Part shown: piece after piece, positions 1-64,000 of the stretch | Position numbering within the stretch: position 1 is the first letter of the stretch | How the letters are laid out: every line of letters starts with the position of its first letter | From: Candidatus Cloacimonadales bacterium | GTDB taxonomy: Bacteria; Cloacimonadota; Cloacimonadia; Cloacimonadales; JAFGVF01 | DNA: 64,000 bases | Assembly (NCBI GenBank): GCA_963667035.1 | Contig: OY762964.1 | Span: 572,664-636,663, forward strand | Direction: 5' to 3' | The notes under the pieces: model-generated | Told to the model about the DNA's origin: nothing | Seen by the model: the letters and a program-made list of their open reading frames with translations, nothing else | Databases searched by the model: none | Translations under genes and position numbers: made by a program

Positions 1-267
1 TCCTTCATTTTTTCATCTATGAATTCACCGGCAATAGAATTGTAAGTATCAACGGTGAATGCATTGTTTGAAACCGAGAAGTTCATATTGGAAAATGGGA
101 CTTCCATGTAAGATTCGTCACTACTTAAGTTAGCGGGATTCCAGAATATAGCGTCAGAGCCTTTAGCTCTCATCATAAAACTTCCCGCAAATCCCTTGGA
201 ACGTGGAGTAGCAGTCAAGAGTAGGGAAGTAGATATCAAAACAAGTATTATAACTATTCTTTTCATT
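1..267 (-). CDS. hypothetical secreted protein (N-terminal part; gene continues past the window start)
   Basis: Minus-strand ATG at 265-267 preceded by a GGAGGTG RBS. Translation MKRIVIILVLISTSLLLTATPRS shows a signal-peptide-like N-terminus. The ORF is open to the window edge. Confidence 0.4.
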
Positions 268-277
268 GATACACCTC

Positions 278-1876
278 CTATGATTGCATTAGCACTTTTA
301 GTTTTAGGGAACCGGAGATTTTGATATAATCATCCACAGTACCTGTTATTACAACCGGTTCTTGAGTCGGATCTGCATACATTAAGAACTTAATATAAAT
401 CTCGTCATTTATGAATACTTCGAAATTATTGACTGATATTTTATATGTCTCGCTATTATTTCCGGCTTCCACATAGAAACCGTCTCCAATACCATCATCA
501 TCAATGTCATCACCATTAAAATAAAGAGTTGCTTCGTATAATGAATCGACAGTGTTGCCAAGTGGGACACTATGAATAAAAATAGAAAGACGAGCCCCAA
601 TTGGAAGTTTATTATCTATTCTCAGTTCTAGTTCAGCACTTTGGCAATATTCATCAATAATCTTCTGATTATCTTGGGAGATGTTTGCAATAGTATCCTT
701 ATCTGTTATTAATGGGACACTGGAATCTTGAAGAGAGAAATTGAAGGGAATATTTCCGGTATAATCGCCAAAAATTGAATGGTTAGTTGATATAAAGCCA
801 TATCCATCAGCAGGATTTTCAACATGAACGCGAGAGCTTTTAATGACAAGACTCGTTGGCATAATTGAGAATAAGTAGTCAATCTGCTCATCGCTTATAA
901 ACTGATAATCTACAGGTTGAGTTACAGGATAATTAGAGATTAACTCGATATCTGCAGAAGGAATGGTGAATCTCTCTCCATGGTCATCAAGTATATCAAT
1001 TCGAATACTATCACCTTTATCATTATAAGAAGTGATAGAACCTTCAAAGATAGTTGAAAAGCCAATATTGGAAGTAAGATTCAATTCTACTAAAGCATCC
1101 TCAATTATAACAACATCATCAATATTCTGGGGATACTCTATTTCCACATTCGCCAAGTCTTCTTCTATCTCAATATAATACCCGTCTATATTACCTAGAA
1201 ATGATTCAAAATAAATCATGTCAGATAACTTAATATTCAGACTACCATAATCAACCATTCCAGGGTTTCCTTGGTTATCGGTAACAGAAATTGTGAATGA
1301 TAGTGAATTAATGGAATTACCTTCCATAATATTATCCGTAGATTTAATCACATAATCAGCTAGGTTGAAACGATACTCGAAACTACCGAATTGAGATATA
1401 TCAATGGCTGGGGAGAAATGTTCACCTTCTTGTGTATATATCTCATTAAATACTATTTTTGCAGTAGCATCATGTGTCTCTTGAACAATATCGTTTAGAT
1501 TAAGTATCAAATACCCGGATTCAATTTTACCTGCAACAACCTCAATAGTGTAATCAGGAAGAATAGAAACAAAAGGAATACTACCCGGAAAAGAATTCAA
1601 CGTACTATAAAGATGGTTAACTGAGAACTCAGAATCAAGTTCTACAGCTAACTCTTCAATTCTTTTTGTGTTAATATCCCCCTTGGTCTCAACGTAGAGA
1701 GTACTATCAGACTCATTCAAAAATATATTTTCATTGTCTATCAAGTCACTAACCGGATATTTCTCATCTAACAAAGGGAGATTCAAATCAATTTCCCATT
1801 GGGTTCCTTTTGTACCCTTTATCGTACACCCTGCCAGAATGATTGCTATCAATAAAATAATGATATATCGCTTCAT
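278..1876 (-). CDS. lipoprotein of unknown function
   Basis: 532-aa ORF with a lipoprotein signal and lipobox (MKRYIIILLIAIILAGC). The mature protein is acidic and repeat-poor. No catalytic motif recognised. Confidence 0.55.
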   Translation of the reverse strand: MKRYIIILLIAIILAGCTIKGTKGTQWEIDLNLPLLDEKYPVSDLIDNENIFLNESDSTLYVETKGDINTKRIEELAVELDSEFSVNHLYSTLNSFPGSIPFVSILPDYTIEVVAGKIESGYLILNLNDIVQETHDATAKIVFNEIYTQEGEHFSPAIDISQFGSFEYRFNLADYVIKSTDNIMEGNSINSLSFTISVTDNQGNPGMVDYGSLNIKLSDMIYFESFLGNIDGYYIEIEEDLANVEIEYPQNIDDVVIIEDALVELNLTSNIGFSTIFEGSITSYNDKGDSIRIDILDDHGERFTIPSADIELISNYPVTQPVDYQFISDEQIDYLFSIMPTSLVIKSSRVHVENPADGYGFISTNHSIFGDYTGNIPFNFSLQDSSVPLITDKDTIANISQDNQKIIDEYCQSAELELRIDNKLPIGARLSIFIHSVPLGNTVDSLYEATLYFNGDDIDDDGIGDGFYVEAGNNSETYKISVNNFEVFINDEIYIKFLMYADPTQEPVVITGTVDDYIKISGSLKLKVLMQS

Positions 1877-1894
1877 ACAATTACCTCATTTTTG

Positions 1895-2860
1895 TTAAAA
1901 TAAACTGAAATTACCTTTAGCTAATTCTTTATTGAAACTAACTCCTTGAATTTTGAATCTGCTTCTTTCATAAAGCTGTTTCAATATATAATGGTCATTT
2001 CCATAGAGTAAAGAAATATTTTTTTCTGAGACCTCAATTCTGCAATCATGTTCCATTGATTTTAAGATGTCTCTAATCAATATTTCTCCTTTTACTAATT
2101 CTCCAAAGTTGGGATGAAACGGTCCATCAATTACAGCATCTCTTTCAACAATGTCCGAGTGAAGTCCTACTTTAGCAATCGTAATGTTTGCCTTTTCGAA
2201 GTTCTCAATCATTGTGACCGAATCATAAAGAGCTTGTTCTAAAGTAAGCGGAGTATACAATCCTCTATTATATAGTAATTCCAAAGGAGTTTCCTTTAAA
2301 ATTAATAACGGATATATTCTAACAAAATCAGGTTTAATATCTACAGTTGTCTTAATAGTCTTTTCCAGAGTTTCTTTACTATACCCGGGGAGTCCCGGCA
2401 TTAGCTGTATGCCAAGAGATAAACCACTATTCTTTATAAGTTTAGAAGCTTTAATAGCAACATCACAGGTGTAGTTTCTGCTGGATTTCTTTAATACATC
2501 ATTATCGAAACTCTGAATCCCCAACTCAACAGTTCTGACTTGATTATCAATACTTTCAACAAGAATTTCTTCACTAATGCAATCGGGACGTGTTGAATAT
2601 CGAATATGTGTATCAGTATCTAGAAATGGTTTAACCAATTGATAGTATTCTTTTCTTGTCTCAATAGGTAAGGCCGTGAAAGTGCCCCCGAAGAAAGCTA
2701 TTTCCTTTGGTTGGTTAGGATTGTTTATTTTAAAAAGATGTAATCCTTCTTTCAATTTCTCAGGATTGATACTATCTGATCCGGTAATATCAAATTGATT
2801 ACAGTAAATACATTGATAAGGGCATCCTTGCTGAGGAATGAATACAGGATAAATTCTCAT
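1895..2860 (-). CDS. radical SAM protein (TIGR01212/YhcC-like)
   Basis: N-terminal CPYQCIYC (Cx3Cx2C) radical-SAM cluster motif. About 320 aa. Its start overlaps the rnc stop in the same operon. Confidence 0.65.
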   Translation of the reverse strand: MRIYPVFIPQQGCPYQCIYCNQFDITGSDSINPEKLKEGLHLFKINNPNQPKEIAFFGGTFTALPIETRKEYYQLVKPFLDTDTHIRYSTRPDCISEEILVESIDNQVRTVELGIQSFDNDVLKKSSRNYTCDVAIKASKLIKNSGLSLGIQLMPGLPGYSKETLEKTIKTTVDIKPDFVRIYPLLILKETPLELLYNRGLYTPLTLEQALYDSVTMIENFEKANITIAKVGLHSDIVERDAVIDGPFHPNFGELVKGEILIRDILKSMEHDCRIEVSEKNISLLYGNDHYILKQLYERSRFKIQGVSFNKELAKGNFSLF

Positions 2861-3633
2861 TAAATCTTTAGAATGCTACAAGCTTCTTTGGCTGCATTTT
2901 GCTGAGCTTCTTTTTTGCTTGAACCGGAACCGGTCCCTACTTTCTCTCCGTTTATAAAAACACTCATAATAAATGTTTTATTATGATCCGGTCCGACTTC
3001 TCCGTCTTTCTCATATGTAGGAGGAGCTTGGAATTTTGATTGGCTGTATTCTTGTAACATACTCTTAAAGTTTTTCAGCTCATCCTGATTGATTAGTTTT
3101 CTGAAATTAGTAAGCACGATGTTTCTAACAAGTGCCCCTGCTTCTTCCAAATCACTATCCAAATAAACGGCACAAATCAATGCTTCCATAGCATCAGATA
3201 GAATCGACGGACGTTTTCTGCCTCCGTTTCTATCTTCATCTTCGCTCAGCATTAAATAACTTCCGAGATCTATCTCTATTGCTTTCACAGTGAGATACTT
3301 CTCTGAAACTATTTTAGATTTCATTTTAGAGAGTGTGCCTTCCTGACTTTCCGGAAATGTTAGAAACAGTTCTTGAGAAACAAAGAGCCCAAGAATTGAG
3401 TCCCCTAAGAACTCCATTCTCTCAAAAGGTGATATAGAACAGGCATAGGGAGCTTTCTTCCTAAAATAGGAGTTATGTGTAAAAGCACTTTTCAAAAGAT
3501 TTATATCATTAAATTTATAATTAATTCTTTTCTGAAACTCAAGGAGTCTATCTTCCCATTCACTATCTTCAATTACTATTGTTTCTCTACGTGAATTGAA
3601 AATCCCTGACAGACGTTTGATAATTGTATTCAA
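2860..3633 (-). CDS. rnc: ribonuclease III
   Basis: RNase III signature ERMEFLGDSILG and a C-terminal dsRNA-binding domain (GSGSSKKEAQQNAAKEA). Confidence 0.9.
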   Translation of the reverse strand: MNTIIKRLSGIFNSRRETIVIEDSEWEDRLLEFQKRINYKFNDINLLKSAFTHNSYFRKKAPYACSISPFERMEFLGDSILGLFVSQELFLTFPESQEGTLSKMKSKIVSEKYLTVKAIEIDLGSYLMLSEDEDRNGGRKRPSILSDAMEALICAVYLDSDLEEAGALVRNIVLTNFRKLINQDELKNFKSMLQEYSQSKFQAPPTYEKDGEVGPDHNKTFIMSVFINGEKVGTGSGSSKKEAQQNAAKEACSILKI

Positions 3634-3674
3634 TACTACCTCTGAGATGAGGGGGCGTGATGCCCCCCATAAAA

Positions 3675-4910
3675 TCAGTATTTACCGATAACTATTGCAG
3701 AGTTTTGTCCACCAAATCCTAGAGAATTACTTATAGCATAAGTTATTTTATGGTCTATAGATTTACCTTGTACATAATCAAGGTCACATTCCGGATCCGG
3801 ATTGATAAGGTTTGCGGTTAAGTGAACTTTTTGATCATTAATTGACTTAACACAAACGATTGCTTCCATAGCTGCGGCAGCACCTAACATATGTCCAACC
3901 ATTGATTTTGTTGAACTAATTTTTACTGTATAAGCATGGTCACCAAAAACACTCTTTATTGCTCTTGTTTCTGTAACATCATTTAAAGGTGTTGAGGTCC
4001 CATGTGCGTTAATATAATCAATATCTTCAGGTTTCAGTCCTGCATCAGAAATAGCCATTTGCATAGCTCTGGTACTACCTTCTCCAGATTCAGTTGGAGC
4101 GGTAATATGATATGCATCTGCAGTAGCACCATATCCCAAAAGTTCTGCATATATCTTTGCTCCACGAGCTTTGGCATGTTCAAGCTCTTCAAGAACAAGA
4201 ACAGCTGCACCTTCAGAGATAACAAATCCGTCTCTATCTTTATCAAATGGTCTACTTGAAGTAGCAGGATCATCATTTCTGGTAGAGAGTGCTTTCATGG
4301 ATGAGAAACCACCTACAGCCATTGGAGAGACAGAAGCCTCACAGCCTGTAGTTAAAACCAGGTCAGCGTCACCGTACTGAATAGAACGGAAAGCTGTTCC
4401 AATCGCATGATTAGAACTTGCACAAGCAGACACAACGTTAAAGTTGATACCTTTAAGATTGTGCTCAATTGATATGTGAGCAGATGCTATATTAGATATC
4501 ATTTTTGGGATAAAAAACGGACTGATACGTCTAGGTCCTTTCAGAACCTTCTTTTCGACTTCTTCTTCAAATGTATGAATTCCACCAATTCCTGCACCGG
4601 TAATGCATCCAAATCTGTCAGGATTGTAGTCACAGTTCTTTAATCCTGAATCTTTCATTGCCTGACGAGCAGCAACTACCGCGTACTGGGCATATAAGTC
4701 TATTTTTTTTACTTCTTTAGCATCAAAATGGTCTATTGGATCATAACCGTTTATCTGGGCAGCGAATTTGACTCCAAATTTTTCGGTATCAAATCTTTCG
4801 ATATTTCTTATACCTACTTTCCCGGACAAGAGGTTTGCCCATGTTTCATCAACACTATTTCCTACAGGGTTTATGGTTCCTAATCCTGTAATAACAACTC
4901 TTCTTTTCAT
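3675..4910 (-). CDS. fabF: 3-oxoacyl-ACP synthase II
   Basis: MKRRVVITGLGTINPVGN N-terminus, active-site Cys region (ACASS) and the His/His motifs of KAS II. It sits in the canonical position after acpP. Confidence 0.9.
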   Translation of the reverse strand: MKRRVVITGLGTINPVGNSVDETWANLLSGKVGIRNIERFDTEKFGVKFAAQINGYDPIDHFDAKEVKKIDLYAQYAVVAARQAMKDSGLKNCDYNPDRFGCITGAGIGGIHTFEEEVEKKVLKGPRRISPFFIPKMISNIASAHISIEHNLKGINFNVVSACASSNHAIGTAFRSIQYGDADLVLTTGCEASVSPMAVGGFSSMKALSTRNDDPATSSRPFDKDRDGFVISEGAAVLVLEELEHAKARGAKIYAELLGYGATADAYHITAPTESGEGSTRAMQMAISDAGLKPEDIDYINAHGTSTPLNDVTETRAIKSVFGDHAYTVKISSTKSMVGHMLGAAAAMEAIVCVKSINDQKVHLTANLINPDPECDLDYVQGKSIDHKITYAISNSLGFGGQNSAIVIGKY

Positions 4911-4989
4911 AAAAACCTCTGTTCATTAATGTGTAGAAAATAAAAGGTTGCTCAAATGTTGCCATCCGAACAACCTCAAATATCTAAGA

Positions 4990-5226
4990 TTAACCGTTAA
5001 GTTTTGATGTAAGATAACTGACAGCTTGACCAACAGTGCGAAGTTTGTCCTGATCTTCTTCAGGGATTTCGATATCGAATTTGTCTTCAAACTTCATTAC
5101 AAGCTCAACTGTATCTAATGAATCTGCACCTAAATCATCGATGAAATTAGCTTCATCAGTGATTTGACTTTCATCTACGTTAAGTTCTTCCATTATGATT
5201 TTTTTTACTTCTTGTGCGATATCCAT
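4990..5226 (-). CDS. acpP: acyl carrier protein
   Basis: 78 aa with the phosphopantetheine-attachment motif [13 protein letters not shown]. Confidence 0.9.
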
Positions 5227-5250
5227 TATATCCTCCTAAGTTTTATACTT

Positions 5251-5997
5251 CTAGATTATAAGGCCACCGTCAACATTGATGACTTGACCTGTTATATATT
5301 CTGCTTCATCAGAAGCAAGGAATAAACATAAATCCGCAACATTCTTCACTGAGCCCATTCTACTTAATGGTATGGCTTTTGCATATTCAGCGATAACGTT
5401 CTCACCGAGATTCTCCGTCATCTCGGTTTCAATAAATCCCGGAGCTACTGCATTTACTCTTATACCTCTTGAGGCAAATTCTTTAGCAGTAGATTTGGTT
5501 AAAGCAATAACTCCACCTTTTGAGGCAGCGTAATTAGCCTGACCTGCATTTCCCATAACACCAATAACCGAGGCGATATTAACAATAACGCCTGATTTTT
5601 GTTTTAAAAGATAACGACTAAGCTTCTGAGTACAAATAAAAGTTCCTTTCAGATTTACGGCAATGACTGTATCCCAATCGGATTCTTTCATTCTCATTAT
5701 AAGGTTATCTTTAGTGATACCGGCGTTATTTACTAAAATATCTATGTGACCATGTTTAGCACTTACTTCTTTGAAGATGTCTGCTATAGTATCTCCATCA
5801 GTCACATTGGCAGCATATCCTTCAGCTTTGTAACCTAAATCGGTTAACTTCTTAACTGCTTCATCAATAGATTCTTGCATCAAATCAAGAATAACTATTA
5901 AAGCACCTTCTTCAGCAAAGCGTTGTGCTATTCCAAAGCCTATGCCACGAGCACTTCCGGTTATTACTGCTACTTTATCTTTTAATCTATTCTGCAT
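5251..5997 (-). CDS. fabG: 3-oxoacyl-ACP reductase
   Basis: SDR fold with the TGSARGIG Rossmann motif, NNAG, and a YxxxK catalytic dyad (YAASK). Lies between acpP and fabD. Confidence 0.85.
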   Translation of the reverse strand: MQNRLKDKVAVITGSARGIGFGIAQRFAEEGALIVILDLMQESIDEAVKKLTDLGYKAEGYAANVTDGDTIADIFKEVSAKHGHIDILVNNAGITKDNLIMRMKESDWDTVIAVNLKGTFICTQKLSRYLLKQKSGVIVNIASVIGVMGNAGQANYAASKGGVIALTKSTAKEFASRGIRVNAVAPGFIETEMTENLGENVIAEYAKAIPLSRMGSVKNVADLCLFLASDEAEYITGQVINVDGGLII

Positions 5998-6943
5998 TGT
6001 TTAATCCTTCTAAAACTGTGTCTATATCTGAAAGTTTATCAACGTTATAAACAATTGCATTCCTGTCTATTTTTTTTATCATACCACTAAGAACTTTGTT
6101 AGGTCCAAACTCAATAAATACTTTAACACCTTCGTTAACCATGCGAGTTACACAATCTACCCACAGTACAGAAGATGTTACTTGTTTTGTTAAGTTATCA
6201 ACAATTTTCATTGGGTCGGTTGCCGGTAAGGCATCCACATTTGATACTACCGGAATATCGGTTGTATTGAATTGCATCTTAGTCATTTCTTCATTTAACC
6301 AGATACCGGCTTTCTCAATTAGCGGAGAGTGGAAAGGACCACCGACAACTAACGGAACAGCTCTTTTAGCTCCATTAGCTTTACATATCTCTGCAGCTTT
6401 TTTTACACCTGCTTCACTACCTGATATAACGGTTTGTACCGGAGTATTAAAGTTAGCAGCTATTACTATCCCTTCACTTTGGGCTTCTTCACAGGCATTT
6501 TTTACACCTTCGGAGTCCATACCGATAATTGCATACATTGCATAGGGCTGATCTCCGTTAGCATCAATCATGAATTGTCCTCTTTTATGAACAAGGTGTA
6601 ATGCATCTTCAACCGATAAAACACCATTTGCAACTAATGCTGAGAACTCACCTAATGAATGACCTGCAACGAAACCGGGTGTTATACCGCTTTTCTCTAT
6701 GAAACTTTTCCAAGCACAGTAGCTATGAAATAAAATAGCAGGTTGTGTATATTTTGTTTCTTTTAATTCGCTTTCAGGACCTTCAGCCATTATAGTAGCT
6801 AGTGTTGTTTCATGATTTGCATCAAAACTAGTTAAAATTTCTTGCAGTTCGGGATTTGCTTCTATAAAATCTGAAGCCATTCCAATATATTGAGCACCTT
6901 GTCCAGGAAAGACAAAAGCTATTTCTTCATTTGAAAGGTTCAT
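5987..6943 (-). CDS. fabD: malonyl-CoA:ACP transacylase
   Basis: FVFPGQGAQYIGM and GHSLGEFSAL (active-site Ser) motifs. Confidence 0.85.
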   Translation of the reverse strand: MNLSNEEIAFVFPGQGAQYIGMASDFIEANPELQEILTSFDANHETTLATIMAEGPESELKETKYTQPAILFHSYCAWKSFIEKSGITPGFVAGHSLGEFSALVANGVLSVEDALHLVHKRGQFMIDANGDQPYAMYAIIGMDSEGVKNACEEAQSEGIVIAANFNTPVQTVISGSEAGVKKAAEICKANGAKRAVPLVVGGPFHSPLIEKAGIWLNEEMTKMQFNTTDIPVVSNVDALPATDPMKIVDNLTKQVTSSVLWVDCVTRMVNEGVKVFIEFGPNKVLSGMIKKIDRNAIVYNVDKLSDIDTVLEGLNNAE

Positions 6944-6952
6944 TTTTACTCC

Positions 6953-7948
6953 TTAATATCTAAAGAGAACACTACCCCAAGTTAATCCGGCTCCGAAGGA
7001 AACAATGTGAATTACATCTCCACGTCTTATCTTTCCCTCTTCAATTGCTTCGGAAATTGCAATAGGAATAGTAGCGGATGAAGTATTTGCATATTTTTCA
7101 ATATTAACAATTACTTTATCCTTATTTATCTTCATTTTATTACCTAGACTTTCAATAATTCTCATGTTTGCCTGATGAGGAACTAACCAATCAAGATCAT
7201 TGAAGTCCATGTTATTGCGTTTTATTATATTCTCACTCGTTGAATACATTGATTTAACAGCCAATTTGAAAACTCGATTACCTTGCATTGAAACGGTATG
7301 CTTGTTTTCTCTTACAGTTTCTTCAGTTGCAGGTAATCTTGAACCACCGGCTTCCTGAACCAATAACTCATGATAGTTACCATCAGCAAGAATCTCAGAA
7401 TCGATAATCTTGGAAGTTTCATTACTCTGAGCTCTGGAGATAATGGCTGCACCGGCTCCGTCACCGAAAAGAACACAAGTGTTTCTATCTTTCCAGTTTA
7501 GGATTTTTGAGAGTATTTCTACTCCAATAACTAGTACATTCTGCTTTGTTCCGTTCTCCACGAATTGTCTGGCAATATCGGATGCATAGATGAATCCGGG
7601 GCATCCTGCCGAGATATCAAAAGCCGGTATCCCTTTCAACCCGAGATTGTTCTGTACAAAACAAGCTGTTGATGGGAAGGCATGATCGGGAGATATTGTT
7701 CCACAGATTATTAAATCTATGTCCTTATACTTAATATTTGAGTTTTCGATACAGTTTTGGGCTGCTTTTGTTGCCAAGTCACTTGCTGCCTGCTCAGGAG
7801 CTGCAATTCTCCTTTCAAACATTCCTGTTCTAGTTCTGATCCATTCGTCACTTGTATCAACTATTTTCTCAAGATCGTAGTTGTTTAAGATTTTCTCAGG
7901 AACATAACGTCCGAACGCAGTATACTTTGCTTTGTATTTCATATTCAC
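6953..7948 (-). CDS. fabH: 3-oxoacyl-ACP synthase III
   Basis: KAS III family motifs, including the active-site Cys in AFDISAGCPGFIYA and a C-terminal GFGAGLTWG. Confidence 0.85.
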   Translation of the reverse strand: MNMKYKAKYTAFGRYVPEKILNNYDLEKIVDTSDEWIRTRTGMFERRIAAPEQAASDLATKAAQNCIENSNIKYKDIDLIICGTISPDHAFPSTACFVQNNLGLKGIPAFDISAGCPGFIYASDIARQFVENGTKQNVLVIGVEILSKILNWKDRNTCVLFGDGAGAAIISRAQSNETSKIIDSEILADGNYHELLVQEAGGSRLPATEETVRENKHTVSMQGNRVFKLAVKSMYSTSENIIKRNNMDFNDLDWLVPHQANMRIIESLGNKMKINKDKVIVNIEKYANTSSATIPIAISEAIEEGKIRRGDVIHIVSFGAGLTWGSVLFRY

Positions 7949-8940
7949 TGCCTTTCAAAATAATCGATAGAATGCTTAACGAAACCTGAATTTACTATTC
8001 TGGTTGCATATTTTATCGCATTCTTAATTGACAAGGCGTTTGAACTGCCATGTCCGATTATCGTTATACCTCTTACTCCAACAAGGAGTGAACCACCGTA
8101 TTCCGTGTGGTCTAATCGTTTTTTTAGATATGCATAAGCGGGGAAAGAAAGCAATGCACCTATCTTTGCTATCCAGTCTTTAGCAATCTGTTCTTTTATT
8201 ATTTTGAGTACAGATAACACTGAACCTTCAAATGTCTTTAGCATTACATTTCCAACAAATCCATCACATACAATTACATCCGTTCCACCCTGAAGCAGAT
8301 ATTTACCTTCTATGTTTCCATGAAAGTTTATCCTTTCCTCATTGGATAGTAGCTCGTATGTCCGCTTAACAAGATCATTTCCTTTCTCAGCTTCTTCTCC
8401 TATATTGAGTAATGATACTCGAGGAGATTTAGTGTGAAAGAAATACTGACTATATAAGGTTCCTAAAAGGGCAAATTGCTGAAGATGCTCAGGGGCACAA
8501 TCAACGTTAGCTCCCACATCCAGTAAAATGACAGGGTTTTCAGTAGTTGGAAATACAACTGCTAAAGCAGGGCGCATAATGTTTTTTATACGCTTATATG
8601 CGAATAGAGATGCACTCATAACCGCACCGGTATTGCCGGCACTTACAGCTGCATCTGCAATCCCTTCTTTATGTAATTCTACTGTACGAACCAGAGAAGA
8701 GTCTTTTTTCTTTCTGACAGAGCTTGCCGCTTTGTCACTCATCTCGATTCGCTCTGATGCCGGAATTATCTCAATTCTGGACTTATCATAAAAATACTTT
8801 TCCAACTCTTTGGCTAATACTTCTTCCTTACCAACTAGGAATATCTTATCACAAATATTCTCCCTAATAGCAAGAACCGCACCCTCCACTTCAGGATAAG
8901 GTGCGTGATCACTGCCAAATGCGTCTAAAGCTATTTGCAT
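7945..8940 (-). CDS. plsX: phosphate acyltransferase PlsX
   Basis: MQIALDAFGSDHAP N-terminus typical of PlsX. It sits in the conserved rpmF-plsX-fabH order. Confidence 0.85.
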   Translation of the reverse strand: MQIALDAFGSDHAPYPEVEGAVLAIRENICDKIFLVGKEEVLAKELEKYFYDKSRIEIIPASERIEMSDKAASSVRKKKDSSLVRTVELHKEGIADAAVSAGNTGAVMSASLFAYKRIKNIMRPALAVVFPTTENPVILLDVGANVDCAPEHLQQFALLGTLYSQYFFHTKSPRVSLLNIGEEAEKGNDLVKRTYELLSNEERINFHGNIEGKYLLQGGTDVIVCDGFVGNVMLKTFEGSVLSVLKIIKEQIAKDWIAKIGALLSFPAYAYLKKRLDHTEYGGSLLVGVRGITIIGHGSSNALSIKNAIKYATRIVNSGFVKHSIDYFERQ

Positions 8941-8942
8941 CC

Positions 8943-9128
8943 TTATTTTTCACTCTTTATCTCAATTACCTGCTTTCCTTTATAAAATCCGCATGCTTTA
9001 CAAACATTATGTGGTTTGAATGCTTCTCCACAATTTGGACATATACTGAAGGCAGGAGCTGAAATCTTATAGTGAGTACGCCTTTTATCTCTACGTGTCT
9101 TAGATGTTTTCCGTTTAGGTACTGGCAT
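8943..9128 (-). CDS. rpmF: 50S ribosomal protein L32
   Basis: [21 protein letters not shown] with a Cys-x2-Cys ... Cys-x2-Cys zinc ribbon. Confidence 0.85.
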
Positions 9129-9481
9129 GATGTCTCCTTATTTATATCTTACTTATCTATCTTACTCATTAAAGACAATTTCAGCACAAATTATTTTGAC
9201 CGTCCCATGTGTCAAGAACTTTAAATAAGTACTTCTCTCGAATACTATTAGAACTTTTCTGTCACTAATAGGACAATCCTATGACATTTAAGACAAAATA
9301 TTATGTAGGATATATATTCACTACTATGTTTCAACTATTTCTCTGTTAAATGAAACAAATTCATTATTGACGTCAAGAGTTTTTCCATTCAATTTCCATA
9401 GCTTTATCACTGAGCTCTATCATTCATAGTTTTTTACTATGCCTTTATTCTGCAATAAACAATAGATTTCTCTTATTACTA

Positions 9482-10387
9482 CTAGAGTTTTTTAAATCCT
9501 GTACCTAATGTCTCGTGAACATCACTTATCGTTACAAAGGCTTTAGTATCTATATTTTTAAGGATGCTTTTAACTTTAGGAATTTCTCTTCTATTGATTA
9601 CAGTATATACAATTTCTTTTTTGCTCTCACTAAATGAGCCCTTTCCATAGAATATAGTGCAACCTCGATGAAGTTCTGTCATTATTGATTTTCTTACGGG
9701 TGTAGATTTATCAGTAACAATCATTACTCCTTTAGAATAAGAAAAGCCTTCTAATACTAGATCACATATTTTTGAGCTAACAACTAATGAAAGCAAACCC
9801 CAAAAAAATAAATTTGGATTCTTAAAAATTGTCCCTATTACAAATATAATGAAAGTATCTATGATTAAATATGAGTTTCCTATAGTAAATCCAAAATACT
9901 TTCTCATCAGTAATGCAGGAATATCTGTTCCCCCAGTTGATCCGTTGAATTTTATAACCAAACCAAACCCAGCGCCGACTATAACAGAACCGGCCATTAT
10001 AGCCAGAAAAGGTTCATTAGAAAGAGACCATGCTCTATCATTGATTTTAAAAAGATAATCCCTTAGAAAAAATACCTTTATCATGTTTCTTGAGGAGAAA
10101 AAATCCGTAAAAAAAGTCAACGAAAACATTCCTACTATTGTTTTAATTCCAAATTGTTTACCAAAAGCAATCAACCCAACAATAAACAGGGGAATATTTA
10201 TCATTAACATACTTATCCCTGCTGGAAACTGAAATAAATAATAAAAGATTTGAGCTATACCACCAACTCCACCTGGTGATGATTTATAAGGTATAAGAAA
10301 CAGAGAAAAGCCGATTCCGCAAAGAATAGTTCCAATTATAATGCCAATTGCATCTTTAATAAAACCAAAGTTAATTTTCACAAGCAC
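9482..10387 (-). CDS. YitT-family (DUF161/DUF2179) membrane protein
   Basis: Multi-pass membrane N-terminus, the GSTGGTDI motif typical of the YitT family, and a soluble C-terminal domain. Confidence 0.55.
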   Translation of the reverse strand: MLVKINFGFIKDAIGIIIGTILCGIGFSLFLIPYKSSPGGVGGIAQIFYYLFQFPAGISMLMINIPLFIVGLIAFGKQFGIKTIVGMFSLTFFTDFFSSRNMIKVFFLRDYLFKINDRAWSLSNEPFLAIMAGSVIVGAGFGLVIKFNGSTGGTDIPALLMRKYFGFTIGNSYLIIDTFIIFVIGTIFKNPNLFFWGLLSLVVSSKICDLVLEGFSYSKGVMIVTDKSTPVRKSIMTELHRGCTIFYGKGSFSESKKEIVYTVINRREIPKVKSILKNIDTKAFVTISDVHETLGTGFKKL

Positions 10388-10474
10388 CTCTTGCTTTTTA
10401 AAAGTAAAATGTTTAATAGTAATAATAAACTAAGAATGTTGAAATATCTATTTGCTAACACTTGATTCAAAAAA

Positions 10475-10660
10475 TCAAAGTTTATCAATCAACATCTGTT
10501 TTTGAGCTTTAGCTTTTTTCTCAGAATCAAACTTATAGGATAATATTTTGTTATCTTTCGTTACTACATCAAAAACATAAAGCCATCCTGTGTGATAAAA
10601 GACTTCATATATCTCTGAGACATTGACAATTTTTCCTATATCTATGTTTTCAATCTTCAT
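10475..10660 (-). CDS. small hypothetical protein (61 aa), translationally coupled to the upstream transporter
   Basis: Its ATG overlaps the TGA of the EamA-like gene (ATGA overlap at 10657-10660). No recognisable motif. Confidence 0.35.
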   Translation of the reverse strand: MKIENIDIGKIVNVSEIYEVFYHTGWLYVFDVVTKDNKILSYKFDSEKKAKAQKQMLIDKL

Positions 10661-11577
10661 TGTTTATTCCTCACTGAAAGTCTTTTTTTTATCATAACTG
10701 TTTTTTTTACAATAGTCTCTATATTTATACCCATTATGACTAATGCGATTCCCAAGAATTGACCAATATATATAGTCTCATGAAACATAATAAAAGCCAG
10801 TATTGAAACTATTACAGGTTTTAGAAAAAAGAGTATAGCTCCGGTAGTAGTTGGAACACTCTTCAATCCTTCAAAATATGAAAGATAAGCTAAACCAGAG
10901 ACAAAAATCCCTAAGTAAACTATTGTAATTACATTAAACCATGTAATCTCAAATGTAACATCTACTTTCGAGATTAATGCTATCATACCTAAAACTATGC
11001 TACCTATTATAAATGAGATAGTATTGGTAACGACATTACCGTGTTTTTTTACATTCTTTTTTGAGAGTATAGTATATAGTCCAAATGAGAAAGAAGCTAC
11101 ACAACCGAATATAATCCCTAATAAAGGATTAAGAGCTTTACTTTCCTGGAAAGACTCATATCCAATAATTGTAATTACACCAATAATTCCAACTATGATT
11201 CCAATTATTTTAACAAATGATAAACTCTCTTTCAATATGTATTTAGCTAGTATTGCTACAAACACAGGATTTGCACTTATAAGAATTGCACTTAATGATG
11301 CCTCTCCATAGTAAACAGCTAATTGTAAAGATAGCATTGATATGACAATATTGATTATGCCAAGAAGAGATAAGGAGAACATATCTTTAAAACTGAGCGT
11401 TGCTTCCTTGTTTATTATTTTTTTTAAACAAAGAGGTAGCATTATGATACCTCCAAGCATAAATCTATAAATAGTAATTCCAATTGGAGAAATGCTATCT
11501 CCCAAAAGTTTGCTTGTTAACTCCAATGTAGAGAATAGGAACACAGCAACTAGAATAAATAAGTAACTCATTAACAA
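10657..11577 (-). CDS. EamA/DMT-family transporter
   Basis: About 10 predicted TM helices in two repeated halves, typical of the drug/metabolite transporter superfamily. Confidence 0.55.
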   Translation of the reverse strand: MLMSYLFILVAVFLFSTLELTSKLLGDSISPIGITIYRFMLGGIIMLPLCLKKIINKEATLSFKDMFSLSLLGIINIVISMLSLQLAVYYGEASLSAILISANPVFVAILAKYILKESLSFVKIIGIIVGIIGVITIIGYESFQESKALNPLLGIIFGCVASFSFGLYTILSKKNVKKHGNVVTNTISFIIGSIVLGMIALISKVDVTFEITWFNVITIVYLGIFVSGLAYLSYFEGLKSVPTTTGAILFFLKPVIVSILAFIMFHETIYIGQFLGIALVIMGINIETIVKKTVMIKKRLSVRNKQ

Positions 11578-13589
11578 TTCTCCAACTGATTTATAATCTT
11601 GTATATATCTGAAGGTAACTCAGCTATCATGCACCCTGCATTCTTGAGTATTTCTTTTTTATACTGTACTGTCGATTTCTCACTATTAATGATTGCACCT
11701 GCATGTCCCATTTTGGAACCTTTAGGAGCAGAATCTCCTGCAAAAAAAGCAATTAAAGGTTTTGTTTTGTTAATTGATTTTATCAGATTTGCTAATTTTT
11801 CTTCCTCCTCTCCACCACCTATCTCTCCTATATAGACTATATAATCACTCTCTTTAGAATTTAATAGGAATGTAACTGTATCAATCACAGAGGTTCCTGA
11901 TATTGGATCACCACCTAATCCGATAGCAGTTGAAACTCCTTTAGTATTATTACTGATCTCATTTGCAATTTCATAGAGTAGTGTTCCGCTTTTTGACATT
12001 ATTGCAACATTTCCCTTTTTAAGAATCTTACCAGGAATGATACCTAGATTCGCTTCATTTACTCGTATTATCCCAGGACAATTAGGTCCTATAATCCTAG
12101 CACCTTTTTCATACGCATAATGAACCATTTCCATAGTATCATGAATAGGCACATGTTCTGTAATTATAACTATCAAATTTACTCCAGCGTCAATTGCTTC
12201 AATAGTTGCGGATTTTACATGAGGAGCGGGAACAAACAATACAGTTGCATCAACATGAGTGTTTGCAGTAACTTCTTTTACTGAGTTATAAATTGTAACA
12301 CCATGTATTGTTTCCCCTCCACGACCAGGAGTAACACCAGCTACTATCTTAGTACCATATTCTAGCATTTTTTTTGCATGATATGAGCCATATTTCCCTG
12401 AAATGCCTTGCACAATTACTTTAGAATCTCTGGATACAAAGAATTGAGAATCATGCTTTTGCGATATTTCTACTGCCTTGCGGGCTGCTCTTTCCATACT
12501 ATTATAAGCAAAGATACCATTTTCTTTAAGCATTGAAATTGCTATATCAGAATTGTTTCCCATCATTCTTATAATCATCGGTAGTGAGTTTATATTCGTA
12601 GAGCGATACTCTATAATTGCTTCAGCAATCTTGTCACAAAATGTTATTCCTCCAAAAATATTTACGAAGATACAATTGATTTTACTATTAGAGTTTAACA
12701 GTTTAAGAGCGTTTAAAGTAATTTCTTTAGTTGCTCCACCACCTAAATCCAAGAAATTAGCAGGTGTACCGTTAAATTTTTTTATCATATCCATTGAAGC
12801 CATTACTATACCTGCTCCACATCCCATTATCCCAATACTTCCGTCTAGTTCAAGATAATGTGAACCGAAATGATTCGAACCATCAAAATACAATTGATTC
12901 ATTGAAAGATTCTCTAGTTCGGCAAAAAGTTCTTCATGTCTAAACTTTGCTGATTCATCTATATCTATAACACAATCAAGGCAAATTGGTGTATCTTCTT
13001 TATCAAATACAAATGGATTGATTTCTAAAAGAGTGGCATCGATAGATAAGAATACTTGCTTTATCAATACTGCAAACTCAATAAATTTGTTTAACTTTTT
13101 TTTATTGGGGAAGAAACAAAATGTGTTATCCATTAATTGTCTTTTAAACACTTCATTTTTTATACTTACTTGTAAAGTAATTATGCTTTCAGGATTATCT
13201 GATGCTACTTTTTCAATATCAACACCACCAAAAGGAGAGAAAATTGCAGTTAAGCTCTTCGAAGCTCTGTCAATTAACATACAAAAATAATACTCTTGCT
13301 CTATATTAATAGACTCTTCAACTAATATGCCTACAGATCTTTCACCTTTAAACTCTTGGTTTATAATCCAATTACACATTTCTTCAAACTTTGATGTATC
13401 ATCTAGTAATTGAACTAGATTTGCTTTACCTCTTCCTCCTGCTAGAACTTGACTCTTGAGTACTACTGGGAAACTAAAAGGGATTTTTGAATAATCAAAC
13501 AGCTCCCCTTCTTTAAAGAAGTGATTTCGAGGAATAGTTAAATTGTGCTCTTCTAGAATTTTTTTTGATTGGAATTCATGAATCTTCAT
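11571..13589 (-). CDS. succinyl-CoA synthetase-like fused beta-alpha subunits (acyl-CoA synthetase, NDP-forming)
   Basis: N-terminus MKIHEFQSKKILEEHNL matches the SucC ATP-grasp start (MNLHEYQAK...). The middle and C-terminus match SucD (VIVQGISGKYGSYH..., GPNCPGIIRVNEANLGIIPG, phosphohistidine loop MGHAGAII). Both parts lie in one 672-aa ORF. Confidence 0.7.
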   Translation of the reverse strand: MKIHEFQSKKILEEHNLTIPRNHFFKEGELFDYSKIPFSFPVVLKSQVLAGGRGKANLVQLLDDTSKFEEMCNWIINQEFKGERSVGILVEESINIEQEYYFCMLIDRASKSLTAIFSPFGGVDIEKVASDNPESIITLQVSIKNEVFKRQLMDNTFCFFPNKKKLNKFIEFAVLIKQVFLSIDATLLEINPFVFDKEDTPICLDCVIDIDESAKFRHEELFAELENLSMNQLYFDGSNHFGSHYLELDGSIGIMGCGAGIVMASMDMIKKFNGTPANFLDLGGGATKEITLNALKLLNSNSKINCIFVNIFGGITFCDKIAEAIIEYRSTNINSLPMIIRMMGNNSDIAISMLKENGIFAYNSMERAARKAVEISQKHDSQFFVSRDSKVIVQGISGKYGSYHAKKMLEYGTKIVAGVTPGRGGETIHGVTIYNSVKEVTANTHVDATVLFVPAPHVKSATIEAIDAGVNLIVIITEHVPIHDTMEMVHYAYEKGARIIGPNCPGIIRVNEANLGIIPGKILKKGNVAIMSKSGTLLYEIANEISNNTKGVSTAIGLGGDPISGTSVIDTVTFLLNSKESDYIVYIGEIGGGEEEEKLANLIKSINKTKPLIAFFAGDSAPKGSKMGHAGAIINSEKSTVQYKKEILKNAGCMIAELPSDIYKIINQLENC

Positions 13590-13595
13590 TATTAT

Positions 13596-13614
13596 CTCCT
13601 TAATTTCATATTAA
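13596..13614. promoter_or_regulatory. 7-bp inverted repeat (CCTTAAT-N5-ATTAAGG) overlapping the RBS and start of the sucCD-like gene
   Basis: Perfect inverted repeat read from the sequence. Its function is unknown. Confidence 0.2.
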
Positions 13615-14467
13615 GGAGGGTTAGAGTAACCTATGTGAATAGTAATAGAGAAGTATTACCCCTTATCCACAAGCGTCATACACTTTCCCTCCGAAAGTAA
13701 TTCCGTACAGATTTAAATCTGTATGATACGGCATGTCTCCTGACTTGAAGTTTACCTCCGAGCTCCCTTCCCATCAGTTTAATGACAGTGGTATGAACTC
13801 TTTGTTCCTTCTTACAGTAGCGGGGGCTGTTCTCGATTTTCACGAGATTCCATCTTAGCTCTTCATTAGAGAACCAGTATCTTGTTTAATGATTATTTGC
13901 TTCAAAATGAGTCAAGAAAATCTTACTGCTTTCTTCAATGTTTGCTCCATTAGTACAGGTAAGTTCCCATATTTCATTAATATACATTTCTTTGTAATAT
14001 GTGCTCACATATTACCAGATACGCAAGGATCCTGCTCGCTATAAGACATGCCGGTAAAATGCTAGCGTACCCCGGTTTGTAGTGCAAGTGCCCTCACTTG
14101 CACATAGCTCGAAGAGCTATATTTTTTGCATACTTTGTCAGCACAGCAATTCAGGGGAGTCGCAGTACATCATACGAGTTTGCGAGTACAACGCAAAGCG
14201 ATTACACCATGTTCCGATTGGAGTCGAACTCCCACCGGTCGTTTGGACTTGAGCTATAGACTATTACCTGTAGAACATCCTTTTATATATATTAGCTCAC
14301 AAAATCCTCATTTTAGTCACAACATCCCCTTTTTTTTACATTTTGCATCTTTCATTTAGCATTTTCTCTTAATTTCTAATTCATATTCCTCTCTCTGCTC
14401 TAAGCAGTAACAATTGCTTTTAAATCAATTCTAACTTATTAATAAATTAGTAATTTCTTGATAATTA

Positions 14468-14522
14468 ACCCAAGGATTACCCAAGGATTACCCAAGTGTT
14501 TCACAAGTATTTCACAGGAATT
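14468..14522. repeat. five phased 11-bp tandem repeats (ACCCAAGGATT x2 plus three degenerate copies)
   Basis: The units are acccaaggatt / acccaaggatt / acccaagtgtt / tcacaagtatt / tcacaggaatt, about 110-165 bp upstream of the 14635 start. The helical-turn periodicity suggests iterated protein-binding sites. Confidence 0.6.
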
Positions 14523-14577
14523 ACTGCAGGGAGATGAAGGAGAAGTAAAGAAGAAGTAAGCAGGTCGTGCATATTTC

Positions 14578-14604
14578 TTGACATACATGTTTCAGGGGTA
14601 TACT
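14578..14604 (+). promoter_or_regulatory. candidate sigma70-like promoter (TTGACA-N15-TATACT)
   Basis: Hexamers read directly from the sequence, about 30 nt upstream of the ATG at 14635. The spacer is shorter than optimal. Confidence 0.3.
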
Positions 14605-14634
14605 AGTCGGTAAGAAATAATACAGGATGTGAGT

Positions 14635-16932
14635 ATGAAGTATTCTATAGCCATTGTTTTTGTGATGTTAATGAGTTTTCTATTAGCCGGTGTTGGAGTG
14701 AGAATTATACCGGATAGATACGAAGAGTTAACTGAGGAATTGGAGAGAGGAGATGTTGATTCTCTCCGATTTGAAGAAATTAAAGAGATTATGAGGAAGG
14801 ATTTCCCGAATACAAAGACTTCATTTGAACTTGTTAGTAATGAATTCTACTCTCTAATTAATCCTATCTGGACAAATGACTCTCTGAATGTATCAGTTCT
14901 ATCAGGTATGCTTGAAAAGTATCCTCGGAATAACCGGAGAAGGACAATTTACCAATATTACCTCTATTCATTAGCAAATCTACATAGGAATGAAGCTATT
15001 ATGGATGCTCTTAAAAACTTTCGAAGAGCATTTAAGGACGATTATATTAGTTGGTATTTGAGTGCCAGATATTACAGCTCTTTGGAAATAGACTCTCTGA
15101 AAGCATTAAGCTATGCAGAGAAAGCATATTTAAAAAGCAGAAACTATCCAAAGCTTAAGTTCTATCCAAAAATGGAATGGGAGTTAGAGAAACGTTCAGC
15201 TCCTGTTAAATCAGCAACGTTATATGCGAATCTGCTCTTGAAGAACGGTAATGATAAAGCAGCTAAAAGAGTGCTTAATGAAATAATAAAGAATAACGAG
15301 CTCGGTATTGAAGATGAAGAAACACTAGCCTCCTGTTACTATATATATGCAAAGTACTATGATAAGATTGGTAAGCCTAAGAAGTCGGCAGAACAATCAG
15401 TGAAGGCTCTTGTTGCAGGAGATTTACGAAACAGTTATGCTCCTTTGGCAGATTCACTTTTGAGAAAAACAGAAGGTATGACTAACAGCACGAATGAAGA
15501 GGTACTCGTTAAAGCTAGGGAGTTGGCAAAATATAAAGGTGTAACATTCAAAGATGCTACTTCGGAATTGGGTTTGAGTGATGTCTCGGCTGGAAGGGTC
15601 GCTTTAGCCGATTACAATCTGGACGGCTATGTAGATATATTGCTAGACAACGGTCATCTGTACAAAAACAATAAGGGAATAGGTATTGAAGATGTAACTT
15701 CGGAAGCATTCAATGGTAGCTTCTCTTCTGGTGGTTCTGTTTGGGCGGATATGGATAATGACGGTGATTATGATATTGTTACAAAAGATCCAGAAGCTGT
15801 TTGGCTGAATAACAATGGAGTGTTCTCAAAACCGGAAAAGGATAACGGACTAAGTGATAACGGTATTTCGACTGAGGGGCTTGGTGTCGGTGATGTGAAT
15901 GGAGATGGCTTGCCTGATATATATTATGCAAATTATGAAATTTGGACCGGAAGTAACTCCGAACCGTTCGCTGATCAGTATTATCAAAATATTGGGAATG
16001 GTAGATTCAAAGAAATGACTGCCGAAGCCGGTCTTTTGCCAGAAGATGGAAAACCCAGAGCCGGTAGGGGAGTGAACTTCGGTGATTTCGATAACGATGG
16101 AGATTTGGATATCTATGTTTCAAATTATAGACTTCAAGATAATTTCCTATGGCAGAACGATGGAACAGGCCACTTTACGGAAGTTTCGGAACTAAAGGGA
16201 GTGAAAGGAGATAAGGTCGACAATTGGTATGGTCATACTATCGGTTCACAATGGGGAGATATTGATAATGACGGTGATTTGGATTTGATATGTGCTAATT
16301 TAGCTCATCCTCGTTATATAGATTTCTCTAACAAAACAAGGGTATACATTAATAGCGGAGCTCCCGATTACACTTTCACGGATAGAAGAAAAGAGAAAGG
16401 TATTGTATACGAAGAAACTCACTCGGAACCTTTACTAGCTGATTTTGATAACAATGGCTATCTTGACCTGTATTTAACTTCTGTTTATGATGGAAGACGT
16501 TCATTCCTATACATGCAACAAGAAAACGGTACATATATTGATAATGCTTATTTAGCCGGAGTGAGACATTTCAACGGATGGGGAAGTGCTTCAGCCGATT
16601 TTAACAATGACGGGAAAATGGATTTTATTGTTTGCGGAGGAAAGATTCAACTCTTTATCAATACTACCGAGATAAAGAATAATTGGTTAGAGATTGATGT
16701 TAAGCCAGGAGCTGAGAGAAATGTTATAGGAACCCGAATATTATTTAAAGGCAAGCATGGTACTTATACAAGAGAAATTGAAGGTGGAAAAGGGACAACA
16801 AATCAGAGTAGTCTGGTCCAACATATCGGTTTAGGAAAAGAGAAGAAGGGAGAGTTGGTAATAACCTATCCCGACGGGCAGGTTGTGAAGAGGCAGATTG
16901 AAAAAGTTAATAGAAGAGTTGAGATAGAATAA
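14635..16932 (+). CDS. secreted FG-GAP/VCBS-repeat protein with a C-terminal ASPIC/UnbV domain (CRTAC1-like)
   Basis: Signal peptide, an N-terminal helical (TPR-like) region, and repeated DxDxDG calcium-binding FG-GAP loops (ADMDNDGDYDIV, DFDNDGDLDIY, DIDNDGDLDLI, DFNNDGKMDFIV). The C-terminal block resembles ASPIC/UnbV (…GTTNQSSLVQHIGLGKEKKGELVITYPDGQ). Confidence 0.65.
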   Translation: MKYSIAIVFVMLMSFLLAGVGVRIIPDRYEELTEELERGDVDSLRFEEIKEIMRKDFPNTKTSFELVSNEFYSLINPIWTNDSLNVSVLSGMLEKYPRNNRRRTIYQYYLYSLANLHRNEAIMDALKNFRRAFKDDYISWYLSARYYSSLEIDSLKALSYAEKAYLKSRNYPKLKFYPKMEWELEKRSAPVKSATLYANLLLKNGNDKAAKRVLNEIIKNNELGIEDEETLASCYYIYAKYYDKIGKPKKSAEQSVKALVAGDLRNSYAPLADSLLRKTEGMTNSTNEEVLVKARELAKYKGVTFKDATSELGLSDVSAGRVALADYNLDGYVDILLDNGHLYKNNKGIGIEDVTSEAFNGSFSSGGSVWADMDNDGDYDIVTKDPEAVWLNNNGVFSKPEKDNGLSDNGISTEGLGVGDVNGDGLPDIYYANYEIWTGSNSEPFADQYYQNIGNGRFKEMTAEAGLLPEDGKPRAGRGVNFGDFDNDGDLDIYVSNYRLQDNFLWQNDGTGHFTEVSELKGVKGDKVDNWYGHTIGSQWGDIDNDGDLDLICANLAHPRYIDFSNKTRVYINSGAPDYTFTDRRKEKGIVYEETHSEPLLADFDNNGYLDLYLTSVYDGRRSFLYMQQENGTYIDNAYLAGVRHFNGWGSASADFNNDGKMDFIVCGGKIQLFINTTEIKNNWLEIDVKPGAERNVIGTRILFKGKHGTYTREIEGGKGTTNQSSLVQHIGLGKEKKGELVITYPDGQVVKRQIEKVNRRVEIE

Positions 16933-16949
16933 AACATTTAGATATATAG

Positions 16950-16982
16950 AAAGGTAGCGGACTAATCGTCGGCTACCTTTAC
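16950..16982. terminator. bidirectional rho-independent terminator between convergent genes
   Basis: AGGTAGC G GACTAATCGTC G GCTACCT hairpin followed by a T tract. Confidence 0.55.
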
Positions 16983-17002
16983 TTCTATATTATATTTTTA
17001 AA

Positions 17003-17608
17003 TTACAGTTTCCAATGTTTCACAATAGAATCAATAGAATGTTGTGCATTTTGAATTGATTCATCTAACAGTGTTGGATTAGCTGTTGCAGCGTGAACGA
17101 AGTTGCGTTCTTTGATACCAATATAGTCCAACAGTATCTTGTATAGAGTTACCACATTGTTCAGATACTCATAATCAGAGCCTTTTGGATAGTTACCGCC
17201 ACTTGTATAGATGATTATAGCTTTCTTATCACCCAAAAGTCCGTGAGTTGGATTTCCATAAGTAAAAGTTTCACCATTAAGAATGATAGAGTCCATGAAC
17301 TGTTTAACCAATCCCGGAAGCGAGAAGTTATGCATTGGATGAACAAACACAATCAAGTCAGCAGCTTTCATTTTAGCAGCAAGAGCTTTGAAAGGAACCA
17401 TAAGCAATTCTGATTTTGAATCACCCATACCCATATTAATTCTATTATTGGCATTTATAGTCTCAGGATTGAAAATAGGAAGCTTGGTCTCAAGCAAATC
17501 CAATTCTTCAATTTCATGCTTTCCTATCTTATTGAGAAAGTGTTTATATAGTTTCAGAGTGTTCGAGTTTTCCCCGGAAGGTAGATATTTTACAACTAAT
17601 AACTTCAT
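17003..17608 (-). CDS. FMN-dependent NADH-azoreductase/quinone reductase (AzoR family)
   Basis: Flavodoxin-like NAD(P)H dehydrogenase pattern: MKLLVVKYLPSGENSNT…, a PMHNF loop and KKAIIIYTSGG, colinear with AzoR. Confidence 0.7.
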   Translation of the reverse strand: MKLLVVKYLPSGENSNTLKLYKHFLNKIGKHEIEELDLLETKLPIFNPETINANNRINMGMGDSKSELLMVPFKALAAKMKAADLIVFVHPMHNFSLPGLVKQFMDSIILNGETFTYGNPTHGLLGDKKAIIIYTSGGNYPKGSDYEYLNNVVTLYKILLDYIGIKERNFVHAATANPTLLDESIQNAQHSIDSIVKHWKL

Positions 17609-17748
17609 TTTTATAATCTCCTGTCATTTTTGTATGACAATATAAACTGTTTTTGGGAATACACAAAAAACTCTCTTGCTTTATTAGGCTTTAATTTATT
17701 CTTTACTAAGTAATACTTAATTATTATCATTGAAGAATTGACAGACAT

Positions 17749-18264
17749 GTGACAGGAATAATAATTAGTCATGGAGCTGATGAAATGAGATGGTCGAATA
17801 AAACGATGTTATTACTAGTATTAATAGTTACGATAGTGAATAGGCTAGCATCTGAAACTTACTATTTTTATAAAGAACCTACTATAAGTAGTAACTCTGT
17901 AAAACAAGGTGAAAGAAACTTTGACTTAAAAGCTATCACCGATAGTTTTAAAGGTAATGCTTATTCCCAATATTTGGGATTAGATACACTCTTTGCTGAA
18001 GACTCTATGTTTTGGGGATATTATCAAGACAGTTATGATTTGTTTAAAAAGTATTACTTGGATGATATATATAAAACTACTTTACCGATGAATATAACGA
18101 TAAGAGTAAATTTAAGCGGTTATGTACAAGATAACCATTTTATGTATTTTAGTATGCCACTGGATTTGGAGACTAATCCGGTTATAAGCAATGGTATTAA
18201 GTATTTTAGGGATATCTTTCTACCTAATTACAGAAGTAGTAGCAGTAAATTAAGAGGAAATTGA
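17749..18264 (+). CDS. hypothetical exported protein
   Basis: 171-aa ORF with a hydrophobic N-terminus. Its stop TGA overlaps the uvrB start region. No motifs recognised. Confidence 0.4.
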   Translation: MTGIIISHGADEMRWSNKTMLLLVLIVTIVNRLASETYYFYKEPTISSNSVKQGERNFDLKAITDSFKGNAYSQYLGLDTLFAEDSMFWGYYQDSYDLFKKYYLDDIYKTTLPMNITIRVNLSGYVQDNHFMYFSMPLDLETNPVISNGIKYFRDIFLPNYRSSSSKLRGN

Positions 18265-20276
18265 TGGATAGATTTAAACTAACCTCTGAATACAAGCCCA
18301 TGGGAGATCAACCGGAAGCTATAAATGAGCTTTCTGTTGGGATATTGGAAGGACGTAAACATCAGGTACTTCTTGGAGCGACAGGCTCGGGTAAGACCTT
18401 CACAATTGCTAATGTGATTCAAAAAGTTAACAAACCTACTCTTGTGTTATCTCACAACAAGACGCTTGCTGCTCAGCTCTATGGAGAGTTAAAGCAACTA
18501 TTCCCCGAGAATGCCGTAGAATTCTTTATAAGTTACTACGATTACTATCAGCCGGAAGCTTATATACCGGGGAAGGACATATACATAGAAAAGGATGCTG
18601 ATATTAATGACCAGATAGAGATGTTGAGATTGAGAACAACTATGTCTTTAATGGAAAGACAAGATGTGATTGTTGTTGCCAGTGTCTCATGTATATATGG
18701 TTTGGGAGTTCCTGAAGAATATAGGGAAGCATTTGTTGAAATAAAAGTCGGTGATGAGATTGATAGAGATAAGCTATTGGAGAAACTTGTTAATGCTCAT
18801 TACGGAAGAAACGATGTTGCTTTCCAAAGAGGTGCTTTCAGAGTAAAAGGTGATATAGTCGACATATATCCGGCTTACTTGGAGCAAAGCGTGAGAGTAG
18901 AATTTTTTGGGGATGAGATTGTGAATTTGAAGAAGATTAATCCCATTAATAATAAAGTGCTGGAGAATGTGGACTCATACCCTATTTATCCTGCTAACCA
19001 CTATGTGATGGGGAGTGACAGATCAAAGCAGGCAATACGATCGATAGAATCTGAACTTGAGCAGAGAGTTAAATTCTTCCATGATAGGGATATGTTCGTT
19101 GAAGGACAAAGAATTCATCAAAGAACTAAATATGACCTCGAGATGTTAAAAGAGATTGGGTATTGCTCGGGGATTGAGAATTATGCCAGACATATTAGCG
19201 GAACAGAACCCGGAGCAACTCCATACTGTCTTTTAGACTACTTTCCTAAAGATTTTCTCATGGTTATTGATGAATCGCATGTTACAGTTTCTCAAGTTAG
19301 AGCAATGTATGCTGGGGATTATTCAAGAAAAAAGAATCTGGTGGACTACGGATTTAGATTACCATCTGCCTTCGATAACAGACCACTTAAATTTGATGAG
19401 TTTGAAGAACATATACATCAGGTAGTCTTTATGTCTGCAACTCCCGGGGATTATGAATTGGATAAAACAAAAGGCGTGATTGTTGAACAGGTAATCAGAC
19501 CTACAGGTCTGGTAGACCCCGAAGTAGATATCAGACCGGTTGATACTCAGGTTGACGATATACTCGGAGAGATCAATCTGATGGTTAAGAGAGGACATAA
19601 ATCACTTATAACCACTCTTACAAAGAGAATGTCGGAAGATCTCACTACCTATTTACAGAACGCAGGGATTAAAGTTGCTTATCTTCATAGTGAAATCGAT
19701 ACATTCGGAAGAGCCAAAGTAATCAGAGACCTTAGACTTGGTAACATTGACGTTATTGTAGGTGTTAACCTGTTAAGAGAAGGTTTGGATATGCCGGAAG
19801 TAGCATTGGTCGCTATACTGGATGCAGATAAAACCGGATTCTTAAGGTCAACAAGGTCAATTATCCAAACATCAGGTAGAGCTGCCAGAAATGTAGACGG
19901 TAAAGTAATTTTGTATGCAGACACCATGACAGATGCCATTAAAGCTGCTGTCGGTGAAATGAATCGTCGTCGGGATAAACAATTGGCATACAATGAAAGA
20001 ATGGGGATTAAACCTGAGACGGTTTATAAAACTGTGGAGCAGATTATGCAATCTACTGAGGTTGCCGAGGGTTATAGCAAATACGATAAATCGGATAAAG
20101 ATAAAAAAGAGAACAAGGCCGATGAACTTAACATGATTAATAATTCCGAGTCATTGTTGGAAATGTTAAAAAGTGAGATGAAGAAAGCAGCCTCTAATCT
20201 CGACTTTGAACTTGCAGCATCTTTAAGAGATAGAATCTGGGAACTTGAAAGTTTGCAAGAGCAAAAAGAAAAATAA
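18264..20276 (+). CDS. uvrB: excinuclease ABC subunit B
   Basis: Walker A GATGSGKTFT, helicase motifs, a beta-hairpin region and the C-terminal UvrB/UvrC interaction motif (ELAASLRDRIWELE). ATG at 18264 is preceded by an AAGAGGAAA RBS. Confidence 0.9.
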   Translation: MDRFKLTSEYKPMGDQPEAINELSVGILEGRKHQVLLGATGSGKTFTIANVIQKVNKPTLVLSHNKTLAAQLYGELKQLFPENAVEFFISYYDYYQPEAYIPGKDIYIEKDADINDQIEMLRLRTTMSLMERQDVIVVASVSCIYGLGVPEEYREAFVEIKVGDEIDRDKLLEKLVNAHYGRNDVAFQRGAFRVKGDIVDIYPAYLEQSVRVEFFGDEIVNLKKINPINNKVLENVDSYPIYPANHYVMGSDRSKQAIRSIESELEQRVKFFHDRDMFVEGQRIHQRTKYDLEMLKEIGYCSGIENYARHISGTEPGATPYCLLDYFPKDFLMVIDESHVTVSQVRAMYAGDYSRKKNLVDYGFRLPSAFDNRPLKFDEFEEHIHQVVFMSATPGDYELDKTKGVIVEQVIRPTGLVDPEVDIRPVDTQVDDILGEINLMVKRGHKSLITTLTKRMSEDLTTYLQNAGIKVAYLHSEIDTFGRAKVIRDLRLGNIDVIVGVNLLREGLDMPEVALVAILDADKTGFLRSTRSIIQTSGRAARNVDGKVILYADTMTDAIKAAVGEMNRRRDKQLAYNERMGIKPETVYKTVEQIMQSTEVAEGYSKYDKSDKDKKENKADELNMINNSESLLEMLKSEMKKAASNLDFELAASLRDRIWELESLQEQKEK

Positions 20277-20500
20277 CGACAAATAAAACTAAAAGTTAAT
20301 GGGTGTTCAATTGCAAGAGAATGTTAAGATCTCCCTTGGCTATCGCTAGCCTGTTTGTTAAAAAATGAGAGTTTAAACTAAAGCAAATTGACTAAATAAT
20401 TACATAACCATCATATTCTCTATTGCTTAAATAAATTAATACCTTTGACAGTTCGTGCCTATGCAAAAACATGACACCAAATAAATTACTAAGGAAAAAG

Positions 20501-22105
20501 ATGACAAAATTTACTGACATGGCCTTGCCCGAACAGTTAATTCATGCTGTTACTGATTTAAACTTTATTACTCCGACCGAGATTCAACAAAAGGCAATTC
20601 CATGGCTTTTAGAGAATAAGACCGATTTGATTGCTCTATCACAGACAGGAACAGGTAAGACTGCTGCTTTCGGATTACCTCTTTTGGCTCGAGTTGAACC
20701 AAGAAACAAAAGTGTCCAAGCATTAATCCTCTGTCCTACAAGAGAGCTTTGTATGCAGATTACCAAAGACCTGGAAAACTATGGAAAATATACTAAAGAT
20801 ATAAAAATATGTGCTGTTTACGGAGGAGCTTCTATAATACGCCAGAAAGAACAACTTAAAAAAGGTGTGCATATTGTGGTAGGAACTCCCGGACGTGTTT
20901 TTGATATGCTAAGACAAAAGGCTTTAAAGCTGGGTGGACTTGAGACATTAATACTTGATGAAGCTGATGAAATGCTTAACATGGGTTTCAAAGAAGAGTT
21001 ATTCAGCATTATGGAGTTTACTCCGGAGGAAAAGCAATCTGTGCTTTTCTCTGCAACAATGCCTAATGAAGTTGTGAGACTTGCAAGAGAATTCATGCAA
21101 GACGCACATAGAATAGAAGCAAGTCCTCAGATTAAAGGTGCTGAGAATATAAAGCATTATTACTATAAAGTTCATGCGAAAGATAAATATAAAGCACTTA
21201 AGAGAATTGCTGATATAAATCCGGACATTTATGGTATTGTTTTTTGTAAAACTCGTAAAGAGACTCAAGAAATTGCTGATAAGCTTCAACATGACGGTTA
21301 CAATGCCGATGCTATCCATGGTGATTTATCTCAAGCTCAGAGAGAATATGTCATGAATAGATTCCATAGCAGACACATTCAATTACTTGTAGCAACTGAT
21401 GTAGCTGCAAGAGGTATTGATGTGGATGATTTAACTCATATAATCAACTATCATCCTCCGATGGAAGCCGATATTTATATACATCGTTCAGGTAGAACTG
21501 GAAGAGCCGGTAAAAGTGGTGTGTCTGTTACAATTATTCATAGTCGTGAAATGGGACAGATGAAAGCTATTCAACGTAGACTTGGTCGAGAAATTGAATG
21601 GTTGCATGTTCCAACCGGAAAAGAGGTTTGTGAGAAGCAATTGTTTAATCTGGTAGATAAAATTCAACAATTTGAGGTTGATGAAGAACAGATTGAGCCG
21701 TTTGTCGATGTAGTTTATAAAAAACTCGGATGGTTGAGTAGAGAAGACTTGATTAAGAAATTTATTTCTGTTGAATTTGATAGATTCCTTCAATATTATA
21801 AAGATGCGGAGGATATTGACTATGAAGTTACTCCTAGATTTGAGCGAAATAGATCAGGAGTTGAATTCAAGAAATTCCAACTAAATATCGGGTCTATCGA
21901 TGGACTCACAAAGAAGAATTTCTTAGGTTTCATTAATCGTATGAAGATAACAAATTCTATTGAAGTTGGACAAATTGATATTTTTAATAAGAAGACGATT
22001 GTAGAATTGGATGCCAATTTCGAGGGAAAAATCTTGAAAGTGCTCAATACAAGACAGTTCAATCGTCGTCCTATAGTTGCAAAGGTATTTAAAGGGAGAA
22101 AATGA
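20501..22105 (+). CDS. DEAD-box ATP-dependent RNA helicase with a C-terminal DbpA-type RNA-binding domain
   Basis: Q-motif region, Walker A SQTGTGKTAAF, DEAD box (LDEADEML), SAT, HRSGRTGRAG, and a C-terminal RRM-like extension. ATG at 20501 with an AGGAAAAAG RBS. Confidence 0.85.
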   Translation: MTKFTDMALPEQLIHAVTDLNFITPTEIQQKAIPWLLENKTDLIALSQTGTGKTAAFGLPLLARVEPRNKSVQALILCPTRELCMQITKDLENYGKYTKDIKICAVYGGASIIRQKEQLKKGVHIVVGTPGRVFDMLRQKALKLGGLETLILDEADEMLNMGFKEELFSIMEFTPEEKQSVLFSATMPNEVVRLAREFMQDAHRIEASPQIKGAENIKHYYYKVHAKDKYKALKRIADINPDIYGIVFCKTRKETQEIADKLQHDGYNADAIHGDLSQAQREYVMNRFHSRHIQLLVATDVAARGIDVDDLTHIINYHPPMEADIYIHRSGRTGRAGKSGVSVTIIHSREMGQMKAIQRRLGREIEWLHVPTGKEVCEKQLFNLVDKIQQFEVDEEQIEPFVDVVYKKLGWLSREDLIKKFISVEFDRFLQYYKDAEDIDYEVTPRFERNRSGVEFKKFQLNIGSIDGLTKKNFLGFINRMKITNSIEVGQIDIFNKKTIVELDANFEGKILKVLNTRQFNRRPIVAKVFKGRK

Positions 22106-23493
22106 ACCCCAAACATAGACCCGGCGGAATAGCAGAAATGCTGGCTATTGCTCTTCCCATGGTTATTTCCATGGCATGCGACGGAGTAATGGTTTTTACC
22201 GATAGACTCTTTTTAGCGAGTCTAAGTCCGGTACATATGAATGCAGCAATGGGTGGTGGTGTTATGATTTCCACTTTTACATTGTTCTTCGTAGGCTTAA
22301 CCGGATATTCTACCGCATTAGTCGCTCAATATCTTGGAGCGGGATTGAAGAAAAAATCAGCGAATGTGACTTTTCAAGCCATTATCATCTCTTTGCTTTC
22401 TTTCCCCGTTTTTGTTCTGGTAAGACCCTTGGCAGGATTGCTCTTCAGTTTGATGAAGATTCCTCCTGAACAGCTTGTTTTACAGAATCAATATTTTAAT
22501 ATCCTGATTCTGGGGTCAGTATTTGCAATCCTTAGAAACAGCTTCAGCTGTTTCTTTTCAGGGATTGGTAAAACCAAATACGTTATGATTTCGGCAATTG
22601 GAGCCATGGTCGTTAATGTAATAGCAAATTATTGCCTGATATTTGGCAAATTTGGAGCACCTGCCTTAGGTATTAGAGGTGCAGCTATCGGTACAATCAT
22701 AGGTAGTATTTTTGGTATGATCCTATTGATGTTTGCATATTTCTCAAAGAATAATAGAGAAGAATACAATGTTATGGCATCCTCTAAGTTTAATATGGAT
22801 ATGATGAAGAAACTTCTTTATTACGGATCTCCTCAAGGTTTTGAAAGCTTATTGAATATGCTTGCCTTCTCAATTATGGTTTACATATTTTATGCTCAAG
22901 GTAATGTCGTTGCAACTGCAACAACCGTGATGTTTAACTGGGACTACGTCTCATTTATTCCGCTTATTGGAGTTGAAATTGGTGTAACAAGTCTGGTAGG
23001 GAGATACATGGGAGCTGGCGATCCTGATACAGCACATAAAGCTACAATGTCTGGGATAAAAACAGGTTTCCTGTATTCTGCGTTGTGTTTCCTTCTATTC
23101 TTCCTGATTCCTGAACCACTCGTGAGAATGTTTAAACCGAATGAAACTGTTGAGATTTTTGAACAAGCAGTACCAATAGCTGTTATGATGCTCAGAATTG
23201 CTACTCTATATATTTTAGCTGAATCAGTTATGATAAGCTTTGTAGGGGCTTTAAGAGGAGCAGGAGATACTTACTGGGCGATGCGTTCATCAGTGATTTT
23301 ACACTGGTTGTTTGTACCGATTATTTGGGTGTCTTTCAATGTTTTCCATTTCTCAGCAATCACTGGTTGGATTATCCTGGTATCATTTATACTTATATTC
23401 TGCCTTGTCTTCGCCTGGAGATACTATAAGGGAAAATGGCGAACCTTAAAAGTTATCGAAACTCCGGGAGTTGATTTTCCCGAATATTTATAA
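22102..23493 (+). CDS. MATE-family efflux transporter
   Basis: 12-TM protein with two repeated 6-TM halves, about 460 aa, typical of MATE/NorM. Its start overlaps the helicase stop. Confidence 0.65.
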   Translation: MNPKHRPGGIAEMLAIALPMVISMACDGVMVFTDRLFLASLSPVHMNAAMGGGVMISTFTLFFVGLTGYSTALVAQYLGAGLKKKSANVTFQAIIISLLSFPVFVLVRPLAGLLFSLMKIPPEQLVLQNQYFNILILGSVFAILRNSFSCFFSGIGKTKYVMISAIGAMVVNVIANYCLIFGKFGAPALGIRGAAIGTIIGSIFGMILLMFAYFSKNNREEYNVMASSKFNMDMMKKLLYYGSPQGFESLLNMLAFSIMVYIFYAQGNVVATATTVMFNWDYVSFIPLIGVEIGVTSLVGRYMGAGDPDTAHKATMSGIKTGFLYSALCFLLFFLIPEPLVRMFKPNETVEIFEQAVPIAVMMLRIATLYILAESVMISFVGALRGAGDTYWAMRSSVILHWLFVPIIWVSFNVFHFSAITGWIILVSFILIFCLVFAWRYYKGKWRTLKVIETPGVDFPEYL

Positions 23494-23499
23494 AGATTA

Positions 23500-23529
23500 A
23501 AAGTGACTCGGAATTGAGTCACTTTTTTT
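23500..23529 (+). terminator. rho-independent terminator
   Basis: AAAAGTGACTC-ggaatt-GAGTCACTTTTTTT perfect hairpin plus a U tract, immediately after the MATE gene. Confidence 0.8.
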
Positions 23530-23703
23530 ATGAATGGGCTATTGATGCATAAATAGAACTCTTCTCACAATAGAAACATATTCAAATCATTATTCATGCA
23601 AGTAAGATAACAAAGAATAATAGTTAAAAGTAAAAACTTTAATTGACTTAATTAGTAATCTTTCATATCTTTGATATTAATCAATGGAGGATAACTATTT
23701 ATT

Positions 23704-24954
23704 ATGTATTTACTACAAAAGATTACTGGAAACAAGTTTAACCGAATTAATTCAATTATTGATTCATATAATTATACTCAGAATAATTTCATCAATCTTA
23801 TTGCCTGTGTATGTTATATTTTTCCAGAAGTTATAGAAGCGATGAAATTCCCATTATCCACTTTGCCAACAGAAGGATTAATGAATAATAGATATTTCCC
23901 AACATATGATTATATGGAAAGAATTGAAGTATTATCACAAGAGCAAGCCTTGAAATTGTTTAAAATTAGTTCTGGTTATAAAGTAAACATACAACCACAT
24001 TCAGGAACTCAAGCTAACCATATTATTTACAATGCAATATTAAAGGATGGAGATAGGGTTATTAGCATGTCTCCTTTTGATGGCGGACATATTTCACACA
24101 CTAAATTAGCTGGAAGAAAATTAGAGTTACTTCATTTCTATTTGAATGACGACTACAAACTGGATTACAATCTGATTGAGAATATGATTATGGAGTTTAA
24201 ACCAACTCTGTTAATTGCAGGAGTTAGTTCTTATCCAAGAGAAATTGACTTCCAACTTCTATCACAGATATCACACAAGCATAATTGCTATATTCTTGCT
24301 GATATAAGTCATACTGCTATATTTGTTGCAGGAGAAGTACATAAAAACGTTTTCCCATATGTAGATTTTGCTACTTTCACTATGGAAAAAAACTTGAGAG
24401 GTCCTCATGGAGGAGTTATCATTTATAAAGAGAAATTTCACAAGGCAATATCATATTCAACATTCCCTATATCCCAAGGAGGTCCTATACAAAATATGCT
24501 TTTTGGTAAACTTGTTGCATTTGAATTACTAAATCAAACAAATGTTAAAGAATATGCTAATAGATTGGTTTCAAATGCCAGGAGTGTATCTAAAACATTA
24601 TTAGAGAGAGGTTGCGATGTTGTAACTTCAGGGACAGATAGTCACATAATCTTAGTTAATACTAAATCTCATGGACTTCTAGGTAATAAAGCTGAGAATA
24701 TCCTAGAAAAGAACAGAATTTTGGTAAATCGAAATCTGATTCCAAAAGATAAAGAGAAACCTTTAATTACTTCTGGGATTAGAATAGGGAGTACTACAAT
24801 TACTAATCTTAATTATGAGTTTGTAGACGTCATAAATTTATCCAATACTTTAGCTGATGTATTATTGAATAGAAAAACTGATGAACATAATGTAAGATAT
24901 CTATTGAACAAATACCATAGTAGTATCAATATCTCCAGTGAGGAGACAAAATAA
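23704..24954 (+). CDS. divergent serine hydroxymethyltransferase-fold PLP-dependent enzyme (SHMT/threonine-transaldolase-like paralog)
   Basis: Colinear with SHMT: NLIACVCY (vs LIASENYT), VNIQPHSGTQAN (vs ANVQPHSGSQAN), GGHISHT (vs GGHLTHG), DISHTA (vs DMAHVAG), and TMEKNLRGPHGG (vs TTHKTLRGPRGG, PLP-Lys retained). Several SHMT-invariant residues are substituted. Confidence 0.7.
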   Translation: MYLLQKITGNKFNRINSIIDSYNYTQNNFINLIACVCYIFPEVIEAMKFPLSTLPTEGLMNNRYFPTYDYMERIEVLSQEQALKLFKISSGYKVNIQPHSGTQANHIIYNAILKDGDRVISMSPFDGGHISHTKLAGRKLELLHFYLNDDYKLDYNLIENMIMEFKPTLLIAGVSSYPREIDFQLLSQISHKHNCYILADISHTAIFVAGEVHKNVFPYVDFATFTMEKNLRGPHGGVIIYKEKFHKAISYSTFPISQGGPIQNMLFGKLVAFELLNQTNVKEYANRLVSNARSVSKTLLERGCDVVTSGTDSHIILVNTKSHGLLGNKAENILEKNRILVNRNLIPKDKEKPLITSGIRIGSTTITNLNYEFVDVINLSNTLADVLLNRKTDEHNVRYLLNKYHSSINISSEETK

Positions 24955-27277
24955 ATAGAAATTGTATTAATCCATCATTTATAGGTAATTTAATAACTAG
25001 CTCATTACCTGTTTCTTTTCTTGCATTAAGTCTTGTTAGGAAATAGCTAGAGATTTGAATTGTTTTGTTAGTTACTAAACAACTTTCAATTGATACTAGA
25101 TTGTAACCTATACAAAACTGCATCCATGGATCTTGAATTTTAGTAACACATTCATACATTTTTTCTATTTCACTCTTAGCCATTAGAATATCCAATTCTT
25201 TTAAGGCAATATTAATAATAATCTGATTATTCGACAGCATTAATTGATCTAATATTAGTGACTTAGGATAAGAATCAATCGCTCTTTCGATGTATTCTTT
25301 TGCGATATCATATTTTCTATTTATCGTATATAAAGCAGCCATATTACACAATGGTTCAAAAATTTCATTAGAGTTTATTTGATTAAACAACTCTATGGAA
25401 TTTGATAAATTTCTCTCAGCTTCAGGATAACTGTGGTTCCATAAATAAACTAATCCTAAATTGTTTAGCGCAGTAGCTCTACCAAACAGAAAATTGTTTT
25501 GTCTGAAATAATTGTAAACACTTTTCAGATTTATAATAGCTTTCTCATAACTAAAATAATGTGCTGAGTTTCTTAAAATTACGAAATATGACTCATCATT
25601 GGTTGGTGGAAGATTATAGATTATTTCTTTTGCTTCTTTATCGTAGCAAAGGTGTTGGTAAATGTTTAACCTATACAAGATTGTTTCCAATTTGTTGTTA
25701 TCTAATTGAGTGCATACTTTTAACGCTTCTTTAAAGTGATAGGATTGAGTTAGGTACTTAACCTTATATAGCAAATAATCTGAAGTTTTTGCATAAGTTG
25801 TATCTTCAATAATTCTAATTGCTTCAATTCCTAAATAAATCTCAGAAGTTTTTTGAAATGAGTCAAGTAACTGAGTGACCGAGATATCTGGCAAAATGGT
25901 TATTATTTCTTTATACGCTTTATAAATAAGGATGATGTATTGATACATATTATTATTATATTGAATGTCGATTAGTCGTATAACGTAATCAAGTTTGGTC
26001 TTATATTGATTTATTGAAAAAATACCAACAAAGCAGTGGAGTATATAAGAATAATCATTAGGAGCTATGTTAGTATTAAACAGCTCCTCCATTGCAATCA
26101 AGATATCATCTCTAATCTGGAGAAACTCTTCATCAGTTAAACCTTTCTTTGTAGAAGTAATAATCTTCTCGTGAGCTGGTTTAAGAAGTTGTCCATTAGA
26201 ACTATTTAGTACTATGTATCCAATCTTTACCAAATCTCTAATGCTATCCTCAATAACATCATTTTCGTTTCCATTCAGAATAGACTTAAGTAACTCTATA
26301 ATGTATTTCTTTTTCATTCCTGCAGGAAACATTGATGAGATTGTTACCAAATATTTTTTTATATAAGGAAAATAGCATATTGTTTCTGTGATATCATAAA
26401 TACTTTTTCTTGTAGTTGGCTCTTTATAAGCATTTAAGAACAATTCCATTTCTTTTAAGTTACCTAATGTTTTTTCATAACACCTATTAGCAACGAACAT
26501 AGCTTCTTCATGATTGCAGTGTATAACTTTTTTTACTAATTCTATGATCTCATCAATGTTAAATTGAGAAAGGGATATGAGTAAACTACTTTTAGTAAAA
26601 GTAGAAGCAAGATTAAAATTATCAATATCTAAAATTGTTCTGTTAATAAATATAAAATTTATCTCTTTTTTTAATCGCGAAATATGAGACTCAAAAAGAG
26701 TTTTAGTATATTTAGGTAGAAATTGATAGTTATCTATGGCAATATAGGTTTTAGTTTTATTTGCTATATAATCTAAGTATTTATATAAGGTAATCATTAT
26801 ATCTGGTGTAGGATCATGAGAATTCTTTTTAAATAAATTTCTCGGGAAAAGCTCTTTTAAAGGTTTTCCAAATGAAGGTATTAATTCTAAAGTTGATGAG
26901 ATAGTTTTAACCAGTTTATTTATAGCAGACTTCTTTAATCCTGAGGATTTTAAAAAGGCAGGGAATGTACATCCTTTTAAAACATTTAGTGGATAGTTAA
27001 ATTCAAACGAATGCTCATTCCAAGCACAATAGATTAAATATTCAGCAAAAAGAGTAATAGTAAAATCATCATTACTCAAATCTATGTAAATCATAGTAAC
27101 ATCTTTTTGAATTGTATATATTGAATGCATTAACTCCTTTACTAGAAAAGTTTTTCCTGTACCAGAATTACCTTCTACGATAAGGAGTTTAGGTTGTTTC
27201 TTTTCTATATTCTTGAAAAAAGACATAGCAGAATCAATTAAGCATTGTCTCACAACGAATGGAAATCTAGAACCCAT
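24926..27277 (-). CDS. STAND/AAA+-type P-loop NTPase with a C-terminal TPR-like helical repeat domain
   Basis: Walker A EGNSGTGKTFLVKEL at residues about 33-47 and Walker B TYIAIDNYQF, followed by about 450 aa of Y/N/L-rich helical repeats. No HTH or N-terminal effector domain visible. It overlaps the SHMT-like gene 3' end convergently by 29 nt. Confidence 0.6.
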   Translation of the reverse strand: MGSRFPFVVRQCLIDSAMSFFKNIEKKQPKLLIVEGNSGTGKTFLVKELMHSIYTIQKDVTMIYIDLSNDDFTITLFAEYLIYCAWNEHSFEFNYPLNVLKGCTFPAFLKSSGLKKSAINKLVKTISSTLELIPSFGKPLKELFPRNLFKKNSHDPTPDIMITLYKYLDYIANKTKTYIAIDNYQFLPKYTKTLFESHISRLKKEINFIFINRTILDIDNFNLASTFTKSSLLISLSQFNIDEIIELVKKVIHCNHEEAMFVANRCYEKTLGNLKEMELFLNAYKEPTTRKSIYDITETICYFPYIKKYLVTISSMFPAGMKKKYIIELLKSILNGNENDVIEDSIRDLVKIGYIVLNSSNGQLLKPAHEKIITSTKKGLTDEEFLQIRDDILIAMEELFNTNIAPNDYSYILHCFVGIFSINQYKTKLDYVIRLIDIQYNNNMYQYIILIYKAYKEIITILPDISVTQLLDSFQKTSEIYLGIEAIRIIEDTTYAKTSDYLLYKVKYLTQSYHFKEALKVCTQLDNNKLETILYRLNIYQHLCYDKEAKEIIYNLPPTNDESYFVILRNSAHYFSYEKAIINLKSVYNYFRQNNFLFGRATALNNLGLVYLWNHSYPEAERNLSNSIELFNQINSNEIFEPLCNMAALYTINRKYDIAKEYIERAIDSYPKSLILDQLMLSNNQIIINIALKELDILMAKSEIEKMYECVTKIQDPWMQFCIGYNLVSIESCLVTNKTIQISSYFLTRLNARKETGNELVIKLPINDGLIQFLFILSPHWRY

Positions 27278-27293
27278 AATAAATAGTTATCAT

Positions 27294-28256
27294 TTATTCA
27301 TTCAACACCTCCTTACTCATTGAAAATTTCCGTCTTGGATGTTTTGAGTTTAGGATTTTCTTTTGGCTCTTTCTATTTACATGAGTATATATTTGGGTTG
27401 TATTGATTGAGCTATGTCCCAGAAAGTGTTGAATATACTTTATATCTACACCCTCTTCCAATAGAAGAGTAGCGAAGGTATGTCGGAAGGTATGAGGAGT
27501 GATTTTTTTATCTATTTTCGCTAATTTAACATATCTGTTTATCATAAATCGTACTGATTGAGCTGAAATGTTATTGTCTAATCTGTTAAGAAAAAAGTAG
27601 GTTCTATTAGGGTGATTTTTAGCAATTGCTATATCAAAGTTCCTAAGAGATTGAATAATTTCTTTACTACAGATATGTATGATTCTTTCTTTTGCTCCTT
27701 TCCCATAAACAATAATATGATTACTTTTTAGATCAATTTGATTGTGCTTGAGTGAACAAAGCTCCGAAATTCTTATTCCTGTTCCAAACAATAACTCTAG
27801 AATCGCAATATCCCTACAACATGAAGTGTAAGTATAGTGACTGGAGTTTATCATAGAGTTCTTAAAATTGTATGCAGAAGTAAGTATTCTTTTTACTTCG
27901 CTTAATGTTAGCACATTAGGTAGAGTTTTAGGAACCTTAAGTTTGATGCGTAGTTTCCTAAAAGGGTTTACAGCTATAATATCTTCAAATTCAAGATAGT
28001 TTAAGAATGATTTTAAAGACGCTATTTTCCTTTTAGCTGTTTTAACTTTGTATGAAGACACTAAAAATTCCACATACTGTCTGATTAATGCCTTGTCTAA
28101 ATTAGATATATCCGATTGAGAATCACCTGTCTTTTCATTAATAAAGTTCATGAATTGAGTAAAATCCGATTTATATGCCGATAAGGTTTTCTTACTTAGG
28201 TTCTTCTCATAAGTGCAATGAAAAGTAAACTGCTCCAAACATTCTTTAACTGTCAT
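27294..28256 (-). CDS. tyrosine site-specific recombinase (XerC/XerD/integrase family)
   Basis: C-terminal catalytic motifs HTFRHTFAT…LGHSSINTTQIYTHV (R…HxxR…Y) and an N-terminal SAM-like core-binding domain. Lies 17 nt upstream of, and co-oriented with, the STAND NTPase. Confidence 0.85.
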   Translation of the reverse strand: MTVKECLEQFTFHCTYEKNLSKKTLSAYKSDFTQFMNFINEKTGDSQSDISNLDKALIRQYVEFLVSSYKVKTAKRKIASLKSFLNYLEFEDIIAVNPFRKLRIKLKVPKTLPNVLTLSEVKRILTSAYNFKNSMINSSHYTYTSCCRDIAILELLFGTGIRISELCSLKHNQIDLKSNHIIVYGKGAKERIIHICSKEIIQSLRNFDIAIAKNHPNRTYFFLNRLDNNISAQSVRFMINRYVKLAKIDKKITPHTFRHTFATLLLEEGVDIKYIQHFLGHSSINTTQIYTHVNRKSQKKILNSKHPRRKFSMSKEVLNE

Positions 28257-28461
28257 TTAAACTCCCCAATTTAAATGTAGAACAACTTAGGAATATAGAA
28301 TATCATGTCTATAGTGAATTTGGAAAAGAGTAATCAATAGTTCCATGACTAACTATCAACTTTCATAATCTAATCAGTATGGTATCAGTTATGTTTCTCA
28401 ATAATCTGATTGACTAAACACGAAGGTCAGAAATATTCTCTGAGAATAAGGAGAGTATATT

Positions 28462-31353
28462 ATGAGACTAAAGATAGTTTTTTCGATATTGTTACTGGTA
28501 TTGCTGTCCATATTGATAGCCAGACCTCATTTTGAGGAACCTACACCTACATATGAAACGGAACAATACTTTAAAAGTTATATTAGAGCTGATTCATTGC
28601 ATGGTTTTGATGTTGAGAAATATGAGATTTATCTATCCATTGATGATCAGGCACAATATATAAATGGAAATGTAATTGCAACGGTAACAGCAGAAGAGAA
28701 TCTTCAGTCGATAGAATGGGATCTTTGTGGGCTAACTGCAACAGCAGTTGAAGTTAATGGAATAATGCAGAATAATTTTTCACAAAATGATACTCATGTA
28801 ATAATTCCATTAGCAGGAATATCCAATGGTGATCAGTTCTCAACAACAGTTTACTATTCAGGTAATCCATCTTTGAGCCCTTCTCCTTATGGATGCGGGA
28901 TGTTCTTCAGAACCGGCTCTGTCTTCACTATTTCCGACCCGGATGCGTCACGATATTGGTGGCCATGCTATGATCATCCATGGGATAAAGCTTTAGTTGA
29001 TTTGCATGTAACCGTTAGAGACGATTGGGTCGCAGCATGTAACGGATTAAGAGATTCTATAGAGGATAATGGGGACGGTACGAGAACCCATCACTGGTTA
29101 GGCTCAAACCCTATGACTACATATCTTGCTTGTATAACAGCCGGTAATTATCAGGAACTTCCTTTGCAATACTACAACGATATACCAATTCAAGATTTTG
29201 TTTTACCTAATCAGGTAGCAAATGCAACTGAAGATTTATCTAGATTGCCTGATATGATGAGTGCTTTCTCCCAGATGTTTGGAGAGTATCCCTTTGAAAA
29301 ATACGGACAGACAACTGTAAGTATGGGAGTATATGGTGCTATGGAACATCAAACTATGACTACTCTCAATAGTTACATGATAACAGGAACACATCTTTAT
29401 GATACTACTTATGCTCATGAACTTGCTCATCAATGGTTTGGTAATTGCCTAAGCGTGCTTACTTTTAAAGATATATGGTTATCAGAGGGATTTGCTACAT
29501 ACTCAGAAGCTCTTTGGACTGAATATGATCAGGGATACGAAGCAATGTGCGAGTACTTTCAAGATAACATATCGGGTTATTATCTATCCTATGCAAATAG
29601 TCATGGACCTCAGACAACCTACGATCCAGCCTTCAATGCTATATTTACTCCGGTATCTTACGAGAAACCCGGCTCTGTTCTTCATATGCTAAGAGCAAGA
29701 GTGGGGAATGAGATGTTTTTCGATATTCTCCAATCCTGGTTTCAGGAGCACCATAATGGTAATGTGATTACTTCTGAGTTTCAAGCAAAATGCGAAGAGT
29801 TAACGGGAGAGGACTTTAGTCAGTTCTTTGACCAATGGATATATGGTTCCGGAATCCCGGAATTAGAATATAGTGTCTTTTACAACTATAATCTAGCCAT
29901 ACCTAGATATAAAGTATATGCTAAATCCATATCAAATACTGATACGGAATTTGTTCTTGATATTCCTTTCCATTACAATAGTCCTACTTTAGCAGATAGT
30001 TCGTTAGTACAAGCCGGACCGGAAGTAACAGAATCCATAGTACTTCTTAACTATATTCCTACCGGCTACAGCATAGACCCTAATAATTGGATGCTCTTGA
30101 GAGGAATGACAGAGAAAAGGGTAGAAATTGTTGATGCTTACGCCGGAGTCAGCAGTGCAAGGGTTTCTTGGTCTCCTTACTGGACAGATGTTCAACCTGT
30201 TGGTTACTATATCTATAGAGCTACATTTGACGGTCCGTTTATACTCCAAACAATAGAACCTATCACAGGAACCGAATGGGTAGACAGTGATTTATCTCCC
30301 GAGACAGAGTATTCTTACTATGTGGTTGCCGTTGATAATCAAGGTTTTGAATCAATGCCGTCTGAGACACGTATTGTTAGGACAATAGATATGCCAATGG
30401 ATCAGGGAATGCTTGTAGTTGATGAAACTAGAGATTTAGGCGGTACAATACTTTCTCCTAATGATCTGCAGGTAGACGATTTTTATAGAACAATATTCGA
30501 AGATATGATTTATACAGAATATGATTATGCTTCTCAAGGTACTATTACTTCTCAGATACTTGGACAGTATTCTACAGTTTTTTGGCATAATGATGATTTT
30601 ACCGAGTTGCTTATTAATGATAATCTAAATGCTTTAGGTAGCTACATTCTTGAAGGAGGAAATCTAATTCTCTCAGGGTTTAAGATTGCCGGACAAATTG
30701 ACCAGGATTTTCTTACTCAATACTTCCCTAACTTAACACCCATTTATGCAAATAATTCAGTGTTTGAATATGCATATAGTAATGAATATCCCAGCTTGAT
30801 AATAGATCAATCAAAGCTCCCTGCAAATTGGAATCAGAACCTCAGAATGACATATAGCTTCCCTAATTATTCCGAAAATGCTATCTATAATGCCGATTAT
30901 TCCGATACAGAGCCAACAGATGGTAATGGAGTTATTATAGCTACTGACACCGGAGGTTCTCTAACGATTAGCGGTATACCTCTATATATGTTTGAGATCG
31001 ACGGTGTGAGGAGTTTTCTTAATCAGTATATTGCTTCTATTGACGAATCAGTGAGTAATAATGAACAACAGCAGGAATTAGGGGTTATTGCTATTAATGC
31101 GTATCCGAATCCATTTAATCCCGAACTGAATATAAAAATAGAAGGTTTGAGTGATGAAAGGGTTGAAGTTTCTATATACAATGTCAAGGGACAGAAAGTA
31201 ATGGCTTTATTCAATGATGTTGTTAAAGGAAGCAAGGAGCTTGTTTGGTCAGGTAGAGATAGCAATAATCATAAAATGGGGTCAGGCATATATTTTGTGA
31301 AAGTCAAAACAGATAGTGTAGCAACTACTAGAAAGATAATATTGCTTAAATAG
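28462..31353 (+). CDS. secreted M1-family (aminopeptidase N-like) zinc metallopeptidase with a T9SS C-terminal sorting domain
   Basis: Signal peptide, gluzincin motif YAHELAHQWFGN … LSEGFATY (HEXXH-X18-E), Ig/FN3-like middle region, and a C-terminal INAYPNPFNPELNIKIE…KIILLK Por-secretion CTD. Confidence 0.75.
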   Translation: MRLKIVFSILLLVLLSILIARPHFEEPTPTYETEQYFKSYIRADSLHGFDVEKYEIYLSIDDQAQYINGNVIATVTAEENLQSIEWDLCGLTATAVEVNGIMQNNFSQNDTHVIIPLAGISNGDQFSTTVYYSGNPSLSPSPYGCGMFFRTGSVFTISDPDASRYWWPCYDHPWDKALVDLHVTVRDDWVAACNGLRDSIEDNGDGTRTHHWLGSNPMTTYLACITAGNYQELPLQYYNDIPIQDFVLPNQVANATEDLSRLPDMMSAFSQMFGEYPFEKYGQTTVSMGVYGAMEHQTMTTLNSYMITGTHLYDTTYAHELAHQWFGNCLSVLTFKDIWLSEGFATYSEALWTEYDQGYEAMCEYFQDNISGYYLSYANSHGPQTTYDPAFNAIFTPVSYEKPGSVLHMLRARVGNEMFFDILQSWFQEHHNGNVITSEFQAKCEELTGEDFSQFFDQWIYGSGIPELEYSVFYNYNLAIPRYKVYAKSISNTDTEFVLDIPFHYNSPTLADSSLVQAGPEVTESIVLLNYIPTGYSIDPNNWMLLRGMTEKRVEIVDAYAGVSSARVSWSPYWTDVQPVGYYIYRATFDGPFILQTIEPITGTEWVDSDLSPETEYSYYVVAVDNQGFESMPSETRIVRTIDMPMDQGMLVVDETRDLGGTILSPNDLQVDDFYRTIFEDMIYTEYDYASQGTITSQILGQYSTVFWHNDDFTELLINDNLNALGSYILEGGNLILSGFKIAGQIDQDFLTQYFPNLTPIYANNSVFEYAYSNEYPSLIIDQSKLPANWNQNLRMTYSFPNYSENAIYNADYSDTEPTDGNGVIIATDTGGSLTISGIPLYMFEIDGVRSFLNQYIASIDESVSNNEQQQELGVIAINAYPNPFNPELNIKIEGLSDERVEVSIYNVKGQKVMALFNDVVKGSKELVWSGRDSNNHKMGSGIYFVKVKTDSVATTRKIILLK

Positions 31354-31537
31354 CATAAACTATTCCTAATAGAAGGTCATGGATTTCCATGACCTTTTTG
31401 GTGCAGCGAAAACCAACGGCTGATCTGGTGGTCATGATTATAGTTGGAATGTGCATTGAATGCAAAACGAGGAATAAATAGTTTGACAGGCATGTCTGTT
31501 TATGATATCAAAAATCATACTATATTTAGGAGGAAAT

Positions 31538-32464
31538 ATGAAAGCTTTATTTGCTTTGATAATGATAATAGTTTCATTGATAGTCTTAGGGATTGCCAAG
31601 TCAGTTCCTGATCGAACCAAACAGATTAGAAGAATAGGTTTAATCATGATTCTAGTTTTTGGTGTTATGTTTGTATTGCAGAGTGTTCAGATAATTAATG
31701 CCGGTGAAGTTGGTGTGCAGATAGTGTTTGGAAAAGTACAGAAACATGTTCTGATGGAAGGTATTAATTTCAAGAATCCCTTTGCAGATGTATCTAATTT
31801 TACAATTCGTTTGAAAGAATACACAATGTCAAGCACCAGAGGAGAAGGAAGCATAAACGGTGATGATTCTATAACAGCCTTAACTCGAGATAATCTTGAG
31901 ATAAAGATTGATGTGTCTATTTGGTATGCTCTTGATCCTACAAAAGCAGCAGATATTTATAGGTCAATTGCAAAGGATGACTTAACTTTTATGAATTCTA
32001 TTGTAAGACCAGCTATCAGAACAGCTATTCGTGATATTACCGCTGAGTTAACTTTTACCGAGATAATCGAAGCTCGAGAGAAGTTCACAAAAGATATTTA
32101 TGCATCTTTCCAGGAGATTACTGATAATAAGGGTGTAATCGGAGATAAAGTGCTAATTAGGAATGTAACTCCTCCACCAACGGTTAAAGGTGCAATTGAA
32201 AAGAAGCTCATGCAACAGCAAGAGCTTGCTGCTAAAGAATATGAACTTGATAAGATGAGAAAGGATGCAGAGATTAGAAGAGTAGAAGCTCAAGGTATTG
32301 CAGATGCTCAGGCAATTATTCAAAAGAAACTGACTCCTCTTTATGTTCAATATCTAGCAATTGAATCATATAAAGAACTGGCTAATTCAGAGAATACTAC
32401 TTTTGTAATTTTACCAACAAATCCTGAAGCAGCAGGAATGCCACTGATTCTCAACGCTAAATAA
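31538..32464 (+). CDS. SPFH/band-7 (prohibitin/HflC-like) membrane protein
   Basis: N-terminal TM anchor, a band-7 core (GEVGVQIVFGKV…) and a C-terminal coiled-coil. ATG at 31538 follows an AGGAGGAAAT RBS. Confidence 0.7.
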   Translation: MKALFALIMIIVSLIVLGIAKSVPDRTKQIRRIGLIMILVFGVMFVLQSVQIINAGEVGVQIVFGKVQKHVLMEGINFKNPFADVSNFTIRLKEYTMSSTRGEGSINGDDSITALTRDNLEIKIDVSIWYALDPTKAADIYRSIAKDDLTFMNSIVRPAIRTAIRDITAELTFTEIIEAREKFTKDIYASFQEITDNKGVIGDKVLIRNVTPPPTVKGAIEKKLMQQQELAAKEYELDKMRKDAEIRRVEAQGIADAQAIIQKKLTPLYVQYLAIESYKELANSENTTFVILPTNPEAAGMPLILNAK

Positions 32465-32482
32465 ATTGATTACTTTGTTACG

Positions 32483-32518
32483 AAGGACCATAGATTACTT
32501 ACTTATGGTCCTTTTTTT
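32483..32518 (+). terminator. rho-independent terminator
   Basis: AAGGACCATA-loop-TATGGTCCTT hairpin followed by TTTTTTG. Confidence 0.75.
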
Positions 32519-32619
32519 GTTTTAGTGATTATCATTCATGATAGGAATATTTTCCTTGACAGTCTGTATTTATAACAGAGAATCTAAGCAAGAGGTATTT
32601 ATTTCAGCAAAGGTGAAAC

Positions 32620-34167
32620 ATGAAAAAGATAGTATTATTACTTCTTATCTTGGCTATTGGGGTCATACTGTTTTCTGAAACCGATAATGACCATAAAGCC
32701 CTATTAGATAAGTTTCTTAAGCAAGCGAAAACTCAGGTTAATGAAGATCCTAGCATCAGTGTTCAATATGCTGAGACAGGAGTAAGTTATTCAAAAGAGA
32801 ATAATTTACCGGAGTATGAAGCAGAGTTCTATCTGATTTTGGGAGTTGCGTATGAGAATCTCAAAATTGAGGATAAGCTTCTCAAAGCATATAAAAATGC
32901 CTTAATTATTTATTCCAAACTTAAAGATGACTATGGTAAGATTACAGTTATAAACAAAATTGCTGAATATAATTACAATATTTTCAGGTTAACTGAAGCT
33001 GCTGATTTCTACGAGCGTTCTTTAAAATTGTATCAAAAGCATAATGATATGACCGGAGAGATGCACATTAACTATGCTCTTGCAGTATTATACTATGATG
33101 CGGATGATTACGAACGAGCTTATGCATATCTTGAAATTGCTGATAGAGTTAAAGAAGCCCTTGGCAAGATTATGGGTGAAGATGCACCTGATATTAAAGA
33201 TATACTAAATCAACAACAACGTAAGCGTTTAAGTGAATTAGTAGAGAAGAAGAAGCTTGATGAAATTAAAGAAAAAAGCAGAGTTAGTAGAAAAGATAAA
33301 TCTCAAGTAAAAGATATTAGAGATGATAGTAAAGAGAAAGAATTAGAACAAAAACTGAAGAGAACCGAAGTAGAAGTAAAAGCTAAAGAAATAGAAGTAA
33401 ATGAACTCATTTCGACTCTTACCAAACAAGAAAACCAACTTATTGAGCATTATGTTACTCAAAAAGTTAATGAAGGAAGAATTAAATCATTACGCTCGAG
33501 AAACTTTCTTCTGATTCTTTTTCTAATCATTGTTGTTATAAACATGATTCTTATTATAAGAAGCTATCTTGGGAAAGTGAGATCTAATAATGAGCTTTTA
33601 AAAGCACATGAGTTAATTAAAAAGCAAAATAACCAGCTAACAAAAGCTTATGATCAAATAGAGCGAATTTCTCGTATAGATCCACTTACTAAGGTTTTTA
33701 ATCGTAGAGATATGGAAGAAAAAATGCTAGATGCAGTTAATCTCTTTGAGCGTGAGATGAACCCATTTTCGTTCTTACTTCTTGATATTGATTTATTCAA
33801 GAATATTAATGACACTTATGGTCACGATGCAGGTGATTATGTTCTTAAGACTCTTGCCGCTTTACTCAAGACATCTTTACGTAAGATTGATAACATCTCA
33901 AGATGGGGTGGCGAGGAGTTTCTTATCTTGTTGAATAAAACAGGAGAAGAAGGAGCTAGAGTAGCTGCCGAAAAGATACGTAAAGCAGTTGAGGACTTTA
34001 TGTTCGAATACAATGACAATACTTTTAATATAACTGTTTCAGTTGGTTACAGCACATATAATGAATTAAGAGAAGTTCACGAAGTAATCAAAGAAGCAGA
34101 TGTTGCTTTATATAGAGCAAAACAGAACGGCCGCAATCAATGTGCTAAATACGAGGAAAACAATTAG
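32620..34167 (+). CDS. membrane-anchored diguanylate cyclase (TPR, coiled coil, TM, GGDEF)
   Basis: Signal/TM, TPR-like N-terminal region, a long coiled-coil, a TM helix ([17 protein letters not shown]), and a GGDEF domain with an intact GGEEF active site ([11 protein letters not shown]) and a DxLT motif. Confidence 0.8.
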
Positions 34168-34967
34168 TGAGTAATGTTTCTTATGCTTTAGGTTTAACTC
34201 TCTTTGCAGGATTAAGCACGGGTATAGGCAGTCTTTTCGCTTTTATTTCAAAAAAGACAGACGCTAAATTTTTATCAGTTTCTTTAGGATTCTCAGCGGG
34301 AGTAATGATTTATGTGTCATTTGTTGAGATTTTTCTCAAAGCTAAGAATGCTTTAATCCCGGTTTATGGAGTTAAAACAGGTACATGGTATACTGTTTTA
34401 GGTTTTTTCGCAGGAATGTTTCTTATTGCTATTATTGATAAACTGGTCCCGTCTTATGAGAATCCTCATGAGATTACTAAACTTGACGAAGACTTAACGA
34501 AGAATAAAGATAAGAAGAATCTCATGAGAATGGGAATTCTTTCCGCTTTGGCAATTACAATACATAATTTCCCCGAAGGCTTAGCAACTTTTGCTTCAGC
34601 TATGAAAGATCCTACCCTTGGAGTCAGCATTGCAATAGCTATAGCAATACATAACATTCCTGAGGGTATAGCTGTTTCAGTTCCTATCTTTTATGCTACA
34701 GGTTCAAAGAAAAAGGCTTTTGTCTATTCATTCTTATCTGGATTATCAGAGCCAGTAGGTGCAGTGTTAGGATATTTTCTACTAAAAACGATATTCAATG
34801 ATACAACTTTTGGTATTATCTTCGCCTCGGTTGCCGGTATCATGGTTTATATTTCTCTTGATCAGTTGCTTCCTACAGCAGAGGAGTATGGAGAACACCA
34901 CCTTAGTATTTGGGGTATGGTTGCCGGCATGATGCTAATGGCGTTAAGTTTACTATTATTCCTTTAA
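34167..34967 (+). CDS. zupT: ZIP-family zinc transporter
   Basis: Conserved ZIP metal-binding helices HNFPEGLA and HNIPEGIAV. About 265 aa with 8 TM. GTG start overlaps the preceding stop. Confidence 0.75.
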
Positions 34968-35384
34968 TCAGTCTATTTGATTACCATAAATATACCATCT
35001 TCCACCTTCTTTATGAAGGTAAGATAGATTTCCAAAAGTCAAGGGCTCTTGGTATATCTCTTCAGATTCGCCTGTAAATGTTACTATAAAGCTTACTTCT
35101 GCGAAGTTATCTCCAACACTGTTTATTTCCAAGTTATCGAAAGTGAGTTGAGAATAGTTTTCTCTTTTATCTCTCCACCAGTCTTCTTCAGTCCAGATTG
35201 TTCTGCCGTTATGCATAAAATCATCTGAGTATTTATCATAGATATCGTCCAACTCATACAGTAAGAAATCATAACTAATCTGGTTATAGAATTCTTTGAT
35301 ATTATAGTTGTCTGCTTCTTTTGGCTTTGATACATCGCATCCTGCGATTGATAATATGACTAATAATATGAGGATGTATTTCAT
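34968..35384 (-). CDS. small lipoprotein of unknown function
   Basis: MKYILILLVILSIAGC lipobox. Its ATG overlaps the TGA of the upstream rlmD-like gene (ATGA overlap). Confidence 0.5.
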   Translation of the reverse strand: MKYILILLVILSIAGCDVSKPKEADNYNIKEFYNQISYDFLLYELDDIYDKYSDDFMHNGRTIWTEEDWWRDKRENYSQLTFDNLEINSVGDNFAEVSFIVTFTGESEEIYQEPLTFGNLSYLHKEGGRWYIYGNQID

Positions 35385-36706
35385 TTTCTTTCCAATACTA
35401 TTATGTTTTCTATATGCCAAGTATATGGGAACATATCAAATGGTTGAATATCTTTTATTATGTATCCTTCTTCAAGAAATTGCTTTAAATCTCTTACTTG
35501 AGTTGATGGATTACAACTGATGTATATAATGTTTTTAACTCCCAGACCTGATGTAGCTGATATTATGGACTTAGTCATTCCTTTTCTGGGTGGGTCGAAA
35601 ATAATTGTATCCGGGGTGGTTTTTTTGAATATCTCAGGGAGGACAGATTCTACATCTCCACAGTAATAATGGCAATTGGACATGTTATTTCTTTCTGCAT
35701 TCTCTTTTGCATCTTTTACTGCTTCTTCAACTGATTCAATACCAATAATCTCTTTGCATAGATCACTTAATGCAATACCAATGCTTCCGGTACCGCAATA
35801 TGCATCAATTACTACAGAATCTTTGGTAAGATATTCAGAGACATACCTAAGCATTGCTTCTGCTTGAGGAGTGTTTACTTGGAAAAATGATTGATAGTTA
35901 ATTCTGAATGTTTTACCGCAGAGTATATCGTACAAGTATGGCACACCGTATAGAATTTTCTCTTGCTCCCCCAGAATCCTGTTACCGTTTGTAGGATTAA
36001 TATTCTGTATTATCCCCTTTACTTGAGGGAATTCATCTGTTAGACGCTTTACCAGTTGCTTTGTGAAAGGTAGTTTAGAGGATTTAGTAACTAGTATGAT
36101 AAGCAATTCTTCGGTAACTTCTGAATATCGGATTCCAACATGCCTTAACAGACCACTCTGCTTCTTTTCATCATAAATCTTTACTTTTGCAGAGATAATG
36201 TAATCTTTAATCACATCCATTATTCGTTTATATAGGGGAGGGTGAAGTAAACAATCTTCGTGCTCAATGACATCATGACTTTGATTGGCAAACATCCCTA
36301 TCAATGGAGAGTCTGTTGTTCCTCCAACAGGCATGAAGCTCTTGTTGCGATAATATCTTTCCTGAGGAGAAGGTGAAACCGATTTCACATGAAAGTCTAT
36401 ATCTCTGAATAATTCTCTGATAATGGTTGTTTTATATTCTATCTGTTTAGCGTATTCAAGGTGAGACCAATTACAACCGCCGCATTTAGAAAATGCTGTG
36501 CATTCAGGTTCAATATAATCCGGAGAATGTGATACATACTTGTTAATCTCAGCAAAAAGAGATCTCTTCTTTGTGTACTTTACCTTGACATCAACTATGT
36601 CTCCGGGAAGTGCAGAAGGGACAAAAACGCTTTGTCCCTCCCAAAATCCGAGACCATAGCCACCGAATACCGGCTTTTCTATCTTTAAACTTTTAATGTT
36701 TTTCAT
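35381..36706 (-). CDS. 23S rRNA (uracil-C5)-methyltransferase RlmD/RumA family
   Basis: N-terminal TRAM domain, a 4-Cys Fe-S cluster (C…CGGC…C), SAM-binding motif DAYCGTGSIG, and an FDPPRKG motif with a catalytic Cys near the C-terminus. Confidence 0.8.
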   Translation of the reverse strand: MKNIKSLKIEKPVFGGYGLGFWEGQSVFVPSALPGDIVDVKVKYTKKRSLFAEINKYVSHSPDYIEPECTAFSKCGGCNWSHLEYAKQIEYKTTIIRELFRDIDFHVKSVSPSPQERYYRNKSFMPVGGTTDSPLIGMFANQSHDVIEHEDCLLHPPLYKRIMDVIKDYIISAKVKIYDEKKQSGLLRHVGIRYSEVTEELLIILVTKSSKLPFTKQLVKRLTDEFPQVKGIIQNINPTNGNRILGEQEKILYGVPYLYDILCGKTFRINYQSFFQVNTPQAEAMLRYVSEYLTKDSVVIDAYCGTGSIGIALSDLCKEIIGIESVEEAVKDAKENAERNNMSNCHYYCGDVESVLPEIFKKTTPDTIIFDPPRKGMTKSIISATSGLGVKNIIYISCNPSTQVRDLKQFLEEGYIIKDIQPFDMFPYTWHIENIIVLERK

Positions 36707-37414
36707 TTATCCTTTGATTGGCATAAACCTTATTTTCCAAACATTCCAGATTGCTTCGTAGACAATTTCGGAAGACATCTTAGATTGACCGTCTCTTCTT
36801 TCTGTGAATACTATTGGCATTTCTTTTATTCTGAACTTCTTCTGCCAGGCTCTATATTTCATTTCAATTTGGAATGAGTATCCATCAGATATTATTGAAT
36901 CAAAATCTATGCTTTCAAGTACTTCTCTTCTATAGCACTTAAAACCCGCTGTAGGGTCTTTGAAAGGCATTCCGGTTATTGCCCTAACATACCAAGAAGC
37001 AAAATAACTCAGTAACAATCTTTTAAAAGGCCAGTTCACAACATTAATACCATCGCAATAACGAGAACCGATAATCAAGTCTTTATGCTCAATCTCTTTA
37101 AGCATTCTTAGAATATCATCCGGATTATGCGAGAAGTCAGCGTCCATCTCAACAATGAAATCGTATCCATGTTCAAGTGCATACTTAAAACCGGCAATGT
37201 AAGCAGTTCCCAGTCCTTGTTTACCCTTTCTCTTCATCAGGTGTAAACGTTGATGGTCGGAAAGTAGTTGCTCAACAAGTTTTCCTGTTCCGTCAGGGGA
37301 GTTGTCATCGACTATCAATATCTCTAATTCATCATTTAGATTTAGAACATAGTCAATGATTTTGGGAGCATTCTCTATCTCATTATATGTTGGTATTATT
37401 ATTAAAGTACTCAT
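36707..37414 (-). CDS. family-2 glycosyltransferase (polyprenyl-phosphate sugar synthase, DPM1-like)
   Basis: IIIPTYNEIEN and VDDNSPDGT (DxD-like) motifs of GT2. About 235 aa, typical of polyprenol-monophosphate glycosyl synthases. Confidence 0.7.
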   Translation of the reverse strand: MSTLIIIPTYNEIENAPKIIDYVLNLNDELEILIVDDNSPDGTGKLVEQLLSDHQRLHLMKRKGKQGLGTAYIAGFKYALEHGYDFIVEMDADFSHNPDDILRMLKEIEHKDLIIGSRYCDGINVVNWPFKRLLLSYFASWYVRAITGMPFKDPTAGFKCYRREVLESIDFDSIISDGYSFQIEMKYRAWQKKFRIKEMPIVFTERRDGQSKMSSEIVYEAIWNVWKIRFMPIKG

Positions 37415-37434
37415 TATATCTTCCTTACGAGAGC

Positions 37435-38205
37435 TTATTTGTCCAGATTGTTCTCCAGACGTTGTCCCTCTAAAACATCTCTTATCTCTCTAGACGGATG
37501 GCCAAGATAAAGCTTTCCGGGTGCCGTGTCCTTGCTTACAAGAGTTCCTGCAGCAATCTGACTATCCTCACCAATTACTTTTCCGGGAAGTATAGTTGCA
37601 TTAACTCCAATTCTTCCACCACGTTTTATTGTTACGCCCTTGAAATGTTCGTAACGCTCTTTATCTCTTGCCATATAGTTATCGTTACTTGTTGCTACGC
37701 ATGGAGCAACAAAACAATAATCCTCTACTTCAGAGTATGCTGTAATGTAAGCATTTGTTTCGAATTTATTTCTGTCACCAATCTTAACAAAATTCTCTAT
37801 AGTTACATTACGTCCTACTATGTTTAGATTTCCTATTGTCACATTTTCTCTTACGGTTGCTAAATCTGCTACCAAGTTGTTGTCACCAATGGTTGCTTGA
37901 CAATATATCACAACATTAGCTCCAATCTGACAGAGTTTTCCAATTCTAGCCGGTTCCATGTTATCGGCAACTTTGAATATACTTCTTGGTGAACTTAAAG
38001 GTCTTTTCCCAATTATGGTATTAGCATCAACTCTAACACCTTCACCAATAACACTATTACTATATATTACAACGTTATGTCCAATAAGACAATTATCGCC
38101 TATTTCAACGTTATCTTCTATTACTACGTTAAAACCTAATTTAACATTTTCTCCTATTTTTGCTTTTTGAGAAATATATCCGGTTGTTTGCATTAAAGCC
38201 TCCAA
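37435..38205 (-). CDS. hexapeptide-repeat (left-handed beta-helix) acyl/acetyltransferase
   Basis: Many tandem [LIV]-G-x-x-x-x hexapeptide repeats throughout (IGENVKLGFNVVIEDNVEIGDNCLIGHNVVI…). Confidence 0.6.
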   Translation of the reverse strand: MEALMQTTGYISQKAKIGENVKLGFNVVIEDNVEIGDNCLIGHNVVIYSNSVIGEGVRVDANTIIGKRPLSSPRSIFKVADNMEPARIGKLCQIGANVVIYCQATIGDNNLVADLATVRENVTIGNLNIVGRNVTIENFVKIGDRNKFETNAYITAYSEVEDYCFVAPCVATSNDNYMARDKERYEHFKGVTIKRGGRIGVNATILPGKVIGEDSQIAAGTLVSKDTAPGKLYLGHPSREIRDVLEGQRLENNLDK

Positions 38206-38396
38206 TATGATAATACTTGAACAGAAATTGCGTTACACTTTTAGTCAAGAAAATATCTCCTTCAATGACTTGAATAATAAACAATGTGACTCTCTATTCT
38301 CTTCAGAAATCAATTAATATGCCTTGTTTGTACAATTTGATTGACAAACAAATAATTACTATTAACAATCAATACAAACACATATAAGGAGTAACT

Positions 38397-40514
38397 ATGA
38401 AAAAGATTGTTTTGTTCTTAATCAGTATCTATCTTATTATACCTGTATTTTCTATCTATCATAAGATTGGAGAATATGAGCACCCAAGCAATTTCTCCTA
38501 TCTAGCTGTTTCCAATGATAGAGGGTATCTGTCATGCGGTAATGATAGTCTTGTAGTATTAGATGTATCCATTCCTGAGAATCCTCAATTTCGATCAGTA
38601 TATGATACCGGAATAATCATACATGAATTATGCTTGATTGATACTTTATTGTTCATTGGATCGCATGGTTCCGGAGTTCAGATTCTTAATGTGTCTGATT
38701 CCCAGAACCCTGTATTACTCAGTGAATATGTAACATCCGCATATATACGATCAATTAATGTTGTCGGAAATATCGCTTATTTATGTACAATTATGAATGG
38801 TATTGAGATAGTCGATGTTTCAGATGTTTACAATCCACAGCTAATTAGTAATTATAATAATCTTATTGATGCATATTCGATAAAAATAGTAGGGGATATT
38901 GCTTATGTTGCTAACGGTATTCATGGATTAACAGTACTGGATATTTCAGAACCACAAGTTCCGCAACTTGTTAGAACTTATCAGACAGATCAATCCTTAC
39001 ACTATGTAGATGTTGAAGGTGATTTGATGTTTCTCGGTATGCTTTCTATCGGACTGGAAGTATTGAATATTACAGATATAAACAATATTCAACAATTGGA
39101 TAGATATCAGATATCACAGATAATCTTTCTTGATGTTCAGGGAGGGTTATGTCATATTGGAGACAGGGAAAAGGGGTTGTTGGTAATTGATTATTCAACA
39201 CCGGATAATCTAGAGTTAGGTGGTATTTATAACAGTGCAAGAGATAAGAAATCAATTTGTATCTATGATTATTGCGCATACTTGGTAGATGATAGATCTG
39301 ACTTAGATATTATAGATATATCAGAACCGGATATTAATATTCAGAGAAGCAGTTTCTCCGAGTCTGTATCGGTTAATATAGTTAAATCAATAAATAACGC
39401 CACATTCGTTGGAGATGATATCGGAATAAAAGTTTATGATCTCGCTGATATCAATAATCCTATACTACTAAACTCAGTTGAAGTGCCTGAAGGTGTAAGA
39501 GACTTTTTTATTGATGGTAACATTATTTATTTGGCATCACCTCGGAGTGTCTATACATTGAATATTTCTAATTTACAGAATTTGCAGTTAGGCGGTTTTT
39601 ATCATAATGGTGGTTACGGTGAGATAATATCAATAATCTATTCGGATAGTTTGATTTATTATTCTACGACTCATAACGGAATTCGAGTTCTTGATGCAAC
39701 TAATCCACTATCATTGCAATCAATCTGCTCTCATTTCAACAATACCCTTATAAATGATATGCAGATTTCAGGAGATATAGTGAAAGCTGCATGCGGTTGG
39801 ACAGGGTTAGTTACTTTCGATGTATCTAATCCACCTATACCTAATCAGGTTTGTCAGTTAGATATTACCGATTATGCTAAGAAGATTGTTCAAAATTCTC
39901 AAGTAGTTTACATCGCAACAGGCAAGAACGGTTTAAAAGTCATTGATACTTCAAACATGTCAGATTGTTATTGTTGTGAAACTATATTGCCAAGAGAAAC
40001 AAGTAGTATTGATGATTGTTTTATCTATAACAACTGCCTGATTATTTGTGATAGTAACTGGAATGAAATCAGTATATATGATATCAGTAATCCACTACAA
40101 CCACGATTAGTTGATTCTTTTCAATGGAATTTACATGTAAATAATATAGATGTCGAGGATGATATACTGTTCTTAGCCAATGGTTCGAATGGTGTTAGTA
40201 CTCTTGAATCGGTTTTTCTAACAAACAATCACGAGGAGATTCAAGAGATACAGAAGTTAATATCATTAAGTAATTTTCCCAATCCCTTCAATCCTGAAAC
40301 AACAATATCATTTCAGTTAACCAAAAGTTCTTATGTAACTCTAAAAGTATACAATATCAAAGGTGAGTTAATAGAAACACTGATTTCAGGAAATGTCCTC
40401 GCCGGTAGCCATAGCTATGAATGGAAACCTGAGAATGTAGCAAGTGGAGTATACTTCTGTAGATTATCTGATGGTAAGAAGACAGTCACTCAAAAGCTAA
40501 TATTGTTAAAATAG
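38397..40514 (+). CDS. secreted LVIVD-repeat beta-propeller protein with a T9SS C-terminal sorting domain
   Basis: Signal peptide. Repeated LVIVD-type motifs (LVVLDVS, VQILNVS, IEIVDVS, LTVLDIS, LEVLNIT, LLVIDYS). C-terminal NFPNPFNPETTISFQL…KLILLK Por-secretion CTD. Confidence 0.7.
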   Translation: MKKIVLFLISIYLIIPVFSIYHKIGEYEHPSNFSYLAVSNDRGYLSCGNDSLVVLDVSIPENPQFRSVYDTGIIIHELCLIDTLLFIGSHGSGVQILNVSDSQNPVLLSEYVTSAYIRSINVVGNIAYLCTIMNGIEIVDVSDVYNPQLISNYNNLIDAYSIKIVGDIAYVANGIHGLTVLDISEPQVPQLVRTYQTDQSLHYVDVEGDLMFLGMLSIGLEVLNITDINNIQQLDRYQISQIIFLDVQGGLCHIGDREKGLLVIDYSTPDNLELGGIYNSARDKKSICIYDYCAYLVDDRSDLDIIDISEPDINIQRSSFSESVSVNIVKSINNATFVGDDIGIKVYDLADINNPILLNSVEVPEGVRDFFIDGNIIYLASPRSVYTLNISNLQNLQLGGFYHNGGYGEIISIIYSDSLIYYSTTHNGIRVLDATNPLSLQSICSHFNNTLINDMQISGDIVKAACGWTGLVTFDVSNPPIPNQVCQLDITDYAKKIVQNSQVVYIATGKNGLKVIDTSNMSDCYCCETILPRETSSIDDCFIYNNCLIICDSNWNEISIYDISNPLQPRLVDSFQWNLHVNNIDVEDDILFLANGSNGVSTLESVFLTNNHEEIQEIQKLISLSNFPNPFNPETTISFQLTKSSYVTLKVYNIKGELIETLISGNVLAGSHSYEWKPENVASGVYFCRLSDGKKTVTQKLILLK

Positions 40515-40554
40515 TGCTAACGGGTTTAACATGATTGTCATCATTTTAGATCCT

Positions 40555-40690
40555 AACTGTTTTCTCACATTCCATACTCAACCAACGCACTGCGTTTGCA
40601 CTGTGCAGCCACTATTGAGGCACTGTGCACGCACTGAAACACCGGGTTGGCAGTGCCTTCACAGTGGGATCACAGTGCGAAAAGTGTGCT
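40555..40690. repeat. conserved structured intergenic repeat, copy A (CACTG/CAGTG-rich)
   Basis: About 80 percent identical to the reverse complement of 50591-50717. Shared blocks are aactgttttctcacatt, accaacgcactg, tttgcactgtgcag, cactgaaacaccgggttg and cacagtgg. It contains internally complementary CACTGTG/CACAGTG arms. Confidence 0.7.
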
Positions 40691-40914
40691 TTAGTAATTC
40701 GTTTAAACAATGTGAAGTAATAATTAATAGTACGATTCATCTTTATAAACGAATCAATTACTTGCTTCAAAAGGATAGAATGATGATAATTCAGCTTTGT
40801 TTATTTTTATTGATAATTATGATAGCACTATGAATACCGCATTTAATCGCTAATCAGAACTGTATAATTCAGATATTTAGAAAGGAAAAACAAAAGAGAT
40901 ATTGACAAGAATCA

Positions 40915-40940
40915 GTATACAAACATTCATGTTTGTATAC
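40915..40940. promoter_or_regulatory. perfect 12-bp-arm palindrome (GTATACAAACAT-TC-ATGTTTGTATAC): putative TetR operator overlapping the tetR promoter
   Basis: Palindrome read from the sequence. A TTGACA lies 8 bp upstream. It sits 13 bp before the tetR ATG/RBS. Confidence 0.6.
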
Positions 40941-40952
40941 AAAGAGGAAGAT

Positions 40953-41594
40953 ATGAGAAGAACTAAAAGTGACGCAGAACAAACAAAGCATGACCTGGTT
41001 ATGGCAGCACTTAAGCTATTCAGCGAAAATGGTTATTCAGCTACTAATTTAGCTGATATTGCCAAGCGTGCCGGAACAACCAGAGGTGCAATCTATTGGC
41101 ACTTTGAAAACAAGGATCATTTATTCTCATATCTTATTGAACAAGGCATGAACTATCTATGCAATTATATTGAATATTCATATCAACAGGAAGGCACCTT
41201 CCTAGACAGAACCAAAAGATTATTCGTAAGTTTTAGAGATTTGGATTCCTATGAACTTGCTTTGTTTAATTTCATTAAAGATAATTTCATTCAAGTAAGG
41301 AAAATACCATCCGTTCAGAGTATTTTTGAAACTTTTTACCAAAGAGCGATTAAAGCATTGAACATCGTTGAAAAGGAAGTTTTAATAGCACAGAAGCATG
41401 GTGAGCTTGATGAGAATATTGATTCGGGAGCTTTGAGTGTTTATATTTTGAACTTTCTTGCATTGATAGGAATCAAGAGCAGTCCTGAGATTGATTTGCG
41501 CAATTTAGTGTTGGGAAGAGAAGTTAAGGATTTTTCAGAGGATTTAATAGATTTTGCATTTAAAGGACTAAATAGTATAAAGAAGAAATCGTAA
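40953..41594 (+). CDS. TetR/AcrR-family transcriptional regulator
   Basis: N-terminal HTH typical of TetR (AALKLFSENGYSATNLADIAKRAGTTRGAIYWHFENKDHLF). ATG at 40953 with an AAAGAGGAAG RBS. Located upstream of the RND pump. Confidence 0.8.
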   Translation: MRRTKSDAEQTKHDLVMAALKLFSENGYSATNLADIAKRAGTTRGAIYWHFENKDHLFSYLIEQGMNYLCNYIEYSYQQEGTFLDRTKRLFVSFRDLDSYELALFNFIKDNFIQVRKIPSVQSIFETFYQRAIKALNIVEKEVLIAQKHGELDENIDSGALSVYILNFLALIGIKSSPEIDLRNLVLGREVKDFSEDLIDFAFKGLNSIKKKS

Positions 41595-41630
41595 AAGAAA
41601 TCAGACTTTTGCGACTATTTTTTTATCCCT

Positions 41631-41654
41631 ATACAAACATTCGTGTATGTATAT
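41631..41654. promoter_or_regulatory. second, slightly degenerate copy of the TetR-type operator palindrome, upstream of the RND pump gene
   Basis: TATACAAACATTCGTGTATGTATA. The left arm is identical to the operator at 40915 and the right arm differs at 2 positions. It lies 30 bp before the pump ATG. Confidence 0.55.
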
Positions 41655-41683
41655 AATGAGAATATTTGATAAATGGAGGAAAG

Positions 41684-44600
41684 ATGTTTCTATCGAAAAT
41701 TGCGATAGATAGACCTGTGACGACCTGGGTATTTGTTATTGTGCTTGTACTCATGGGATTACTAGCTTATCAATCAATTCCGCTAAGCTTAGCACCGGAA
41801 ACTAATCTACCCGTGGTTTCTGTACAGATTGTTTATCCTGGTGCAGGTGCGGAAGAGATTCAAAACAATATTACGAAGAAAGTTGAAGATGAAGTTGCAA
41901 CAATCAGTGATTTGGATTACTTCAATTCCTATGTTATGGAAGGAGCTTCCGTAACTACTTTGATTTTTAAGACTTCTAAAGACGAGAATGTAGCTGTTAG
42001 AGAAGTTAAGGATAAAATTGAGCTAATTGCAAACGATTTACCTGACGATGCTTATGAACCTGAGATTTCCAAGTTCGATATAGCATCTGAACCAATTATG
42101 ACTTATTCTATGATAACTTCTTTATCTCCTGCTGATGCAAATGATTTTGCTGAGAACAATCTTGAACCAAGACTCTCAAGAATTACAGGTGTAGCGGAAA
42201 TAGATCTCACCGGTGCTAATGAGAGAGAAATACAGGTAGTTCTAAATAGGAAACAGCTTAGTAAATACGGATTATCTCCATTGCAGCTAGTAAGCTTTCT
42301 GCAAATGAATAATATGAACCTTCCAGGCGGTAGTATCAGAAAAAACGGACATGAATACAGTGTAAAATATGAAGGTGAGTTTAAATCACTGAACGATATA
42401 GCTGATATTCAAGTTCCTACACCTAAAGGAAACAGACATTTAAGTGAACTTGCCGAAATCAGAGAGACAAGTAAGAAACCTCAGGACTTAAGTAGATTTC
42501 ACGATTCACAGAGTTCATTGGAAGGTGAAAACCTTACAGTTATCAATATGGGTGTCATCAAGCTTAACTCAGCTAATGTTGTGAAAGTGGCCGAACAGGT
42601 GAGAGCTGATATGGAACAGCTTAAAAAAGAGTTACCTGATAACATTGATATTATTCTGGCAGAGGATAGTTCAACTTTCGTTAAGAACTCCGTTAGAGAT
42701 ACACTCTCATCAATATACATGGGTATTATATTCACAGCCCTTGTGCTATTATTATTCTTACACGATTTGAGAAGTACATTCGTTGTTGCTATCTCAATGC
42801 CGGTAGTGTTAATAGCAACATTCATGCTCGTGAATGGAGCAGGATTCACTCTCAATATCATGTCATTAATGGCTATGAGTGTATCGGTGGGAACGCTAGT
42901 TACGAACTCGGTTGTGATTCTGGAGAATATTGACAGATACATTAAGATGGGAATGAATAAAATTGAAGCTTCAAATAAAGGGACATCAGAGATTGCAGTT
43001 GCCGTTATAGCTTCAACAGTTACTAACATCGTTGTGTTTGTGCCAATTGCTACAATGCAATCAATGGTTGGATCTATCTTTAAAGAATTCGGGCTTACAG
43101 TTGTGTTTATAATGGTACTTTCAATCATAATCAGTTTTACTCTTACACCAATGCTTGCATCTCAAATCATTAAAGTGAAGGGTAAGAAATCTAAGAACAG
43201 TTTTGGAAAGAGATTTGAAGATGGATTTGAAAAACTTGCTGTGTCATACAAGAACTCGGTTAAATGGGTTGTTTCTTCACCTGCTAAGAGATTCTCGGTT
43301 ATTATCTTCTCTATATTGATTCTTGTTCTTGTTGCAGTAACACTAGGAAAAGGGATAGGAACCGAATTCGTACCTTATGTTGATGATGGTGTTATTCAAG
43401 TTACTGCTGAATTCCCTGCTTATTATGATTTGGATAAAACATCCGATAAGTTCATGGAAATGGAAAAAATAATAACTTCTCATGATGAAGTAGATAAAGT
43501 TATCGTTAATATTGGTTCTCTTGACATGACTGAAGGTGTATATGTCGGAAAGATTCGTATCTTCTTGAAGAAGGATAGAGAACAAACCACAACAAGTATA
43601 GCTAGAATAATGACTCAAGAACTCTCTGCTATTCCTGACGGATTGATTAAAGTTGCGGAAGTATCTCAATTTGAGACGCCTAGTAAACCTATTCAATTTG
43701 ATATAATGGGAACTGATCTTGAAGAAGTTAGGAAGCTTACTCAGCAAGTATTTGAAATTGCAGGAAATGTAGAAGGAGCACTTAACGTGGATACTGATAT
43801 TCGTGCAGGTAAGCCGGAATACAAGTTTGTTCCCGATAGAAAGAAACTTGCTGATGCAGGTGTAAATGTTTATGACATTGCAATGACTCTTAGGACCACA
43901 ATTGAGGGTGTTGAATCTTCAACTTACCGCATTAATGGTGAAGAGTATGATATCAGAGTATTGCTTGATAATCAGAATATAAATGATGAAGATAAGCTAA
44001 GAGATATTCCTATCCTTACATCCCTCGGAGAGAAACATCTTTCTGATTTGGGAAAAGTGGAACTCACCGAAGCTCCTACAATGATTTATAGAAAGAATAA
44101 GCTTATCATGCATTCAGTAACCGCTAGTATTGGTAGTAGAACACTTGGTGATATCGTGGGAGATATACAAAAAGGTATAGATGAAAAGATTACTATACCA
44201 AGCGAGTTCAAGATTGAGCAAGGTGGCGACGCTAAGCTTCAAAACGAAGCTATGGTTGATTTATCTCGTGCTTTCTTGATTGCTCTTGTACTTACTTTCC
44301 TTCTTATTGTGGCAATCTTGGAATCATGGAGTCAAGGTGTTATTATCATGACAACTATCCCTCTTTCGTTGATAGGTGTTATAACAGGACTCTCCATGTT
44401 TGGCGTTGCCTTAAACATCTTTGCGATGATGGCGGTGGTTATGCTAATCGGTATTGTTGTGAATAACGCTATTATCATTCTGGACTACACTAACCATCTT
44501 CACAGAAGCGGACTTGATAAAGTATCTGCTATCCTTGAAGCATCACATACAAAGCTGAGAGCTATTGTTATGGCTACATTAGCATCAGTACTTGGTATGT

Positions 44601-44761
44601 TACCTCTTGCTCTGGGATTGGGTGCCGGTGCAGAGTTGCGTCAAGGTGTTGGTGTTGTATCAATGGGAGGTTTGTTAACTTCAGCGATACTCACATTGTA
44701 TGTGATACCTGTAATATATGTTCAATTCACTAAAAAGAAAATAGTTAATACGGAGGTCTGA
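41684..44761 (+). CDS. RND-family multidrug efflux transporter (AcrB/HAE1-like)
   Basis: About 1030 aa with 12 TM in a 1+5/1+5 arrangement around two large periplasmic loops. The N-terminal MFLSKIAIDRPVTTWVF is typical of AcrB. ATG at 41684 follows a GGAGGAAAG RBS. Confidence 0.85.
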   Translation: MFLSKIAIDRPVTTWVFVIVLVLMGLLAYQSIPLSLAPETNLPVVSVQIVYPGAGAEEIQNNITKKVEDEVATISDLDYFNSYVMEGASVTTLIFKTSKDENVAVREVKDKIELIANDLPDDAYEPEISKFDIASEPIMTYSMITSLSPADANDFAENNLEPRLSRITGVAEIDLTGANEREIQVVLNRKQLSKYGLSPLQLVSFLQMNNMNLPGGSIRKNGHEYSVKYEGEFKSLNDIADIQVPTPKGNRHLSELAEIRETSKKPQDLSRFHDSQSSLEGENLTVINMGVIKLNSANVVKVAEQVRADMEQLKKELPDNIDIILAEDSSTFVKNSVRDTLSSIYMGIIFTALVLLLFLHDLRSTFVVAISMPVVLIATFMLVNGAGFTLNIMSLMAMSVSVGTLVTNSVVILENIDRYIKMGMNKIEASNKGTSEIAVAVIASTVTNIVVFVPIATMQSMVGSIFKEFGLTVVFIMVLSIIISFTLTPMLASQIIKVKGKKSKNSFGKRFEDGFEKLAVSYKNSVKWVVSSPAKRFSVIIFSILILVLVAVTLGKGIGTEFVPYVDDGVIQVTAEFPAYYDLDKTSDKFMEMEKIITSHDEVDKVIVNIGSLDMTEGVYVGKIRIFLKKDREQTTTSIARIMTQELSAIPDGLIKVAEVSQFETPSKPIQFDIMGTDLEEVRKLTQQVFEIAGNVEGALNVDTDIRAGKPEYKFVPDRKKLADAGVNVYDIAMTLRTTIEGVESSTYRINGEEYDIRVLLDNQNINDEDKLRDIPILTSLGEKHLSDLGKVELTEAPTMIYRKNKLIMHSVTASIGSRTLGDIVGDIQKGIDEKITIPSEFKIEQGGDAKLQNEAMVDLSRAFLIALVLTFLLIVAILESWSQGVIIMTTIPLSLIGVITGLSMFGVALNIFAMMAVVMLIGIVVNNAIIILDYTNHLHRSGLDKVSAILEASHTKLRAIVMATLASVLGMLPLALGLGAGAELRQGVGVVSMGGLLTSAILTLYVIPVIYVQFTKKKIVNTEV

Positions 44762-45138
44762 TGTATACCCTACAAGAAACTCTAAATTTTCATGCTTCCC
44801 ATCAGATTAAGATTAATGATGAACACGAAAGCATTATGCATACACATCAGTGGTATGTTAGAATTACGGTTGGATTTACTGAACTTGATAAATACGGTAT
44901 AAGTATGGAGTTTAACTACTTTCAGAATCAAGTTAGAGATATAATAAATCATTTCGATAACAGTCTCTTGAATGACCTTAAAGATTTTGAACATGAACAG
45001 CCTACTGTTGAGAACGTAGCTAGAATCATGTTTGAGAAGTTTGCTCATGATATAAACACAGATAACAAGAAGATTCATAAAGTGGAACTGTGGGTTAATC
45101 CAAGCAGAGTCATTTCATATAATGGTCAGGGGGCATAA
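44761..45138 (+). CDS. 6-pyruvoyl-tetrahydropterin synthase (QueD/PTPS)-fold protein embedded in the efflux operon
   Basis: 125 aa. The FHASHQ…E…MHTHQW pattern parallels the PTPS zinc-binding His triad (F.AAH…E…HGH), but the catalytic Cys is absent. It overlaps the RND and TolC-like genes with ATGA-type junctions. Confidence 0.45.
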   Translation: MYTLQETLNFHASHQIKINDEHESIMHTHQWYVRITVGFTELDKYGISMEFNYFQNQVRDIINHFDNSLLNDLKDFEHEQPTVENVARIMFEKFAHDINTDNKKIHKVELWVNPSRVISYNGQGA

Positions 45139-46421
45139 TGTTTAGTAGAATTAAATTAATCGCTGTCATTATCTTAGTGTCCGTTAGTATGGGATTGTTT
45201 AGTGAAACTATCACCTTAGATGATGCAATCAATATTGCTTTAAAGCAAAGTGATGATATTCTAACGGCAAAAGAGGACTTAAAAAACTCAAAGTATCGAT
45301 TCCGTGAAGCATTAGCAAATGCTTTCCCTAAGATTGATGCAAGCTTAACAGCAGTTCATAAAGCTTATACATCCAATGATCTTTATGATCAACAGGAAGA
45401 TAAAGCACTTGATGGTGAGATAAGCATTGTGCAGCCTCTTTGGGTTGGTGGAAAAGTCGGTACAGGCATTAAAATTGCCAAAGTTTATAGTAAGCTTTCA
45501 AAAGAATCTCTAGAAATGCAGAAAGCAAAAACTTGTGTGGCAATAACCCAAAGTTTCAATGATGTTCTATTAGCTAAAGAAGCTTATGAAGTTATCAAAG
45601 CAACAAAAACAGACGCTCTTGAAAATCTGAGAGTGGCTGAAACAATGTATGCTCAAGAATTGATTTCCGAGTATGAAGTGATTAAAGCACGAGTCGGAGT
45701 TAAATCTATTGAACCGATGCTCGTAGAATACAATAATAATTACAGACTTGCTTTGAATAAGTTCAAGACAGACTTAGGTATGGAATTGGATGCAGATTTA
45801 GTTCTTGATGGTAAACTGGAGTATAATCCTGTTCTTCCTGATACAACTAATTATCTTCAAAGAGTACTTGATAACAGAAGAGAACTATCAATCCTAAAGA
45901 AATCAAACAAGATGTATAGACAGAGCAAGAGAATCGCCTACGGTGATTTGTTACCTACTATAGCCGCTGTGGGCTCCTTCACTTCTCAGGCAAGTCAGGA
46001 TGAATTCTCTGATATGTTCAAAGATGACTTCAATATACGCAAGTTCAATGTTGGTATCAATATTAGCATTCCTTTATTCCATGGAGACACTTATGCTAAG
46101 ATTCAACAAGCTAAAAGTAGTATTAGAAAGTCTGATATTGAGTTAAGAAAGGCAAAGAGATTACTTCAACTTGAAGCCGAGTCAACATACCGTAACCTGT
46201 TACAAGCATCAGAGCAAATCAGCTTACAGGAAGATGTTGTAAATGAGAGTCAAAAAGCTTTGGATATTGCAAATGTCAGATTTAGTAATGGCATAGGCTC
46301 ACAAATAGAAGTTATTGATGCTCAAACGAATTTGCGTAACAGCCGTCTACAATTGCTTTCAGCAATTCATAATTTCACTAATTCAGTCATAGAATTCAAG
46401 TATGCAAGCGGATTATTATAA
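45138..46421 (+). CDS. TolC-family outer-membrane efflux protein
   Basis: Signal peptide and two tandem OEP repeats with a coiled-coil heptad pattern. About 430 aa. Operon position matches an RND system. Confidence 0.7.
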   Translation: MFSRIKLIAVIILVSVSMGLFSETITLDDAINIALKQSDDILTAKEDLKNSKYRFREALANAFPKIDASLTAVHKAYTSNDLYDQQEDKALDGEISIVQPLWVGGKVGTGIKIAKVYSKLSKESLEMQKAKTCVAITQSFNDVLLAKEAYEVIKATKTDALENLRVAETMYAQELISEYEVIKARVGVKSIEPMLVEYNNNYRLALNKFKTDLGMELDADLVLDGKLEYNPVLPDTTNYLQRVLDNRRELSILKKSNKMYRQSKRIAYGDLLPTIAAVGSFTSQASQDEFSDMFKDDFNIRKFNVGINISIPLFHGDTYAKIQQAKSSIRKSDIELRKAKRLLQLEAESTYRNLLQASEQISLQEDVVNESQKALDIANVRFSNGIGSQIEVIDAQTNLRNSRLQLLSAIHNFTNSVIEFKYASGLL

Positions 46422-46431
46422 GGAGAACATC

Positions 46432-47481
46432 ATGAAAAGAATATATATTATAGCGATAGCATTAATGCTCGTATTATTAGTTGGCTGTTCATCTGAAGAG
46501 GTACAGCAACCTAAATCAATTGCAGATATTCAGGAAGCAGAAGGTATTCCTGTTAAGATAGATAAAGTTAAAACAAGTAAACTGGAAAGATGGGAAGAGT
46601 TCCAGTCAACACTTGAAGGAGCCAAAGAGTCTGAAGTGTTTGGACTTCTTAGTGATAATCTATTCCGTATTAACGTTAGTCTTGGAGACTATGTTGAAGC
46701 AGGTGAAGTAATTGCCGAGTACTCAACTGAATCTCCAACAGCAAAGTATACACAAGCTTTTTTAGCTAAAGATATAGCAGAGAAAACTTACAATAGAATG
46801 CTTACAGTATACAATGCCGGTGGTATATCAAGACAAGATCTTGATAATGTTAAGACACAATACGATGTCGCTATTCAGGATTTTAGAGCAGTATCTAAGA
46901 TGGTAAAAGTACAAGCTCCTATTTCGGGTATAGTTTCTGAAATAAATTATGATGAAGGTGATTTTTGTTCTCCTTCATCTCCATTAGCTAAAATAGTTGA
47001 TTCATCAGTACTCAAAGCAACTATAACAGTAGATGAAACAAAGATAAACAACTTCAAAAAGAATCTACCTGCTGTTATCAGTTGGGATGCCATTGGTGGC
47101 AAAACTTTTAAAGGTAAAGTAACAGCTATCTCATTATCAGCTAATCCTCAAAAGCGTGGCTTTGCAGTGGATGTAATGATTAATAATCATAATAACGAGC
47201 TAAAAGCAGGTGCTTTTGTAACAGTTAAAGTAAACACAAAGACAAATGCGGAAGCTATAATTATTAACAGACTCTCAGTAGTTACCGAAAACAATAAGGA
47301 TTACGTTTACGTAGTAAAAAATGACAAAGCTGTAAAACAAAAAGTAGTTACCGGGGACGTTGTTTCTGATAAAATAGAGATAATCTCAGGACTAACACTT
47401 AACGACTCATACGTTGTTGAAGGTCAGAGCAGAGTCAAAGACGGAATTAAAGTAAATATTGTGAAAACAAATCAATCATAA
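46432..47481 (+). CDS. efflux RND periplasmic adaptor (membrane-fusion protein), lipoprotein
   Basis: MKRIYIIAIALMLVLLVGCS lipobox. Biotinyl/lipoyl-like and beta-barrel MFP domains (…PISGIVSEINYDEGDF…). Confidence 0.7.
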   Translation: MKRIYIIAIALMLVLLVGCSSEEVQQPKSIADIQEAEGIPVKIDKVKTSKLERWEEFQSTLEGAKESEVFGLLSDNLFRINVSLGDYVEAGEVIAEYSTESPTAKYTQAFLAKDIAEKTYNRMLTVYNAGGISRQDLDNVKTQYDVAIQDFRAVSKMVKVQAPISGIVSEINYDEGDFCSPSSPLAKIVDSSVLKATITVDETKINNFKKNLPAVISWDAIGGKTFKGKVTAISLSANPQKRGFAVDVMINNHNNELKAGAFVTVKVNTKTNAEAIIINRLSVVTENNKDYVYVVKNDKAVKQKVVTGDVVSDKIEIISGLTLNDSYVVEGQSRVKDGIKVNIVKTNQS

Positions 47482-47541
47482 TCACTCCAAGGGTTAGCAT
47501 GTAGTATAATCCCCAATGGCTAACCCCCTCTCAAGTAGCCT

Positions 47542-47576
47542 AGAGAGTGCGTAGCCCTTACGCACTCTCTTTTTTA
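47542..47576 (+). terminator. rho-independent terminator
   Basis: AGAGAGTGCGTA-gccctt-ACGCACTCTCT hairpin plus TTTTTTAT. Confidence 0.75.
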
Positions 47577-47669
47577 TGGATTAATTTAACACTTATATGA
47601 ATTCTTCCAAGATTTTTGTTGCTAAAGTATTTGCTTATGCTAAACAATGAGTAACTATTAGGAGGTGTA

Positions 47670-48605
47670 ATGAGTAAGAAAGAAATTGAGTGGTCTGATA
47701 GTAAGTATAAGAAGATGTTGATTGAGCAGCGAAGAGATTTATGGAATAAAGATACAATTGAAATGCTCTCAAAGTGGTTTGGTTTACATTCAGGTATGAA
47801 AGTAGCGGATATTGGTTGTGGATTAGGTTATTTAGGTTTAACATTCTGGGAGTATTTCGGTGATGCAGGTTCATATACCGGGGTTGATAAATCACAAAAC
47901 CTTGTAACCGAGGCTAAGGATATGGCAAAAGAGTGGAGTCAGAATGGTAATGTAAACTTTATTCATGGTGATGTGTATAACTTACCATTAGATAATGACT
48001 CATACGATGTTGTGATGTGTCAGACTCTTCTCATGCATCTTGAGTTTCCTGATAAGGCTTTACAGGAGATGAAAAGAATTCTCAAGTCGGGAGGATTGAT
48101 TGTTTGTATAGAACCTGATAATCTATGCAATTCAACAAGACCGGTAGTCTCATCTCTTGTTGATGAATCTCTGGAAGATTTACTGCTACGTACTAAGATT
48201 TATTATTATAGATTTAAGGGGTATAAAAAGCTTGGTTATGGAGATTTTACAATTGGTTCAAAGTTACCTAAACTTCTCTCAGAGGCCGGATTTAGTAATA
48301 TAGACGCAAGAGCCGGTGACAAAATAAGGTTTACAATACCACCTTATGGTGAGGATATGCATACAAAAGCTAAAGAAGCTGATAACAAAAGTGTAGATAA
48401 ATCAAGTGAAAAAGATTGGAAGCAATCAACCAGAAGAGATGTACTAGCAGGGGGAGGTACAGAATACCTACTCCGAAAGTACTTCAAGATGAATGAGAAG
48501 TATAGGGAGATGAGTAAAGCGAGAGTTCTTAAGCAAATAGAAGAAGATGAATATTATAGTTTTAGTTTTCATAATCTCTATGTTGCTATAGGAAGAAAAG
48601 AATAG
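47670..48605 (+). CDS. class I SAM-dependent methyltransferase
   Basis: Motif I VADIGCGLGYLG plus acidic motif II/III spacing (HGDVYNLP…DVVMCQ). Confidence 0.7.
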   Translation: MSKKEIEWSDSKYKKMLIEQRRDLWNKDTIEMLSKWFGLHSGMKVADIGCGLGYLGLTFWEYFGDAGSYTGVDKSQNLVTEAKDMAKEWSQNGNVNFIHGDVYNLPLDNDSYDVVMCQTLLMHLEFPDKALQEMKRILKSGGLIVCIEPDNLCNSTRPVVSSLVDESLEDLLLRTKIYYYRFKGYKKLGYGDFTIGSKLPKLLSEAGFSNIDARAGDKIRFTIPPYGEDMHTKAKEADNKSVDKSSEKDWKQSTRRDVLAGGGTEYLLRKYFKMNEKYREMSKARVLKQIEEDEYYSFSFHNLYVAIGRKE

Positions 48606-48625
48606 GAATTATATACAAATAAACT

Positions 48626-48648
48626 AGCCCGAAGTAGTGCTTCGGGCT
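48626..48648. terminator. bidirectional terminator between convergent genes
   Basis: AGCCCGAAG-tagtg-CTTCGGGCT, flanked by A/T runs on both sides. Confidence 0.7.
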
Positions 48649-48664
48649 TATTCATAATAAAACT

Positions 48665-49144
48665 TTATAGTAGTTCCGTCATCTGACCGGTTTCTACATT
48701 AACTTTGATTAACTCAACTCCTGCTTCTTTCATCATTTCTTCAGCAAGCTGATCATTATAAGGCTCAGCAATATAAACCTTCTTTATTTCCGAGTTTATA
48801 ATAATTTTAGCACAGATACTACAGGGTTGATTTGTACAGTAAAGCTCAGCACCTTTGATTGAATGGCCATTTACTGCCGCTTGAATAATGGCGTTTTGCT
48901 CAGCATGAACTCCACGACACATTTCATGTCTTTGACCGGAAGGTATGTTCATTTGTTGTCGGAGACAACCTGTTTGGGAACAGTGTCTAACACCTTTGGG
49001 AGATCCATTGTATCCCGTTGATAGTATTTGGTTGTTTCTAACTATTACAGCTCCGACTTTACGTCTGAGGCAAGTTGACCGTTCGGAAGCTAAGTAAGCC
49101 ATCTTCATAAAATACTGTTGCCAATATGGACGATTATCTGACAT
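48665..49144 (-). CDS. dCMP deaminase (ComEB/cytidine-deoxycytidylate deaminase family)
   Basis: Zinc-binding HAEQNAI and PCSICAKII motifs. 159 aa. Confidence 0.8.
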
Positions 49145-49225
49145 CTTAATCCCCTTTTTTATGTTGCGATAAGCATAACCTTATTTATAACTTGTCAAGT
49201 GGCATTTGTCGTAAAATCTGGAAAC

Positions 49226-50470
49226 ATGAATATGAATATAAAACCAATAACCAAACTACATGGAACTTTAAAGCTTTCAGGCTCTAAGTCAATTTTACAA
49301 AGAATACTGTTAATATCTCTATTCTTGAAAGATGAAATGAGTGTTACTAACTGGAGTGATTCAGAAGATGTAAGAGAAATGGCAAAGGCGATAGGTGTTG
49401 AAGCGATAGAAAATCAGGTAACTTTAAATGACACTTGTCTCCGTAGCCGTTTCCATATAGAGGAATCAGCAACAGCACTCCGTTTTCTGATGGTTTATGC
49501 TTCTCTTCAAGCCGGGAAAGAGACGATAATAAGTATAGGGGAGAGGTTATCAGAAAGACCGCATGATGAACTCATAAAAACTATGATAACTTTAGGAGCA
49601 ACTATTGCAAAAAACAATCGAGATATTGTTGTTTTAGGAGCCAATCCTAAAGTAGAAAGCTTGGTTATAGATGCCGGTATTAGTAGCCAATATATCTCAG
49701 CTCTACTGTTATGTGCTCCATGCTTTGAAAAGGGTCTAACAATACAAATTAATTCTCCTATTGTTTCTAAGAATTATATTGATCTCACCATAGCATTAAT
49801 GGATGAGTTCGGTATTCAGATAGAGGAGAAAGAGAGCACATACATCATTCCTGCCCAAAGCAGATATAATGCTAAATCAGAGTTTACTTGTGAAGCCGAT
49901 TTATCTTCAGCAGTTTATCCATTGAGCTTAGGTTTGTTCTCGGAAGAGGGGATAGGAGTAACCCCGATTTCGAATCACACTAAACAACCCGATTTTGTGT
50001 TCTGGAAGTTGCTTTCTGATGCTGGGGCTGATATAAAATTGCATTATACGGAGAAAACAGAAGAGACCGTTCTTATTGCTAAGAAATCAGATTATAAAGG
50101 GTTTAACTTTAATGCGAGAAGAGCTCCGGACCTTGTACCTGTATTATCGATATTAGCCTTGTTTGCTACTACCGAGACTGTTATTTATAATGTAGGGTAT
50201 TTGAAACATAAAGAATCGGACAGAGTGACCGGAATCATTGAGAATCTGAAACTAATAGGAGCGGAGATTAACTTGGATGAAGATATGTTAAAGATTAATC
50301 CGCTTACTGTCGAACCAAATGAGATTGAGTTGGATTCCTACAACGACCATAGACTTGCTATGTCTTTCTATATTTTAAATCAGTTATTTCCGCAAGTCAG
50401 TGTTAATAGCATGAGCTCTGTTAAAAAATCCTACTCGAATTTTGTAAGTGACATTAACAGTTTAAGATAG
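49226..50470 (+). CDS. aroA: 3-phosphoshikimate 1-carboxyvinyltransferase (EPSP synthase)
   Basis: LSGSKSILQR (vs LPGSKSVSNR), ERP, SSQYISALLL (vs SSQFLTALLM), KESDR (vs KETDR) and YNDHRLAMSF (vs YNDHRMAMCF). Start chosen at the ATG at 49226 so the N-terminal length matches AroA. Confidence 0.7.
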   Translation: MNMNIKPITKLHGTLKLSGSKSILQRILLISLFLKDEMSVTNWSDSEDVREMAKAIGVEAIENQVTLNDTCLRSRFHIEESATALRFLMVYASLQAGKETIISIGERLSERPHDELIKTMITLGATIAKNNRDIVVLGANPKVESLVIDAGISSQYISALLLCAPCFEKGLTIQINSPIVSKNYIDLTIALMDEFGIQIEEKESTYIIPAQSRYNAKSEFTCEADLSSAVYPLSLGLFSEEGIGVTPISNHTKQPDFVFWKLLSDAGADIKLHYTEKTEETVLIAKKSDYKGFNFNARRAPDLVPVLSILALFATTETVIYNVGYLKHKESDRVTGIIENLKLIGAEINLDEDMLKINPLTVEPNEIELDSYNDHRLAMSFYILNQLFPQVSVNSMSSVKKSYSNFVSDINSLR

Positions 50471-50590
50471 GAATATAGAAGGTTTTAGAGTACAAGGCAC
50501 TAGTTTAAGTGCCTTGTAGATTAAATTCAATTTTTATTTAAAGATCATATTCTGCTCTTCTTCATTGCATCCATCAATAATGCCGTAGTT

Positions 50591-50717
50591 TCCCACTGTT
50601 TTTCCACTGTGCGGGTACTGTCAACCCGGTGTTTCAGTGGGTGGATAGTGCATTAGCAGTGCCTGCACAGTGCAAAAACAGTGCGTTGGTAGGACCTGCA
50701 ATGTGAGAAAACAGTTG
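50591..50717. repeat. conserved structured intergenic repeat, copy B (inverted relative to copy A)
   Basis: Its reverse complement aligns block-by-block with 40555-40690 (see copy A). It lies between the convergent aroA and carbamate kinase genes. Confidence 0.7.
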
Positions 50718-50918
50718 ATGATAAGTATTTGATGTAAGTTACTGAAAATGCACTGAGTAAGTAGATTGTTTGAAATGGAAATAACTCTCTGCAAGTCAAA
50801 ACTCATTTTTCTGATATATACAGTATAATTTGTAAATAAGGTGAATGTCAAAGTAGTTTTATGAATGAATAAAAGGCAACTCGAATAAGTTGCCTTTTAT
50901 AGAAACTGTATGGTTAAA

Positions 50919-51863
50919 CTACATAGTGATAATTGTTCCTGTTTTACCCTCTAGAGCTTCAGTTAAGAATTCATGAGAAGTGATGATAACTCTCTTACCA
51001 CCTTTCTCAAGATAATCAATAGCAGCTAAAATTTTTGGTCCCATACTACCTTTAGGGAAATGACCTTCGTCATAGTATTGTTTAGCTTTTGCTGTACTAA
51101 GGGTAGAAAGCTCTTCCATATCAGGTTTACCCCAGTTAATGGCTACTTTCTCTACACCGGTTAGAATTATAAGAGTATCAGCATCAATTTGGTTTGCAAG
51201 TAAAGCAGATGCAAAGTCCTTATCAATTACAGCATCAACACCCTCTAAAGTATTGTTATTCTCTACATAAACAGGGATTCCGCCACCACCACACGAGATA
51301 ACAATAGTGCCTTGTTCCATTAATTGCTTAATTGATTTAGCAGGAATAATATCTTTTGGTTTTGGTGAAGGAACCACCTGACGCCATCCGCGTCCTGCAT
51401 CTTCTGTCATAGCCCAGCCGTATGCTTCTTGAAGAGCTTTAGCTTGTTCTTCAGTATAGAATGGGCCAACAGGTTTGGTTGGATTACTCATGCTCGGGTC
51501 ATTCTTATCAACAACAATCTGAGTGAGTATTACCGCTACTTCAGGTTCAAGTCCGGCTTTCTTAAGGATGTTTTGAAGACTTTGGTCAATCATGTATCCC
51601 ATTGTACCTTCTGTGGCAGCATTAAGAACTCCAAGTGGAAGTGGTGCAACACCACGTTCGATACCTGCATTTTGCTGGATAAGCATGTTCCCGACTTGAG
51701 GACCATTTCCATGAGAAATAGCAATTTGATAACCATCTTTAATTAACTGTGCAATCCCGTTAAGACTTTCTCGGGTATTGGCAAACTGTTCTGTGATAGT
51801 TCCTTTTTGTCCGGCTTGGATAATAGCATTACCACCAAGAGCCAAAACGATTTTCTTATTCAT
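50919..51863 (-). CDS. arcC: carbamate kinase
   Basis: MNKKIVLALGGNAI N-terminus and the amino-acid-kinase fold, with the characteristic GGGGIPV loop (SCGGGGIPVYV). Confidence 0.8.
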   Translation of the reverse strand: MNKKIVLALGGNAIIQAGQKGTITEQFANTRESLNGIAQLIKDGYQIAISHGNGPQVGNMLIQQNAGIERGVAPLPLGVLNAATEGTMGYMIDQSLQNILKKAGLEPEVAVILTQIVVDKNDPSMSNPTKPVGPFYTEEQAKALQEAYGWAMTEDAGRGWRQVVPSPKPKDIIPAKSIKQLMEQGTIVISCGGGGIPVYVENNNTLEGVDAVIDKDFASALLANQIDADTLIILTGVEKVAINWGKPDMEELSTLSTAKAKQYYDEGHFPKGSMGPKILAAIDYLEKGGKRVIITSHEFLTEALEGKTGTIITM

Positions 51864-51952
51864 ATAATTCTCCCGATTCTTTTTCTGAAAAACAAAGTAG
51901 GAGACGGTTAAATCTCCTACTTTGTATAATTTATATATCTACTAATGTCAGA

Positions 51953-53272
51953 TTAAAAGCCTCTTTCTGAAAGAAGGTCAGCAAGAGTTGGTTTACCAAT
52001 CTCCTGAAGGTCATAACTAACACGAGTAGACGGCTGACTAATTTTAACTATTCTTCTCAGATCTATTGGAGTACCAATAACAACAGCATCGCATTCTGTT
52101 CTTTTGATAGTCTCTTCAAGATCTTTAATCTGTTGGTCACCATAACCCATGGCAGGAAGAAGAACACCAATTTCGGGATATTTCTCGAAAGTTTCCTTTA
52201 TCTCACCAACAGCCCATGGTCGTGGATCAACCAGGTCGGCAGCACCGCATTTCTCAGCAGCAACAACACCCGCACCGTAAGTCATTTCACCATGAGTGAG
52301 AGTAGGACCATCTTCTACAACCAGCACATTCTTGCCAAGTAATAAATCAGGATCCTCAACAGTTAATGGAGATGCAGCTTCAACAATCTTAGCTGTAGGA
52401 TTGATTGCACGACAATTCTCTCTTACTTCTTGAATGTCATCAAGGTCCGCTGAGTCTATCTTATTAATAACAATAATGTCTGCTAAGCGAACATTTGTTT
52501 CTCCAGGATAATAACTAATCTCATGACCTGGTCTATGAGGATCTACAACAACGATGTTAACCTCTTGGTCAGAAGTATAGAAAGGTGTATCATTGTTCCC
52601 ACCATCCCAAAGAATAACATCAGCTTCTTTCTCTGCTTCACGTACTATAGCTTCATAATCAACACCGGCATAAATAATGCTTCCCATGGCAATATGCGGT
52701 TCATATTCTTCCATCTCTTCAATGGTGCATTTATGTTTTGCTAAGTCATCAATAGTCTCATATCTCTGAACTTTCTGAGCAACAAGATCACCATAAGGCA
52801 TAGGGTGGCGTATGGAAACAACCTTTTTACCGATGCTCTTGAGATAACGAACAACGGCTCTGGTTGTTTGGCTTTTACCACAACCTGTTCTTACTGCACA
52901 AATTGTAATGAGAGGTTTAGTTGTTTTAACACGACCATGTTTTTCGCCCATGAGCATGAAATCAGCTCCGGCAGCATTAACCATAGCAGCATTATGCATA
53001 ACTCTTTCGTATGGGAGATCGCTATAAGCGAGAACAACTATATCTATATCATGTTCCTTTATGAGTTCGGGAACCTTAGCTTCAGGCAGAATAGGAATAC
53101 CATTGGGGTAGAGCTTACCCGCTAATTCAGCAGGATATTTTTTGTCATCAATGCCCGGAATCTGAGTCGCAGTAAATGCAATAACATCATACTCCTCATT
53201 ATCTCTAAAATAGTTGTTGAAATTGTGGAAATCTCTTCCAGCAGCACCCATAATGATAACTTTCTTTTTCAT
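51953..53272 (-). CDS. uncharacterised P-loop NTPase (Walker A GCGKSQT), co-oriented upstream of carbamate kinase
   Basis: 439 aa. Rossmann-like N-terminus (VIIMGAAGRDF), a central Walker A (ICAVRTGCGKSQTT), and a Walker-B-like hhhhD (VILWDGG). No confident family assignment from the sequence alone. Confidence 0.45.
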   Translation of the reverse strand: MKKKVIIMGAAGRDFHNFNNYFRDNEEYDVIAFTATQIPGIDDKKYPAELAGKLYPNGIPILPEAKVPELIKEHDIDIVVLAYSDLPYERVMHNAAMVNAAGADFMLMGEKHGRVKTTKPLITICAVRTGCGKSQTTRAVVRYLKSIGKKVVSIRHPMPYGDLVAQKVQRYETIDDLAKHKCTIEEMEEYEPHIAMGSIIYAGVDYEAIVREAEKEADVILWDGGNNDTPFYTSDQEVNIVVVDPHRPGHEISYYPGETNVRLADIIVINKIDSADLDDIQEVRENCRAINPTAKIVEAASPLTVEDPDLLLGKNVLVVEDGPTLTHGEMTYGAGVVAAEKCGAADLVDPRPWAVGEIKETFEKYPEIGVLLPAMGYGDQQIKDLEETIKRTECDAVVIGTPIDLRRIVKISQPSTRVSYDLQEIGKPTLADLLSERGF

Positions 53273-53832
53273 GGAAACTCCTTTCTAATTGGATTTCCAC
53301 CAAAACTGGGGCTAGAAGATAATCAGTCAAGAAAAATTTGGGCTAATAATTGGCAATACTTTTTTTGATTATTCTTAGTTGGCAATAAGTAGCCTTCTTT
53401 GCCAAAAATGCACTTGATGGTTAATGCATTAGATGCTAAAGATATAAACTACCACTTTTGCTTTAGGATATAACTTGTTAATAGAGGATATTTTTCTTAA
53501 CCTATGAATTAACTGAATCTTATTCGGATTTATAAATATATCGAATATGCAAATGATTTCGATGATAGAGGTAGTTTAATATTGCTTTTTTTGAATTCAA
53601 TAAAACATCTGCTAACATTGGAATAAATGGAATTTTGTTGGGTAATCTATGGCAATAATGACAAGGTTATATGAAATTATATGCGTAATACTTAGTTTTA
53701 TGATTATATTGTAAAAAGTTAATTGTGAATGATAGAGTTAAGATTTCACTTGACAGCATAACTCTTGAAGCAATACCATTAAGTTGAGGTAAATTCATTT
53801 CGAGTGAATGGCGGTATGAATGTTTCCTATTC

Positions 53833-54789
53833 ATGGAGGAGCGGATGAAAGAAAAAGTCATTCTTATGGTTATTAAGGAAAGAAAACGAGAGCAGTTAAT
53901 AGAAGCTTTAAAAGATAATTATTCAGTGAAAGTCAGTGATATATTTTCTGAACTTCCTCTTGATGGAAACTATGTGTTGATGGATGGAGAAATAAGAGAT
54001 GATCAGATAAATCTAACTAATCATTTGATAAAATCCAATAATGAGTTAAAGAAAACTAATTTGCATTTGGAACAGAGACTTAGGCTTAAAATTGCTGAGT
54101 TGATGGAGATGCAGAAGGAGTTGGAAACTCTTAGTAAATCAATATCCTATGACCTTAGAACACCATTAAGAGCAATATCAGGTTTTGGACAGTTGCTATT
54201 AGAAGAGTATAGCCAAAATTTTGACGAAGAAGGTAAAAGGCTAAGCGAGATTGTTAATAGTAATGTAGAAAAAATGAACGAGCTCATAGATGCTCTTCTT
54301 AGCTATTCTCATTTTAACCGATATGAGATACAGTCTGTTGATATTGATATGAACAAAATCGTGCAATCGGTTTACAAAGAGTTAACTACAGTGGTTGCAA
54401 GAGAGAGTATAGATTTCATAGTGGAGGAGTTGCCTAATGCTTATGGTGATCCTCTTCTGATTAGAAAAGTATGGTATATTCTTATATCTAATGCTTTAAA
54501 ATTCACAAAATACAACCAGATAAGGAAAATAACAATATCAGCTAAAGAATTGAGTAAAGAGTTTGTCTATAAGATAAAAGATAATGGTGTTGGGTTCGAT
54601 ATGGAGTATTCTGATAAGCTATTTAACACTTTTCAGAAGCTACATAGCGATTCTAAGTTTGAAGGAGTAGGAATGGGCTTAGCTTTAGCGAGAAGAGCTA
54701 TAAAACTACATAATGGATTGATTTGGGGTGAAGGTGCTATCAATAAAGGTGCTTCCTTCCAGTTTACATTGCCCAAATATTCTACGTAA
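53833..54789 (+). CDS. cytoplasmic histidine-kinase-like protein with Tyr replacing the phospho-acceptor His in the H-box
   Basis: The DHp H-box reads SISYDLRTPLRAISGF (canonical SHELRTPL; codon TAT). N (NALKFT), G1 (DNGVGFD) and G2 (GVGMGLALARR) boxes of the ATP-binding domain are intact. No TM segments. Confidence 0.65.
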   Translation: MEERMKEKVILMVIKERKREQLIEALKDNYSVKVSDIFSELPLDGNYVLMDGEIRDDQINLTNHLIKSNNELKKTNLHLEQRLRLKIAELMEMQKELETLSKSISYDLRTPLRAISGFGQLLLEEYSQNFDEEGKRLSEIVNSNVEKMNELIDALLSYSHFNRYEIQSVDIDMNKIVQSVYKELTTVVARESIDFIVEELPNAYGDPLLIRKVWYILISNALKFTKYNQIRKITISAKELSKEFVYKIKDNGVGFDMEYSDKLFNTFQKLHSDSKFEGVGMGLALARRAIKLHNGLIWGEGAINKGASFQFTLPKYST

Positions 54790-54863
54790 CAAAGGTAGTA
54801 TGAGTATAATTATTAAAAGTAGGAAGTTCGCAAGTATGACTCATAGCATTCTGGAGGTGGCAT

Positions 54864-55304
54864 TTGGATAATAATTCATTTGATATATTGTTGGTTGAAG
54901 ATAATCCCAATGATGCAGAACTAATAATAAGAGCCCTTGCTAGGGCTGAGATAACCAATAAGTTGATTCATCTTGAGGATGGAGCCGAAGCTTTGGACTT
55001 TATCTTTGCAGAGGGTAAGTATGATTCACGTAACAAGACAGTTCTCCCTAAACTATTAATGTTAGACCTTAAACTGCCTAGAGTAACAGGATTGGAAGTG
55101 CTTGAAGCTTTGAGAAAAAAAGAAGAGACAAAACTTTTGCCTGTTGTTATAGTTACCTCGTCAATGGAAGATAGAGATGTTCAGAAAGCTTATTCTCTGG
55201 GAGTGAACAGTTTTATAGTGAAACCGGTTGATTTTTCTAAATTCATTCAGACAATTAAAATGGTTGGTAATTATTGGCTGAATGTTAACCACCAACTTCA
55301 GTAA
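54864..55304 (+). CDS. single-domain response-regulator receiver (CheY-like)
   Basis: Acidic pocket (LLVEDNPNDAE), phospho-acceptor Asp (LLMLDLKLP), and a conserved T/S (VVIVTSS) and K (IVKP). Confidence 0.7.
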   Translation: MDNNSFDILLVEDNPNDAELIIRALARAEITNKLIHLEDGAEALDFIFAEGKYDSRNKTVLPKLLMLDLKLPRVTGLEVLEALRKKEETKLLPVVIVTSSMEDRDVQKAYSLGVNSFIVKPVDFSKFIQTIKMVGNYWLNVNHQLQ

Positions 55305-55319
55305 GGAATATGAATAAAT

Positions 55320-57623
55320 ATGTTAACATCTACTAGAATACTGATAGTAGAAGATTTACCCTCAGATGCCGAATTAGCACAAAGACAATTGAAAAAGCAT
55401 CTTGGTGAATGTCTGGTTAAAGTTGTTGATACGAAAGAAGACTTTCTTAGAGAACTTAATGAGTTTGAACCACAACTAATTGTATCTGATTATAATCTAC
55501 CTAGTTTTGATGGTTTAACGGCTTTAAAGTTAACCTTACAAAAAGATTCCAGCATACCTTTTATTATTCTAACCGGTTCAATGAATGAAGATACCGCTGT
55601 TGAATGTATGAAGGCAGGAGCTTGGGATTATGTAATTAAAGAGCATAATAAAAGACTTGGAGCTTCTGCAGTTAGTGCGTTGGAGAAGAAAAGCGTTATT
55701 GATGAGAAAACTAAGGTATCTCAAGCTAATAAAGAGAAGCAGATTTTTATACAGCAAATAACTAAAACTATCCCCTTATATTTGTTCATATTTGATTTAA
55801 AAACAGGTAAGTCTACATATACTAATAAAGATATATGGGCTAGTCTCGGTTATCATGATTTGAAAAGTAATCAGGTAGAAGGAGATATCTTAAACAGCTT
55901 AATCCATAAAGATGATTTAGAGAGACATAAGAATATATTTAAGAAGTTGCAGACTCTCAAAGAAGGAGAGGTAGAAAACAACGAATACAGAGTAAAGAAT
56001 TCTTCTGGAGAGTGGATATGGTTCCGTTCAATGTATGTTGTATTTAGTTTCGATGAAGATGGTAATCCTGCAACAATACTTGAATCGACTCAAGATGTTT
56101 CAAGTCTGAAGAGAACTCAGAGAGATTTAAGAGAAGCACATAGATTTTATAAGCAGATTTTAGACAGCTCTAAAGATGGTATTCTGGTTACTAATATGGA
56201 TGATAAAATTGTTTTCTGGAATCCTCCTATGACAGAGATGTTCAATATACCTTTCATGGATGTGTTGGGTAGAGAGATTAGCAGTGTCTTTAAATCAATG
56301 AGTAGAGAAGAAGAGTTAAAGTTTTATGAGCAGTCTAAAAATGGAAAGATAATTACGACCAATGACTATCAGTTCACATATAAATCAAGTAATGAGAAGG
56401 GTTGGGCAAATGGTAGATATTTTCCTCTATTAGATACAGGTAATAATATAGCCGGCGTAATATATATGGTTCACGATATTACTGAAAGAAAGCTTCAAGA
56501 GGAAGAGCTCAGAGAAAGCGAACATAAATATAAAACCATCTTTGAGAATATACAGGATGTTTACTTTGAGACAGACCTGTCCGGAATAGTGATAGAAGTA
56601 AGTCCATCAATTAATACTATTTCTAAGTATACTCGTGAAGAAATGATTGGAAGTAACATAGGTGATGTATATGCGGACAAGAAAGAGAGAGAGCTGATTA
56701 TTGAGAAATTATCAAGAGGAGAAAAACTTAAGGATTATGAGTTAGTTCTACTTGATAAAGATGGAACTGTTAGAGATTGTGCAGTTACTGCTCAAGTTCT
56801 TCATGAAAAGAGGACAGATAAACCCAGACTTTATGGTATTATGAGAGATATCTCAGAAAGAAAGAGAATAACAAGAGAACTGATTGAGGCTAAGGATAAG
56901 GCGGAAGAGATGAGTAAATTAAAATCTGCTTTTCTGGCTAATATGAGTCATGAGTTACGAACTCCTCTTGTCGGAATACTGGGATTTGCTGAGCTATTGA
57001 ATGATATGGTGCCTGATTCGGAAGTGAAAGAGATGGTTAAGACAATCTTGGAATCCGGAGAAAGGCTACATACTACTCTTAACTTGATACTTGATTTATC
57101 AAGAGTGGAAGCAAACAGGCAAGAAATTAAGTGGAATAAAGTTGACTTTGTTTATAGAATCGAAGAAAACATAAAGATATTTAAAGGATTAGCTCAAAAG
57201 AAGAATTTAAAAATAGAGTTTGAGCACAAAATGGATGAGCTTCTATGTGTAAATGATTCATATTTACTTGATCATATATTTAGCAATGTTATAAACAATG
57301 CTATCAAATATACTGAAGAAGGATTTATAAAAGTAGTGTTGAAAGCAGAGAGAGAAGATAACATTGATTATGCTATGATTGAGATTACAGACTCTGGTAT
57401 TGGTATAGAACCAAGTAGACAAGAGTTAATTTTTGATGCATTCAGACAAGCTAGTGAAGGCTATCATAGGATGTATGAAGGTACAGGTTTAGGATTAACA
57501 ATTACCAAAAAATATGTTGAGTTATTAAATGGAAAGATAAACTTAAGAAGTGTATTGAATCAAGGAAGCACATTTACTATCAAGTTTCCTTGCATTCACC
57601 AGGTAAGGAGTAATAATGCATAA
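55320..57623 (+). CDS. hybrid sensor histidine kinase: N-terminal receiver, tandem PAS domains, HisKA, HATPase_c
   Basis: Receiver (ILIVEDLPSDAE…VSDYNLPSFDG), three PAS-like segments, a canonical H-box MSHELRTPLVGILGF, and N/G1/G2 boxes (NNAIKYT, DSGIGIE, GTGLGLTI). Confidence 0.8.
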   Translation: MLTSTRILIVEDLPSDAELAQRQLKKHLGECLVKVVDTKEDFLRELNEFEPQLIVSDYNLPSFDGLTALKLTLQKDSSIPFIILTGSMNEDTAVECMKAGAWDYVIKEHNKRLGASAVSALEKKSVIDEKTKVSQANKEKQIFIQQITKTIPLYLFIFDLKTGKSTYTNKDIWASLGYHDLKSNQVEGDILNSLIHKDDLERHKNIFKKLQTLKEGEVENNEYRVKNSSGEWIWFRSMYVVFSFDEDGNPATILESTQDVSSLKRTQRDLREAHRFYKQILDSSKDGILVTNMDDKIVFWNPPMTEMFNIPFMDVLGREISSVFKSMSREEELKFYEQSKNGKIITTNDYQFTYKSSNEKGWANGRYFPLLDTGNNIAGVIYMVHDITERKLQEEELRESEHKYKTIFENIQDVYFETDLSGIVIEVSPSINTISKYTREEMIGSNIGDVYADKKERELIIEKLSRGEKLKDYELVLLDKDGTVRDCAVTAQVLHEKRTDKPRLYGIMRDISERKRITRELIEAKDKAEEMSKLKSAFLANMSHELRTPLVGILGFAELLNDMVPDSEVKEMVKTILESGERLHTTLNLILDLSRVEANRQEIKWNKVDFVYRIEENIKIFKGLAQKKNLKIEFEHKMDELLCVNDSYLLDHIFSNVINNAIKYTEEGFIKVVLKAEREDNIDYAMIEITDSGIGIEPSRQELIFDAFRQASEGYHRMYEGTGLGLTITKKYVELLNGKINLRSVLNQGSTFTIKFPCIHQVRSNNA

Positions 57624-58008
57624 TGAGGAGAAGAAACTCAGACTCTTAGTTATTGATGATGACTATCTTGTCTATGAGATTATCAAGAGAATGTTACATG
57701 CAAGTGCAAAAGTGGACTATGCCCGTTCTGGAGATGAGGCAATTGAACATCTGGCACATACAGGATATAACTTAATATTCCTTGATATTAATCTTAAGAG
57801 TAAAGAGAACGGGTTAGACATTTTGAAAAGGATTAGAGACATTGAAAGTTTCTCAAAAACACTCGTATGTGCAACAACTGCATACGCAATGCTCGGGGAT
57901 AAGGAAAGATTCCTTGAAGCTGGTTGCAATTACTATCTGTCAAAACCCTTTACTAAAGATAATCTAAAGCTACTGATTGAAGAAGCTCTAGATATTATAA
58001 TTGGATGA
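57616..58008 (+). CDS. single-domain response-regulator receiver
   Basis: LRLLVIDDDYLV…LIFLDINL…, 130 aa. Its start overlaps the stop of the hybrid kinase. Confidence 0.65.
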   Translation: MHNEEKKLRLLVIDDDYLVYEIIKRMLHASAKVDYARSGDEAIEHLAHTGYNLIFLDINLKSKENGLDILKRIRDIESFSKTLVCATTAYAMLGDKERFLEAGCNYYLSKPFTKDNLKLLIEEALDIIIG

Positions 58009-58010
58009 TT

Positions 58011-58036
58011 AAAGGGGCTTTGAAGCCCCTTTTTTA
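58011..58036. terminator. bidirectional rho-independent terminator
   Basis: AAGGGGCTT-tg-AAGCCCCTTTTTT hairpin between convergent receiver genes. Confidence 0.75.
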
Positions 58037-58408
58037 TGTCTCAAGTCGTTTAAGAATTTTGTTAATTAACTTATCCGGATCTACCGGTTTGAACATTACA
58101 TCTTGCAATCCAAGCTTCTTACTGTTTACAATAGAGTGTGATGGGTCATATCCGAATCCTGTCATCATTATGACAGGTAACTGATTATTATAATCCATTA
58201 AAGAAGTATACAATTCAAAACCATTCATGTCTGGCATTGCAATATCTGTTAGAACAAGGTCTATATTACCCTGCATAACACGCATCTTTGCTTCTTGAGC
58301 CAGATTATATGTCAATATTTCCCAATCAGGTATAAGTCTATTAAGATCATAAAGCAGGTTGTCGAGTAACTCCTGCTCGTCGTCTACGATTACTATTTTG
58401 TACCCCAT
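58034..58408 (-). CDS. single-domain response-regulator receiver (CheY-like)
   Basis: YKIVIVDDEQELL…LVLTDIAMPDMNGFEL…KP, 124 aa. Confidence 0.7.
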   Translation of the reverse strand: MGYKIVIVDDEQELLDNLLYDLNRLIPDWEILTYNLAQEAKMRVMQGNIDLVLTDIAMPDMNGFELYTSLMDYNNQLPVIMMTGFGYDPSHSIVNSKKLGLQDVMFKPVDPDKLINKILKRLET

Positions 58409-59289
58409 TCTTTAGCTTCATCTCCTGCAATAGATTTATAGGCTGTGCAATATTTATCATAAGTTTTTGCTATTATATCTTCAGGTAATTCCGGTGCCGG
58501 AGGATTCTTGTCCCAACCGGTTGCAGAGATATAATCTCTGATATATTGTTTGTCGTAACTCTTTGGTGTCTTCCCAACTTCATACTCTTCAATATCCCAA
58601 AAGCGAGAGGAATCAGGTGTTAGCATTTCATCAATAAGGTATATCTGACCTTCTATTGTACCGAATTCAAATTTAGTATCTGCTAGAATAATTCCTTTCT
58701 GCTTTAAAAAGTCAGCACCAAATTTATACAGCTCTATTGACTTTTCTCTTAACTCCTCGGCAATATTCTTATCAACTCTGGTAAGCATTTCTGCAAAGCT
58801 GATATTAATATCATGGCCTTCTTCAGCTTTTGTGGATGGAGTAAAGAGAGGTTTCGGGAATCTTTGAGATTCTAACATGTCTTCGGCAATCAGAGTATTG
58901 TTGACTGTACCCATACTTTGATATTCTTTCCAAGCTGAGCCTGTAATATACCCTCTAACTATGCATTCAAAAGGAATAACACGAGTCTTCTTTACAAGCA
59001 TACTTCGATCTTCAAGTTCATTTTTGAAAGTATGGAATTCTTCCGGATACTCTTCTACAATATCAGTAATAAAATGATTAGGCATAATATCTTTAGTTGC
59101 TTTAAAAAAATGTACTGATATCTGGTTTAAGATTTTACCTTTATTTTTTATCTCATTAGGGAATACAACGTCAAATGCTGAGATTCTGTCTGATGTAACT
59201 ACAAGGAGTTTATCACCTAAATCATAAATATCTCTCACTTTACCACGATAATGCTTTTTTACTATATCAAGTTCATCAATCTTCATCAC
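58393..59289 (-). CDS. purC: phosphoribosylaminoimidazole-succinocarboxamide synthase (SAICAR synthetase)
   Basis: YRGKVRDIYDLGDKLLVVTSDRISAFD N-terminal signature of PurC. Confidence 0.9.
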   Translation of the reverse strand: MMKIDELDIVKKHYRGKVRDIYDLGDKLLVVTSDRISAFDVVFPNEIKNKGKILNQISVHFFKATKDIMPNHFITDIVEEYPEEFHTFKNELEDRSMLVKKTRVIPFECIVRGYITGSAWKEYQSMGTVNNTLIAEDMLESQRFPKPLFTPSTKAEEGHDINISFAEMLTRVDKNIAEELREKSIELYKFGADFLKQKGIILADTKFEFGTIEGQIYLIDEMLTPDSSRFWDIEEYEVGKTPKSYDKQYIRDYISATGWDKNPPAPELPEDIIAKTYDKYCTAYKSIAGDEAKEWGTK

Positions 59290-60223
59290 TATTCTCCTCA
59301 GCTTTATAGTTTAAATTAGTTAACACTTTCTTTATATTACTCTGATATGTACCCATAACCAAATCTTTATTAGTGTTCACCAGCTCAAAGAATACAATCC
59401 ATAACTCGTCAAGAGTATCTTTATTCACAGCTAAGAACTCATTATCTCTATATTCAATATCAGTATAAACAGGGAATTCATCAGTGCCCTTTGAGTTCTC
59501 AACACTTTTTACCATACCTTTCATAATCTCTATTTTGGTACTTTTCCCTTCGATAACTGTATTGATGTATCTTGCTGTATAATAGAATATCATATATTGA
59601 TAAAATCTTGCTAGCAAATCAATTTGCTTTCGCATAATCTCGGAATCTTCGAACTTGATTTCATTGAACAAATCGGTTCGTTTTTTCTCTAGAATTGATA
59701 AGAAAGTGCTTCCTGAACGTAAGTATGTTTCAATTAGAAGGTTTCTTGAATAGCTCTTTCCATCTTTCATTTGGAAGAGTTGTTTAAAAGTTTCAATTAA
59801 ATCAGCTAGAAAGAATCTATCTCTAAATGGTCCAATATAGAATAAGTCACCTTGAGTATCCTCTTTGATTTGTACTTGAACTTCTCCTTCAAAATCCAAA
59901 GCAAGGTAACAATATTCATCGTATGGTTTGATTTGAGATTGAAGTTGGGGTGAGAGTTTCTTTATCAACTTCTTTTGCCAAATTAGAGCATTAAATGCGT
60001 CAGGTAGCTCTTCCCAGTATATGTTGGTAGCAGTATCTTTTAAAGCTATAAATCTAGGGTCATCTTGCATTTTATCAAGATAAAATCTTACTCTTCCTTG
60101 AAGATTTCCGGCTAACGACACATACAATGCATTAATTGCATTGGAGAAGTAGAATACTCCGGGTTTTTTAGGCAATTTATTAATTTCTTCCTGCATATCA
60201 GGCTTTATAATTATCTGATTCAT
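59276..60223 (-). CDS. hypothetical protein
   Basis: 315-aa ORF with operon-like overlaps on both sides. No recognisable motif. Confidence 0.4.
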   Translation of the reverse strand: MNQIIIKPDMQEEINKLPKKPGVFYFSNAINALYVSLAGNLQGRVRFYLDKMQDDPRFIALKDTATNIYWEELPDAFNALIWQKKLIKKLSPQLQSQIKPYDEYCYLALDFEGEVQVQIKEDTQGDLFYIGPFRDRFFLADLIETFKQLFQMKDGKSYSRNLLIETYLRSGSTFLSILEKKRTDLFNEIKFEDSEIMRKQIDLLARFYQYMIFYYTARYINTVIEGKSTKIEIMKGMVKSVENSKGTDEFPVYTDIEYRDNEFLAVNKDTLDELWIVFFELVNTNKDLVMGTYQSNIKKVLTNLNYKAEENSDED

Positions 60224-60232
60224 CTCTATTCC

Positions 60233-61204
60233 TTATCTATATTTATTCATTACTTCGGGATTAATAATTGCTTTTGGCATTTTCCCGTAAATGGCATCCC
60301 TAGCATTATCTACTGCCATGAATCCCATATTGTTCCTTGTCTCTGTAGTTGCCGAACCAATATGAGGTAAGAGGACAACATTATCTAAAGCGATCAATCC
60401 GGAACAAATTTCTGGTTCATGCTCATATACGTCAAGTCCTGCTCCTGCTATTTCTCCGTTCTTTAAAGCATCAAGTAAACTCTCTTCATCTATACATGCA
60501 CCTCTAGCTGTGTTTATCACTATTGCACTATTCTTCATTATCTTAAACTCATTTTTACTAATTAGATGATGTGTCTCCTTAGTATAAGGAAGATTAAGGC
60601 TAATAAAATCAGATTGCTCTAATAGATCATAAAATTCTACTTGTTTTGCAATGATTCCATCAATTGTGGTCTTTGATCTGTTACTATAGATTACTTTCAT
60701 ATTGAATCCGGAAGCTCTACGAGCGACAGCTTTACCAATTCTGCCGGCTCCTATAACTCCAAGCGTTTTACCTGAAATCTCTTGTCCGCAAAACAGAGTT
60801 GGCTTCCAACCCTTAAATTTACCTTCTCTAGTATAGGTATCACTCAGAACAATCTTTCTTGCAACAGCAAGTAGTAAACACCATGCAATATCTGCCGTTG
60901 CTTCCGTAAGTACATCAGGAGTATTACAGACAGCTATACCTAACTCAGTAGCTTCTTTAACATCTATATTGTTATATCCAACAGCGTAATTACTTACGCA
61001 TTTTAGATTGGGATTGCAAGTGAGAATTTCTCTATCTATTTTATCTGCCAAAGTGCATAAAACAGCATCAGCCCACTTAGTACCTTCAATAATCTCATCT
61101 TTGATAAGAAGTCTATCTTCCATATTGATTTTCACTTCAAAATACTTATTCATATAATCAATAACTTCTTCCGGAAGCTCTCTTGTAACAAACAATTTCT
61201 TCAT
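60233..61204 (-). CDS. D-isomer-specific 2-hydroxyacid dehydrogenase (glyoxylate/hydroxypyruvate reductase-like)
   Basis: NAD-binding GVIGAGRIGKAVARRA, the catalytic R/E/H arrangement (…NTARG…D…HIGSAT), about 320 aa. Confidence 0.8.
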   Translation of the reverse strand: MKKLFVTRELPEEVIDYMNKYFEVKINMEDRLLIKDEIIEGTKWADAVLCTLADKIDREILTCNPNLKCVSNYAVGYNNIDVKEATELGIAVCNTPDVLTEATADIAWCLLLAVARKIVLSDTYTREGKFKGWKPTLFCGQEISGKTLGVIGAGRIGKAVARRASGFNMKVIYSNRSKTTIDGIIAKQVEFYDLLEQSDFISLNLPYTKETHHLISKNEFKIMKNSAIVINTARGACIDEESLLDALKNGEIAGAGLDVYEHEPEICSGLIALDNVVLLPHIGSATTETRNNMGFMAVDNARDAIYGKMPKAIINPEVMNKYR

Positions 61205-62319
61205 ATATTATCTACCTGATACTTAAATGATTTGATACTATGGAAAATAGCATTAACTATTTTATCCTGATAATCCTTATCAGTCAGTTTCTTCTCTTCT
61301 TCTTTATTGGATATAAATCCTGTTTCAATTAGTACAGCAGGCATATAAGCTCCTTTAAGCACATAGAAACCGGCTTGTTTAACACCCCTATCGTCAGATT
61401 TTGTGGCTGTGACTAAATTGGTTTGCAGTTTGTTCGCAAGGTCTGAACTCTCAGCAAGTTGCTCTGTCATTGAAATGTCAGCAAGAAGAAAATCAAGAGA
61501 GTCGTATTCATTAACAGCATCTTCTCCGCCTTCATATTTATAAACAACAGAATTCTCCATTTGTTCAACTGCTCTTGCTTCATCAGTTTTTGCTGTAGAT
61601 AGGTAATATACTTCAATTCCAGTTGCAGCTTTATTCTTTGCAGAATTTAGATGAATAGAAATGAACATATCTGCATGTTCTTCATTGGCAAATTTAGTAC
61701 GTTTTCGTAAACTTACATATTCATCTTTATCCCTAGTAAGAAGTACTTTCACATTCAGGTTCTTCTCGAGGAGTGTCTTAAGTTTTTTTGCTAAAGCAAC
61801 TGTAACATCCTTCTCATTACTCTTTTTAGAAAATCCTACTGCTCCCGGATCTTTACCACCATGTCCCGGATCTATTACTATTGTTCTAATAGCATCATCA
61901 TCAGGTATTTGTGCTAAGAGTAATCTTCTTTTCAAATCAAAACGGATTTCGTTTTTAAAGATATGAGGAGCGACTTCCGCAAAGAAGGAAACAGGTAAGT
62001 AATATATACCATCCTTAAGCTTCATATCGTAGATGAAACTAAAGTAATCGGTTCTATAATTAACAAAGGAGCTTTGAGTCATAAAGTATAAGTGTTTTTT
62101 ATATATTGAGACTCTAAGTTTGTCATCTTTTAGCTCTTCTCTGTATGAACCACCTAATATATCTACAAAATCCTTTACTTTAAAATAACTGATTTCACCG
62201 ATCTTTATCTCATGGAGTATCCGCTTTTCTTGTGAACCTTTAAACCTGACAGTGATATCAGCTTTTAAAACAGTACATAAAACAAGAATGGCTAAAACTA
62301 TATATAATCTCTTCATCAT
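61201..62319 (-). CDS. N-acetylmuramoyl-L-alanine amidase (Amidase_3 family)
   Basis: Signal peptide, an N-terminal AMIN-like domain, and the Ami_3 catalytic core IVIDPGHGGKDPGAVG … SIHLNS … E. Confidence 0.8.
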   Translation of the reverse strand: MMKRLYIVLAILVLCTVLKADITVRFKGSQEKRILHEIKIGEISYFKVKDFVDILGGSYREELKDDKLRVSIYKKHLYFMTQSSFVNYRTDYFSFIYDMKLKDGIYYLPVSFFAEVAPHIFKNEIRFDLKRRLLLAQIPDDDAIRTIVIDPGHGGKDPGAVGFSKKSNEKDVTVALAKKLKTLLEKNLNVKVLLTRDKDEYVSLRKRTKFANEEHADMFISIHLNSAKNKAATGIEVYYLSTAKTDEARAVEQMENSVVYKYEGGEDAVNEYDSLDFLLADISMTEQLAESSDLANKLQTNLVTATKSDDRGVKQAGFYVLKGAYMPAVLIETGFISNKEEEKKLTDKDYQDKIVNAIFHSIKSFKYQVDNI

Positions 62320-63215
62320 AACTCTTCATTAAATCTTGGAGTCCAGGCTTCAGAACTTCCACAATCTTGAATATATGCATTTTTCAATCCAAGACTTGAA
62401 GCAAGTTCAATTAATTGAGCATATAAATTCGTATCAACAGGCTTGTTTAGAACAGATGATTCTGTAGCTTTATAAGCCGGATAATATTGTCCCATTAAGC
62501 TTATGTAAATATCGTCTCCGAATTCTTCTTGTAGCATATACAATGATTTCCCTGTGCCTGATACATTGTCAGGTAAAACAAGTAATCTAACAAGCAAACC
62601 TTTAGCTGCGATTCCATTCTCACAGATAATATTACCAACTTGCTTATACATTTCCCTTAGTGCATTTAATGCAACTGCAGGGTAGTCAGGAGCAAACGAA
62701 TATTTCTTAGCATATTTGGAGTTGTAGTATTTATAGTCCGGTAAATATATATCCACTAAACCATCGAGTGTTTTAAGAGTCTCAACACATTCATAGCCAT
62801 TGGAATTCCAGATAACAGGTAAAACTAACCCTTCTTTTTTTGCTAGTATCAAGGCTTCTCTAATTTGAGGAGTAAAATGCGTGGGGGATACTAGGTTGAT
62901 ATTATGCACTCCATACTCTTGTAACTCAAGCATTATATCTACAAGGTTATTAACAGAGATATCCTTACCATGTCCTTCTTGGCTGATTAACCAGTTCTGA
63001 CAGAATACGCAATGCAAGTTGCAATTAGAGAAGAAGATAGTTCCGCTTCCCCTTTGCCCTGTAAAAATGGGCTCTTCACCAAAATGTTTTTGGTGTAAAT
63101 TGTATTTCATTGTTGCAGAGTTATTGCATACACCGGTCGTAGTGTATCTATCAATTCCACATTTATGCGGACAGATTTTACAAGCTTTTAGTTTCGGGAA
63201 AAGCTTGTCATTCAT
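62316..63215 (-). CDS. radical SAM protein, PflX-like (COG1313, homolog of glycyl-radical activating enzymes)
   Basis: N-terminal CKICPHKCGIDR…C cysteine cluster followed by radical-SAM CNLHCVFCQN (Cx3Cx2C). About 300 aa. Confidence 0.6.
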   Translation of the reverse strand: MNDKLFPKLKACKICPHKCGIDRYTTTGVCNNSATMKYNLHQKHFGEEPIFTGQRGSGTIFFSNCNLHCVFCQNWLISQEGHGKDISVNNLVDIMLELQEYGVHNINLVSPTHFTPQIREALILAKKEGLVLPVIWNSNGYECVETLKTLDGLVDIYLPDYKYYNSKYAKKYSFAPDYPAVALNALREMYKQVGNIICENGIAAKGLLVRLLVLPDNVSGTGKSLYMLQEEFGDDIYISLMGQYYPAYKATESSVLNKPVDTNLYAQLIELASSLGLKNAYIQDCGSSEAWTPRFNEEL

Positions 63216-63591
63216 TTAGGCTAAAACTCTCCGGAAGTAGTTTTTTTATTGTAGTTATATTGCTTTGTGATTTGGAACCGTATATAATTTCAACTTCCTT
63301 ACCAAACTCACTTATTACTTGTCTGCAAGCCCCACATGGAGGAAAAGGAATATCTGCATCAGCATAAACAGCAAGCTTCTTTATTACTTTTTCTCCTTCA
63401 GAAACCATTTTAAAGATAGCAGTTCTTTCTGCACAGTTAGTAAGTGAATAAGAGCTGTTTTCTACATTACAACCAATAAAAATAGTACCTTTATCCGTAA
63501 TAAGTGCAGCACCAACTTTATATCCAGAGTAAGGGGCATAAGCTTCTTTTGAGGCTTCTTTTGCTATTTCAAGTAATTCTGTAAGTTCCAT
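63208..63591 (-). CDS. cdd: cytidine deaminase
   Basis: Zinc-binding CAERTAIF and PCGACRQVISEF motifs. 127 aa. Confidence 0.8.
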   Translation of the reverse strand: MELTELLEIAKEASKEAYAPYSGYKVGAALITDKGTIFIGCNVENSSYSLTNCAERTAIFKMVSEGEKVIKKLAVYADADIPFPPCGACRQVISEFGKEVEIIYGSKSQSNITTIKKLLPESFSLNE

Positions 63592-63601
63592 ATATTAACC
63601 T

Positions 63602-64000
63602 CTAACTCAATAGAGCTAAGATGATTCCTCCGGCAACAACAGATCCTATCTGTCCTGCAACATTAGCACTAACAGCCGGCATTAGCAGGAAGTTAAACGG
63701 ATCTTCTTTTAACCCCATTTTATGGATTACTCTTGCTGACATTGGGAAAGCGGATATACCGCAAGCACCAATCATAGGATTTATTTTCTTTTTAACAAAC
63801 AGATTTAACAATTTTGCAAACAACACTCCACCTGCTGTATCGAAAATGAAGGCTACAAGTCCTAGACCCATTATGAACAAGGTTTGAGTCTGAAGGAACT
63901 TCTCACCGGTCATAGTAGTTGCAATTGCAATACCAAGTAATATGGTAACAAGATTTCCAAGCTCTTTTTGAGCTGTTAACGAAAGAGAATCCAGCACTTT
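63602..64000 (-). CDS. Na+-translocating decarboxylase beta-subunit-like membrane protein (OadB/GcdB/MmdB family), C-terminal portion; gene runs off the window
   Basis: C-terminal GACGISAFPMSARVIHKMGLKEDPFNFLLMPAVSANVAGQIGS resembles the OadB C-terminus. The ORF is open at the window end. Confidence 0.55.
   Translation of the reverse strand, partial: KVLDSLSLTAQKELGNLVTILLGIAIATTMTGEKFLQTQTLFIMGLGLVAFIFDTAGGVLFAKLLNLFVKKKINPMIGACGISAFPMSARVIHKMGLKEDPFNFLLMPAVSANVAGQIGSVVAGGIILALLS

Follow-up and report, generated by a model that had tools for sequence, protein, structure and literature searches.

A locus in the 64-kb stretch of DNA analyzed here (the window) is very probably a site-specific invertible cassette driven by a tyrosine recombinase, and it is likely that the locus as a whole can be explained as a recombinase-driven inversion switch whose payload is a STAND NTPase and an SHMT-like enzyme. 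The three unusual genes, encoding the SHMT-like protein, the STAND NTPase and the recombinase, were located within a low-GC island at 23530-28461 (Table 1). The GC content of this island was 29.0% against 35.4 ± 1.3% for the other 4.9-kb windows (z = -4.95), the lowest of any such window in the 64 kb, and its tetranucleotide L1 distance was 0.265 against 0.146 ± 0.017 (maximum 0.193). Both measures bore out the AT-rich island described in an earlier note on this DNA. The strong terminator that the note had placed after the MATE gene was present as well, and this hairpin is the left boundary of the island; the promoter of the recombinase operon is presumed to lie in the region upstream of the recombinase gene. 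The note's sequence-level statements on the genes were confirmed, including the 29-nt 3'-to-3' overlap of the SHMT-like and NTPase genes, apart from one distance: the recombinase gene is indeed upstream of and co-oriented with the NTPase gene, but the gap between its stop codon and the NTPase ATG was 16 nt (27278-27293) and not 17 nt.

Table 1. Features of the cassette and its boundaries, in positions of the window
Feature	Position	Strand	Description
Bidirectional intrinsic-terminator hairpin	23499..23526	.	11-bp stem with T-runs on both sides; 3' of the MATE gene
Far-side flank outside the invertible segment	23527..23678	+	Candidate inward-facing promoter TTGACT-17-TATCTT, 23643-23671
IR-L, left arm	23679..23706	+	Core 23690-23706, GATAA-CTATTTA-TTATG, terminating in the SHMT-like start codon
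SHMT-fold PLP enzyme, 416 aa	23704..24954	+	Pfam SHMT, 1.6e-85; cassette-specific subfamily
3'-3' overlap of the convergent genes	24926..24954	.	29 nt, without a terminator between the genes
STAND NTPase, 783 aa	24926..27277	-	Pfam TPR_12/TPR_1; weak AAA_16 and nSTAND P-loop matches
IR-R, right arm	27275..27302	-	Core 27275-27291, terminating in the NTPase start codon
Xer-family tyrosine recombinase, 320 aa	27294..28256	-	Pfam Phage_integrase and SAM-like N-terminal domain
Recombinase gene upstream region	28257..28461	-	Right island boundary; the M1 peptidase gene is divergently oriented

We searched 23300-28500 for inverted repeats, and the top pair consisted of two 28-nt arms that were 86% complementary and contained a 17-nt perfect core. 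The arms, which the earlier note did not mention, exactly bracketed the SHMT/NTPase pair and left the recombinase gene outside, although the 3' end of that gene, with its final codons and stop, fell within the outer part of IR-R. The 17-nt core, GATAACTATTTATTATG, had exactly two copies in the 64 kb, inverted relative to each other and each ending in a start codon; the repeats bounding the segment were above chance in the window, with 0 of 100 shuffles reaching two copies of the 17-mer. The core is predicted to be the recombinase site, made of 5-nt inverted half-sites and a 7-nt asymmetric spacer. In the mechanism that we propose, the recombinase would act on two inverted GATAA-N7-TTAT(G/C) sites (23690-23706 and 27275-27291) and flip a 3.6-kb segment. 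Since the sites are at or directly before both start codons, inversion would change neither protein and would only exchange their upstream contexts.

All 29 related genome loci, which span Bacteroidota, Thermoanaerobaculia, Lachnospiraceae, Streptococcus, Gemella, Anaeroplasmataceae and Bacilli, had the same convergent, overlapping pair, as did each metagenomic context that was examined. The overlap, 8-29 nt long, was conserved in all loci. This answered the question raised in the earlier note of whether the SHMT-like gene co-occurs with STAND NTPases in other genomes, and it spoke against the option that the gene is hitchhiking cargo, since it was always convergent with and overlapping the NTPase gene. 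Inverted repeats with a GATAA-N7-TTATC-type core surrounded nearly all related loci examined. The exact repeats in relatives were 17-31 nt long and located at the outer ends of the pair, with cores of GATAA-N7-TTATC or AATAA-N7-TTATT; the repeat sequence drifted between phyla while the 5-7-5 architecture was kept.

Comparison of closely related loci revealed both orientations between the same flanks, with breakpoints in the repeats. Between two Streptococcus loci (L014 and L017) the flanks were colinear and the 3.57-kb interior was inverted at 98.8% identity, with the breakpoints inside a 30-nt repeat. Loci L008 and L010 were also in opposite orientations, and SNPs confined the crossover to GATAATAAATTGTTATCG. 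In a pair from gut metagenomes (L032 and L033) a 4.54-kb interior that was 99.96% identical was inverted between flanks that were 96% identical, and in a further pair (L043 and L047) the cassette was 100% identical and one shared flank was joined to opposite cassette ends. Near-identical cassettes thus occurred in opposite orientations between the same two flanks in three lineages, from oral streptococci and gut metagenomes, and the pair with one shared flank represents a fourth lineage. The inversion step is therefore shown in relatives, and we infer it for the copy in the window. In a Prolixibacteraceae relative the SHMT-like gene was the next gene after the recombinase. Many assemblies, those of isolates and MAGs alike, also broke exactly at the repeats: four contigs (L006, L019, L023 and L042) started and ended in the repeat, L015 started in it and L028 ended in it, and the longest contig was 2-5 kb in 141 of the 223 index blocks for one SHMT-like protein and in 141 of the 237 for another. 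Assembly breaks at such short repeats are suggestive of switching but are not proof of it. When JGI metagenomes were scanned with the NTPase-side junction 25-mer and then with the NTPase protein, nothing was found, and a second assembly of the organism did not come to light.

Another way to read the repeats is as one 5' leader or operator sequence common to both genes, with the flipped relatives having arisen by rare accidental homologous recombination. The streptococcal repeat includes a common ribosome-binding site (GGTAGGAGA) and the window repeat includes both ATGs, so a common translation-initiation region is part of the repeat. We nevertheless regard this reading as very improbable, since the repeats of 17-31 nt in many lineages are too short for efficient RecA recombination, the 5-7-5 architecture typical of tyrosine-recombinase cores was kept despite sequence drift, a Xer-like recombinase adjoined most loci, and inversions recurred between cassettes that were 99-100% identical.

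The catalytic residues of the recombinase (R, K, HxxR, H and Y) were all intact, and the protein was nearest to XerD, XerA and XerC. Its best NCBIfam matches were XerC, at 247.3 bits against a cut-off of 335.15, and XerD, at 244.3 against 329.6, so neither equivalog score identified it as a XerC/XerD dimer resolvase, and its cognate-looking sites were the inverted pair around the cassette and not a single dif site. The cassette core resembles dif in that ATAA and TTAT form the inner half-sites on either side of a short centre, whereas the cassette has two inverted sites ~3.6 kb apart with a 7-nt spacer, and its recombinase, below the equivalog cut-offs, is encoded by a gene linked to the cassette across phyla. 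The gene is located at the element, 16 nt upstream of the NTPase start codon in which the right arm ends, and shares the orientation of the cassette gene that happens to face it. Recombinase divergence tracked cassette divergence. Among the loci the recombinase gene adjoined the NTPase start in 9 and the SHMT start in about 25, and its own orientation was fixed within a lineage. Adjacency is not obligatory, as two lineages (that of L025 and the P0094 lineage, L043-L048) had the repeats but no recombinase gene within 4-5 kb, and the second of these nevertheless showed an inversion. The recombinase is best read as a dedicated invertase that lies outside the invertible segment, because its putative sites are inverted around the SHMT/NTPase pair and the pair is flipped in place in relatives.

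The earlier note had instead suggested an integrated mobile or defence-type module. On this reading the recombinase would be an integrase that inserted a three-gene island, the NTPase and the SHMT-like protein its cargo, and the inverted repeats incidental. Several observations fit such an island: the GC content is low and tetranucleotide usage aberrant, the chromosomal contexts differ between phyla and one copy is on a megaplasmid, the recombinase travels with the pair, and the streptococcal cassettes were 99.5% similar while their flanks were 92-96% similar, which suggests recent exchange. The att-like direct repeats that the note proposed to look for were not found, however; the repeat search of the region returned none that paired 23.5 kb with 28.4 kb, and there was no tRNA in the 64-kb window. 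The integrase reading was downgraded for want of these att-like repeats and a tRNA target. Moreover, the sole significant repeats are in inverted orientation and enclose the pair rather than the recombinase, inverted sites yield inversion and not excision, and flipped states were seen in four lineages, so that this reading leaves the repeats unexplained. A phage or prophage origin is also unsupported because no relatives were present in IMG/VR or among GenBank phages. We therefore consider the island reading improbable as an account of the locus, although it may additionally be true as the route of acquisition. What stands of the note's suggestion is that the three genes are a genuine accessory module that was horizontally acquired, which the data support; the role of the recombinase as island integrase does not.

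We next considered the proteins of the invertible pair. The SHMT-like protein matched the Pfam SHMT domain with 287.6 bits (cut-off 27), shares the fold of canonical GlyA and is ~36-40% identical to it, but scored 323.7 bits with NCBIfam PRK00011, which is below the cut-off of 335. In E. coli GlyA numbering, the window protein had the changes Y55P, Y65F, G66P, L121P, H228E and R235H. An alignment of 21 cassette sequences placed Y55P, Y65F, G66P, L121P, H228D/E, R235Q/H and S35C across the subfamily, with a few high-GC members having other replacements at Y55, Y65, H228 and R235. Thus, of the GlyA active-site set Y55, Y65, H228 and R235 with K229, only the lysine was retained. The PLP lysine K229, D200, H203, H126, S175, E57, N347 and R363 were kept in the family, and since K229, D200, H126, E57, N347 and R363 are among them the enzyme is probably catalytically alive. 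The divergence from GlyA that the earlier note had pointed out was borne out by both the sub-threshold score and the active-site substitutions. Unlike GlyA, the SHMT-like protein is encoded by an accessory gene, which in every case is accompanied by the NTPase gene.

It could still be argued that these are housekeeping genes, namely the organism's glyA, the chromosomal XerC/XerD and an unrelated TPR protein, given the strong Pfam SHMT match and the fact that XerC and XerD were the best NCBIfam matches of the recombinase. We find this scarcely credible. All three NCBIfam scores missed their cut-offs, Y55, Y65, H228 and R235 were lost family-wide, RefSeq names the SHMT-like protein only as 'aminotransferase class I/II-fold PLP-dependent enzyme', and the trio is accessory, patchy across phyla and compositionally foreign. 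Streptococci, furthermore, are known to carry a canonical glyA elsewhere. The assignment as glyA with XerC/XerD was rejected, as it is contradicted by the sub-cut-off scores, the lost residues and the patchy distribution.

The NTPase was as the earlier note had described it, a 783-aa Walker A/B protein with a TPR-like tail and without a fused effector. Walker A was GNSGTGKT at residues 36-43 and Walker B was IDNYQF around residue 182, and GxSGTGKT and IDNYQF were invariant or nearly so among homologues. Helical and winged-helix modules were also present, together with a sensor arm built of TPRs (TPR_12 spanned residues 600-671) and an invariant C-terminal S-x-x-W-R-Y, an architecture that places the protein among the STAND NTPases; no N-terminal effector domain was present in the window copy. 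An AF2 model (pLDDT 83) matched 6mfv (STAND-TPR, E 1e-13), MalT, Apaf-1, CED-4 and plant NRC NLRs.

How inversion would affect expression is less certain, and we give the promoter-swap logic about an even chance. In the sequenced orientation the recombinase operon would have the NTPase gene in second place, with the SHMT-like gene directed at the far flank; inversion would bring the SHMT-like gene in behind the recombinase gene and turn the NTPase gene toward the far flank. The gene with the stronger promoter should prevail, and its transcription should run antisense through the other gene, because no terminator separates the two, and the result would be two heritable states with opposite ratios of NTPase to PLP enzyme. 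The terminator at the left boundary would halt leftward transcripts exiting the cassette. Within the far-side flank, TATCTTTG at 23666-23673 fits the Bacteroidetes -7 motif TAnnTTTG. In this AT-rich DNA, the sites predicted by sigma-70 promoter scans of the window and one streptococcal locus showed no enrichment over shuffles. Because these predictions were not above background, we only infer the expression consequence, from -10 boxes read by hand beside the repeats. In streptococci, inward -10-like boxes were observed on both flanks, so that either orientation may allow transcription of both genes; if so, inversion may change a ratio rather than act as an ON/OFF switch. Mutually exclusive expression would be paradoxical if both proteins must act together.

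As to the payload of the switch, the odds that it is a defence module seem to us roughly balanced. The likeliest reading is a phase-variable conflict or defence module in which the STAND NTPase would serve as TPR-based sensor and switch, with the SHMT-like enzyme as obligate partner, either an effector or a MalY-like protein that restrains the STAND protein. Some NTPase homologues had an N-terminal PRTase-CE domain and one distant relative had a TIR domain. The neighbours in relatives included a Gabija-like OLD-TOPRIM with UvrD and a Schlafen-type protein, KwaA/KwaB (Kiwa), HEPN/MNT and PezAT, and such defence-island neighbourhoods recurred in three lineages. The defence or conflict role that the earlier note had proposed is plausible on these domain fusions and neighbourhoods. 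The search of defence-system models that the note had called for gave little: in PADLOC-DB v2 the NTPase had only a 50-residue P-loop match to mad8 (E 1.3e-5), there was no match for the SHMT-like protein or the recombinase, and no model of a known antiphage system was matched over its full length. Cassettes of the Lachnospiraceae type have a third gene, of 193 aa, which showed neither a Pfam match nor similarity to PRTase-CE.

A more specific version, possible but rather doubtful, is an as yet unrecognized phase-variable immune module, in which the invertase would flip the pair so that the STAND sensor and its PLP partner exchange strong and weak promoters, producing armed and disarmed states of abortive infection. 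Here the PLP enzyme could bind the STAND protein as MalY binds MalT, or could be a metabolic effector acting on the folate or amino-acid pool. MalY is a PLP-dependent fold-type I inhibitor that binds MalT directly, and the MalT-MalY pair thus offers an earlier example of an enzyme of this fold type controlling a STAND protein. The same example would serve a switch with no immune function, a phase-variable regulatory or metabolic pair that toggles a one-carbon or amino-acid reaction between subpopulations, in which the STAND NTPase would control the PLP enzyme or be controlled by it. This is in agreement with the presence of MalT, itself a STAND ATPase, among the structural matches (the subject of entry 8bob is how the maltose system is negatively regulated), with the retention of the PLP lysine, D200, H126, E57, N347 and R363, and with the lack of a defence match in PADLOC. 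We judge it unlikely, as the NTPase has no DNA-binding output domain, the PRTase-CE fusions and the TIR of a distant relative are typical conflict effectors, defence-island neighbourhoods occurred in three lineages, and the NTPase was a pseudogene in some strains (L024 and L029), which is typical of costly defence genes.

The inversion switch that we favor resembles several known systems in part. Like the phage Mu G segment (Gin), the P1 C segment (Cin) and the e14 P segment (Pin), it is a multi-kilobase segment between short inverted repeats that holds convergent alternative genes, one of them joined to fixed upstream signals, with the recombinase gene just outside. Those systems use serine invertases and a Fis-bound enhancer where the cassette uses a Xer-like tyrosine recombinase, and their genes are homologous tail-fibre variants with a constant N-terminal exon, whereas the cassette genes are unrelated and the junction, at or before the start codons, exchanges no protein sequence. 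With fimS (FimB/FimE), the Bacteroides invertible promoters and the C. difficile flagellar and cwpV switches the cassette shares an adjacent tyrosine recombinase, short inverted repeats and, as proposed here, heritable and reversible expression states; these invertons, however, flip a promoter of ~150-350 bp between fixed genes, while the cassette would flip a gene pair of 3.6-4.5 kb between fixed promoters. The phase-variable Type I restriction-modification hsdS shufflons (S. pneumoniae ivr, PsrA/CreX) also combine inversion by a tyrosine recombinase with a defence locus and subpopulations in Streptococcus, but they recombine inside the coding sequence and shuffle target-recognition domains; the coding sequences of the cassette are untouched and its cargo is not restriction-modification. 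As in the Avs/AVAST and bNACHT STAND antiphage proteins, the cassette NTPase has a P-loop NOD module and a TPR sensor arm, and its relatives carry N-terminal PRTase-CE or TIR effectors. It differs from Avs and the other PADLOC models in that there was no match and in that most cassette NTPases have no fused effector, and from both the STAND antiphage proteins and MalT-MalY in that its partner is SHMT-fold and convergent with a 3' overlap, the whole unit being invertible.

A description of this module was not found in PADLOC, in RefSeq annotation or in the literature searched. The surveys of invertons and gene-altering inversions that were searched did not mention the cassette, a term search of a 2026 defence-prediction paper returned no mention of the module, and literature searches combining inversion or tyrosine recombinase with SHMT, PRTase-CE, STAND or anti-phage gave nothing relevant. 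Standard inverton searches probably miss the cassette because the segment is 3.6-4.5 kb long and inversion changes no coding sequence. Inversion would also account for the assembly breaks seen here and for orphan contigs of 3.6-4.5 kb.

Known programmed inversions flip promoters or shuffle specificity parts; here two complete, unrelated genes would be exchanged between fixed contexts, a different design principle for bacterial bet-hedging. PADLOC-DB v2 contains no combination of a STAND/NLR-like ATPase and an SHMT-fold PLP enzyme remodelled in this way, and the cargo could reveal a new effector chemistry or a second PLP enzyme that controls a STAND protein. The module occurs in the human commensals S. 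mitis, S. oralis and S. salivarius and in abundant gut Firmicutes, and its presence in genetically tractable commensals makes the hypothesis directly testable. If the payload is indeed a phase-variable immune module, the two orientations would represent bet-hedging in populations of oral streptococci, gut Firmicutes and Bacteroidota.

Gene calling in the window matched exactly the content that the earlier note had claimed for the island, namely an SHMT-fold gene, a convergent 783-aa gene and a recombinase gene, and the gene coordinates bore out the 29-nt 3' overlap of the first two. Domain searches assigned the first protein to Pfam SHMT (1.6e-85) and found weak P-loop matches (AAA_16, nSTAND) together with TPR_12/TPR_1 in the NTPase, and Phage_integrase with a SAM-like N-terminal domain in the recombinase. 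The SHMT-like protein scored just under the NCBIfam SHMT cut-off (323.7 vs 335) and the recombinase far under the equivalog cut-offs for XerC (247 vs 335) and XerD (244 vs 330). The island is compositionally foreign. Its GC content of 29.0% was the minimum of the 64 kb (35.4 +/- 1.3% in other 4.9-kb windows; z ~ -5) and its tetranucleotide distance was 0.265 vs 0.146 +/- 0.017, in keeping with the AT-richness noted earlier. The genes on both sides are ordinary chromosomal ones: those for UvrB, a DEAD-box helicase and a MATE transporter lie to the left, and those for an SPFH protein and an M1 peptidase that carries a T9SS sorting domain lie to the right. The Por_Secre_tail (T9SS) sorting domain ends both this peptidase and an LVIVD-repeat protein and, taken with the GC content of about 35%, suggests a host from Bacteroidota or the broader FCB group. 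Elsewhere in the window, a full-length cobalamin riboswitch (107.6 bits) lies upstream of an ORF that resembles succinyl-CoA ligase or ATP-citrate lyase, an unusual gene class for B12 control.

Coordinates of features in the window
Feature	Position	Strand	Remarks
Island	23530-28461		
Bidirectional terminator	23499-23526		strong; after MATE gene
Far-flank element	23666-23673		TATCTTTG
Inverted repeat, SHMT side	23679-23706		
SHMT-fold gene	23704-24954	+	416 aa
NTPase gene	24926-27277	-	783 aa; convergent with SHMT-fold gene, 29-nt overlap
Inverted repeat, NTPase side	27275-27302		
Recombinase gene	27294-28256	-	320 aa; 16 nt upstream of NTPase gene
M1 peptidase gene	28462-31353	+	Por_Secre_tail
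LVIVD-repeat protein gene	38397-40514	+	Por_Secre_tail
GATAA-N7-TTATC motif	10539-10555		intergenic
Succinyl-CoA-ligase-like ORF	11571-13589	-	672 aa; fused ATP-grasp_2, CoA_binding and Ligase_CoA
Cobalamin riboswitch	13713-13894	-	

The longest inverted repeat of the region (28 nt, 86% complementarity) encloses the SHMT/NTPase pair exactly. Its 17-nt perfect core, GATAACTATTTATTATG, terminates in both ATG start codons and had exactly two copies in the 64 kb, in inverted orientation, even with two mismatches allowed; none of 100 shuffles gave two copies. Nearly every related locus had exact repeats around the pair, 17-31 nt long and at most 66-120 nt. In the common architecture two inverted half-sites of 5 nt flank an asymmetric spacer of 7 nt, and the core read GATAA-TAAATTG-TTATC in Streptococcus, GATAA-TTGTAGA-TTATC in locus L005, GATAA-TAGATGA-TTATC in L006 (a Eubacterium album isolate) and AATAA-N7-TTATT in Anaeroplasmataceae and Bacilli MAGs. 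The core of L035, from the lineage with a PRTase-CE domain, was identical to that of the window, and two high-GC lineages had differing repeats of 25-27 nt. This 5-7-5 layout has the appearance of a tyrosine-recombinase core site and resembles dif in its ATAA and TTAT inner arms.

The sole further GATAA-N7-TTATC motif in the window (GATAATATTTTGTTATC) lies between YitT-family and EamA transporter genes in a second low-GC patch (9-12 kb, 29-32% GC). It could be a third recombinase site or a dif-like site; its occurrence is at chance level (at least one copy in 17 of 100 shuffles). The 66-nt repeat of the gut-metagenome contig L032 (5832-5897 and 10305-10370) held two tandem core-like motifs, GATAATTTTTAGTTATC and GATAATTCTAAATTATT, which may be alternative crossover sites, and the 25-nt repeat of its sister contig L031 retains only the second. 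In L002, a Prolixibacteraceae relative, the repeat ATG on the NTPase side (9959-9999) runs straight into a stop codon (ATGGATTAA) and the true start of the NTPase is the next ATG, 8 nt downstream, so the repeat ATG is not always the start codon.

In the window, as in L003, L010, L014, L027, L031, L032, L034 and L039, the recombinase adjoins the NTPase start; at some 25 further loci it adjoins the SHMT start. Cassettes flipped in place were compared among relatives, in the pairs L014/L017, L008/L010, L032/L033 and L043/L047. Between Streptococcus rubneri (L014) and S. oralis subsp. dentisani (L017), both flanks were colinear over several kilobases while the 3.57-kb interior (9983-13558) was inverted at 98.8% identity, with the alignments overlapping inside the 30-nt repeats. 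Between L008 and L010, SNPs just outside the core tracked the flank and SNPs just inside tracked the gene, which places the crossover inside GATAATAAATTGTTATCG. The gut-metagenome contigs L032 and L033 encoded an identical SHMT-like protein and carried a 4539-bp interior that was 99.96% identical in opposite orientation, between 66-nt repeats and flanks of 96% identity. The cassettes of L043 and L047 were 100% identical, and a common CAT/PNP flank stood on the NTPase end in one and on the SHMT end in the other. Breaks at the repeats were frequent among assemblies: contigs L006 and L019, both from isolate assemblies, and L023 and L042 start and finish in the repeat, L015 starts in it and L028 finishes in it; for two gut SHMT-like proteins, the longest contig was in the 2-5 kb class for 141/223 and 141/237 index blocks. 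Such assembly breaks at the repeats would be the expected product of mixed orientation in the sequenced population and are not proof of it.

The recombinase has all catalytic residues and is nearest to XerD, XerA and XerC; from one phylum to another it diverges in step with the cassette. In the window both the repeats and the recombinase are intact, which suggests that this copy is active. Adjacency of the recombinase to the cassette is not universal, as no recombinase gene was found within 4-5 kb of the cassette in L025 and L043-L048. The repeats of L043-L048 were intact, with L043 and L047 inverted in place and no recombinase gene within 5 kb; L025 had a 19-nt repeat, no recombinase gene within about 4 kb and no observed inversion. 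These loci imply a recombinase that would act in trans or may have been lost.

The closest SHMT-like homologue on a long contig (64% identity) was in a Prolixibacteraceae MAG, where a tyrosine recombinase lies directly upstream of the SHMT-like gene and a 749-aa TPR NTPase, 55% identical to that of the window, is convergent with it, also with a 29-nt overlap. The NTPase family was small and sharply bounded, with ~112 representatives at E <= 1e-30 among 1.84 billion proteins searched; members were mostly full length (760-820 aa) and weaker matches were generic TPR proteins. A locus scan that took one genome per species returned 29 loci, from the Prolixibacteraceae MAG, Thermoanaerobaculia, Lachnospiraceae, Eubacterium, Roseburia, many mitis-group streptococci, Gemella, Anaeroplasmataceae and other Bacilli, and the NTPase gene was convergent and overlapping with the SHMT-like gene in all 29. 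Culturable carriers of the cassette include S. oralis subsp. dentisani, S. mitis C22, S. rubneri DSM 26920 and Eubacterium album LFL-14. In the reverse search, SHMT-like homologues, whose co-occurrence with such NTPases the earlier note had proposed examining, had this NTPase as a partner in every context opened. Since the pairing was seen from both searches, the SHMT-like gene is an obligate partner, and the alternative that it was hitchhiking cargo does not stand against 29 pairings in 29 loci.

The cassette was 98.8-99.5% identical between L014 and the other streptococcal loci L008, L011 and L017, with flanks of only 84-96%, which suggests recent between-species transfer, e.g. by transformation, or unusually strong constraint. 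The sole plasmid-borne copy found was on the 188-kb plasmid of S. salivarius ICDC2 (L039, 7031-11523), next to pezAT toxin-antitoxin genes and IS110 and other transposase genes; in RefSeq its genes are named only TPR protein, class I/II-fold PLP enzyme and tyrosine recombinase.

The predicted model of the NTPase (mean pLDDT 83) matched the crystallised STAND-TPR protein 6mfv (E 1e-13), followed by Orc/Cdc6, SAMD9, MalT, Apaf-1, CED-4 and plant NRC NLRs. Walker A (GxSGTGKT), Walker B (IDNYQF) and a C-terminal S-x-x-W-R-Y were invariant in the family alignment. An N-terminal effector was absent in most members; one lineage was fused to a PRTase-CE domain (924-1074 aa) and a more distant relative carried TIR. 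In the Lachnospiraceae-type cassette the NTPase gene is preceded by an additional gene, whose 193-aa product had no Pfam match and no similarity to PRTase-CE; in L031 and L034 this gene is split into ORFs of 89 aa and 112 aa. The NTPase gene was broken in some strains, as in the Streptococcus loci L024 and L029, where the frame was interrupted and region 10001-12294 matched in separate pieces, with the SHMT-like and recombinase genes intact; the sensor gene appears to decay first in some strains.

The SHMT-like protein, named only class I/II-fold PLP enzyme in RefSeq, was ~36-40% identical to solved SHMTs. It retains the Schiff-base lysine, D200, H203, H126, S175, E57, N347 and R363, and carries the family-wide changes Y55P, Y65F, G66P, L121P, H228D/E, R235Q/H and S35C (E. 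coli numbering). Judged by these residues, it is probably not GlyA but a still active PLP enzyme in which the active site has been remodelled.

The neighbourhoods of the cassette are typical of defence islands: an OLD-TOPRIM ATPase with a UvrD helicase (Gabija-like) and a Schlafen/AlbA_2 protein in streptococci, HEPN/MNT in the Prolixibacteraceae MAG, PezAT beside the plasmid copy, and KwaA/KwaB between cassette and recombinase in a gut lineage. In L031 and L034 this KwaB/KwaA (Kiwa) pair occupies 10370-11911, between the cassette repeat and the recombinase gene. The earlier note had suggested a mobile or defence-type module; PADLOC had no model for the module and gave only a 50-residue P-loop match of the NTPase to mad8 (E 1.3e-5), and no phage or IMG/VR copies of the cassette were found. 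Weighing the domain fusions and defence-type neighbours with these negatives, we give a conflict or defence role of the payload even chances. The STAND ATPase MalT, itself a structural match of the NTPase, is bound and held in check by MalY, a fold-type I PLP enzyme, and this pair offers one concrete model for the inseparability of the two proteins, in which the SHMT-like protein would bind and restrain the NTPase. Alternatively, the PLP enzyme would be the effector.

Mechanistically, the cassette belongs with site-specific inversion switches. fimS and the promoter invertons of Bacteroides and C. difficile flip a promoter, whereas the cassette moves whole genes; hsdS shufflons and the R64 shufflon alter coding sequence, whereas its inversion changes none. 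The Mu G, P1 C and e14 P segments are closest in design, but they use serine invertases and swap homologous tail-fibre variants. No description of the cassette was found in full texts on inversion or invertons with SHMT, PRTase-CE, SHMT-like anti-phage or PRTase conflict systems, nor inside a systematic gene-altering-inversion survey or a defence-prediction paper of 2026. We class the cassette as an inversion switch driven by a tyrosine recombinase, new in architecture and in cargo.

Both recombination sites precede or coincide with the start codons, so inversion changes no protein; it would exchange the upstream contexts of the SHMT-like and NTPase genes. Generic promoter scans were uninformative in this AT-rich DNA, and we infer the expression step. 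Where the arrangement is of the Bacteroidota type, the recombinase and the cassette gene that faces it point the same way and lie 9-19 nt apart; the facing gene is that of the NTPase in the window and that of the SHMT-like protein in L001 and L035-L038. The facing gene should be co-transcribed with the recombinase, and the other would rely on the far flank, which in the window holds TTGACT-17-TATCTT and TATCTTTG. In streptococci the recombinase is divergent, the repeat holds a shared ribosome-binding site and a -10-like box abuts the core in each flank. The far-side box, TATGGTATACT, is an extended -10 and persists even in the copy on the S. salivarius megaplasmid, whose homology otherwise ends ~15 nt outside the repeat. 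At every locus the cassette genes overlap at their 3' ends, and a terminator scan of two loci found none between them, so the stronger side should drive antisense transcription through the opposite gene. We infer that inversion would create two heritable states in which the ratios of NTPase to PLP enzyme are reciprocal.

What the first reader, a model, noticed from the sequence alone, without database searches (positions are those of the whole stretch)
23704..24954. SHMT paralog with substitutions at normally invariant catalytic positions
Colinear alignment with E. coli SHMT shows the PLP-lysine context changed from T-H-K-T-LRGPRGG to M-E-K-N-LRGPHGG. The LIASENYT segment (containing catalytic Glu57) is replaced by LIACVCYIF. 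AEGYPGKRYYGG becomes TEGLMNNRYFPT. The PLP lysine, Asp-x-x-His (DISHTA) and the HSGTQAN loop are retained. SHMT-fold enzymes with altered active sites include L-threonine transaldolases of antibiotic pathways (ObiH/LipK type) and alpha-methylserine aldolases. Loss of the Glu57 equivalent suggests this is not a standard THF-dependent SHMT.
Basis: partly seen in the sequence, partly recalled or inferred. Interest (0 to 1): 0.6.

Follow-up and report, generated by a model that had tools for sequence, protein, structure and literature searches.

The report
Flip-flop cassette: SHMT-like enzyme versus STAND
The odd serine hydroxymethyltransferase look-alike is real, and it is one half of a small DNA segment that a neighbouring recombinase can flip, so that a fixed outside promoter faces either this enzyme or an immune-receptor-like ATPase encoded on the opposite strand, a pairing I found in no paper of the searchable library.

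Summary
The ORF 23704-24954 is an intact SHMT-fold protein and the listed substitutions are real. One residue assignment is wrong. E. coli Glu57 lies in YAEGYPG, not LIASENYT, and it is retained, as are the PLP lysine, Asp200, His126, His203, Arg363 and Asn347. What is changed, in 117-119 of 119 homologues, is Ser35 to Cys/Ser, Tyr55 to Pro, Tyr65 to Phe, Gly66 to Pro, His228 to Asp/Glu and Arg235 to Gln/His. The family is a separate clade from GlyA and shows no specific threonine-transaldolase affinity.

The context matters more. The gene is always convergent with, and overlaps at its 3' end, a STAND NTPase-TPR gene (24926-27277, minus strand). The pair is bracketed by perfect inverted repeats (core GATAACTATTTATTATG, 23690-23706 and 27275-27291) that include both start codons. 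A Xer-like tyrosine recombinase gene (27294-28256) sits beside it. The same layout occurs in Bacteroidota, Bacillota, Anaeroplasmataceae and Actinomycetota. Five pairs of related loci carry the cassette in opposite orientations between the same flanks.

Best reading: a phase-variable switch that connects an outside promoter to either the SHMT-like gene or the STAND gene, probably within a phage-defence or conflict system. The enzyme's reaction is unknown.

The parts
23499..23526 (.). Hairpin terminator after the upstream MatE gene. It insulates the cassette from read-through on the left.
   Evidence: 11-pair stem; sequence read, with a T-run on the + strand.
23643..23671 (+). Candidate fixed outside promoter (TTGACT-17-TATCTT; it also contains TATCTTTG, which matches the Bacteroidetes-type -7 box TAnnTTTG). 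A GGAGG Shine-Dalgarno at 23686-23690 follows. It reads into the cassette and at present faces the SHMT-like gene.
   Evidence: The same TATCTTTG box lies on the non-recombinase flank of L002. This is consensus matching only and is not proven.
23679..23706 (.). Left inverted repeat. The perfect core GATAACTATTTATTATG lies at 23690-23706 and ends in the ATG of the SHMT-like gene. It has the form ATAA-N7-TTAT, typical of a recombinase core.
   Evidence: The core occurs exactly twice in the 64 kb window, against 0.07 expected.
23704..24954 (+). SHMT-fold paralogue of 416 aa. The PLP lysine is K229. Signature residues are C35, P55, E57, F65, P66, E228, H235 and R360 (which aligns with E. coli R363).
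24926..24954 (.). Tail-to-tail coding overlap of 29 nt. SHMT-like ...INISSEETK* lies opposite STAND ...SPHWRY*. There is no terminator between the two genes.
   Evidence: An overlap of 17-29 nt is conserved in the six loci examined.
24926..27277 (-). STAND NTPase of 783 aa. It has a P-loop (GNSGTGKT), a helical and winged-helix module, a TPR solenoid and an invariant C-terminal WRY. This copy has no N-terminal effector domain.
   Evidence: The top fold match is 6MFV, a STAND-TPR protein.
27275..27302 (.). Right inverted repeat. The core lies at 27275-27291 and contains the ATG of the STAND gene. The stop codon of the recombinase gene (27294-27296) lies inside the arm.
27294..28256 (-). Xer-like tyrosine recombinase of 320 aa that reads into the cassette. 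The catalytic R, K, HxxR, H and Y motifs are readable in the sequence.
   Evidence: Phage_integrase 4.8e-43; XerC/XerD models 244-247 bits, below their cut-offs; 40-50% identical homologues beside the cassette in other phyla.
23501..28500 (.). Low-GC island (0.25-0.34, against 0.35-0.40 in the flanks) that coincides with the three genes.
   Evidence: No flanking direct repeat of 9 nt or more was found.

Best explanation
The ORF encodes a diverged SHMT-fold enzyme that probably still binds PLP. It forms one arm of a 3.6-kb invertible two-gene cassette. The other arm is a STAND NTPase with a TPR sensor, encoded convergently and overlapping the SHMT-like gene at the 3' end.

The cassette is bounded by inverted repeats carrying an ATAA-N7-TTAT core. 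These sit directly on the ribosome-binding sites and start codons of both genes. A dedicated Xer-like tyrosine recombinase is encoded beside it.

Shown: recombination between the repeats flips the whole cassette in related strains.

Inferred:
- In the Bacteroidota, Paenibacillus and Streptococcus types neither gene has room for its own promoter inside the cassette.
- One flank carries a fixed promoter.
- Inversion therefore decides which gene that promoter drives.
- Because there is no terminator between the genes, transcription of the chosen gene continues antisense through the other one and should depress it.
- In this window the outside promoter and Shine-Dalgarno face the SHMT-like gene, and the STAND gene lies behind the recombinase gene.

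More speculative: the pair is a phase-variable conflict or anti-phage module. The STAND protein would be an NLR-like sensor and executioner. The SHMT-like protein would be its obligate antagonist, cofactor supplier or guardee. Its chemistry would use PLP and probably folate, with an amino-acid or reaction specificity different from serine/glycine interconversion.
For: Pairing:
- All 12 SHMT-like loci compared have a convergent STAND homologue. It is homologous over its whole length in 11 of them (28-54% identity) and cut off by the contig end in L047.
- All 16 metagenome loci carrying the family motif DFATFTM[DE]K are consistent with this. Fifteen show the convergent STAND gene, and in the sixteenth (L140) the contig ends inside the SHMT-like gene.
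- All three STAND homologues whose surroundings were examined have the SHMT-like gene convergent with them. Most other STAND homologues lie on cassette-sized contigs of 3.6-4.5 kb.

Inverted repeats:
- Perfect pairs of 17-120 nt bracket the cassette in 11 of 11 loci, and each contains (G/A)ATAA-N7-TTAT.
- The window core occurs exactly twice in 64 kb, against 0.07 expected.

Inversion seen in nature. Five pairs share flanks but carry the cassette reversed:
- L006 and L007.
- L118 and L123.
- Paenibacillus sp. P46E and P. borealis CP009285.
- L132 and L141.
- Streptococcus sp. and the S. salivarius ICDC2 plasmid.
- Assemblies also break at the repeats. L010 is a 4377-nt contig with 120-nt inverted repeats at both ends. 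For each of two common variants, 141 of 223 and 141 of 237 index blocks have a longest contig of 2-5 kb.

Recombinase: a homologous Xer-like gene lies adjacent in most loci, including a divergent Actinomycetota example, L014.

Promoter logic:
- The repeats abut the start codon or RBS in the window, L001, L012, L013 and L128.
- Seven of eight Firmicute cassette types have exactly one flank with a sigma-A-like promoter ending 3-35 nt outside a repeat. The background is 4% of positions. An example is TGaTATAAT in L132.

Conflict-system flavour:
- The STAND fold is confirmed.
- Some cassette STANDs carry an N-terminal PRTase domain matching retron type III-A effector models at 1.8e-48.
- A weaker relative carries a TIR domain.
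- Neighbours include Kiwa, an R-M system, a SIR2/Dsr1-like gene, PezAT and conjugative-transposon genes.
- The STAND gene is frameshifted or split in several loci while the SHMT-like gene stays intact.

Enzyme:
- 10 of 16 PLP-site residues and 4 of 6 folate-site residues are invariant (residue list from PMC7916883).
- The AF2 model has pLDDT 91 and TM 0.9 to bacterial SHMTs.
Against: - No expression data exist, and promoter calls are consensus matches only.
- Some Firmicute cassettes have 130-220 nt inside the repeat on the STAND side, with promoter-like sites there (L006 and L146). In those the STAND gene may be transcribed in both orientations, and only the SHMT-like gene would be switched.
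- Recombinase orientation varies (reading inward or divergent), and one common variant has no adjacent recombinase (L118).
- Inversion of the window's own copy was not observed, because only one assembly exists.
- Neither protein matches a PADLOC model beyond the P-loop, and the window's surroundings are not a defence island.
- An either/or switch between two unrelated proteins fits poorly with the idea that they act together.
Confidence: 0.6

Rival explanations
1. The two proteins work together as a two-component STAND defence system. The SHMT-like protein would be the effector, a guardee or decoy, or the maker of a ligand. Both genes are expressed in either orientation. Inversion only tunes their ratio, or switches the whole system on and off, to limit autoimmunity.
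For: - The pairing is obligate and the two genes diverge in step across phyla.
- The window's STAND protein has no effector domain of its own.
- Both flanks usually have something reading inward. The recombinase gene abuts the repeat with no terminator.
- Internal promoter-like sites exist in some types.
Against: - Where promoters can be read, only one flank carries a strong one.
- Convergent overlapping genes without a terminator favour mutual interference.
- STAND versions with their own PRTase effector still keep the SHMT-like gene, so it is not simply the missing effector.
Confidence: 0.25
2. One reading: a stand-alone biosynthetic SHMT-fold enzyme, such as a threonine transaldolase or an alpha-methylserine aldolase or hydroxymethyltransferase, acting in a secondary-metabolite pathway.
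For: - The active-site loop 53-67, which sets specificity in ObiH-type enzymes (PMC10495429), is remodelled.
- Tyr65, His228 and Ser35 are changed.
Against: - TIGR04506 scores 58.7 bits against a cut-off of 650.
- All 50 listed fold matches are SHMTs.
- The clade is separate from other odd SHMTs such as L068 and L075.
- None of the loci examined shows biosynthetic neighbours. The constant neighbours are a STAND NTPase and a recombinase.
Confidence: 0.05
3. The inverted repeats are the ends or attachment sites of a small recombinase-borne mobile element. The observed inversions would be incidental by-products with no regulatory role.
For: - The trio forms a low-GC island.
- It occurs in different genomic contexts, on a plasmid and next to conjugative-transposon genes.
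Against: - The recombinase gene lies outside the repeat-bounded segment.
- The repeats sit exactly on the start codons or RBS of both genes in several phyla.
- One flank carries a promoter far more often than chance allows.
- Both orientations recur in five lineages.
- No flanking direct repeats were found.
Confidence: 0.07
4. It is simply the organism's housekeeping GlyA with lineage-specific substitutions.
For: - It has the full SHMT fold.
- Glu57, Arg363, Lys229 and Asn347 are retained.
- No other SHMT gene lies in the 64 kb window.
Against: - It scores below the NCBIfam SHMT cut-off, and PGAP names family members only 'aminotransferase class I/II-fold PLP-dependent enzyme'.
- The family is rare and patchy.
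- It is plasmid-borne in S. salivarius.
- It lies in a low-GC island.
- Tyr65 is Phe. From my own knowledge of the literature, the Y65F mutant solved as 1EQB is strongly impaired.
Confidence: 0.03

Closest known systems
Bacterial serine hydroxymethyltransferase GlyA (E. coli 1DFO; B. stearothermophilus 1KKJ)
   Same: - Same fold over the whole length (TM 0.89-0.92, 31-36% identity).
- PLP Lys229, Asp200, His126, His203, Ser175, Thr226, Arg363 and Gly263 are kept.
- Glu57 and the folate contacts Tyr64, Gly125 and Asn347 are kept.
   Different: - Ser35 to Cys, Tyr55 to Pro, Tyr65 to Phe, Gly66 to Pro, His228 to Asp/Glu, Arg235 to Gln/His and Leu121 to Pro are fixed family-wide.
- It scores below the NCBIfam cut-off and forms a separate clade.
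- It is an accessory gene in a flip cassette, not a housekeeping gene.
L-threonine transaldolases (ObiH, LipK, fluorothreonine transaldolase)
   Same: SHMT-derived PLP enzymes in which the loop after residue 55 is remodelled (PMC10495429).
   Different: - No specific sequence affinity (58.7 bits against a 650-bit cut-off).
- ObiH is described with a Tyr55, which here is Pro.
- No biosynthetic gene cluster.
- The folate-site residues are kept.
Whole-gene flip-flop inversion switches (phage Mu G and P1 C segments; Moraxella piv pilin switch; type I R-M hsdS invertons with a Xer-like recombinase such as PsrA, PMC7096588)
   Same: - An invertible segment holds convergent genes.
- Inverted repeats lie at the 5' ends.
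- Expression signals are fixed outside the segment.
- The recombinase gene is immediately adjacent.
- Both orientations occur in populations.
   Different: - The known switches alternate between paralogous variants of one function (tail fibres, pilins, specificity subunits) and usually share a constant 5' coding part.
- Here two unrelated complete genes alternate, an enzyme and a STAND NTPase, and only the RBS and ATG are shared.
- The comparison with Mu, P1 and piv rests on my own knowledge and was not tested here.
Antiviral STAND / NLR-like proteins of bacteria (Avs, bNACHT; PMC13581612)
   Same: The partner protein has the NTPase, helical, winged-helix and TPR sensor architecture. Relatives carry N-terminal PRTase or TIR effector domains.
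   Different: - There is no match to Avs or other PADLOC models beyond the P-loop.
- The window copy has no effector domain.
- It is obligately paired with an SHMT-like gene and placed under DNA-inversion control.
- The 2026 STAND survey contains no occurrence of SHMT, pyridoxal, recombinase or inversion terms.

Membership tests
Canonical SHMT (GlyA, EC 2.1.2.1) | Fold-type I SHMT fold and a Pfam SHMT match | tested here: met
   PF00464 at 1.6e-85. AF2 model with pLDDT 91.4 and TM 0.89-0.92 to solved SHMTs.
Canonical SHMT (GlyA, EC 2.1.2.1) | Score above the curated NCBIfam SHMT cut-off | tested here: not met
   NF000586 scores 323.7 bits against a cut-off of 335.
Canonical SHMT (GlyA, EC 2.1.2.1) | Full set of PLP-site residues (Ser35, Tyr55', Glu57', Tyr65', Ser99, His228, Lys229, Arg235, Arg363 and others; list from PMC7916883) | tested here: not met
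   10 of 16 are kept. Ser35 to Cys, Tyr55 to Pro, Tyr65 to Phe, Ser99 to Thr, His228 to Glu and Arg235 to His are changed, and the changes are fixed in the family.
Canonical SHMT (GlyA, EC 2.1.2.1) | Folate-site residues (Leu121, Gly125, Leu127, Asn347, Glu57', Tyr64') | tested here: inconclusive
   Gly125, Asn347, Glu57 and Tyr64 are kept. Leu127 to Ile is conservative. Leu121 is Pro. Binding was not tested.
Canonical SHMT (GlyA, EC 2.1.2.1) | Clusters with GlyA of other taxa | tested here: not met
   The NJ tree gives a separate monophyletic clade that includes the divergent members L014 and L047.
Canonical SHMT (GlyA, EC 2.1.2.1) | Serine/glycine interconversion activity | not testable with these tools
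   Needs an enzyme assay or glyA complementation.
L-threonine transaldolase (ObiH / LipK / FTase) | Match to the curated model, or nearest structural neighbour | tested here: not met
   TIGR04506 scores 58.7 bits against a cut-off of 650. No transaldolase appears among the top 50 PDB fold matches.
L-threonine transaldolase (ObiH / LipK / FTase) | Biosynthetic gene-cluster context | tested here: not met
   None of the loci examined has such a context.
Recombinase-driven DNA inversion (phase-variation) switch | Inverted repeats bracketing the segment, with a recombinase-type core | tested here: met
   Window repeats at 23679-23706 and 27275-27302, with a 17/17 core found only twice in the window. 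All 11 homologous loci tested have perfect repeats containing ATAA-N7-TTAT.
Recombinase-driven DNA inversion (phase-variation) switch | Site-specific recombinase encoded next to the segment | tested here: met
   The 320-aa tyrosine recombinase at 27294-28256. Homologues are adjacent in most loci but absent beside L118.
Recombinase-driven DNA inversion (phase-variation) switch | Both orientations found between identical flanks | tested here: met
   Five independent pairs among homologues. This was not observable for the window's own strain, which has a single assembly.
Recombinase-driven DNA inversion (phase-variation) switch | Orientation changes expression | tested here: inconclusive
   The repeats abut the start codons, and a one-sided outside promoter is enriched (7 of 16 flanks against a 4% background). 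There are no transcript data.
Antiviral STAND / Avs-like NLR (partner gene) | NTPase, helical and winged-helix module plus a repeat sensor | tested here: met
   The AF2 model has pLDDT 83. Top fold matches are 6MFV (STAND-TPR), MalT, Apaf-1, CED-4 and NRC. Walker A is GNSGTGKT.
Antiviral STAND / Avs-like NLR (partner gene) | Fused effector domain | tested here: not met
   None in the window copy. PRTase-CE is present in the L002 STAND and P0128, and TIR in the weaker relative P0270.
Antiviral STAND / Avs-like NLR (partner gene) | Match to known defence-system models, and protection against phage | tested here: not met
   PADLOC gives only a weak P-loop hit to mad8. Protection cannot be tested here.

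The most novel reading that the evidence does not exclude
A previously undescribed kind of bacterial immune or conflict module. An SHMT-derived PLP/folate enzyme would be the obligate partner of an NLR-like STAND sensor. The two would be wired as mutually exclusive outputs of a recombinase-flipped cassette, so that cells toggle between a 'sensor armed' state and an 'enzyme on, sensor silenced by antisense read-through' state. The enzyme would be a decoy or guardee of one-carbon metabolism, or a folate or amino-acid-directed effector or antidote.
Probability: 0.3. Interest if true: 0.85.

Novelty: new variant of a known kind. Interest (0 to 1): 0.75.

Why it matters
If correct, this adds a new logic to phase variation. 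A single inversion would choose between two unrelated complete genes, rather than between variants of one protein. It would also link a bacterial NLR-like STAND protein to a one-carbon-metabolism enzyme fold, for which I found no precedent in the searchable literature.

The module occurs from Bacteroidota to Bacillota and Actinomycetota, and it is abundant in human-gut metagenomes. It is also present in cultured strains (Paenibacillus borealis DSM 13188; the Streptococcus salivarius ICDC2 megaplasmid), so it can be tested directly.

It also explains why these cassettes assemble as 3.6-4.5 kb orphan contigs.

For enzymology, the family is a natural experiment. The Tyr55/Arg235 pair, Tyr65 and His228 of SHMT are replaced together, while the lysine, Glu57 and most of the folate pocket are kept.

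Tried and rejected
- Threonine-transaldolase or aldolase identity: rejected on model scores, fold neighbours, tree and context.
- Phage origin: no family member in IMG/VR (best 39% identity, canonical-like), and no STAND homologue in the phage collection.
- Known defence system: PADLOC gives nothing for the SHMT-like protein and only a P-loop-level hit for STAND.
- Literature: searches combining SHMT, tyrosine recombinase, invertible, STAND, defence island and PRTase-CE found no description. The programmed-inversion survey (PMC9881135), the eLife conflict-systems paper (PMC7159879) and the 2026 STAND survey (PMC13581612) returned no relevant passage for the terms I searched in them.
- Attachment-site-like direct repeats around the low-GC island: none of 9 nt or more.
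- tRNA integration target: no tRNA in the window.
- The 193-aa extra gene of gut Firmicute cassettes: no Pfam, PADLOC or PHROG match and no similarity to the N-terminal extension of STAND homologue P0141.
- Identifying the source genome through an exact protein look-up: failed.
The count of species with the cassette is therefore a lower bound.
- My second repeat-finding script picked spurious distal repeats for L011 and L129. For L011 the repeat is the valid one.
Full report
**The observation**

The ORF 23704..24954 (+) is intact and encodes 416 aa. It matches Pfam SHMT at 1.6e-85. It scores 323.7 bits against the NCBIfam SHMT model, just under the cut-off of 335. These are LIASENYTSP to LIACVCYIFP, AEGYPGKRYYGG to TEGLMNNRYFPT, and T-H-K-T to M-E-K-N with RGPRGG to RGPHGG.

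One assignment is wrong. The E. coli sequence I used equals PDB 1DFO over 417/417 residues. In that numbering LIASENYT is residues 32-39, and Glu57 is the E of YAEGYPG. That Glu is present in the window protein (TEG).

**A fixed family signature, not decay**

A search of about 5.8 billion proteins returned a family of 404-427-aa full-length proteins, 45-65% identical to the query. Across 119 of them, in E. coli numbering:
- Kept in every sequence: Glu57, Arg63, His126, His129, Ser175, Asp200, His203, Lys229, Asn347 and Arg363.
- Changed consistently: Ser35 to Cys (110) or Ser (9); Tyr55 to Pro (118); Tyr65 to Phe (119); Gly66 to Pro (119); Ser99 to Thr (119); Thr227 to Met (108); His228 to Asp/Glu (117); Arg235 to Gln/His (119).

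I compared these with the published list of E. coli SHMT site residues (PMC7916883). The family keeps 10 of 16 PLP-site residues and 4 of 6 folate-site residues, with a fifth changed conservatively. The residues lost cluster around the PLP phosphate and the substrate carboxylate. They lie on the loop that each subunit contributes to its partner's active site.

From my own knowledge of the literature, not tested here:
- Tyr55 and Arg235 form a cation-pi pair.
- Y65F is strongly impaired (1EQB is that mutant).
- His228 mutants lose reaction specificity.

I therefore expect PLP chemistry, and probably folate binding, with altered specificity and poor canonical activity.

The AF2 model is confident (pLDDT 91.4). 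All 50 of its listed structural neighbours in the PDB are ordinary SHMTs (TM 0.85-0.92). A neighbour-joining tree places the family in its own clade. It is apart from canonical GlyA, from phage SHMTs and from other odd SHMT-like proteins such as L068 and L075. The fluorothreonine-transaldolase model scores 58.7 bits against a cut-off of 650.

**The context**

In every locus I could examine, the SHMT-like gene is convergent with a 718-1074-aa gene whose 3' end overlaps it by 17-36 nt. In the window this is 24926..27277 (-), 783 aa.

This partner is a STAND NTPase:
- Walker A is GNSGTGKT.
- There are weak AAA_16 and nSTAND hits, and TPR repeats.
- The AF2 model (pLDDT 83) shows an NTPase, a helical and winged-helix module and a TPR solenoid.
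- The best PDB match is 6MFV, a STAND protein with a TPR sensor. MalT, Apaf-1, CED-4, plant NRC proteins and ORC/Cdc6 follow.

The partner is homologous over its full length wherever the contig allows (28-54% identity). A profile search of 1.84 billion representatives finds only 112 clusters at E<=1e-30. All three STAND homologues whose surroundings I examined have the SHMT-like gene convergent with them. Most of the others lie on cassette-sized contigs. The pairing therefore looks obligate.

The invariant C-terminal ...SP[NH]WRY* of STAND is encoded opposite the ...INIS tail of the SHMT-like protein.

**The invertible cassette**

The longest inverted repeat in the region has arms at 23679-23706 and 27275-27302. 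Its perfect 17-nt core, GATAACTATTTATTATG, ends in the ATG of each gene. It occurs exactly twice in the 64 kb window, against 0.07 expected.

Immediately beyond the right arm lies a 320-aa Xer-like tyrosine recombinase gene (27294..28256, minus strand). Its stop codon lies inside the repeat.

All 11 homologous loci tested have a perfect repeat pair of 17-120 nt bracketing the two genes. Each pair contains an ATAA-N7-TTAT core. Examples are CCAAATAACTACGAATTATTTGG in Paenibacillus, with the GGAGG ribosome-binding site built into the site, and GATAACTAGGAATTATC in an Actinomycetota MAG.

Five pairs of related loci have the same flanks with the cassette reversed:
- L006 and L007: 99.96% identical over 4.5 kb, with 66-nt repeats.
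- L118 and L123.
- Paenibacillus sp. P46E and P. borealis.
- L132 and L141.
- Streptococcus sp. and the S. salivarius ICDC2 megaplasmid.

Metagenome assemblies break at the repeats. L010 is a 4377-nt contig ending in 120-nt inverted repeats. Most contigs of the two commonest variants fall in the 2-5 kb class. This fits mixed orientations within samples.

**What inversion probably does**

In the window, and in the Prolixibacteraceae, Paenibacillus and Streptococcus types, the repeat abuts the RBS or start codon of both genes. There is no room for internal promoters.

A simple sigma-A score on eight Firmicute cassette types finds exactly one flank per locus, in seven of them, with a strong promoter ending 3-35 nt outside a repeat. 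That is 7 of 16 flanks, against a 4% positional background. The clearest case is TGaTATAAT in L132.

In the window the left flank carries, after the MatE terminator, TTGACT-17-TATCTT and then GGAGG just outside the repeat. TATCTT extends to TATCTTTG, which matches a Bacteroidetes-type -7 box. This promoter currently faces the SHMT-like gene. The STAND gene sits directly behind the recombinase gene and has no Shine-Dalgarno sequence.

No terminator separates the convergent genes. Transcription from the outside promoter should therefore express the near gene and run antisense through the far one. I infer an either/or or ratio-flipping switch.

Three caveats apply:
- Some gut Firmicute cassettes have 130-220 nt and promoter-like sites inside the repeat on the STAND side.
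- Recombinase orientation varies between loci.
- No expression data exist.

**What it is for**

This part is inference. The following point to a conflict or anti-phage role for the STAND partner:
- Some cassette STANDs carry an N-terminal PRTase domain matching retron type III-A effector models at 1.8e-48.
- A weaker relative carries a TIR domain.
- Neighbours include Kiwa plus an R-M system, a SIR2/Dsr1-like gene, PezAT and conjugative-transposon genes.
- The trio forms a low-GC island in the window.
- The STAND gene is split or truncated in several loci while the SHMT-like gene stays intact.

Against this, neither protein matches known defence models, and the window's surroundings are ordinary housekeeping genes.

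The role of the SHMT-like protein remains open. It could be an antagonist expressed in the 'off' state, a cofactor or ligand maker, a guardee or decoy, or an effector. The strict conservation of its PLP-site and folate-site residues argues that it is an enzyme rather than a dead scaffold.

**Novelty**

Full-text searches found no description of this pairing or switch. Targeted term searches in a survey of programmed inversions, the conflict-systems paper and the 2026 STAND survey found none either. PGAP annotates the genes only as 'tetratricopeptide repeat protein', 'aminotransferase class I/II-fold PLP-dependent enzyme' and 'tyrosine-type recombinase'.

Inversion switches, STAND immune proteins and SHMT paralogues are each known. 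Their combination is new: two unrelated complete genes as alternative outputs of one flip. I therefore rate it a new variant of a known kind, with fairly high interest.

Noticed in passing
window 13713-13894 (-): A cobalamin riboswitch (Rfam RF00174, 107.6 bits) lies upstream of a 672-aa ORF (11571-13589, minus strand). That ORF is a fused succinyl-CoA-ligase-like protein with ATP-grasp_2, CoA_binding and Ligase_CoA domains.
   Followed up: partly
window about 13600-14600: Gene orientation and GC skew both switch sign here. Genes lie on the minus strand before about 13.6 kb and on the plus strand after 14.6 kb, and cumulative skew reaches its minimum near 14 kb. I did not check for DnaA boxes.
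   Followed up: no
window 28462-31353 (+): An M1-family peptidase of 963 aa carries a C-terminal type IX secretion sorting domain (Por_Secre_tail, 2.7e-11). This points to an FCB-group (Bacteroidota-like) host. The closest cassette homologue is in a Prolixibacteraceae MAG.
   Followed up: partly
L006 13585-14166 (-), also L007, L008, L010 and L138: Gut Firmicute versions of the cassette carry an extra 193-aa gene upstream of STAND, inside the invertible segment. It has no Pfam, PADLOC or PHROG match. In L005 it is split into two ORFs of 89 and 112 aa.
   Followed up: partly
L126 9226-11561; L125 9226-10413; L135 523-2737; L141 2805-5113: The STAND gene is split or truncated in several metagenomic copies, while the adjacent SHMT-like gene stays full length. 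This may reflect selection against a costly gene, or assembly error.
   Followed up: no
L089-L117 (IMG/VR contigs): 29 viral contigs, many of 100-260 kb, encode SHMT homologues 29-39% identical to the query. The three I included in the tree (L089, L090 and L107) carry the canonical signature SYEYGHKRR. Large phages therefore carry ordinary-looking SHMTs.
   Followed up: no
L068 (Micromonospora sp.) and L075 (Mesorhizobium sp.), match at 7001-8125: Two other non-canonical SHMT-like proteins have different substitutions (positions 55/65/228 are Thr/His/Asn and Thr/His/Thr). They sit on long branches within the canonical half of the tree. They could be aldolase or transaldolase-type enzymes and are unrelated to the cassette family.
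   Followed up: no
literature (PMC7563484): In soybean, resistance to cyst nematode needs a variant SHMT (GmSHMT08, Rhg4) that interacts with alpha-SNAP. From my own knowledge, alpha-SNAP is an all-helical TPR-like protein. This is an eukaryotic case of an SHMT variant working with a helical-repeat partner in immunity, and the resemblance may be coincidental.
   Followed up: no

Follow-up and report, generated by a model that had tools for sequence, protein, structure and literature searches.

The inverted pair and its genomic setting

The window analysed here, a 64-kb stretch of DNA from an uncultured FCB-group bacterium, contains a block of about 10 kb with genes for a TetR regulator, an RND pump, a PTPS protein, an OEP/TolC-like protein, an HlyD-type MFP, a methyltransferase, a dCMP deaminase and an EPSP synthase (aroA), a gene content read earlier from the sequence and with which the Pfam assignments agree. 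This block lies between two inverted copies, A and B, of an intergenic sequence (Table 1). Copy A begins at the stop codon of a co-oriented T9SS LVIVD-repeat gene (38397-40514), while copy B is found about 160 nt downstream of an amino-acid-kinase gene of its own orientation, with the 3' end of aroA opposite it, a correction to the earlier description of both copies as lying just 3' of stop codons.

A repeat search over the whole window aligned 40555-40682 with the reverse complement of 50589-50716 along 128 nt, ungapped and at 81% identity, the runner-up inverted pair being 44 nt long at 70%. Pairwise alignment of the copies recovered the five identical blocks listed in the original prediction (aactgttttctcacatt, accaacgcactg, tttgcactgtgcag, cactgaaacaccgggttg and cacagtgg), and both the CACTG-N14-CAGTG hairpin and the self-complementary CACTGTG/CACAGTG arms were present in A and B. 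The two inverted copies are therefore real, but their length of some 130 nt had to be corrected, since the similarity reaches further 5', giving about 188 nt per copy. Moreover, an 18-mer shared by A and B occurs exactly twice in the window and in none of 100 shuffles, and the density of CACTG/CAGTG sites is 6-7 per 150 nt at the two copies only, with at most 3 elsewhere in the window. An nhmmer profile built from the pair gave E = 4e-49 and 7e-45 for the two copies and no third match within the 64 kb; when a profile of all four copies described below is included, the values range from e-45 to e-68, well outside the chance similarity that had been considered as a possible outcome.

Table 1. 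Positions of the element, its parts and neighbouring signals in the window, and of the copies in the related genome
Feature	Position	Strand	Remarks
Copy A, full element	40513-40700, ~188 nt	+	four-copy nhmmer profile aligns 40504-40724, E = 3e-61
Copy A, leader	40513-40554	+	weakly conserved
Copy A, block AACTGTTTTCTCACATT	starts at 40555	+	between leader and core
Copy A, core	40582-40683, 102 nt	+	56% GC; covariance model R1, 104 bits; long imperfect hairpin (predicted)
Second hairpin GTACAAGGCAC...GTGCCTTGTA, T-rich tail	50490-50519	+	serves aroA
Copy B, full element	50571-50758, ~188 nt	-	four-copy nhmmer profile aligns 50764-50551, E = 4e-60
Copy B, core	50588-50689, 102 nt	-	52% GC; covariance model R1, 112 bits
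Sigma-70-like promoter match, TTGACA-18-TATACT	50822-50851	-	11/12; ~60 nt upstream of copy B, directed into B
Terminator hairpin AAAAGGCAACT...AGTTGCCTTTT	50872-50900		directly 3' of the amino-acid-kinase gene
Copy in the relative, L034	5400-5595	+	intergenic
Copy in the relative, L038	18271-18465	-	intergenic

Architecture and conservation of the element

From 5' to 3', each copy can be divided into a leader, a GC-rich core of 102 nt and a short tail, with a unit length of 188-196 nt when the two copies of a related uncultured genome are counted. In the core, five direct CACTG units are followed by a CAC(C/T)GGGT block, and this by three inverted CAGTG units; both sets of units keep an exact period of 11 nt, approximately one helical turn, and are separated by 13 nt. 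For copy A, the phased table reads five (G/C)CACTG units, the block CACCGGGT and three CAGTG units. About 75 nt of conserved leader lie outside the palindrome; the leader of copy B starts at ACTCAGTGCATTTTCAGTAACTTA and matches that of the relative's copies, and a conserved CAGUGGGA motif appears twice on the 3' side of the element. The AACTGTTTTCTCACATT block at the 5' side is identical in A and B but different in the relative's copies.

The four cores align without a single indel, copy B being in register with copy A and with both copies of the relative. Invariant columns make up 37 of 40 within the units against 28 of 62 in the spacers (Fisher p = 6e-7), so that conservation in this alignment is motif-phased and indel-free. 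Core identity is 82% between A and B, 93% between the two copies of the relative and 73-80% between genomes, a clustering by genome which fits amplification or homogenisation inside each of them.

The element is non-coding: every reading frame is stopped in at least two of the four copies, so that none is open throughout the set, a period of 11 nt is incompatible with codons, and the differences fall in the 5-6-nt spacers rather than at third codon positions. The ORFs 40531-40833 and 50621-50851 overlap A and B in the same frame, open over most of the core, as a short gene would require; nevertheless, in the copies of the relative this frame is interrupted by 2-3 stops, and Pfam gives no match for either ORF. 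A protein-coding gene was rejected on these grounds, and, with the E-values given above and related copies in another genome, a short gene, a chance resemblance and a decaying segmental duplication are, taken together, hardly credible.

According to the folding predictions, the core can form a very stable imperfect hairpin on either strand, with direct units 1-3 paired to inverted units 1-3 in the arms. The minimum free energies lie between -45 and -72 kcal/mol (z-scores of -2.5 to -8), neither strand being consistently better; for copy A the value is -52 kcal/mol on both. In the consensus fold 93.5% of the cells pair, as opposed to 21-52% with the partners slid, and two compensatory pairs are present, but covariation is weak, the observed score being reached by 19 of 500 shuffles. 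G-U and A-C cells are about equally frequent (7 vs 5), giving no strand signal.

Although units 4 and 5 are left unpaired in the consensus fold, their sequence and 11-nt phase are kept. Base pairing alone fails to explain them, while sequence-specific recognition does, and the phased motifs are probably protein recognition sites. The original view that alternating conserved and variable blocks signify structure or recognition is correct, and the strict phase makes it sharper. The same features would suit a stationary chromosomal array, in which eight CACTG sites on one helix face nucleate a nucleoprotein complex, nucleoid-organising, partition-like or insulating, on an immobile element: the spacing is exact in all four copies, the unpaired units are as well conserved as the paired ones, and sites occur in both orientations, as they do in the arrays bound by ribbon-helix-helix or partition proteins. 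We nevertheless regard this array as quite improbable, given that positions differ between genomes with one orthologous site empty, that copies are homogenised within each genome, that the leader is long and asymmetric, and that no candidate binding-protein gene adjoins any of the four copies.

Copies in a related genome and signals around them

The two further copies are located at unrelated intergenic sites of a genome whose AroA and RND pump are 61% and 78% identical, respectively, to those of the window. The stretches that carry them, L034 and L038, had been chosen via protein anchors independent of the element and measure 44 kb together, the four copies being the total over 108 kb of the two closest genomes. 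The family is hence present in two genomes, with a different intergenic context for each copy, and the option of a dispersed MITE/REP-like family contained in the original prediction gains support from these single copies. Since two copies were met in 44 kb taken independently of the element, roughly tens per genome would be expected, and the copy number may reach dozens.

L034 displays the gene order dCMP deaminase (-), aroA (+), amino-acid kinase (-) and 439-aa gene (-), in the same order and orientation as the window. The aroA-kinase spacer measures 54 nt in L034, where one terminator hairpin fills it entirely and the element is absent, and 449 nt in the window, where the element is present; filled and empty orthologous sites, a MITE trait, are thereby seen. 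The hairpin next to the kinase gene of the window is homologous to that of the relative and marks the ancestral state of the site, the extra DNA (about 400 nt, absent from the relative) being made up of the second hairpin, copy B and the promoter-like match. The positions of the copies are thus non-orthologous, and one orthologous site is empty. In addition, the tetR-RND-OEP-MFP-methyltransferase operon of L038 is placed in another neighbourhood with no element upstream, and the RND operon is without the element in L038 and in L039-L042 alike.

Because the relative has dCMP deaminase, aroA and kinase contiguous and tetR-RND elsewhere, all of them without the element, the bracket seems coincidental: by this comparison, A and B would have inserted independently of each other, their inverted orientation and 10-kb distance being due to chance, and, as members of a dispersed repeat, would not mark the block as a mobile or invertible unit. 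The composite mobile unit and the invertible segment proposed at first, with A and B as transposon ends or as recombination sites of a 10-kb segment from the tetR-RND operon through aroA, can point to the inverted arms and to the outer AACTGTTTTCTCACATT ends facing outward at both copies. Nevertheless, the adjacency and orientation of aroA and kinase are ancestral and cross copy B, the synteny continuing up to the 439-aa gene in L034; the relative's RND operon stands elsewhere without the element; aroA and the dCMP deaminase gene, both housekeeping genes, would belong to the cargo; and each copy in the relative stands alone. A composite transposon is further opposed by copies of 188 nt that are non-coding and by the lack of any transposase, invertase or recombinase in or beside the block in Pfam scans of the block and its flanks, the sole recombinase in the window being a XerC/D-like gene 13 kb away. 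Against an invertible segment, besides the missing invertase, are the B junction, oriented as in the relative, the 81% identity of the repeats and their longest identical run of 18 nt, which is short for RecA-driven inversion. Both possibilities are considered very improbable.

The main rival, which we hold to be rather unlikely, is a multicopy small-RNA family, each copy being transcribed from its own promoter or as a 3'-UTR product into a structured RNA of about 150-250 nt. By its repeated CACUG and GGGA motifs, such an RNA would either bind and titrate a protein or base-pair with targets. It can draw on very stable folds with two compensatory pairs and 93.5% of cells paired, on cores that form GC-rich islands (52-57%, in a window of 35% and between flanks of 26-28%), and on a sequence kept across genomes whose AroA is only 61% identical. 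As would a small RNA derived from a 3'-UTR, copy A sits directly at the stop codon of a gene in its own orientation, and upstream of copy B there is first a terminator and next the promoter match of Table 1; for each copy, the probability of meeting such a match by chance on the correct strand and within 100 nt is estimated at about 0.003. Both copies of the relative close with a small hairpin and then GTTTTG: that of L038 has a 5-bp hairpin and GTTTTG, and for L034 a matching ACAGT-GGGATG-ACTGT hairpin with GTTTTGG was seen by eye, but the terminator scan gave no such site. However, matches of 11/12 quality are at chance frequency in the 64 kb (3 observed vs 3.75 expected), so that only the position of the one near B is suggestive; the copies in the relative have no promoter-like site upstream and the leader no conserved -35/-10. 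The window copies end differently, and the scan found no terminator-like site and no U-tract terminator at them. Moreover, the opposite strand folds equally well or better, the G-U and A-C counts are neutral, positions are non-syntenic with copies clustering by genome, and no Rfam family matches. The terminator-associated small RNA originally put forward is not demonstrated by these data, neither a conserved promoter nor a conserved terminator having been found and both strands folding equally well.

Comparison with known systems and interpretation

At gathering thresholds, Rfam yielded only a cobalamin riboswitch (13713-13894) in the whole window and nothing at the element, and permissive searches with copy A, L034 and L038 returned only sub-threshold miRNA-precursor hairpins (21-33 bits vs thresholds of 52-96). 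Plasmid and phage BLAST and viral-contig pattern scans gave nothing related to the element, and none of the window ORFs scanned with Pfam carried a Y1-transposase domain. An integron attC site, with its R''/L''-L'/R' boxes and RYYYAAC ... GTTRRRY at the hairpin base, was also rejected, the stem bases CAACGCACTG ... CAGTGGGA not fitting that consensus on inspection of the alignment.

REP/BIME sequences of gamma-proteobacteria and their RAYT (TnpA-REP) transposases offer a close parallel, being non-coding, GC-rich, hairpin-forming and strictly intergenic, often near gene 3' ends, with copies that are scattered over non-orthologous sites and homogenised inside each genome; furthermore, as in BIME mosaics, the relative's element has other small hairpin modules and one solo leader copy for neighbours. 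REPs are imperfect palindromes of 20-40 nt with a conserved 5' tetranucleotide and flank a RAYT gene, a form which the element does not fit, with its 188-196 nt, asymmetric leader and phased array of eight motifs, and with no RAYT in the DNA examined. Among bacterial MITEs and modular repeats, the Correia elements of Neisseria, the BOX and RUP elements of Streptococcus pneumoniae and the ERIC/IRU sequences of enterobacteria share with it a size of 100-200 nt, a long imperfect hairpin, an intergenic location, possible co-transcription and promoter-like sequence, and presence or absence between relatives, but the element has no definable terminal inverted repeat with target-site duplication and no known parent IS. 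To our knowledge, none of those families has been described as holding a 5-nt motif in strict 11-nt phase, with five copies direct and three inverted.

The ends of Mu, Tn7 and IS21-family transposons likewise repeat a short site, direct on one side and inverted on the other, in unequal numbers (five and three here) and at fixed spacing; their transposase sites are of about 20 nt and flank kilobases of genes, whereas the sets of the element are 13 nt apart, with no transposase between or beside them and no terminal TG/CA identified. Centromere-like or operator arrays such as parC of plasmid R1 (11-bp iterons) and the omega and ParG sites also place a motif about once per turn in both orientations, an arrangement that implies cooperative binding on one DNA face; such arrays adjoin the genes of their binding proteins and overlap plasmid promoters, unlike the chromosomal and dispersed element. 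CsrB/RsmZ-type sponge RNAs resemble it in a repeated short motif within structured non-coding sequence, and the two CAGUGGGA motifs recall them, but the element lacks their conserved promoter and terminator, strand bias and Rfam match, and its motifs lie mostly in stems instead of hairpin loops.

With moderate confidence, we favour the interpretation of A and B as members of a REP/MITE-like repeat, named here the 'CACTG-11 element', with non-coding units of about 190 nt that are dispersed through intergenic DNA and whose phased motifs are probably protein sites. The repeat would be specific to an uncultured FCB-group lineage that has Candidatus Delongbacteria and Cloacimonadota as its closest named relatives. 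These motifs would be recognised in trans by a DNA-binding protein whose gene lies elsewhere in the genome, a transposase or recombinase being the most likely candidate, and copies with intact, correctly spaced sites would be propagated or homogenised within a genome and land in intergenic DNA; the layout resembles a miniature element into which two asymmetric transposon ends may have collapsed. Where transcription from a neighbouring gene runs into a copy, its hairpin probably serves as an attenuator or as a barrier at the 3' end.

Several facts sit uneasily with such a dispersed repeat. Neither sharply defined termini nor a partner transposase gene was found for the copies, and inspection of the boundaries of all four revealed no direct repeat as target-site duplication, weak evidence given the fuzzy boundaries. 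The core is built of inverted arms, as MITE terminal inverted repeats would be, but the leader of about 75 nt outside them is not predicted by a simple two-ended MITE. The near-consensus promoter into B, directly after a terminator, would better fit an independent transcript; an identity of 73-80%, against 61% for AroA, could reflect purifying selection on a functional RNA; two compensatory pairs exist, weak as the covariation is; and the basis is four copies from two genomes. It is conceivable, if rather doubtful, that the element is a new kind of functional module, specific to this uncultured lineage, and not a passive or mobile repeat, its eight CACTG sites at one helical turn assembling a dedicated protein on the DNA or on a transcribed RNA hairpin, for instance as a multicopy regulatory or sponge RNA or as a chromosomal nucleoprotein landmark, with copy B as a free-standing transcription unit under its own promoter.

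For the annotation of this genome, the result removes a false lead: the tetR-RND efflux operon, the dCMP deaminase and aroA would not be the cargo of a mobile or invertible unit, and the inverted repeats around them would be two bystander insertions. It also brings to light a family of dispersed repeats that had not been described before, in an uncultured FCB-group lineage with few sampled members, with an unusually regular interior whose exact 11-nt phasing of a 5-nt motif predicts cooperative protein binding. Should its partner protein prove to be a transposase, a new IS/MITE system could be defined with the help of the element, and should the element be transcribed, it would be a new small-RNA family; under either outcome, its importance would be local rather than general.

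The inverted pair and its relatives

The original prediction of two inverted copies of an element of about 130 nt, designated here A and B, was borne out by a repeat search, which returned ungapped arms of 128 nt with 81% complementarity, the runner-up inverted pair of the window being 44 nt long at 70%. All five identical blocks described at that time are present in the pairwise alignment, where the longest identical run is 18 nt. Chance similarity, the foreseen weak point of the proposal, does not explain the pair, since the window has exactly two occurrences of the 18-mer CACTGAAACACCGGGTTG, which is absent from all of 100 shuffles, and a profile of A and B recovers the two copies (nhmmer, E = 4e-49 and 7e-45) and no further match. 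The reported richness in CACTG/CAGTG is likewise found at the copies only (6-7 sites per 150 nt, with no more than three in the rest of the window), and the genes listed for the 10-kb block between them agree with Pfam, RND pump included. Copy A begins where a co-oriented gene has its stop codon.

The lineage of the source organism is poorly sampled. AroA matches comprise one at 100% and one at 61%, the next being Candidatus Zophobacter (Cloacimonadota) at 46%, and RND pump relatives descend from 78% to 56% and then to about 48% for proteins named Candidatus Delongbacteria. Two contigs of the ENA assembly ERZ22147072, from a related uncultured genome, were fetched around the relatives' AroA and RND pump genes (loci L034 and L038), and RND-operon loci of more distant relatives (L039-L042) were also considered. 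Profile and covariance-model searches of these loci yielded exactly two further copies, one in L034 and one in L038, with 90% identity across 196 nt, while the 63 kb of L039-L042 contained none by nhmmer or covariance model.

Coordinates of the element copies and of other features of the window and related loci
Feature	Location	Strand	Remarks
Copy A, whole element	window ~40513-40700	+	extent from comparison with further copies
Copy B, whole element	window ~50571-50758	-	extent from comparison with further copies
Arms of the inverted pair	window 40555-40682 / 50589-50716		
Element copy in L034	5400-5595	+	between oxaloacetate-decarboxylase beta gene and LexA-like gene
Element copy in L038	18271-18465	-	between thioredoxin and RNase PH
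aroA/kinase terminator hairpin	window 50872-50900; L034 11252-11282		
Second hairpin	window 50490-50519		
Operator-like sites	window 40911-40946; 41625-41660		
PTPS-like gene	window 44761-45138	+	position kept in L039 13119-13496 and L041 13154-13522
XerC/D-like recombinase gene	window 27294-28256	-	Phage_int_SAM_1 + Phage_integrase
783-aa P-loop/TPR protein gene	window 24926-27277	-	
28-nt inverted repeat (86%)	window 23679-23706 / 27275-27302		start regions of SHMT and 783-aa genes
Cobalamin riboswitch	window 13713-13894	-	Rfam RF00174, 107.6 bits
ATP-grasp/CoA-ligase fusion gene	window 11571-13589		succinyl-CoA-synthetase-like
EamA transporter gene	window 10657-11577		
ORFs of 150-532 aa	window 278-1876; 17749-18264; 34968-35420; 59276-60223	-; +; -; -	no Pfam match at E <= 1e-5
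Hairpin modules	L034 4893-5400; L038 18466-18700		upstream of element
Module fragments	L034 18009-18049; 19787-19848		
Tandem array in L071	2940-3050		IMG/VR 3300000227_000077

Anatomy and constraint

The similarity over about 130 nt is real, but comparison with the two further copies revealed an element longer than had been described. Each copy consists of a leader of about 70 nt, a core of 102 nt and a tail of about 15 nt. The leader carries a CAGTGC...TTTCA..AA.TTA block followed by a genome-specific one (AACTGTTTTCTCACATT in the window genome), while the core can be written in 11-nt rows, five of them made of (G/C)CACTG and five variable bases, then one starting with C(C/T)GGGT, and then three CAGTG rows. 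The core is, in other words, an array in which one pentamer occurs eight times, five in direct and three in inverted orientation (units 1-5 and inverted units 1-3), at an exact 11-nt period, with a GC content of 52-57% against a window mean of 35% and 26-28% in the immediate flanks.

The four cores align with zero indels, and invariant columns amount to 37 out of 40 within the eight pentamers compared with 28 out of 62 elsewhere in the core (Fisher p = 6e-7). In the RNAalifold consensus, units 1, 2 and 3 pair with inverted units 3, 2 and 1, respectively, together with a small apical ACCC/GGGT helix. As regards folding and covariation, whose examination was proposed originally, 93.5% of the cells are paired in this fold, a share that falls to 21-52% once the partners are shifted by 1-3 columns; compensatory change was seen at two pairs only and the covariation score was reached in 19 of 500 shuffles. 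Coming from four sequences of two lineages, covariation and pairing amount to weak evidence for an RNA. Moreover, units 4 and 5, which have no pairing partner, retain both sequence and phase, the two strands fold about equally well (minimum free energies, one strand and the other, of -52.1 and -52.0 kcal/mol for copy A, -45.2 and -55.8 for copy B, -69.5 and -69.7 for the L034 copy, and -67.9 and -71.9 for the L038 copy), and G-U and A-C cells are balanced (7 and 5), all of which argues against a purely RNA-structural constraint. The minimum-energy folds of individual copies place the repeated units in differing registers.

A protein-coding gene was rejected, and the element considered non-coding, since none of the reading frames stays open throughout the four copies, the 11-nt period is incompatible with codons and the two ORFs at the window copies have no Pfam match. 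A riboswitch or 5'-UTR element was discarded because in two of the four copies the element points towards the 3' end of the following gene, and 6S RNA, a retron, an omega-RNA and attC because of the lack of an Rfam match and of an associated gene, and of departure from the consensus. From the pattern of conservation, we take the eight phased pentamers to be putative sites of cooperative protein recognition.

Transcription signals and the 10-kb block

The main rival explanation, a multicopy family of small RNAs, had been anticipated as terminator-associated transcripts, and copy B lends it some substance. On the strand of this copy, the kinase terminator lies 5' and is directly followed by TTGACA-18-TATACT (11/12); matches of such quality are no commoner than chance in the window (3 observed, 3.75 expected), and the probability that one lies upstream within 100 nt in the correct orientation is about 0.003 per copy. 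Nevertheless, no promoter-like site precedes the L034 copy, which also lies downstream of a strong terminator, or the L038 copy, which is antisense to both neighbours. The latter terminates with a hairpin of 5 bp and then GTTTTG, an ending that the window copies lack; a matching end hairpin is visible by eye in L034, yet the terminator scan did not report it. With signals so mixed, a small RNA is conceivable, especially for copy B, but unsupported across the family, and this explanation is regarded as unlikely overall.

As for the 10-kb block, the order and orientation of dCMP deaminase (-), aroA (+), amino-acid kinase (-) and a 439-aa gene (-) in L034 are those of the window. The L034 spacer between aroA and kinase is 54 nt long and holds one hairpin (AAAAAGGCAACTC...GAGTTGCCTTTT); in the window the homologous hairpin still adjoins the kinase, and the roughly 400 nt extra between it and aroA comprise a second hairpin, copy B and the promoter-like site. 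Therefore, the aroA/kinase junction predates copy B and spans the supposed boundary. For an intergenic hairpin, the conservation of this terminator (AAAAGGCAACT...AGTTGCCTTTT) in two genomes with only 61% AroA identity is unusual.

At the other end, the tetR-RND-OEP-MFP-methyltransferase operon has a different neighbourhood in L038 and is also present in L039-L042, with no element upstream of tetR in any of these loci. Pfam scans found no transposase or invertase in or near the block, the XerC/D-like gene being the sole recombinase of the window, and the relative has solo copies of the element only. The composite mobile unit once envisaged is thus unsupported, since synteny spans copy B, the RND operon occurs elsewhere without the element and no transposase is nearby; so is an invertible segment, given the absence of an invertase, the 18-nt limit on A/B identity and the greater age of the aroA/kinase junction. 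The best-supported explanation is that A and B are independent members, inverted and 10 kb apart by happenstance.

Other features were observed in the window. A palindromic operator-like site, TATACAAACATTC(A/G)TG(T/A)TTGTATA, is present in two copies, one where the tetR ORF region starts and one immediately 5' of the RND pump gene, where it overlaps a TATAAT box; the two probably serve TetR as operators, for autoregulation and control of the pump. The 6-pyruvoyl-tetrahydropterin-synthase-like gene (PTPS-like) lies inside the operon, between pump and outer-membrane factor, and is absent from the closest relative, L038. A full-length cobalamin riboswitch immediately precedes a fused ATP-grasp/CoA-ligase gene and an EamA transporter gene, an unusual pair for B12 control. 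The XerC/D-like tyrosine recombinase gene is immediately upstream of the gene for the 783-aa protein. Among the four ORFs without Pfam match, that at 278-1876 has a possible counterpart in L039, a 514-aa gene of similar size, likewise devoid of Pfam matches and situated in the same way beside radical-SAM, RNase III and FabF genes.

Classification and turnover of the element

Scans of genome and metagenome contig collections with the loop 18-mer CACTGAAACACCGGGTTG gave 17 and 16 matches, approximately as many as chance would give, and no match carried another part of the element; plasmids and phages gave no BLAST match to it. In viral contigs, the pattern of units 1-2 had no match, that of the 3' units matched a phage coding region only, and four CACTG at an 11-nt period occurred at 62 loci, none with the direct-plus-inverted layout. 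The best of these, L071, is a simple tandem repeat, (GCACTGCGAAT)n, of about ten copies, whose 11-nt unit shares the GCACTG motif; it lacks an inverted half, is otherwise dissimilar to the element and is probably unrelated. The Rfam search, another of the checks proposed, returned no family for the element at gathering or permissive thresholds, the latter giving only generic miRNA-precursor hairpin models well under threshold, and a literature search on the heptamers and phased subterminal repeats led to papers on V(D)J/RAG and on eukaryotic transposons, and to no others.

The best-supported classification is that of a new hairpin repeat of the REP/BIME- or MITE-like kind, dispersed, non-coding and specific to its lineage. 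Of the original interpretation, the dispersed family is thereby retained, with two further copies at non-orthologous positions in the relative, and the mobile unit and invertible segment are abandoned. Nevertheless, the element is too long for a REP, and a MITE would need a target-site duplication and defined termini, neither of which was found; in these defining features it departs from both classes. What sets it apart is how its eight pentamers, five of them direct and three inverted, are kept in phase at exactly one turn. Asymmetric multi-site ends are found in Mu, Tn7 and IS21, and the layout brings to mind such ends collapsed into miniature, as well as phased partition and operator arrays.

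In the relative, other hairpin modules lie upstream of the element, one of them a stem-loop of about 130 nt with a conserved outer stem GGTCACCTGTG ... GGTGAC (GGTCACC/GGTGAC) and compensated inner stems, and a solo copy of the leader (ACACAGTGCCTTTTTCAACAACTTA) stands about 150 nt upstream of the element. Fragments of the modules recur in L034, and the arrangement recalls the clusters of mosaic repeats seen in other bacteria.

Since AroA and the RND pump, and not the element, served as anchors for L034 and L038, their two copies in 44 kb suggest, by extrapolation, that a genome would carry tens of them. Copies group by genome: their cores are 82% identical for A and B and 93% for the L034 and L038 copies, as opposed to 73-80% for comparisons between genomes, and where A and B share an identical block of 17 nt, the relative has another sequence. 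Considered alongside the non-orthologous positions and the L034 spacer empty of the element, this pattern points to a family that would spread or be homogenised within each genome, rather than be inherited at fixed loci.
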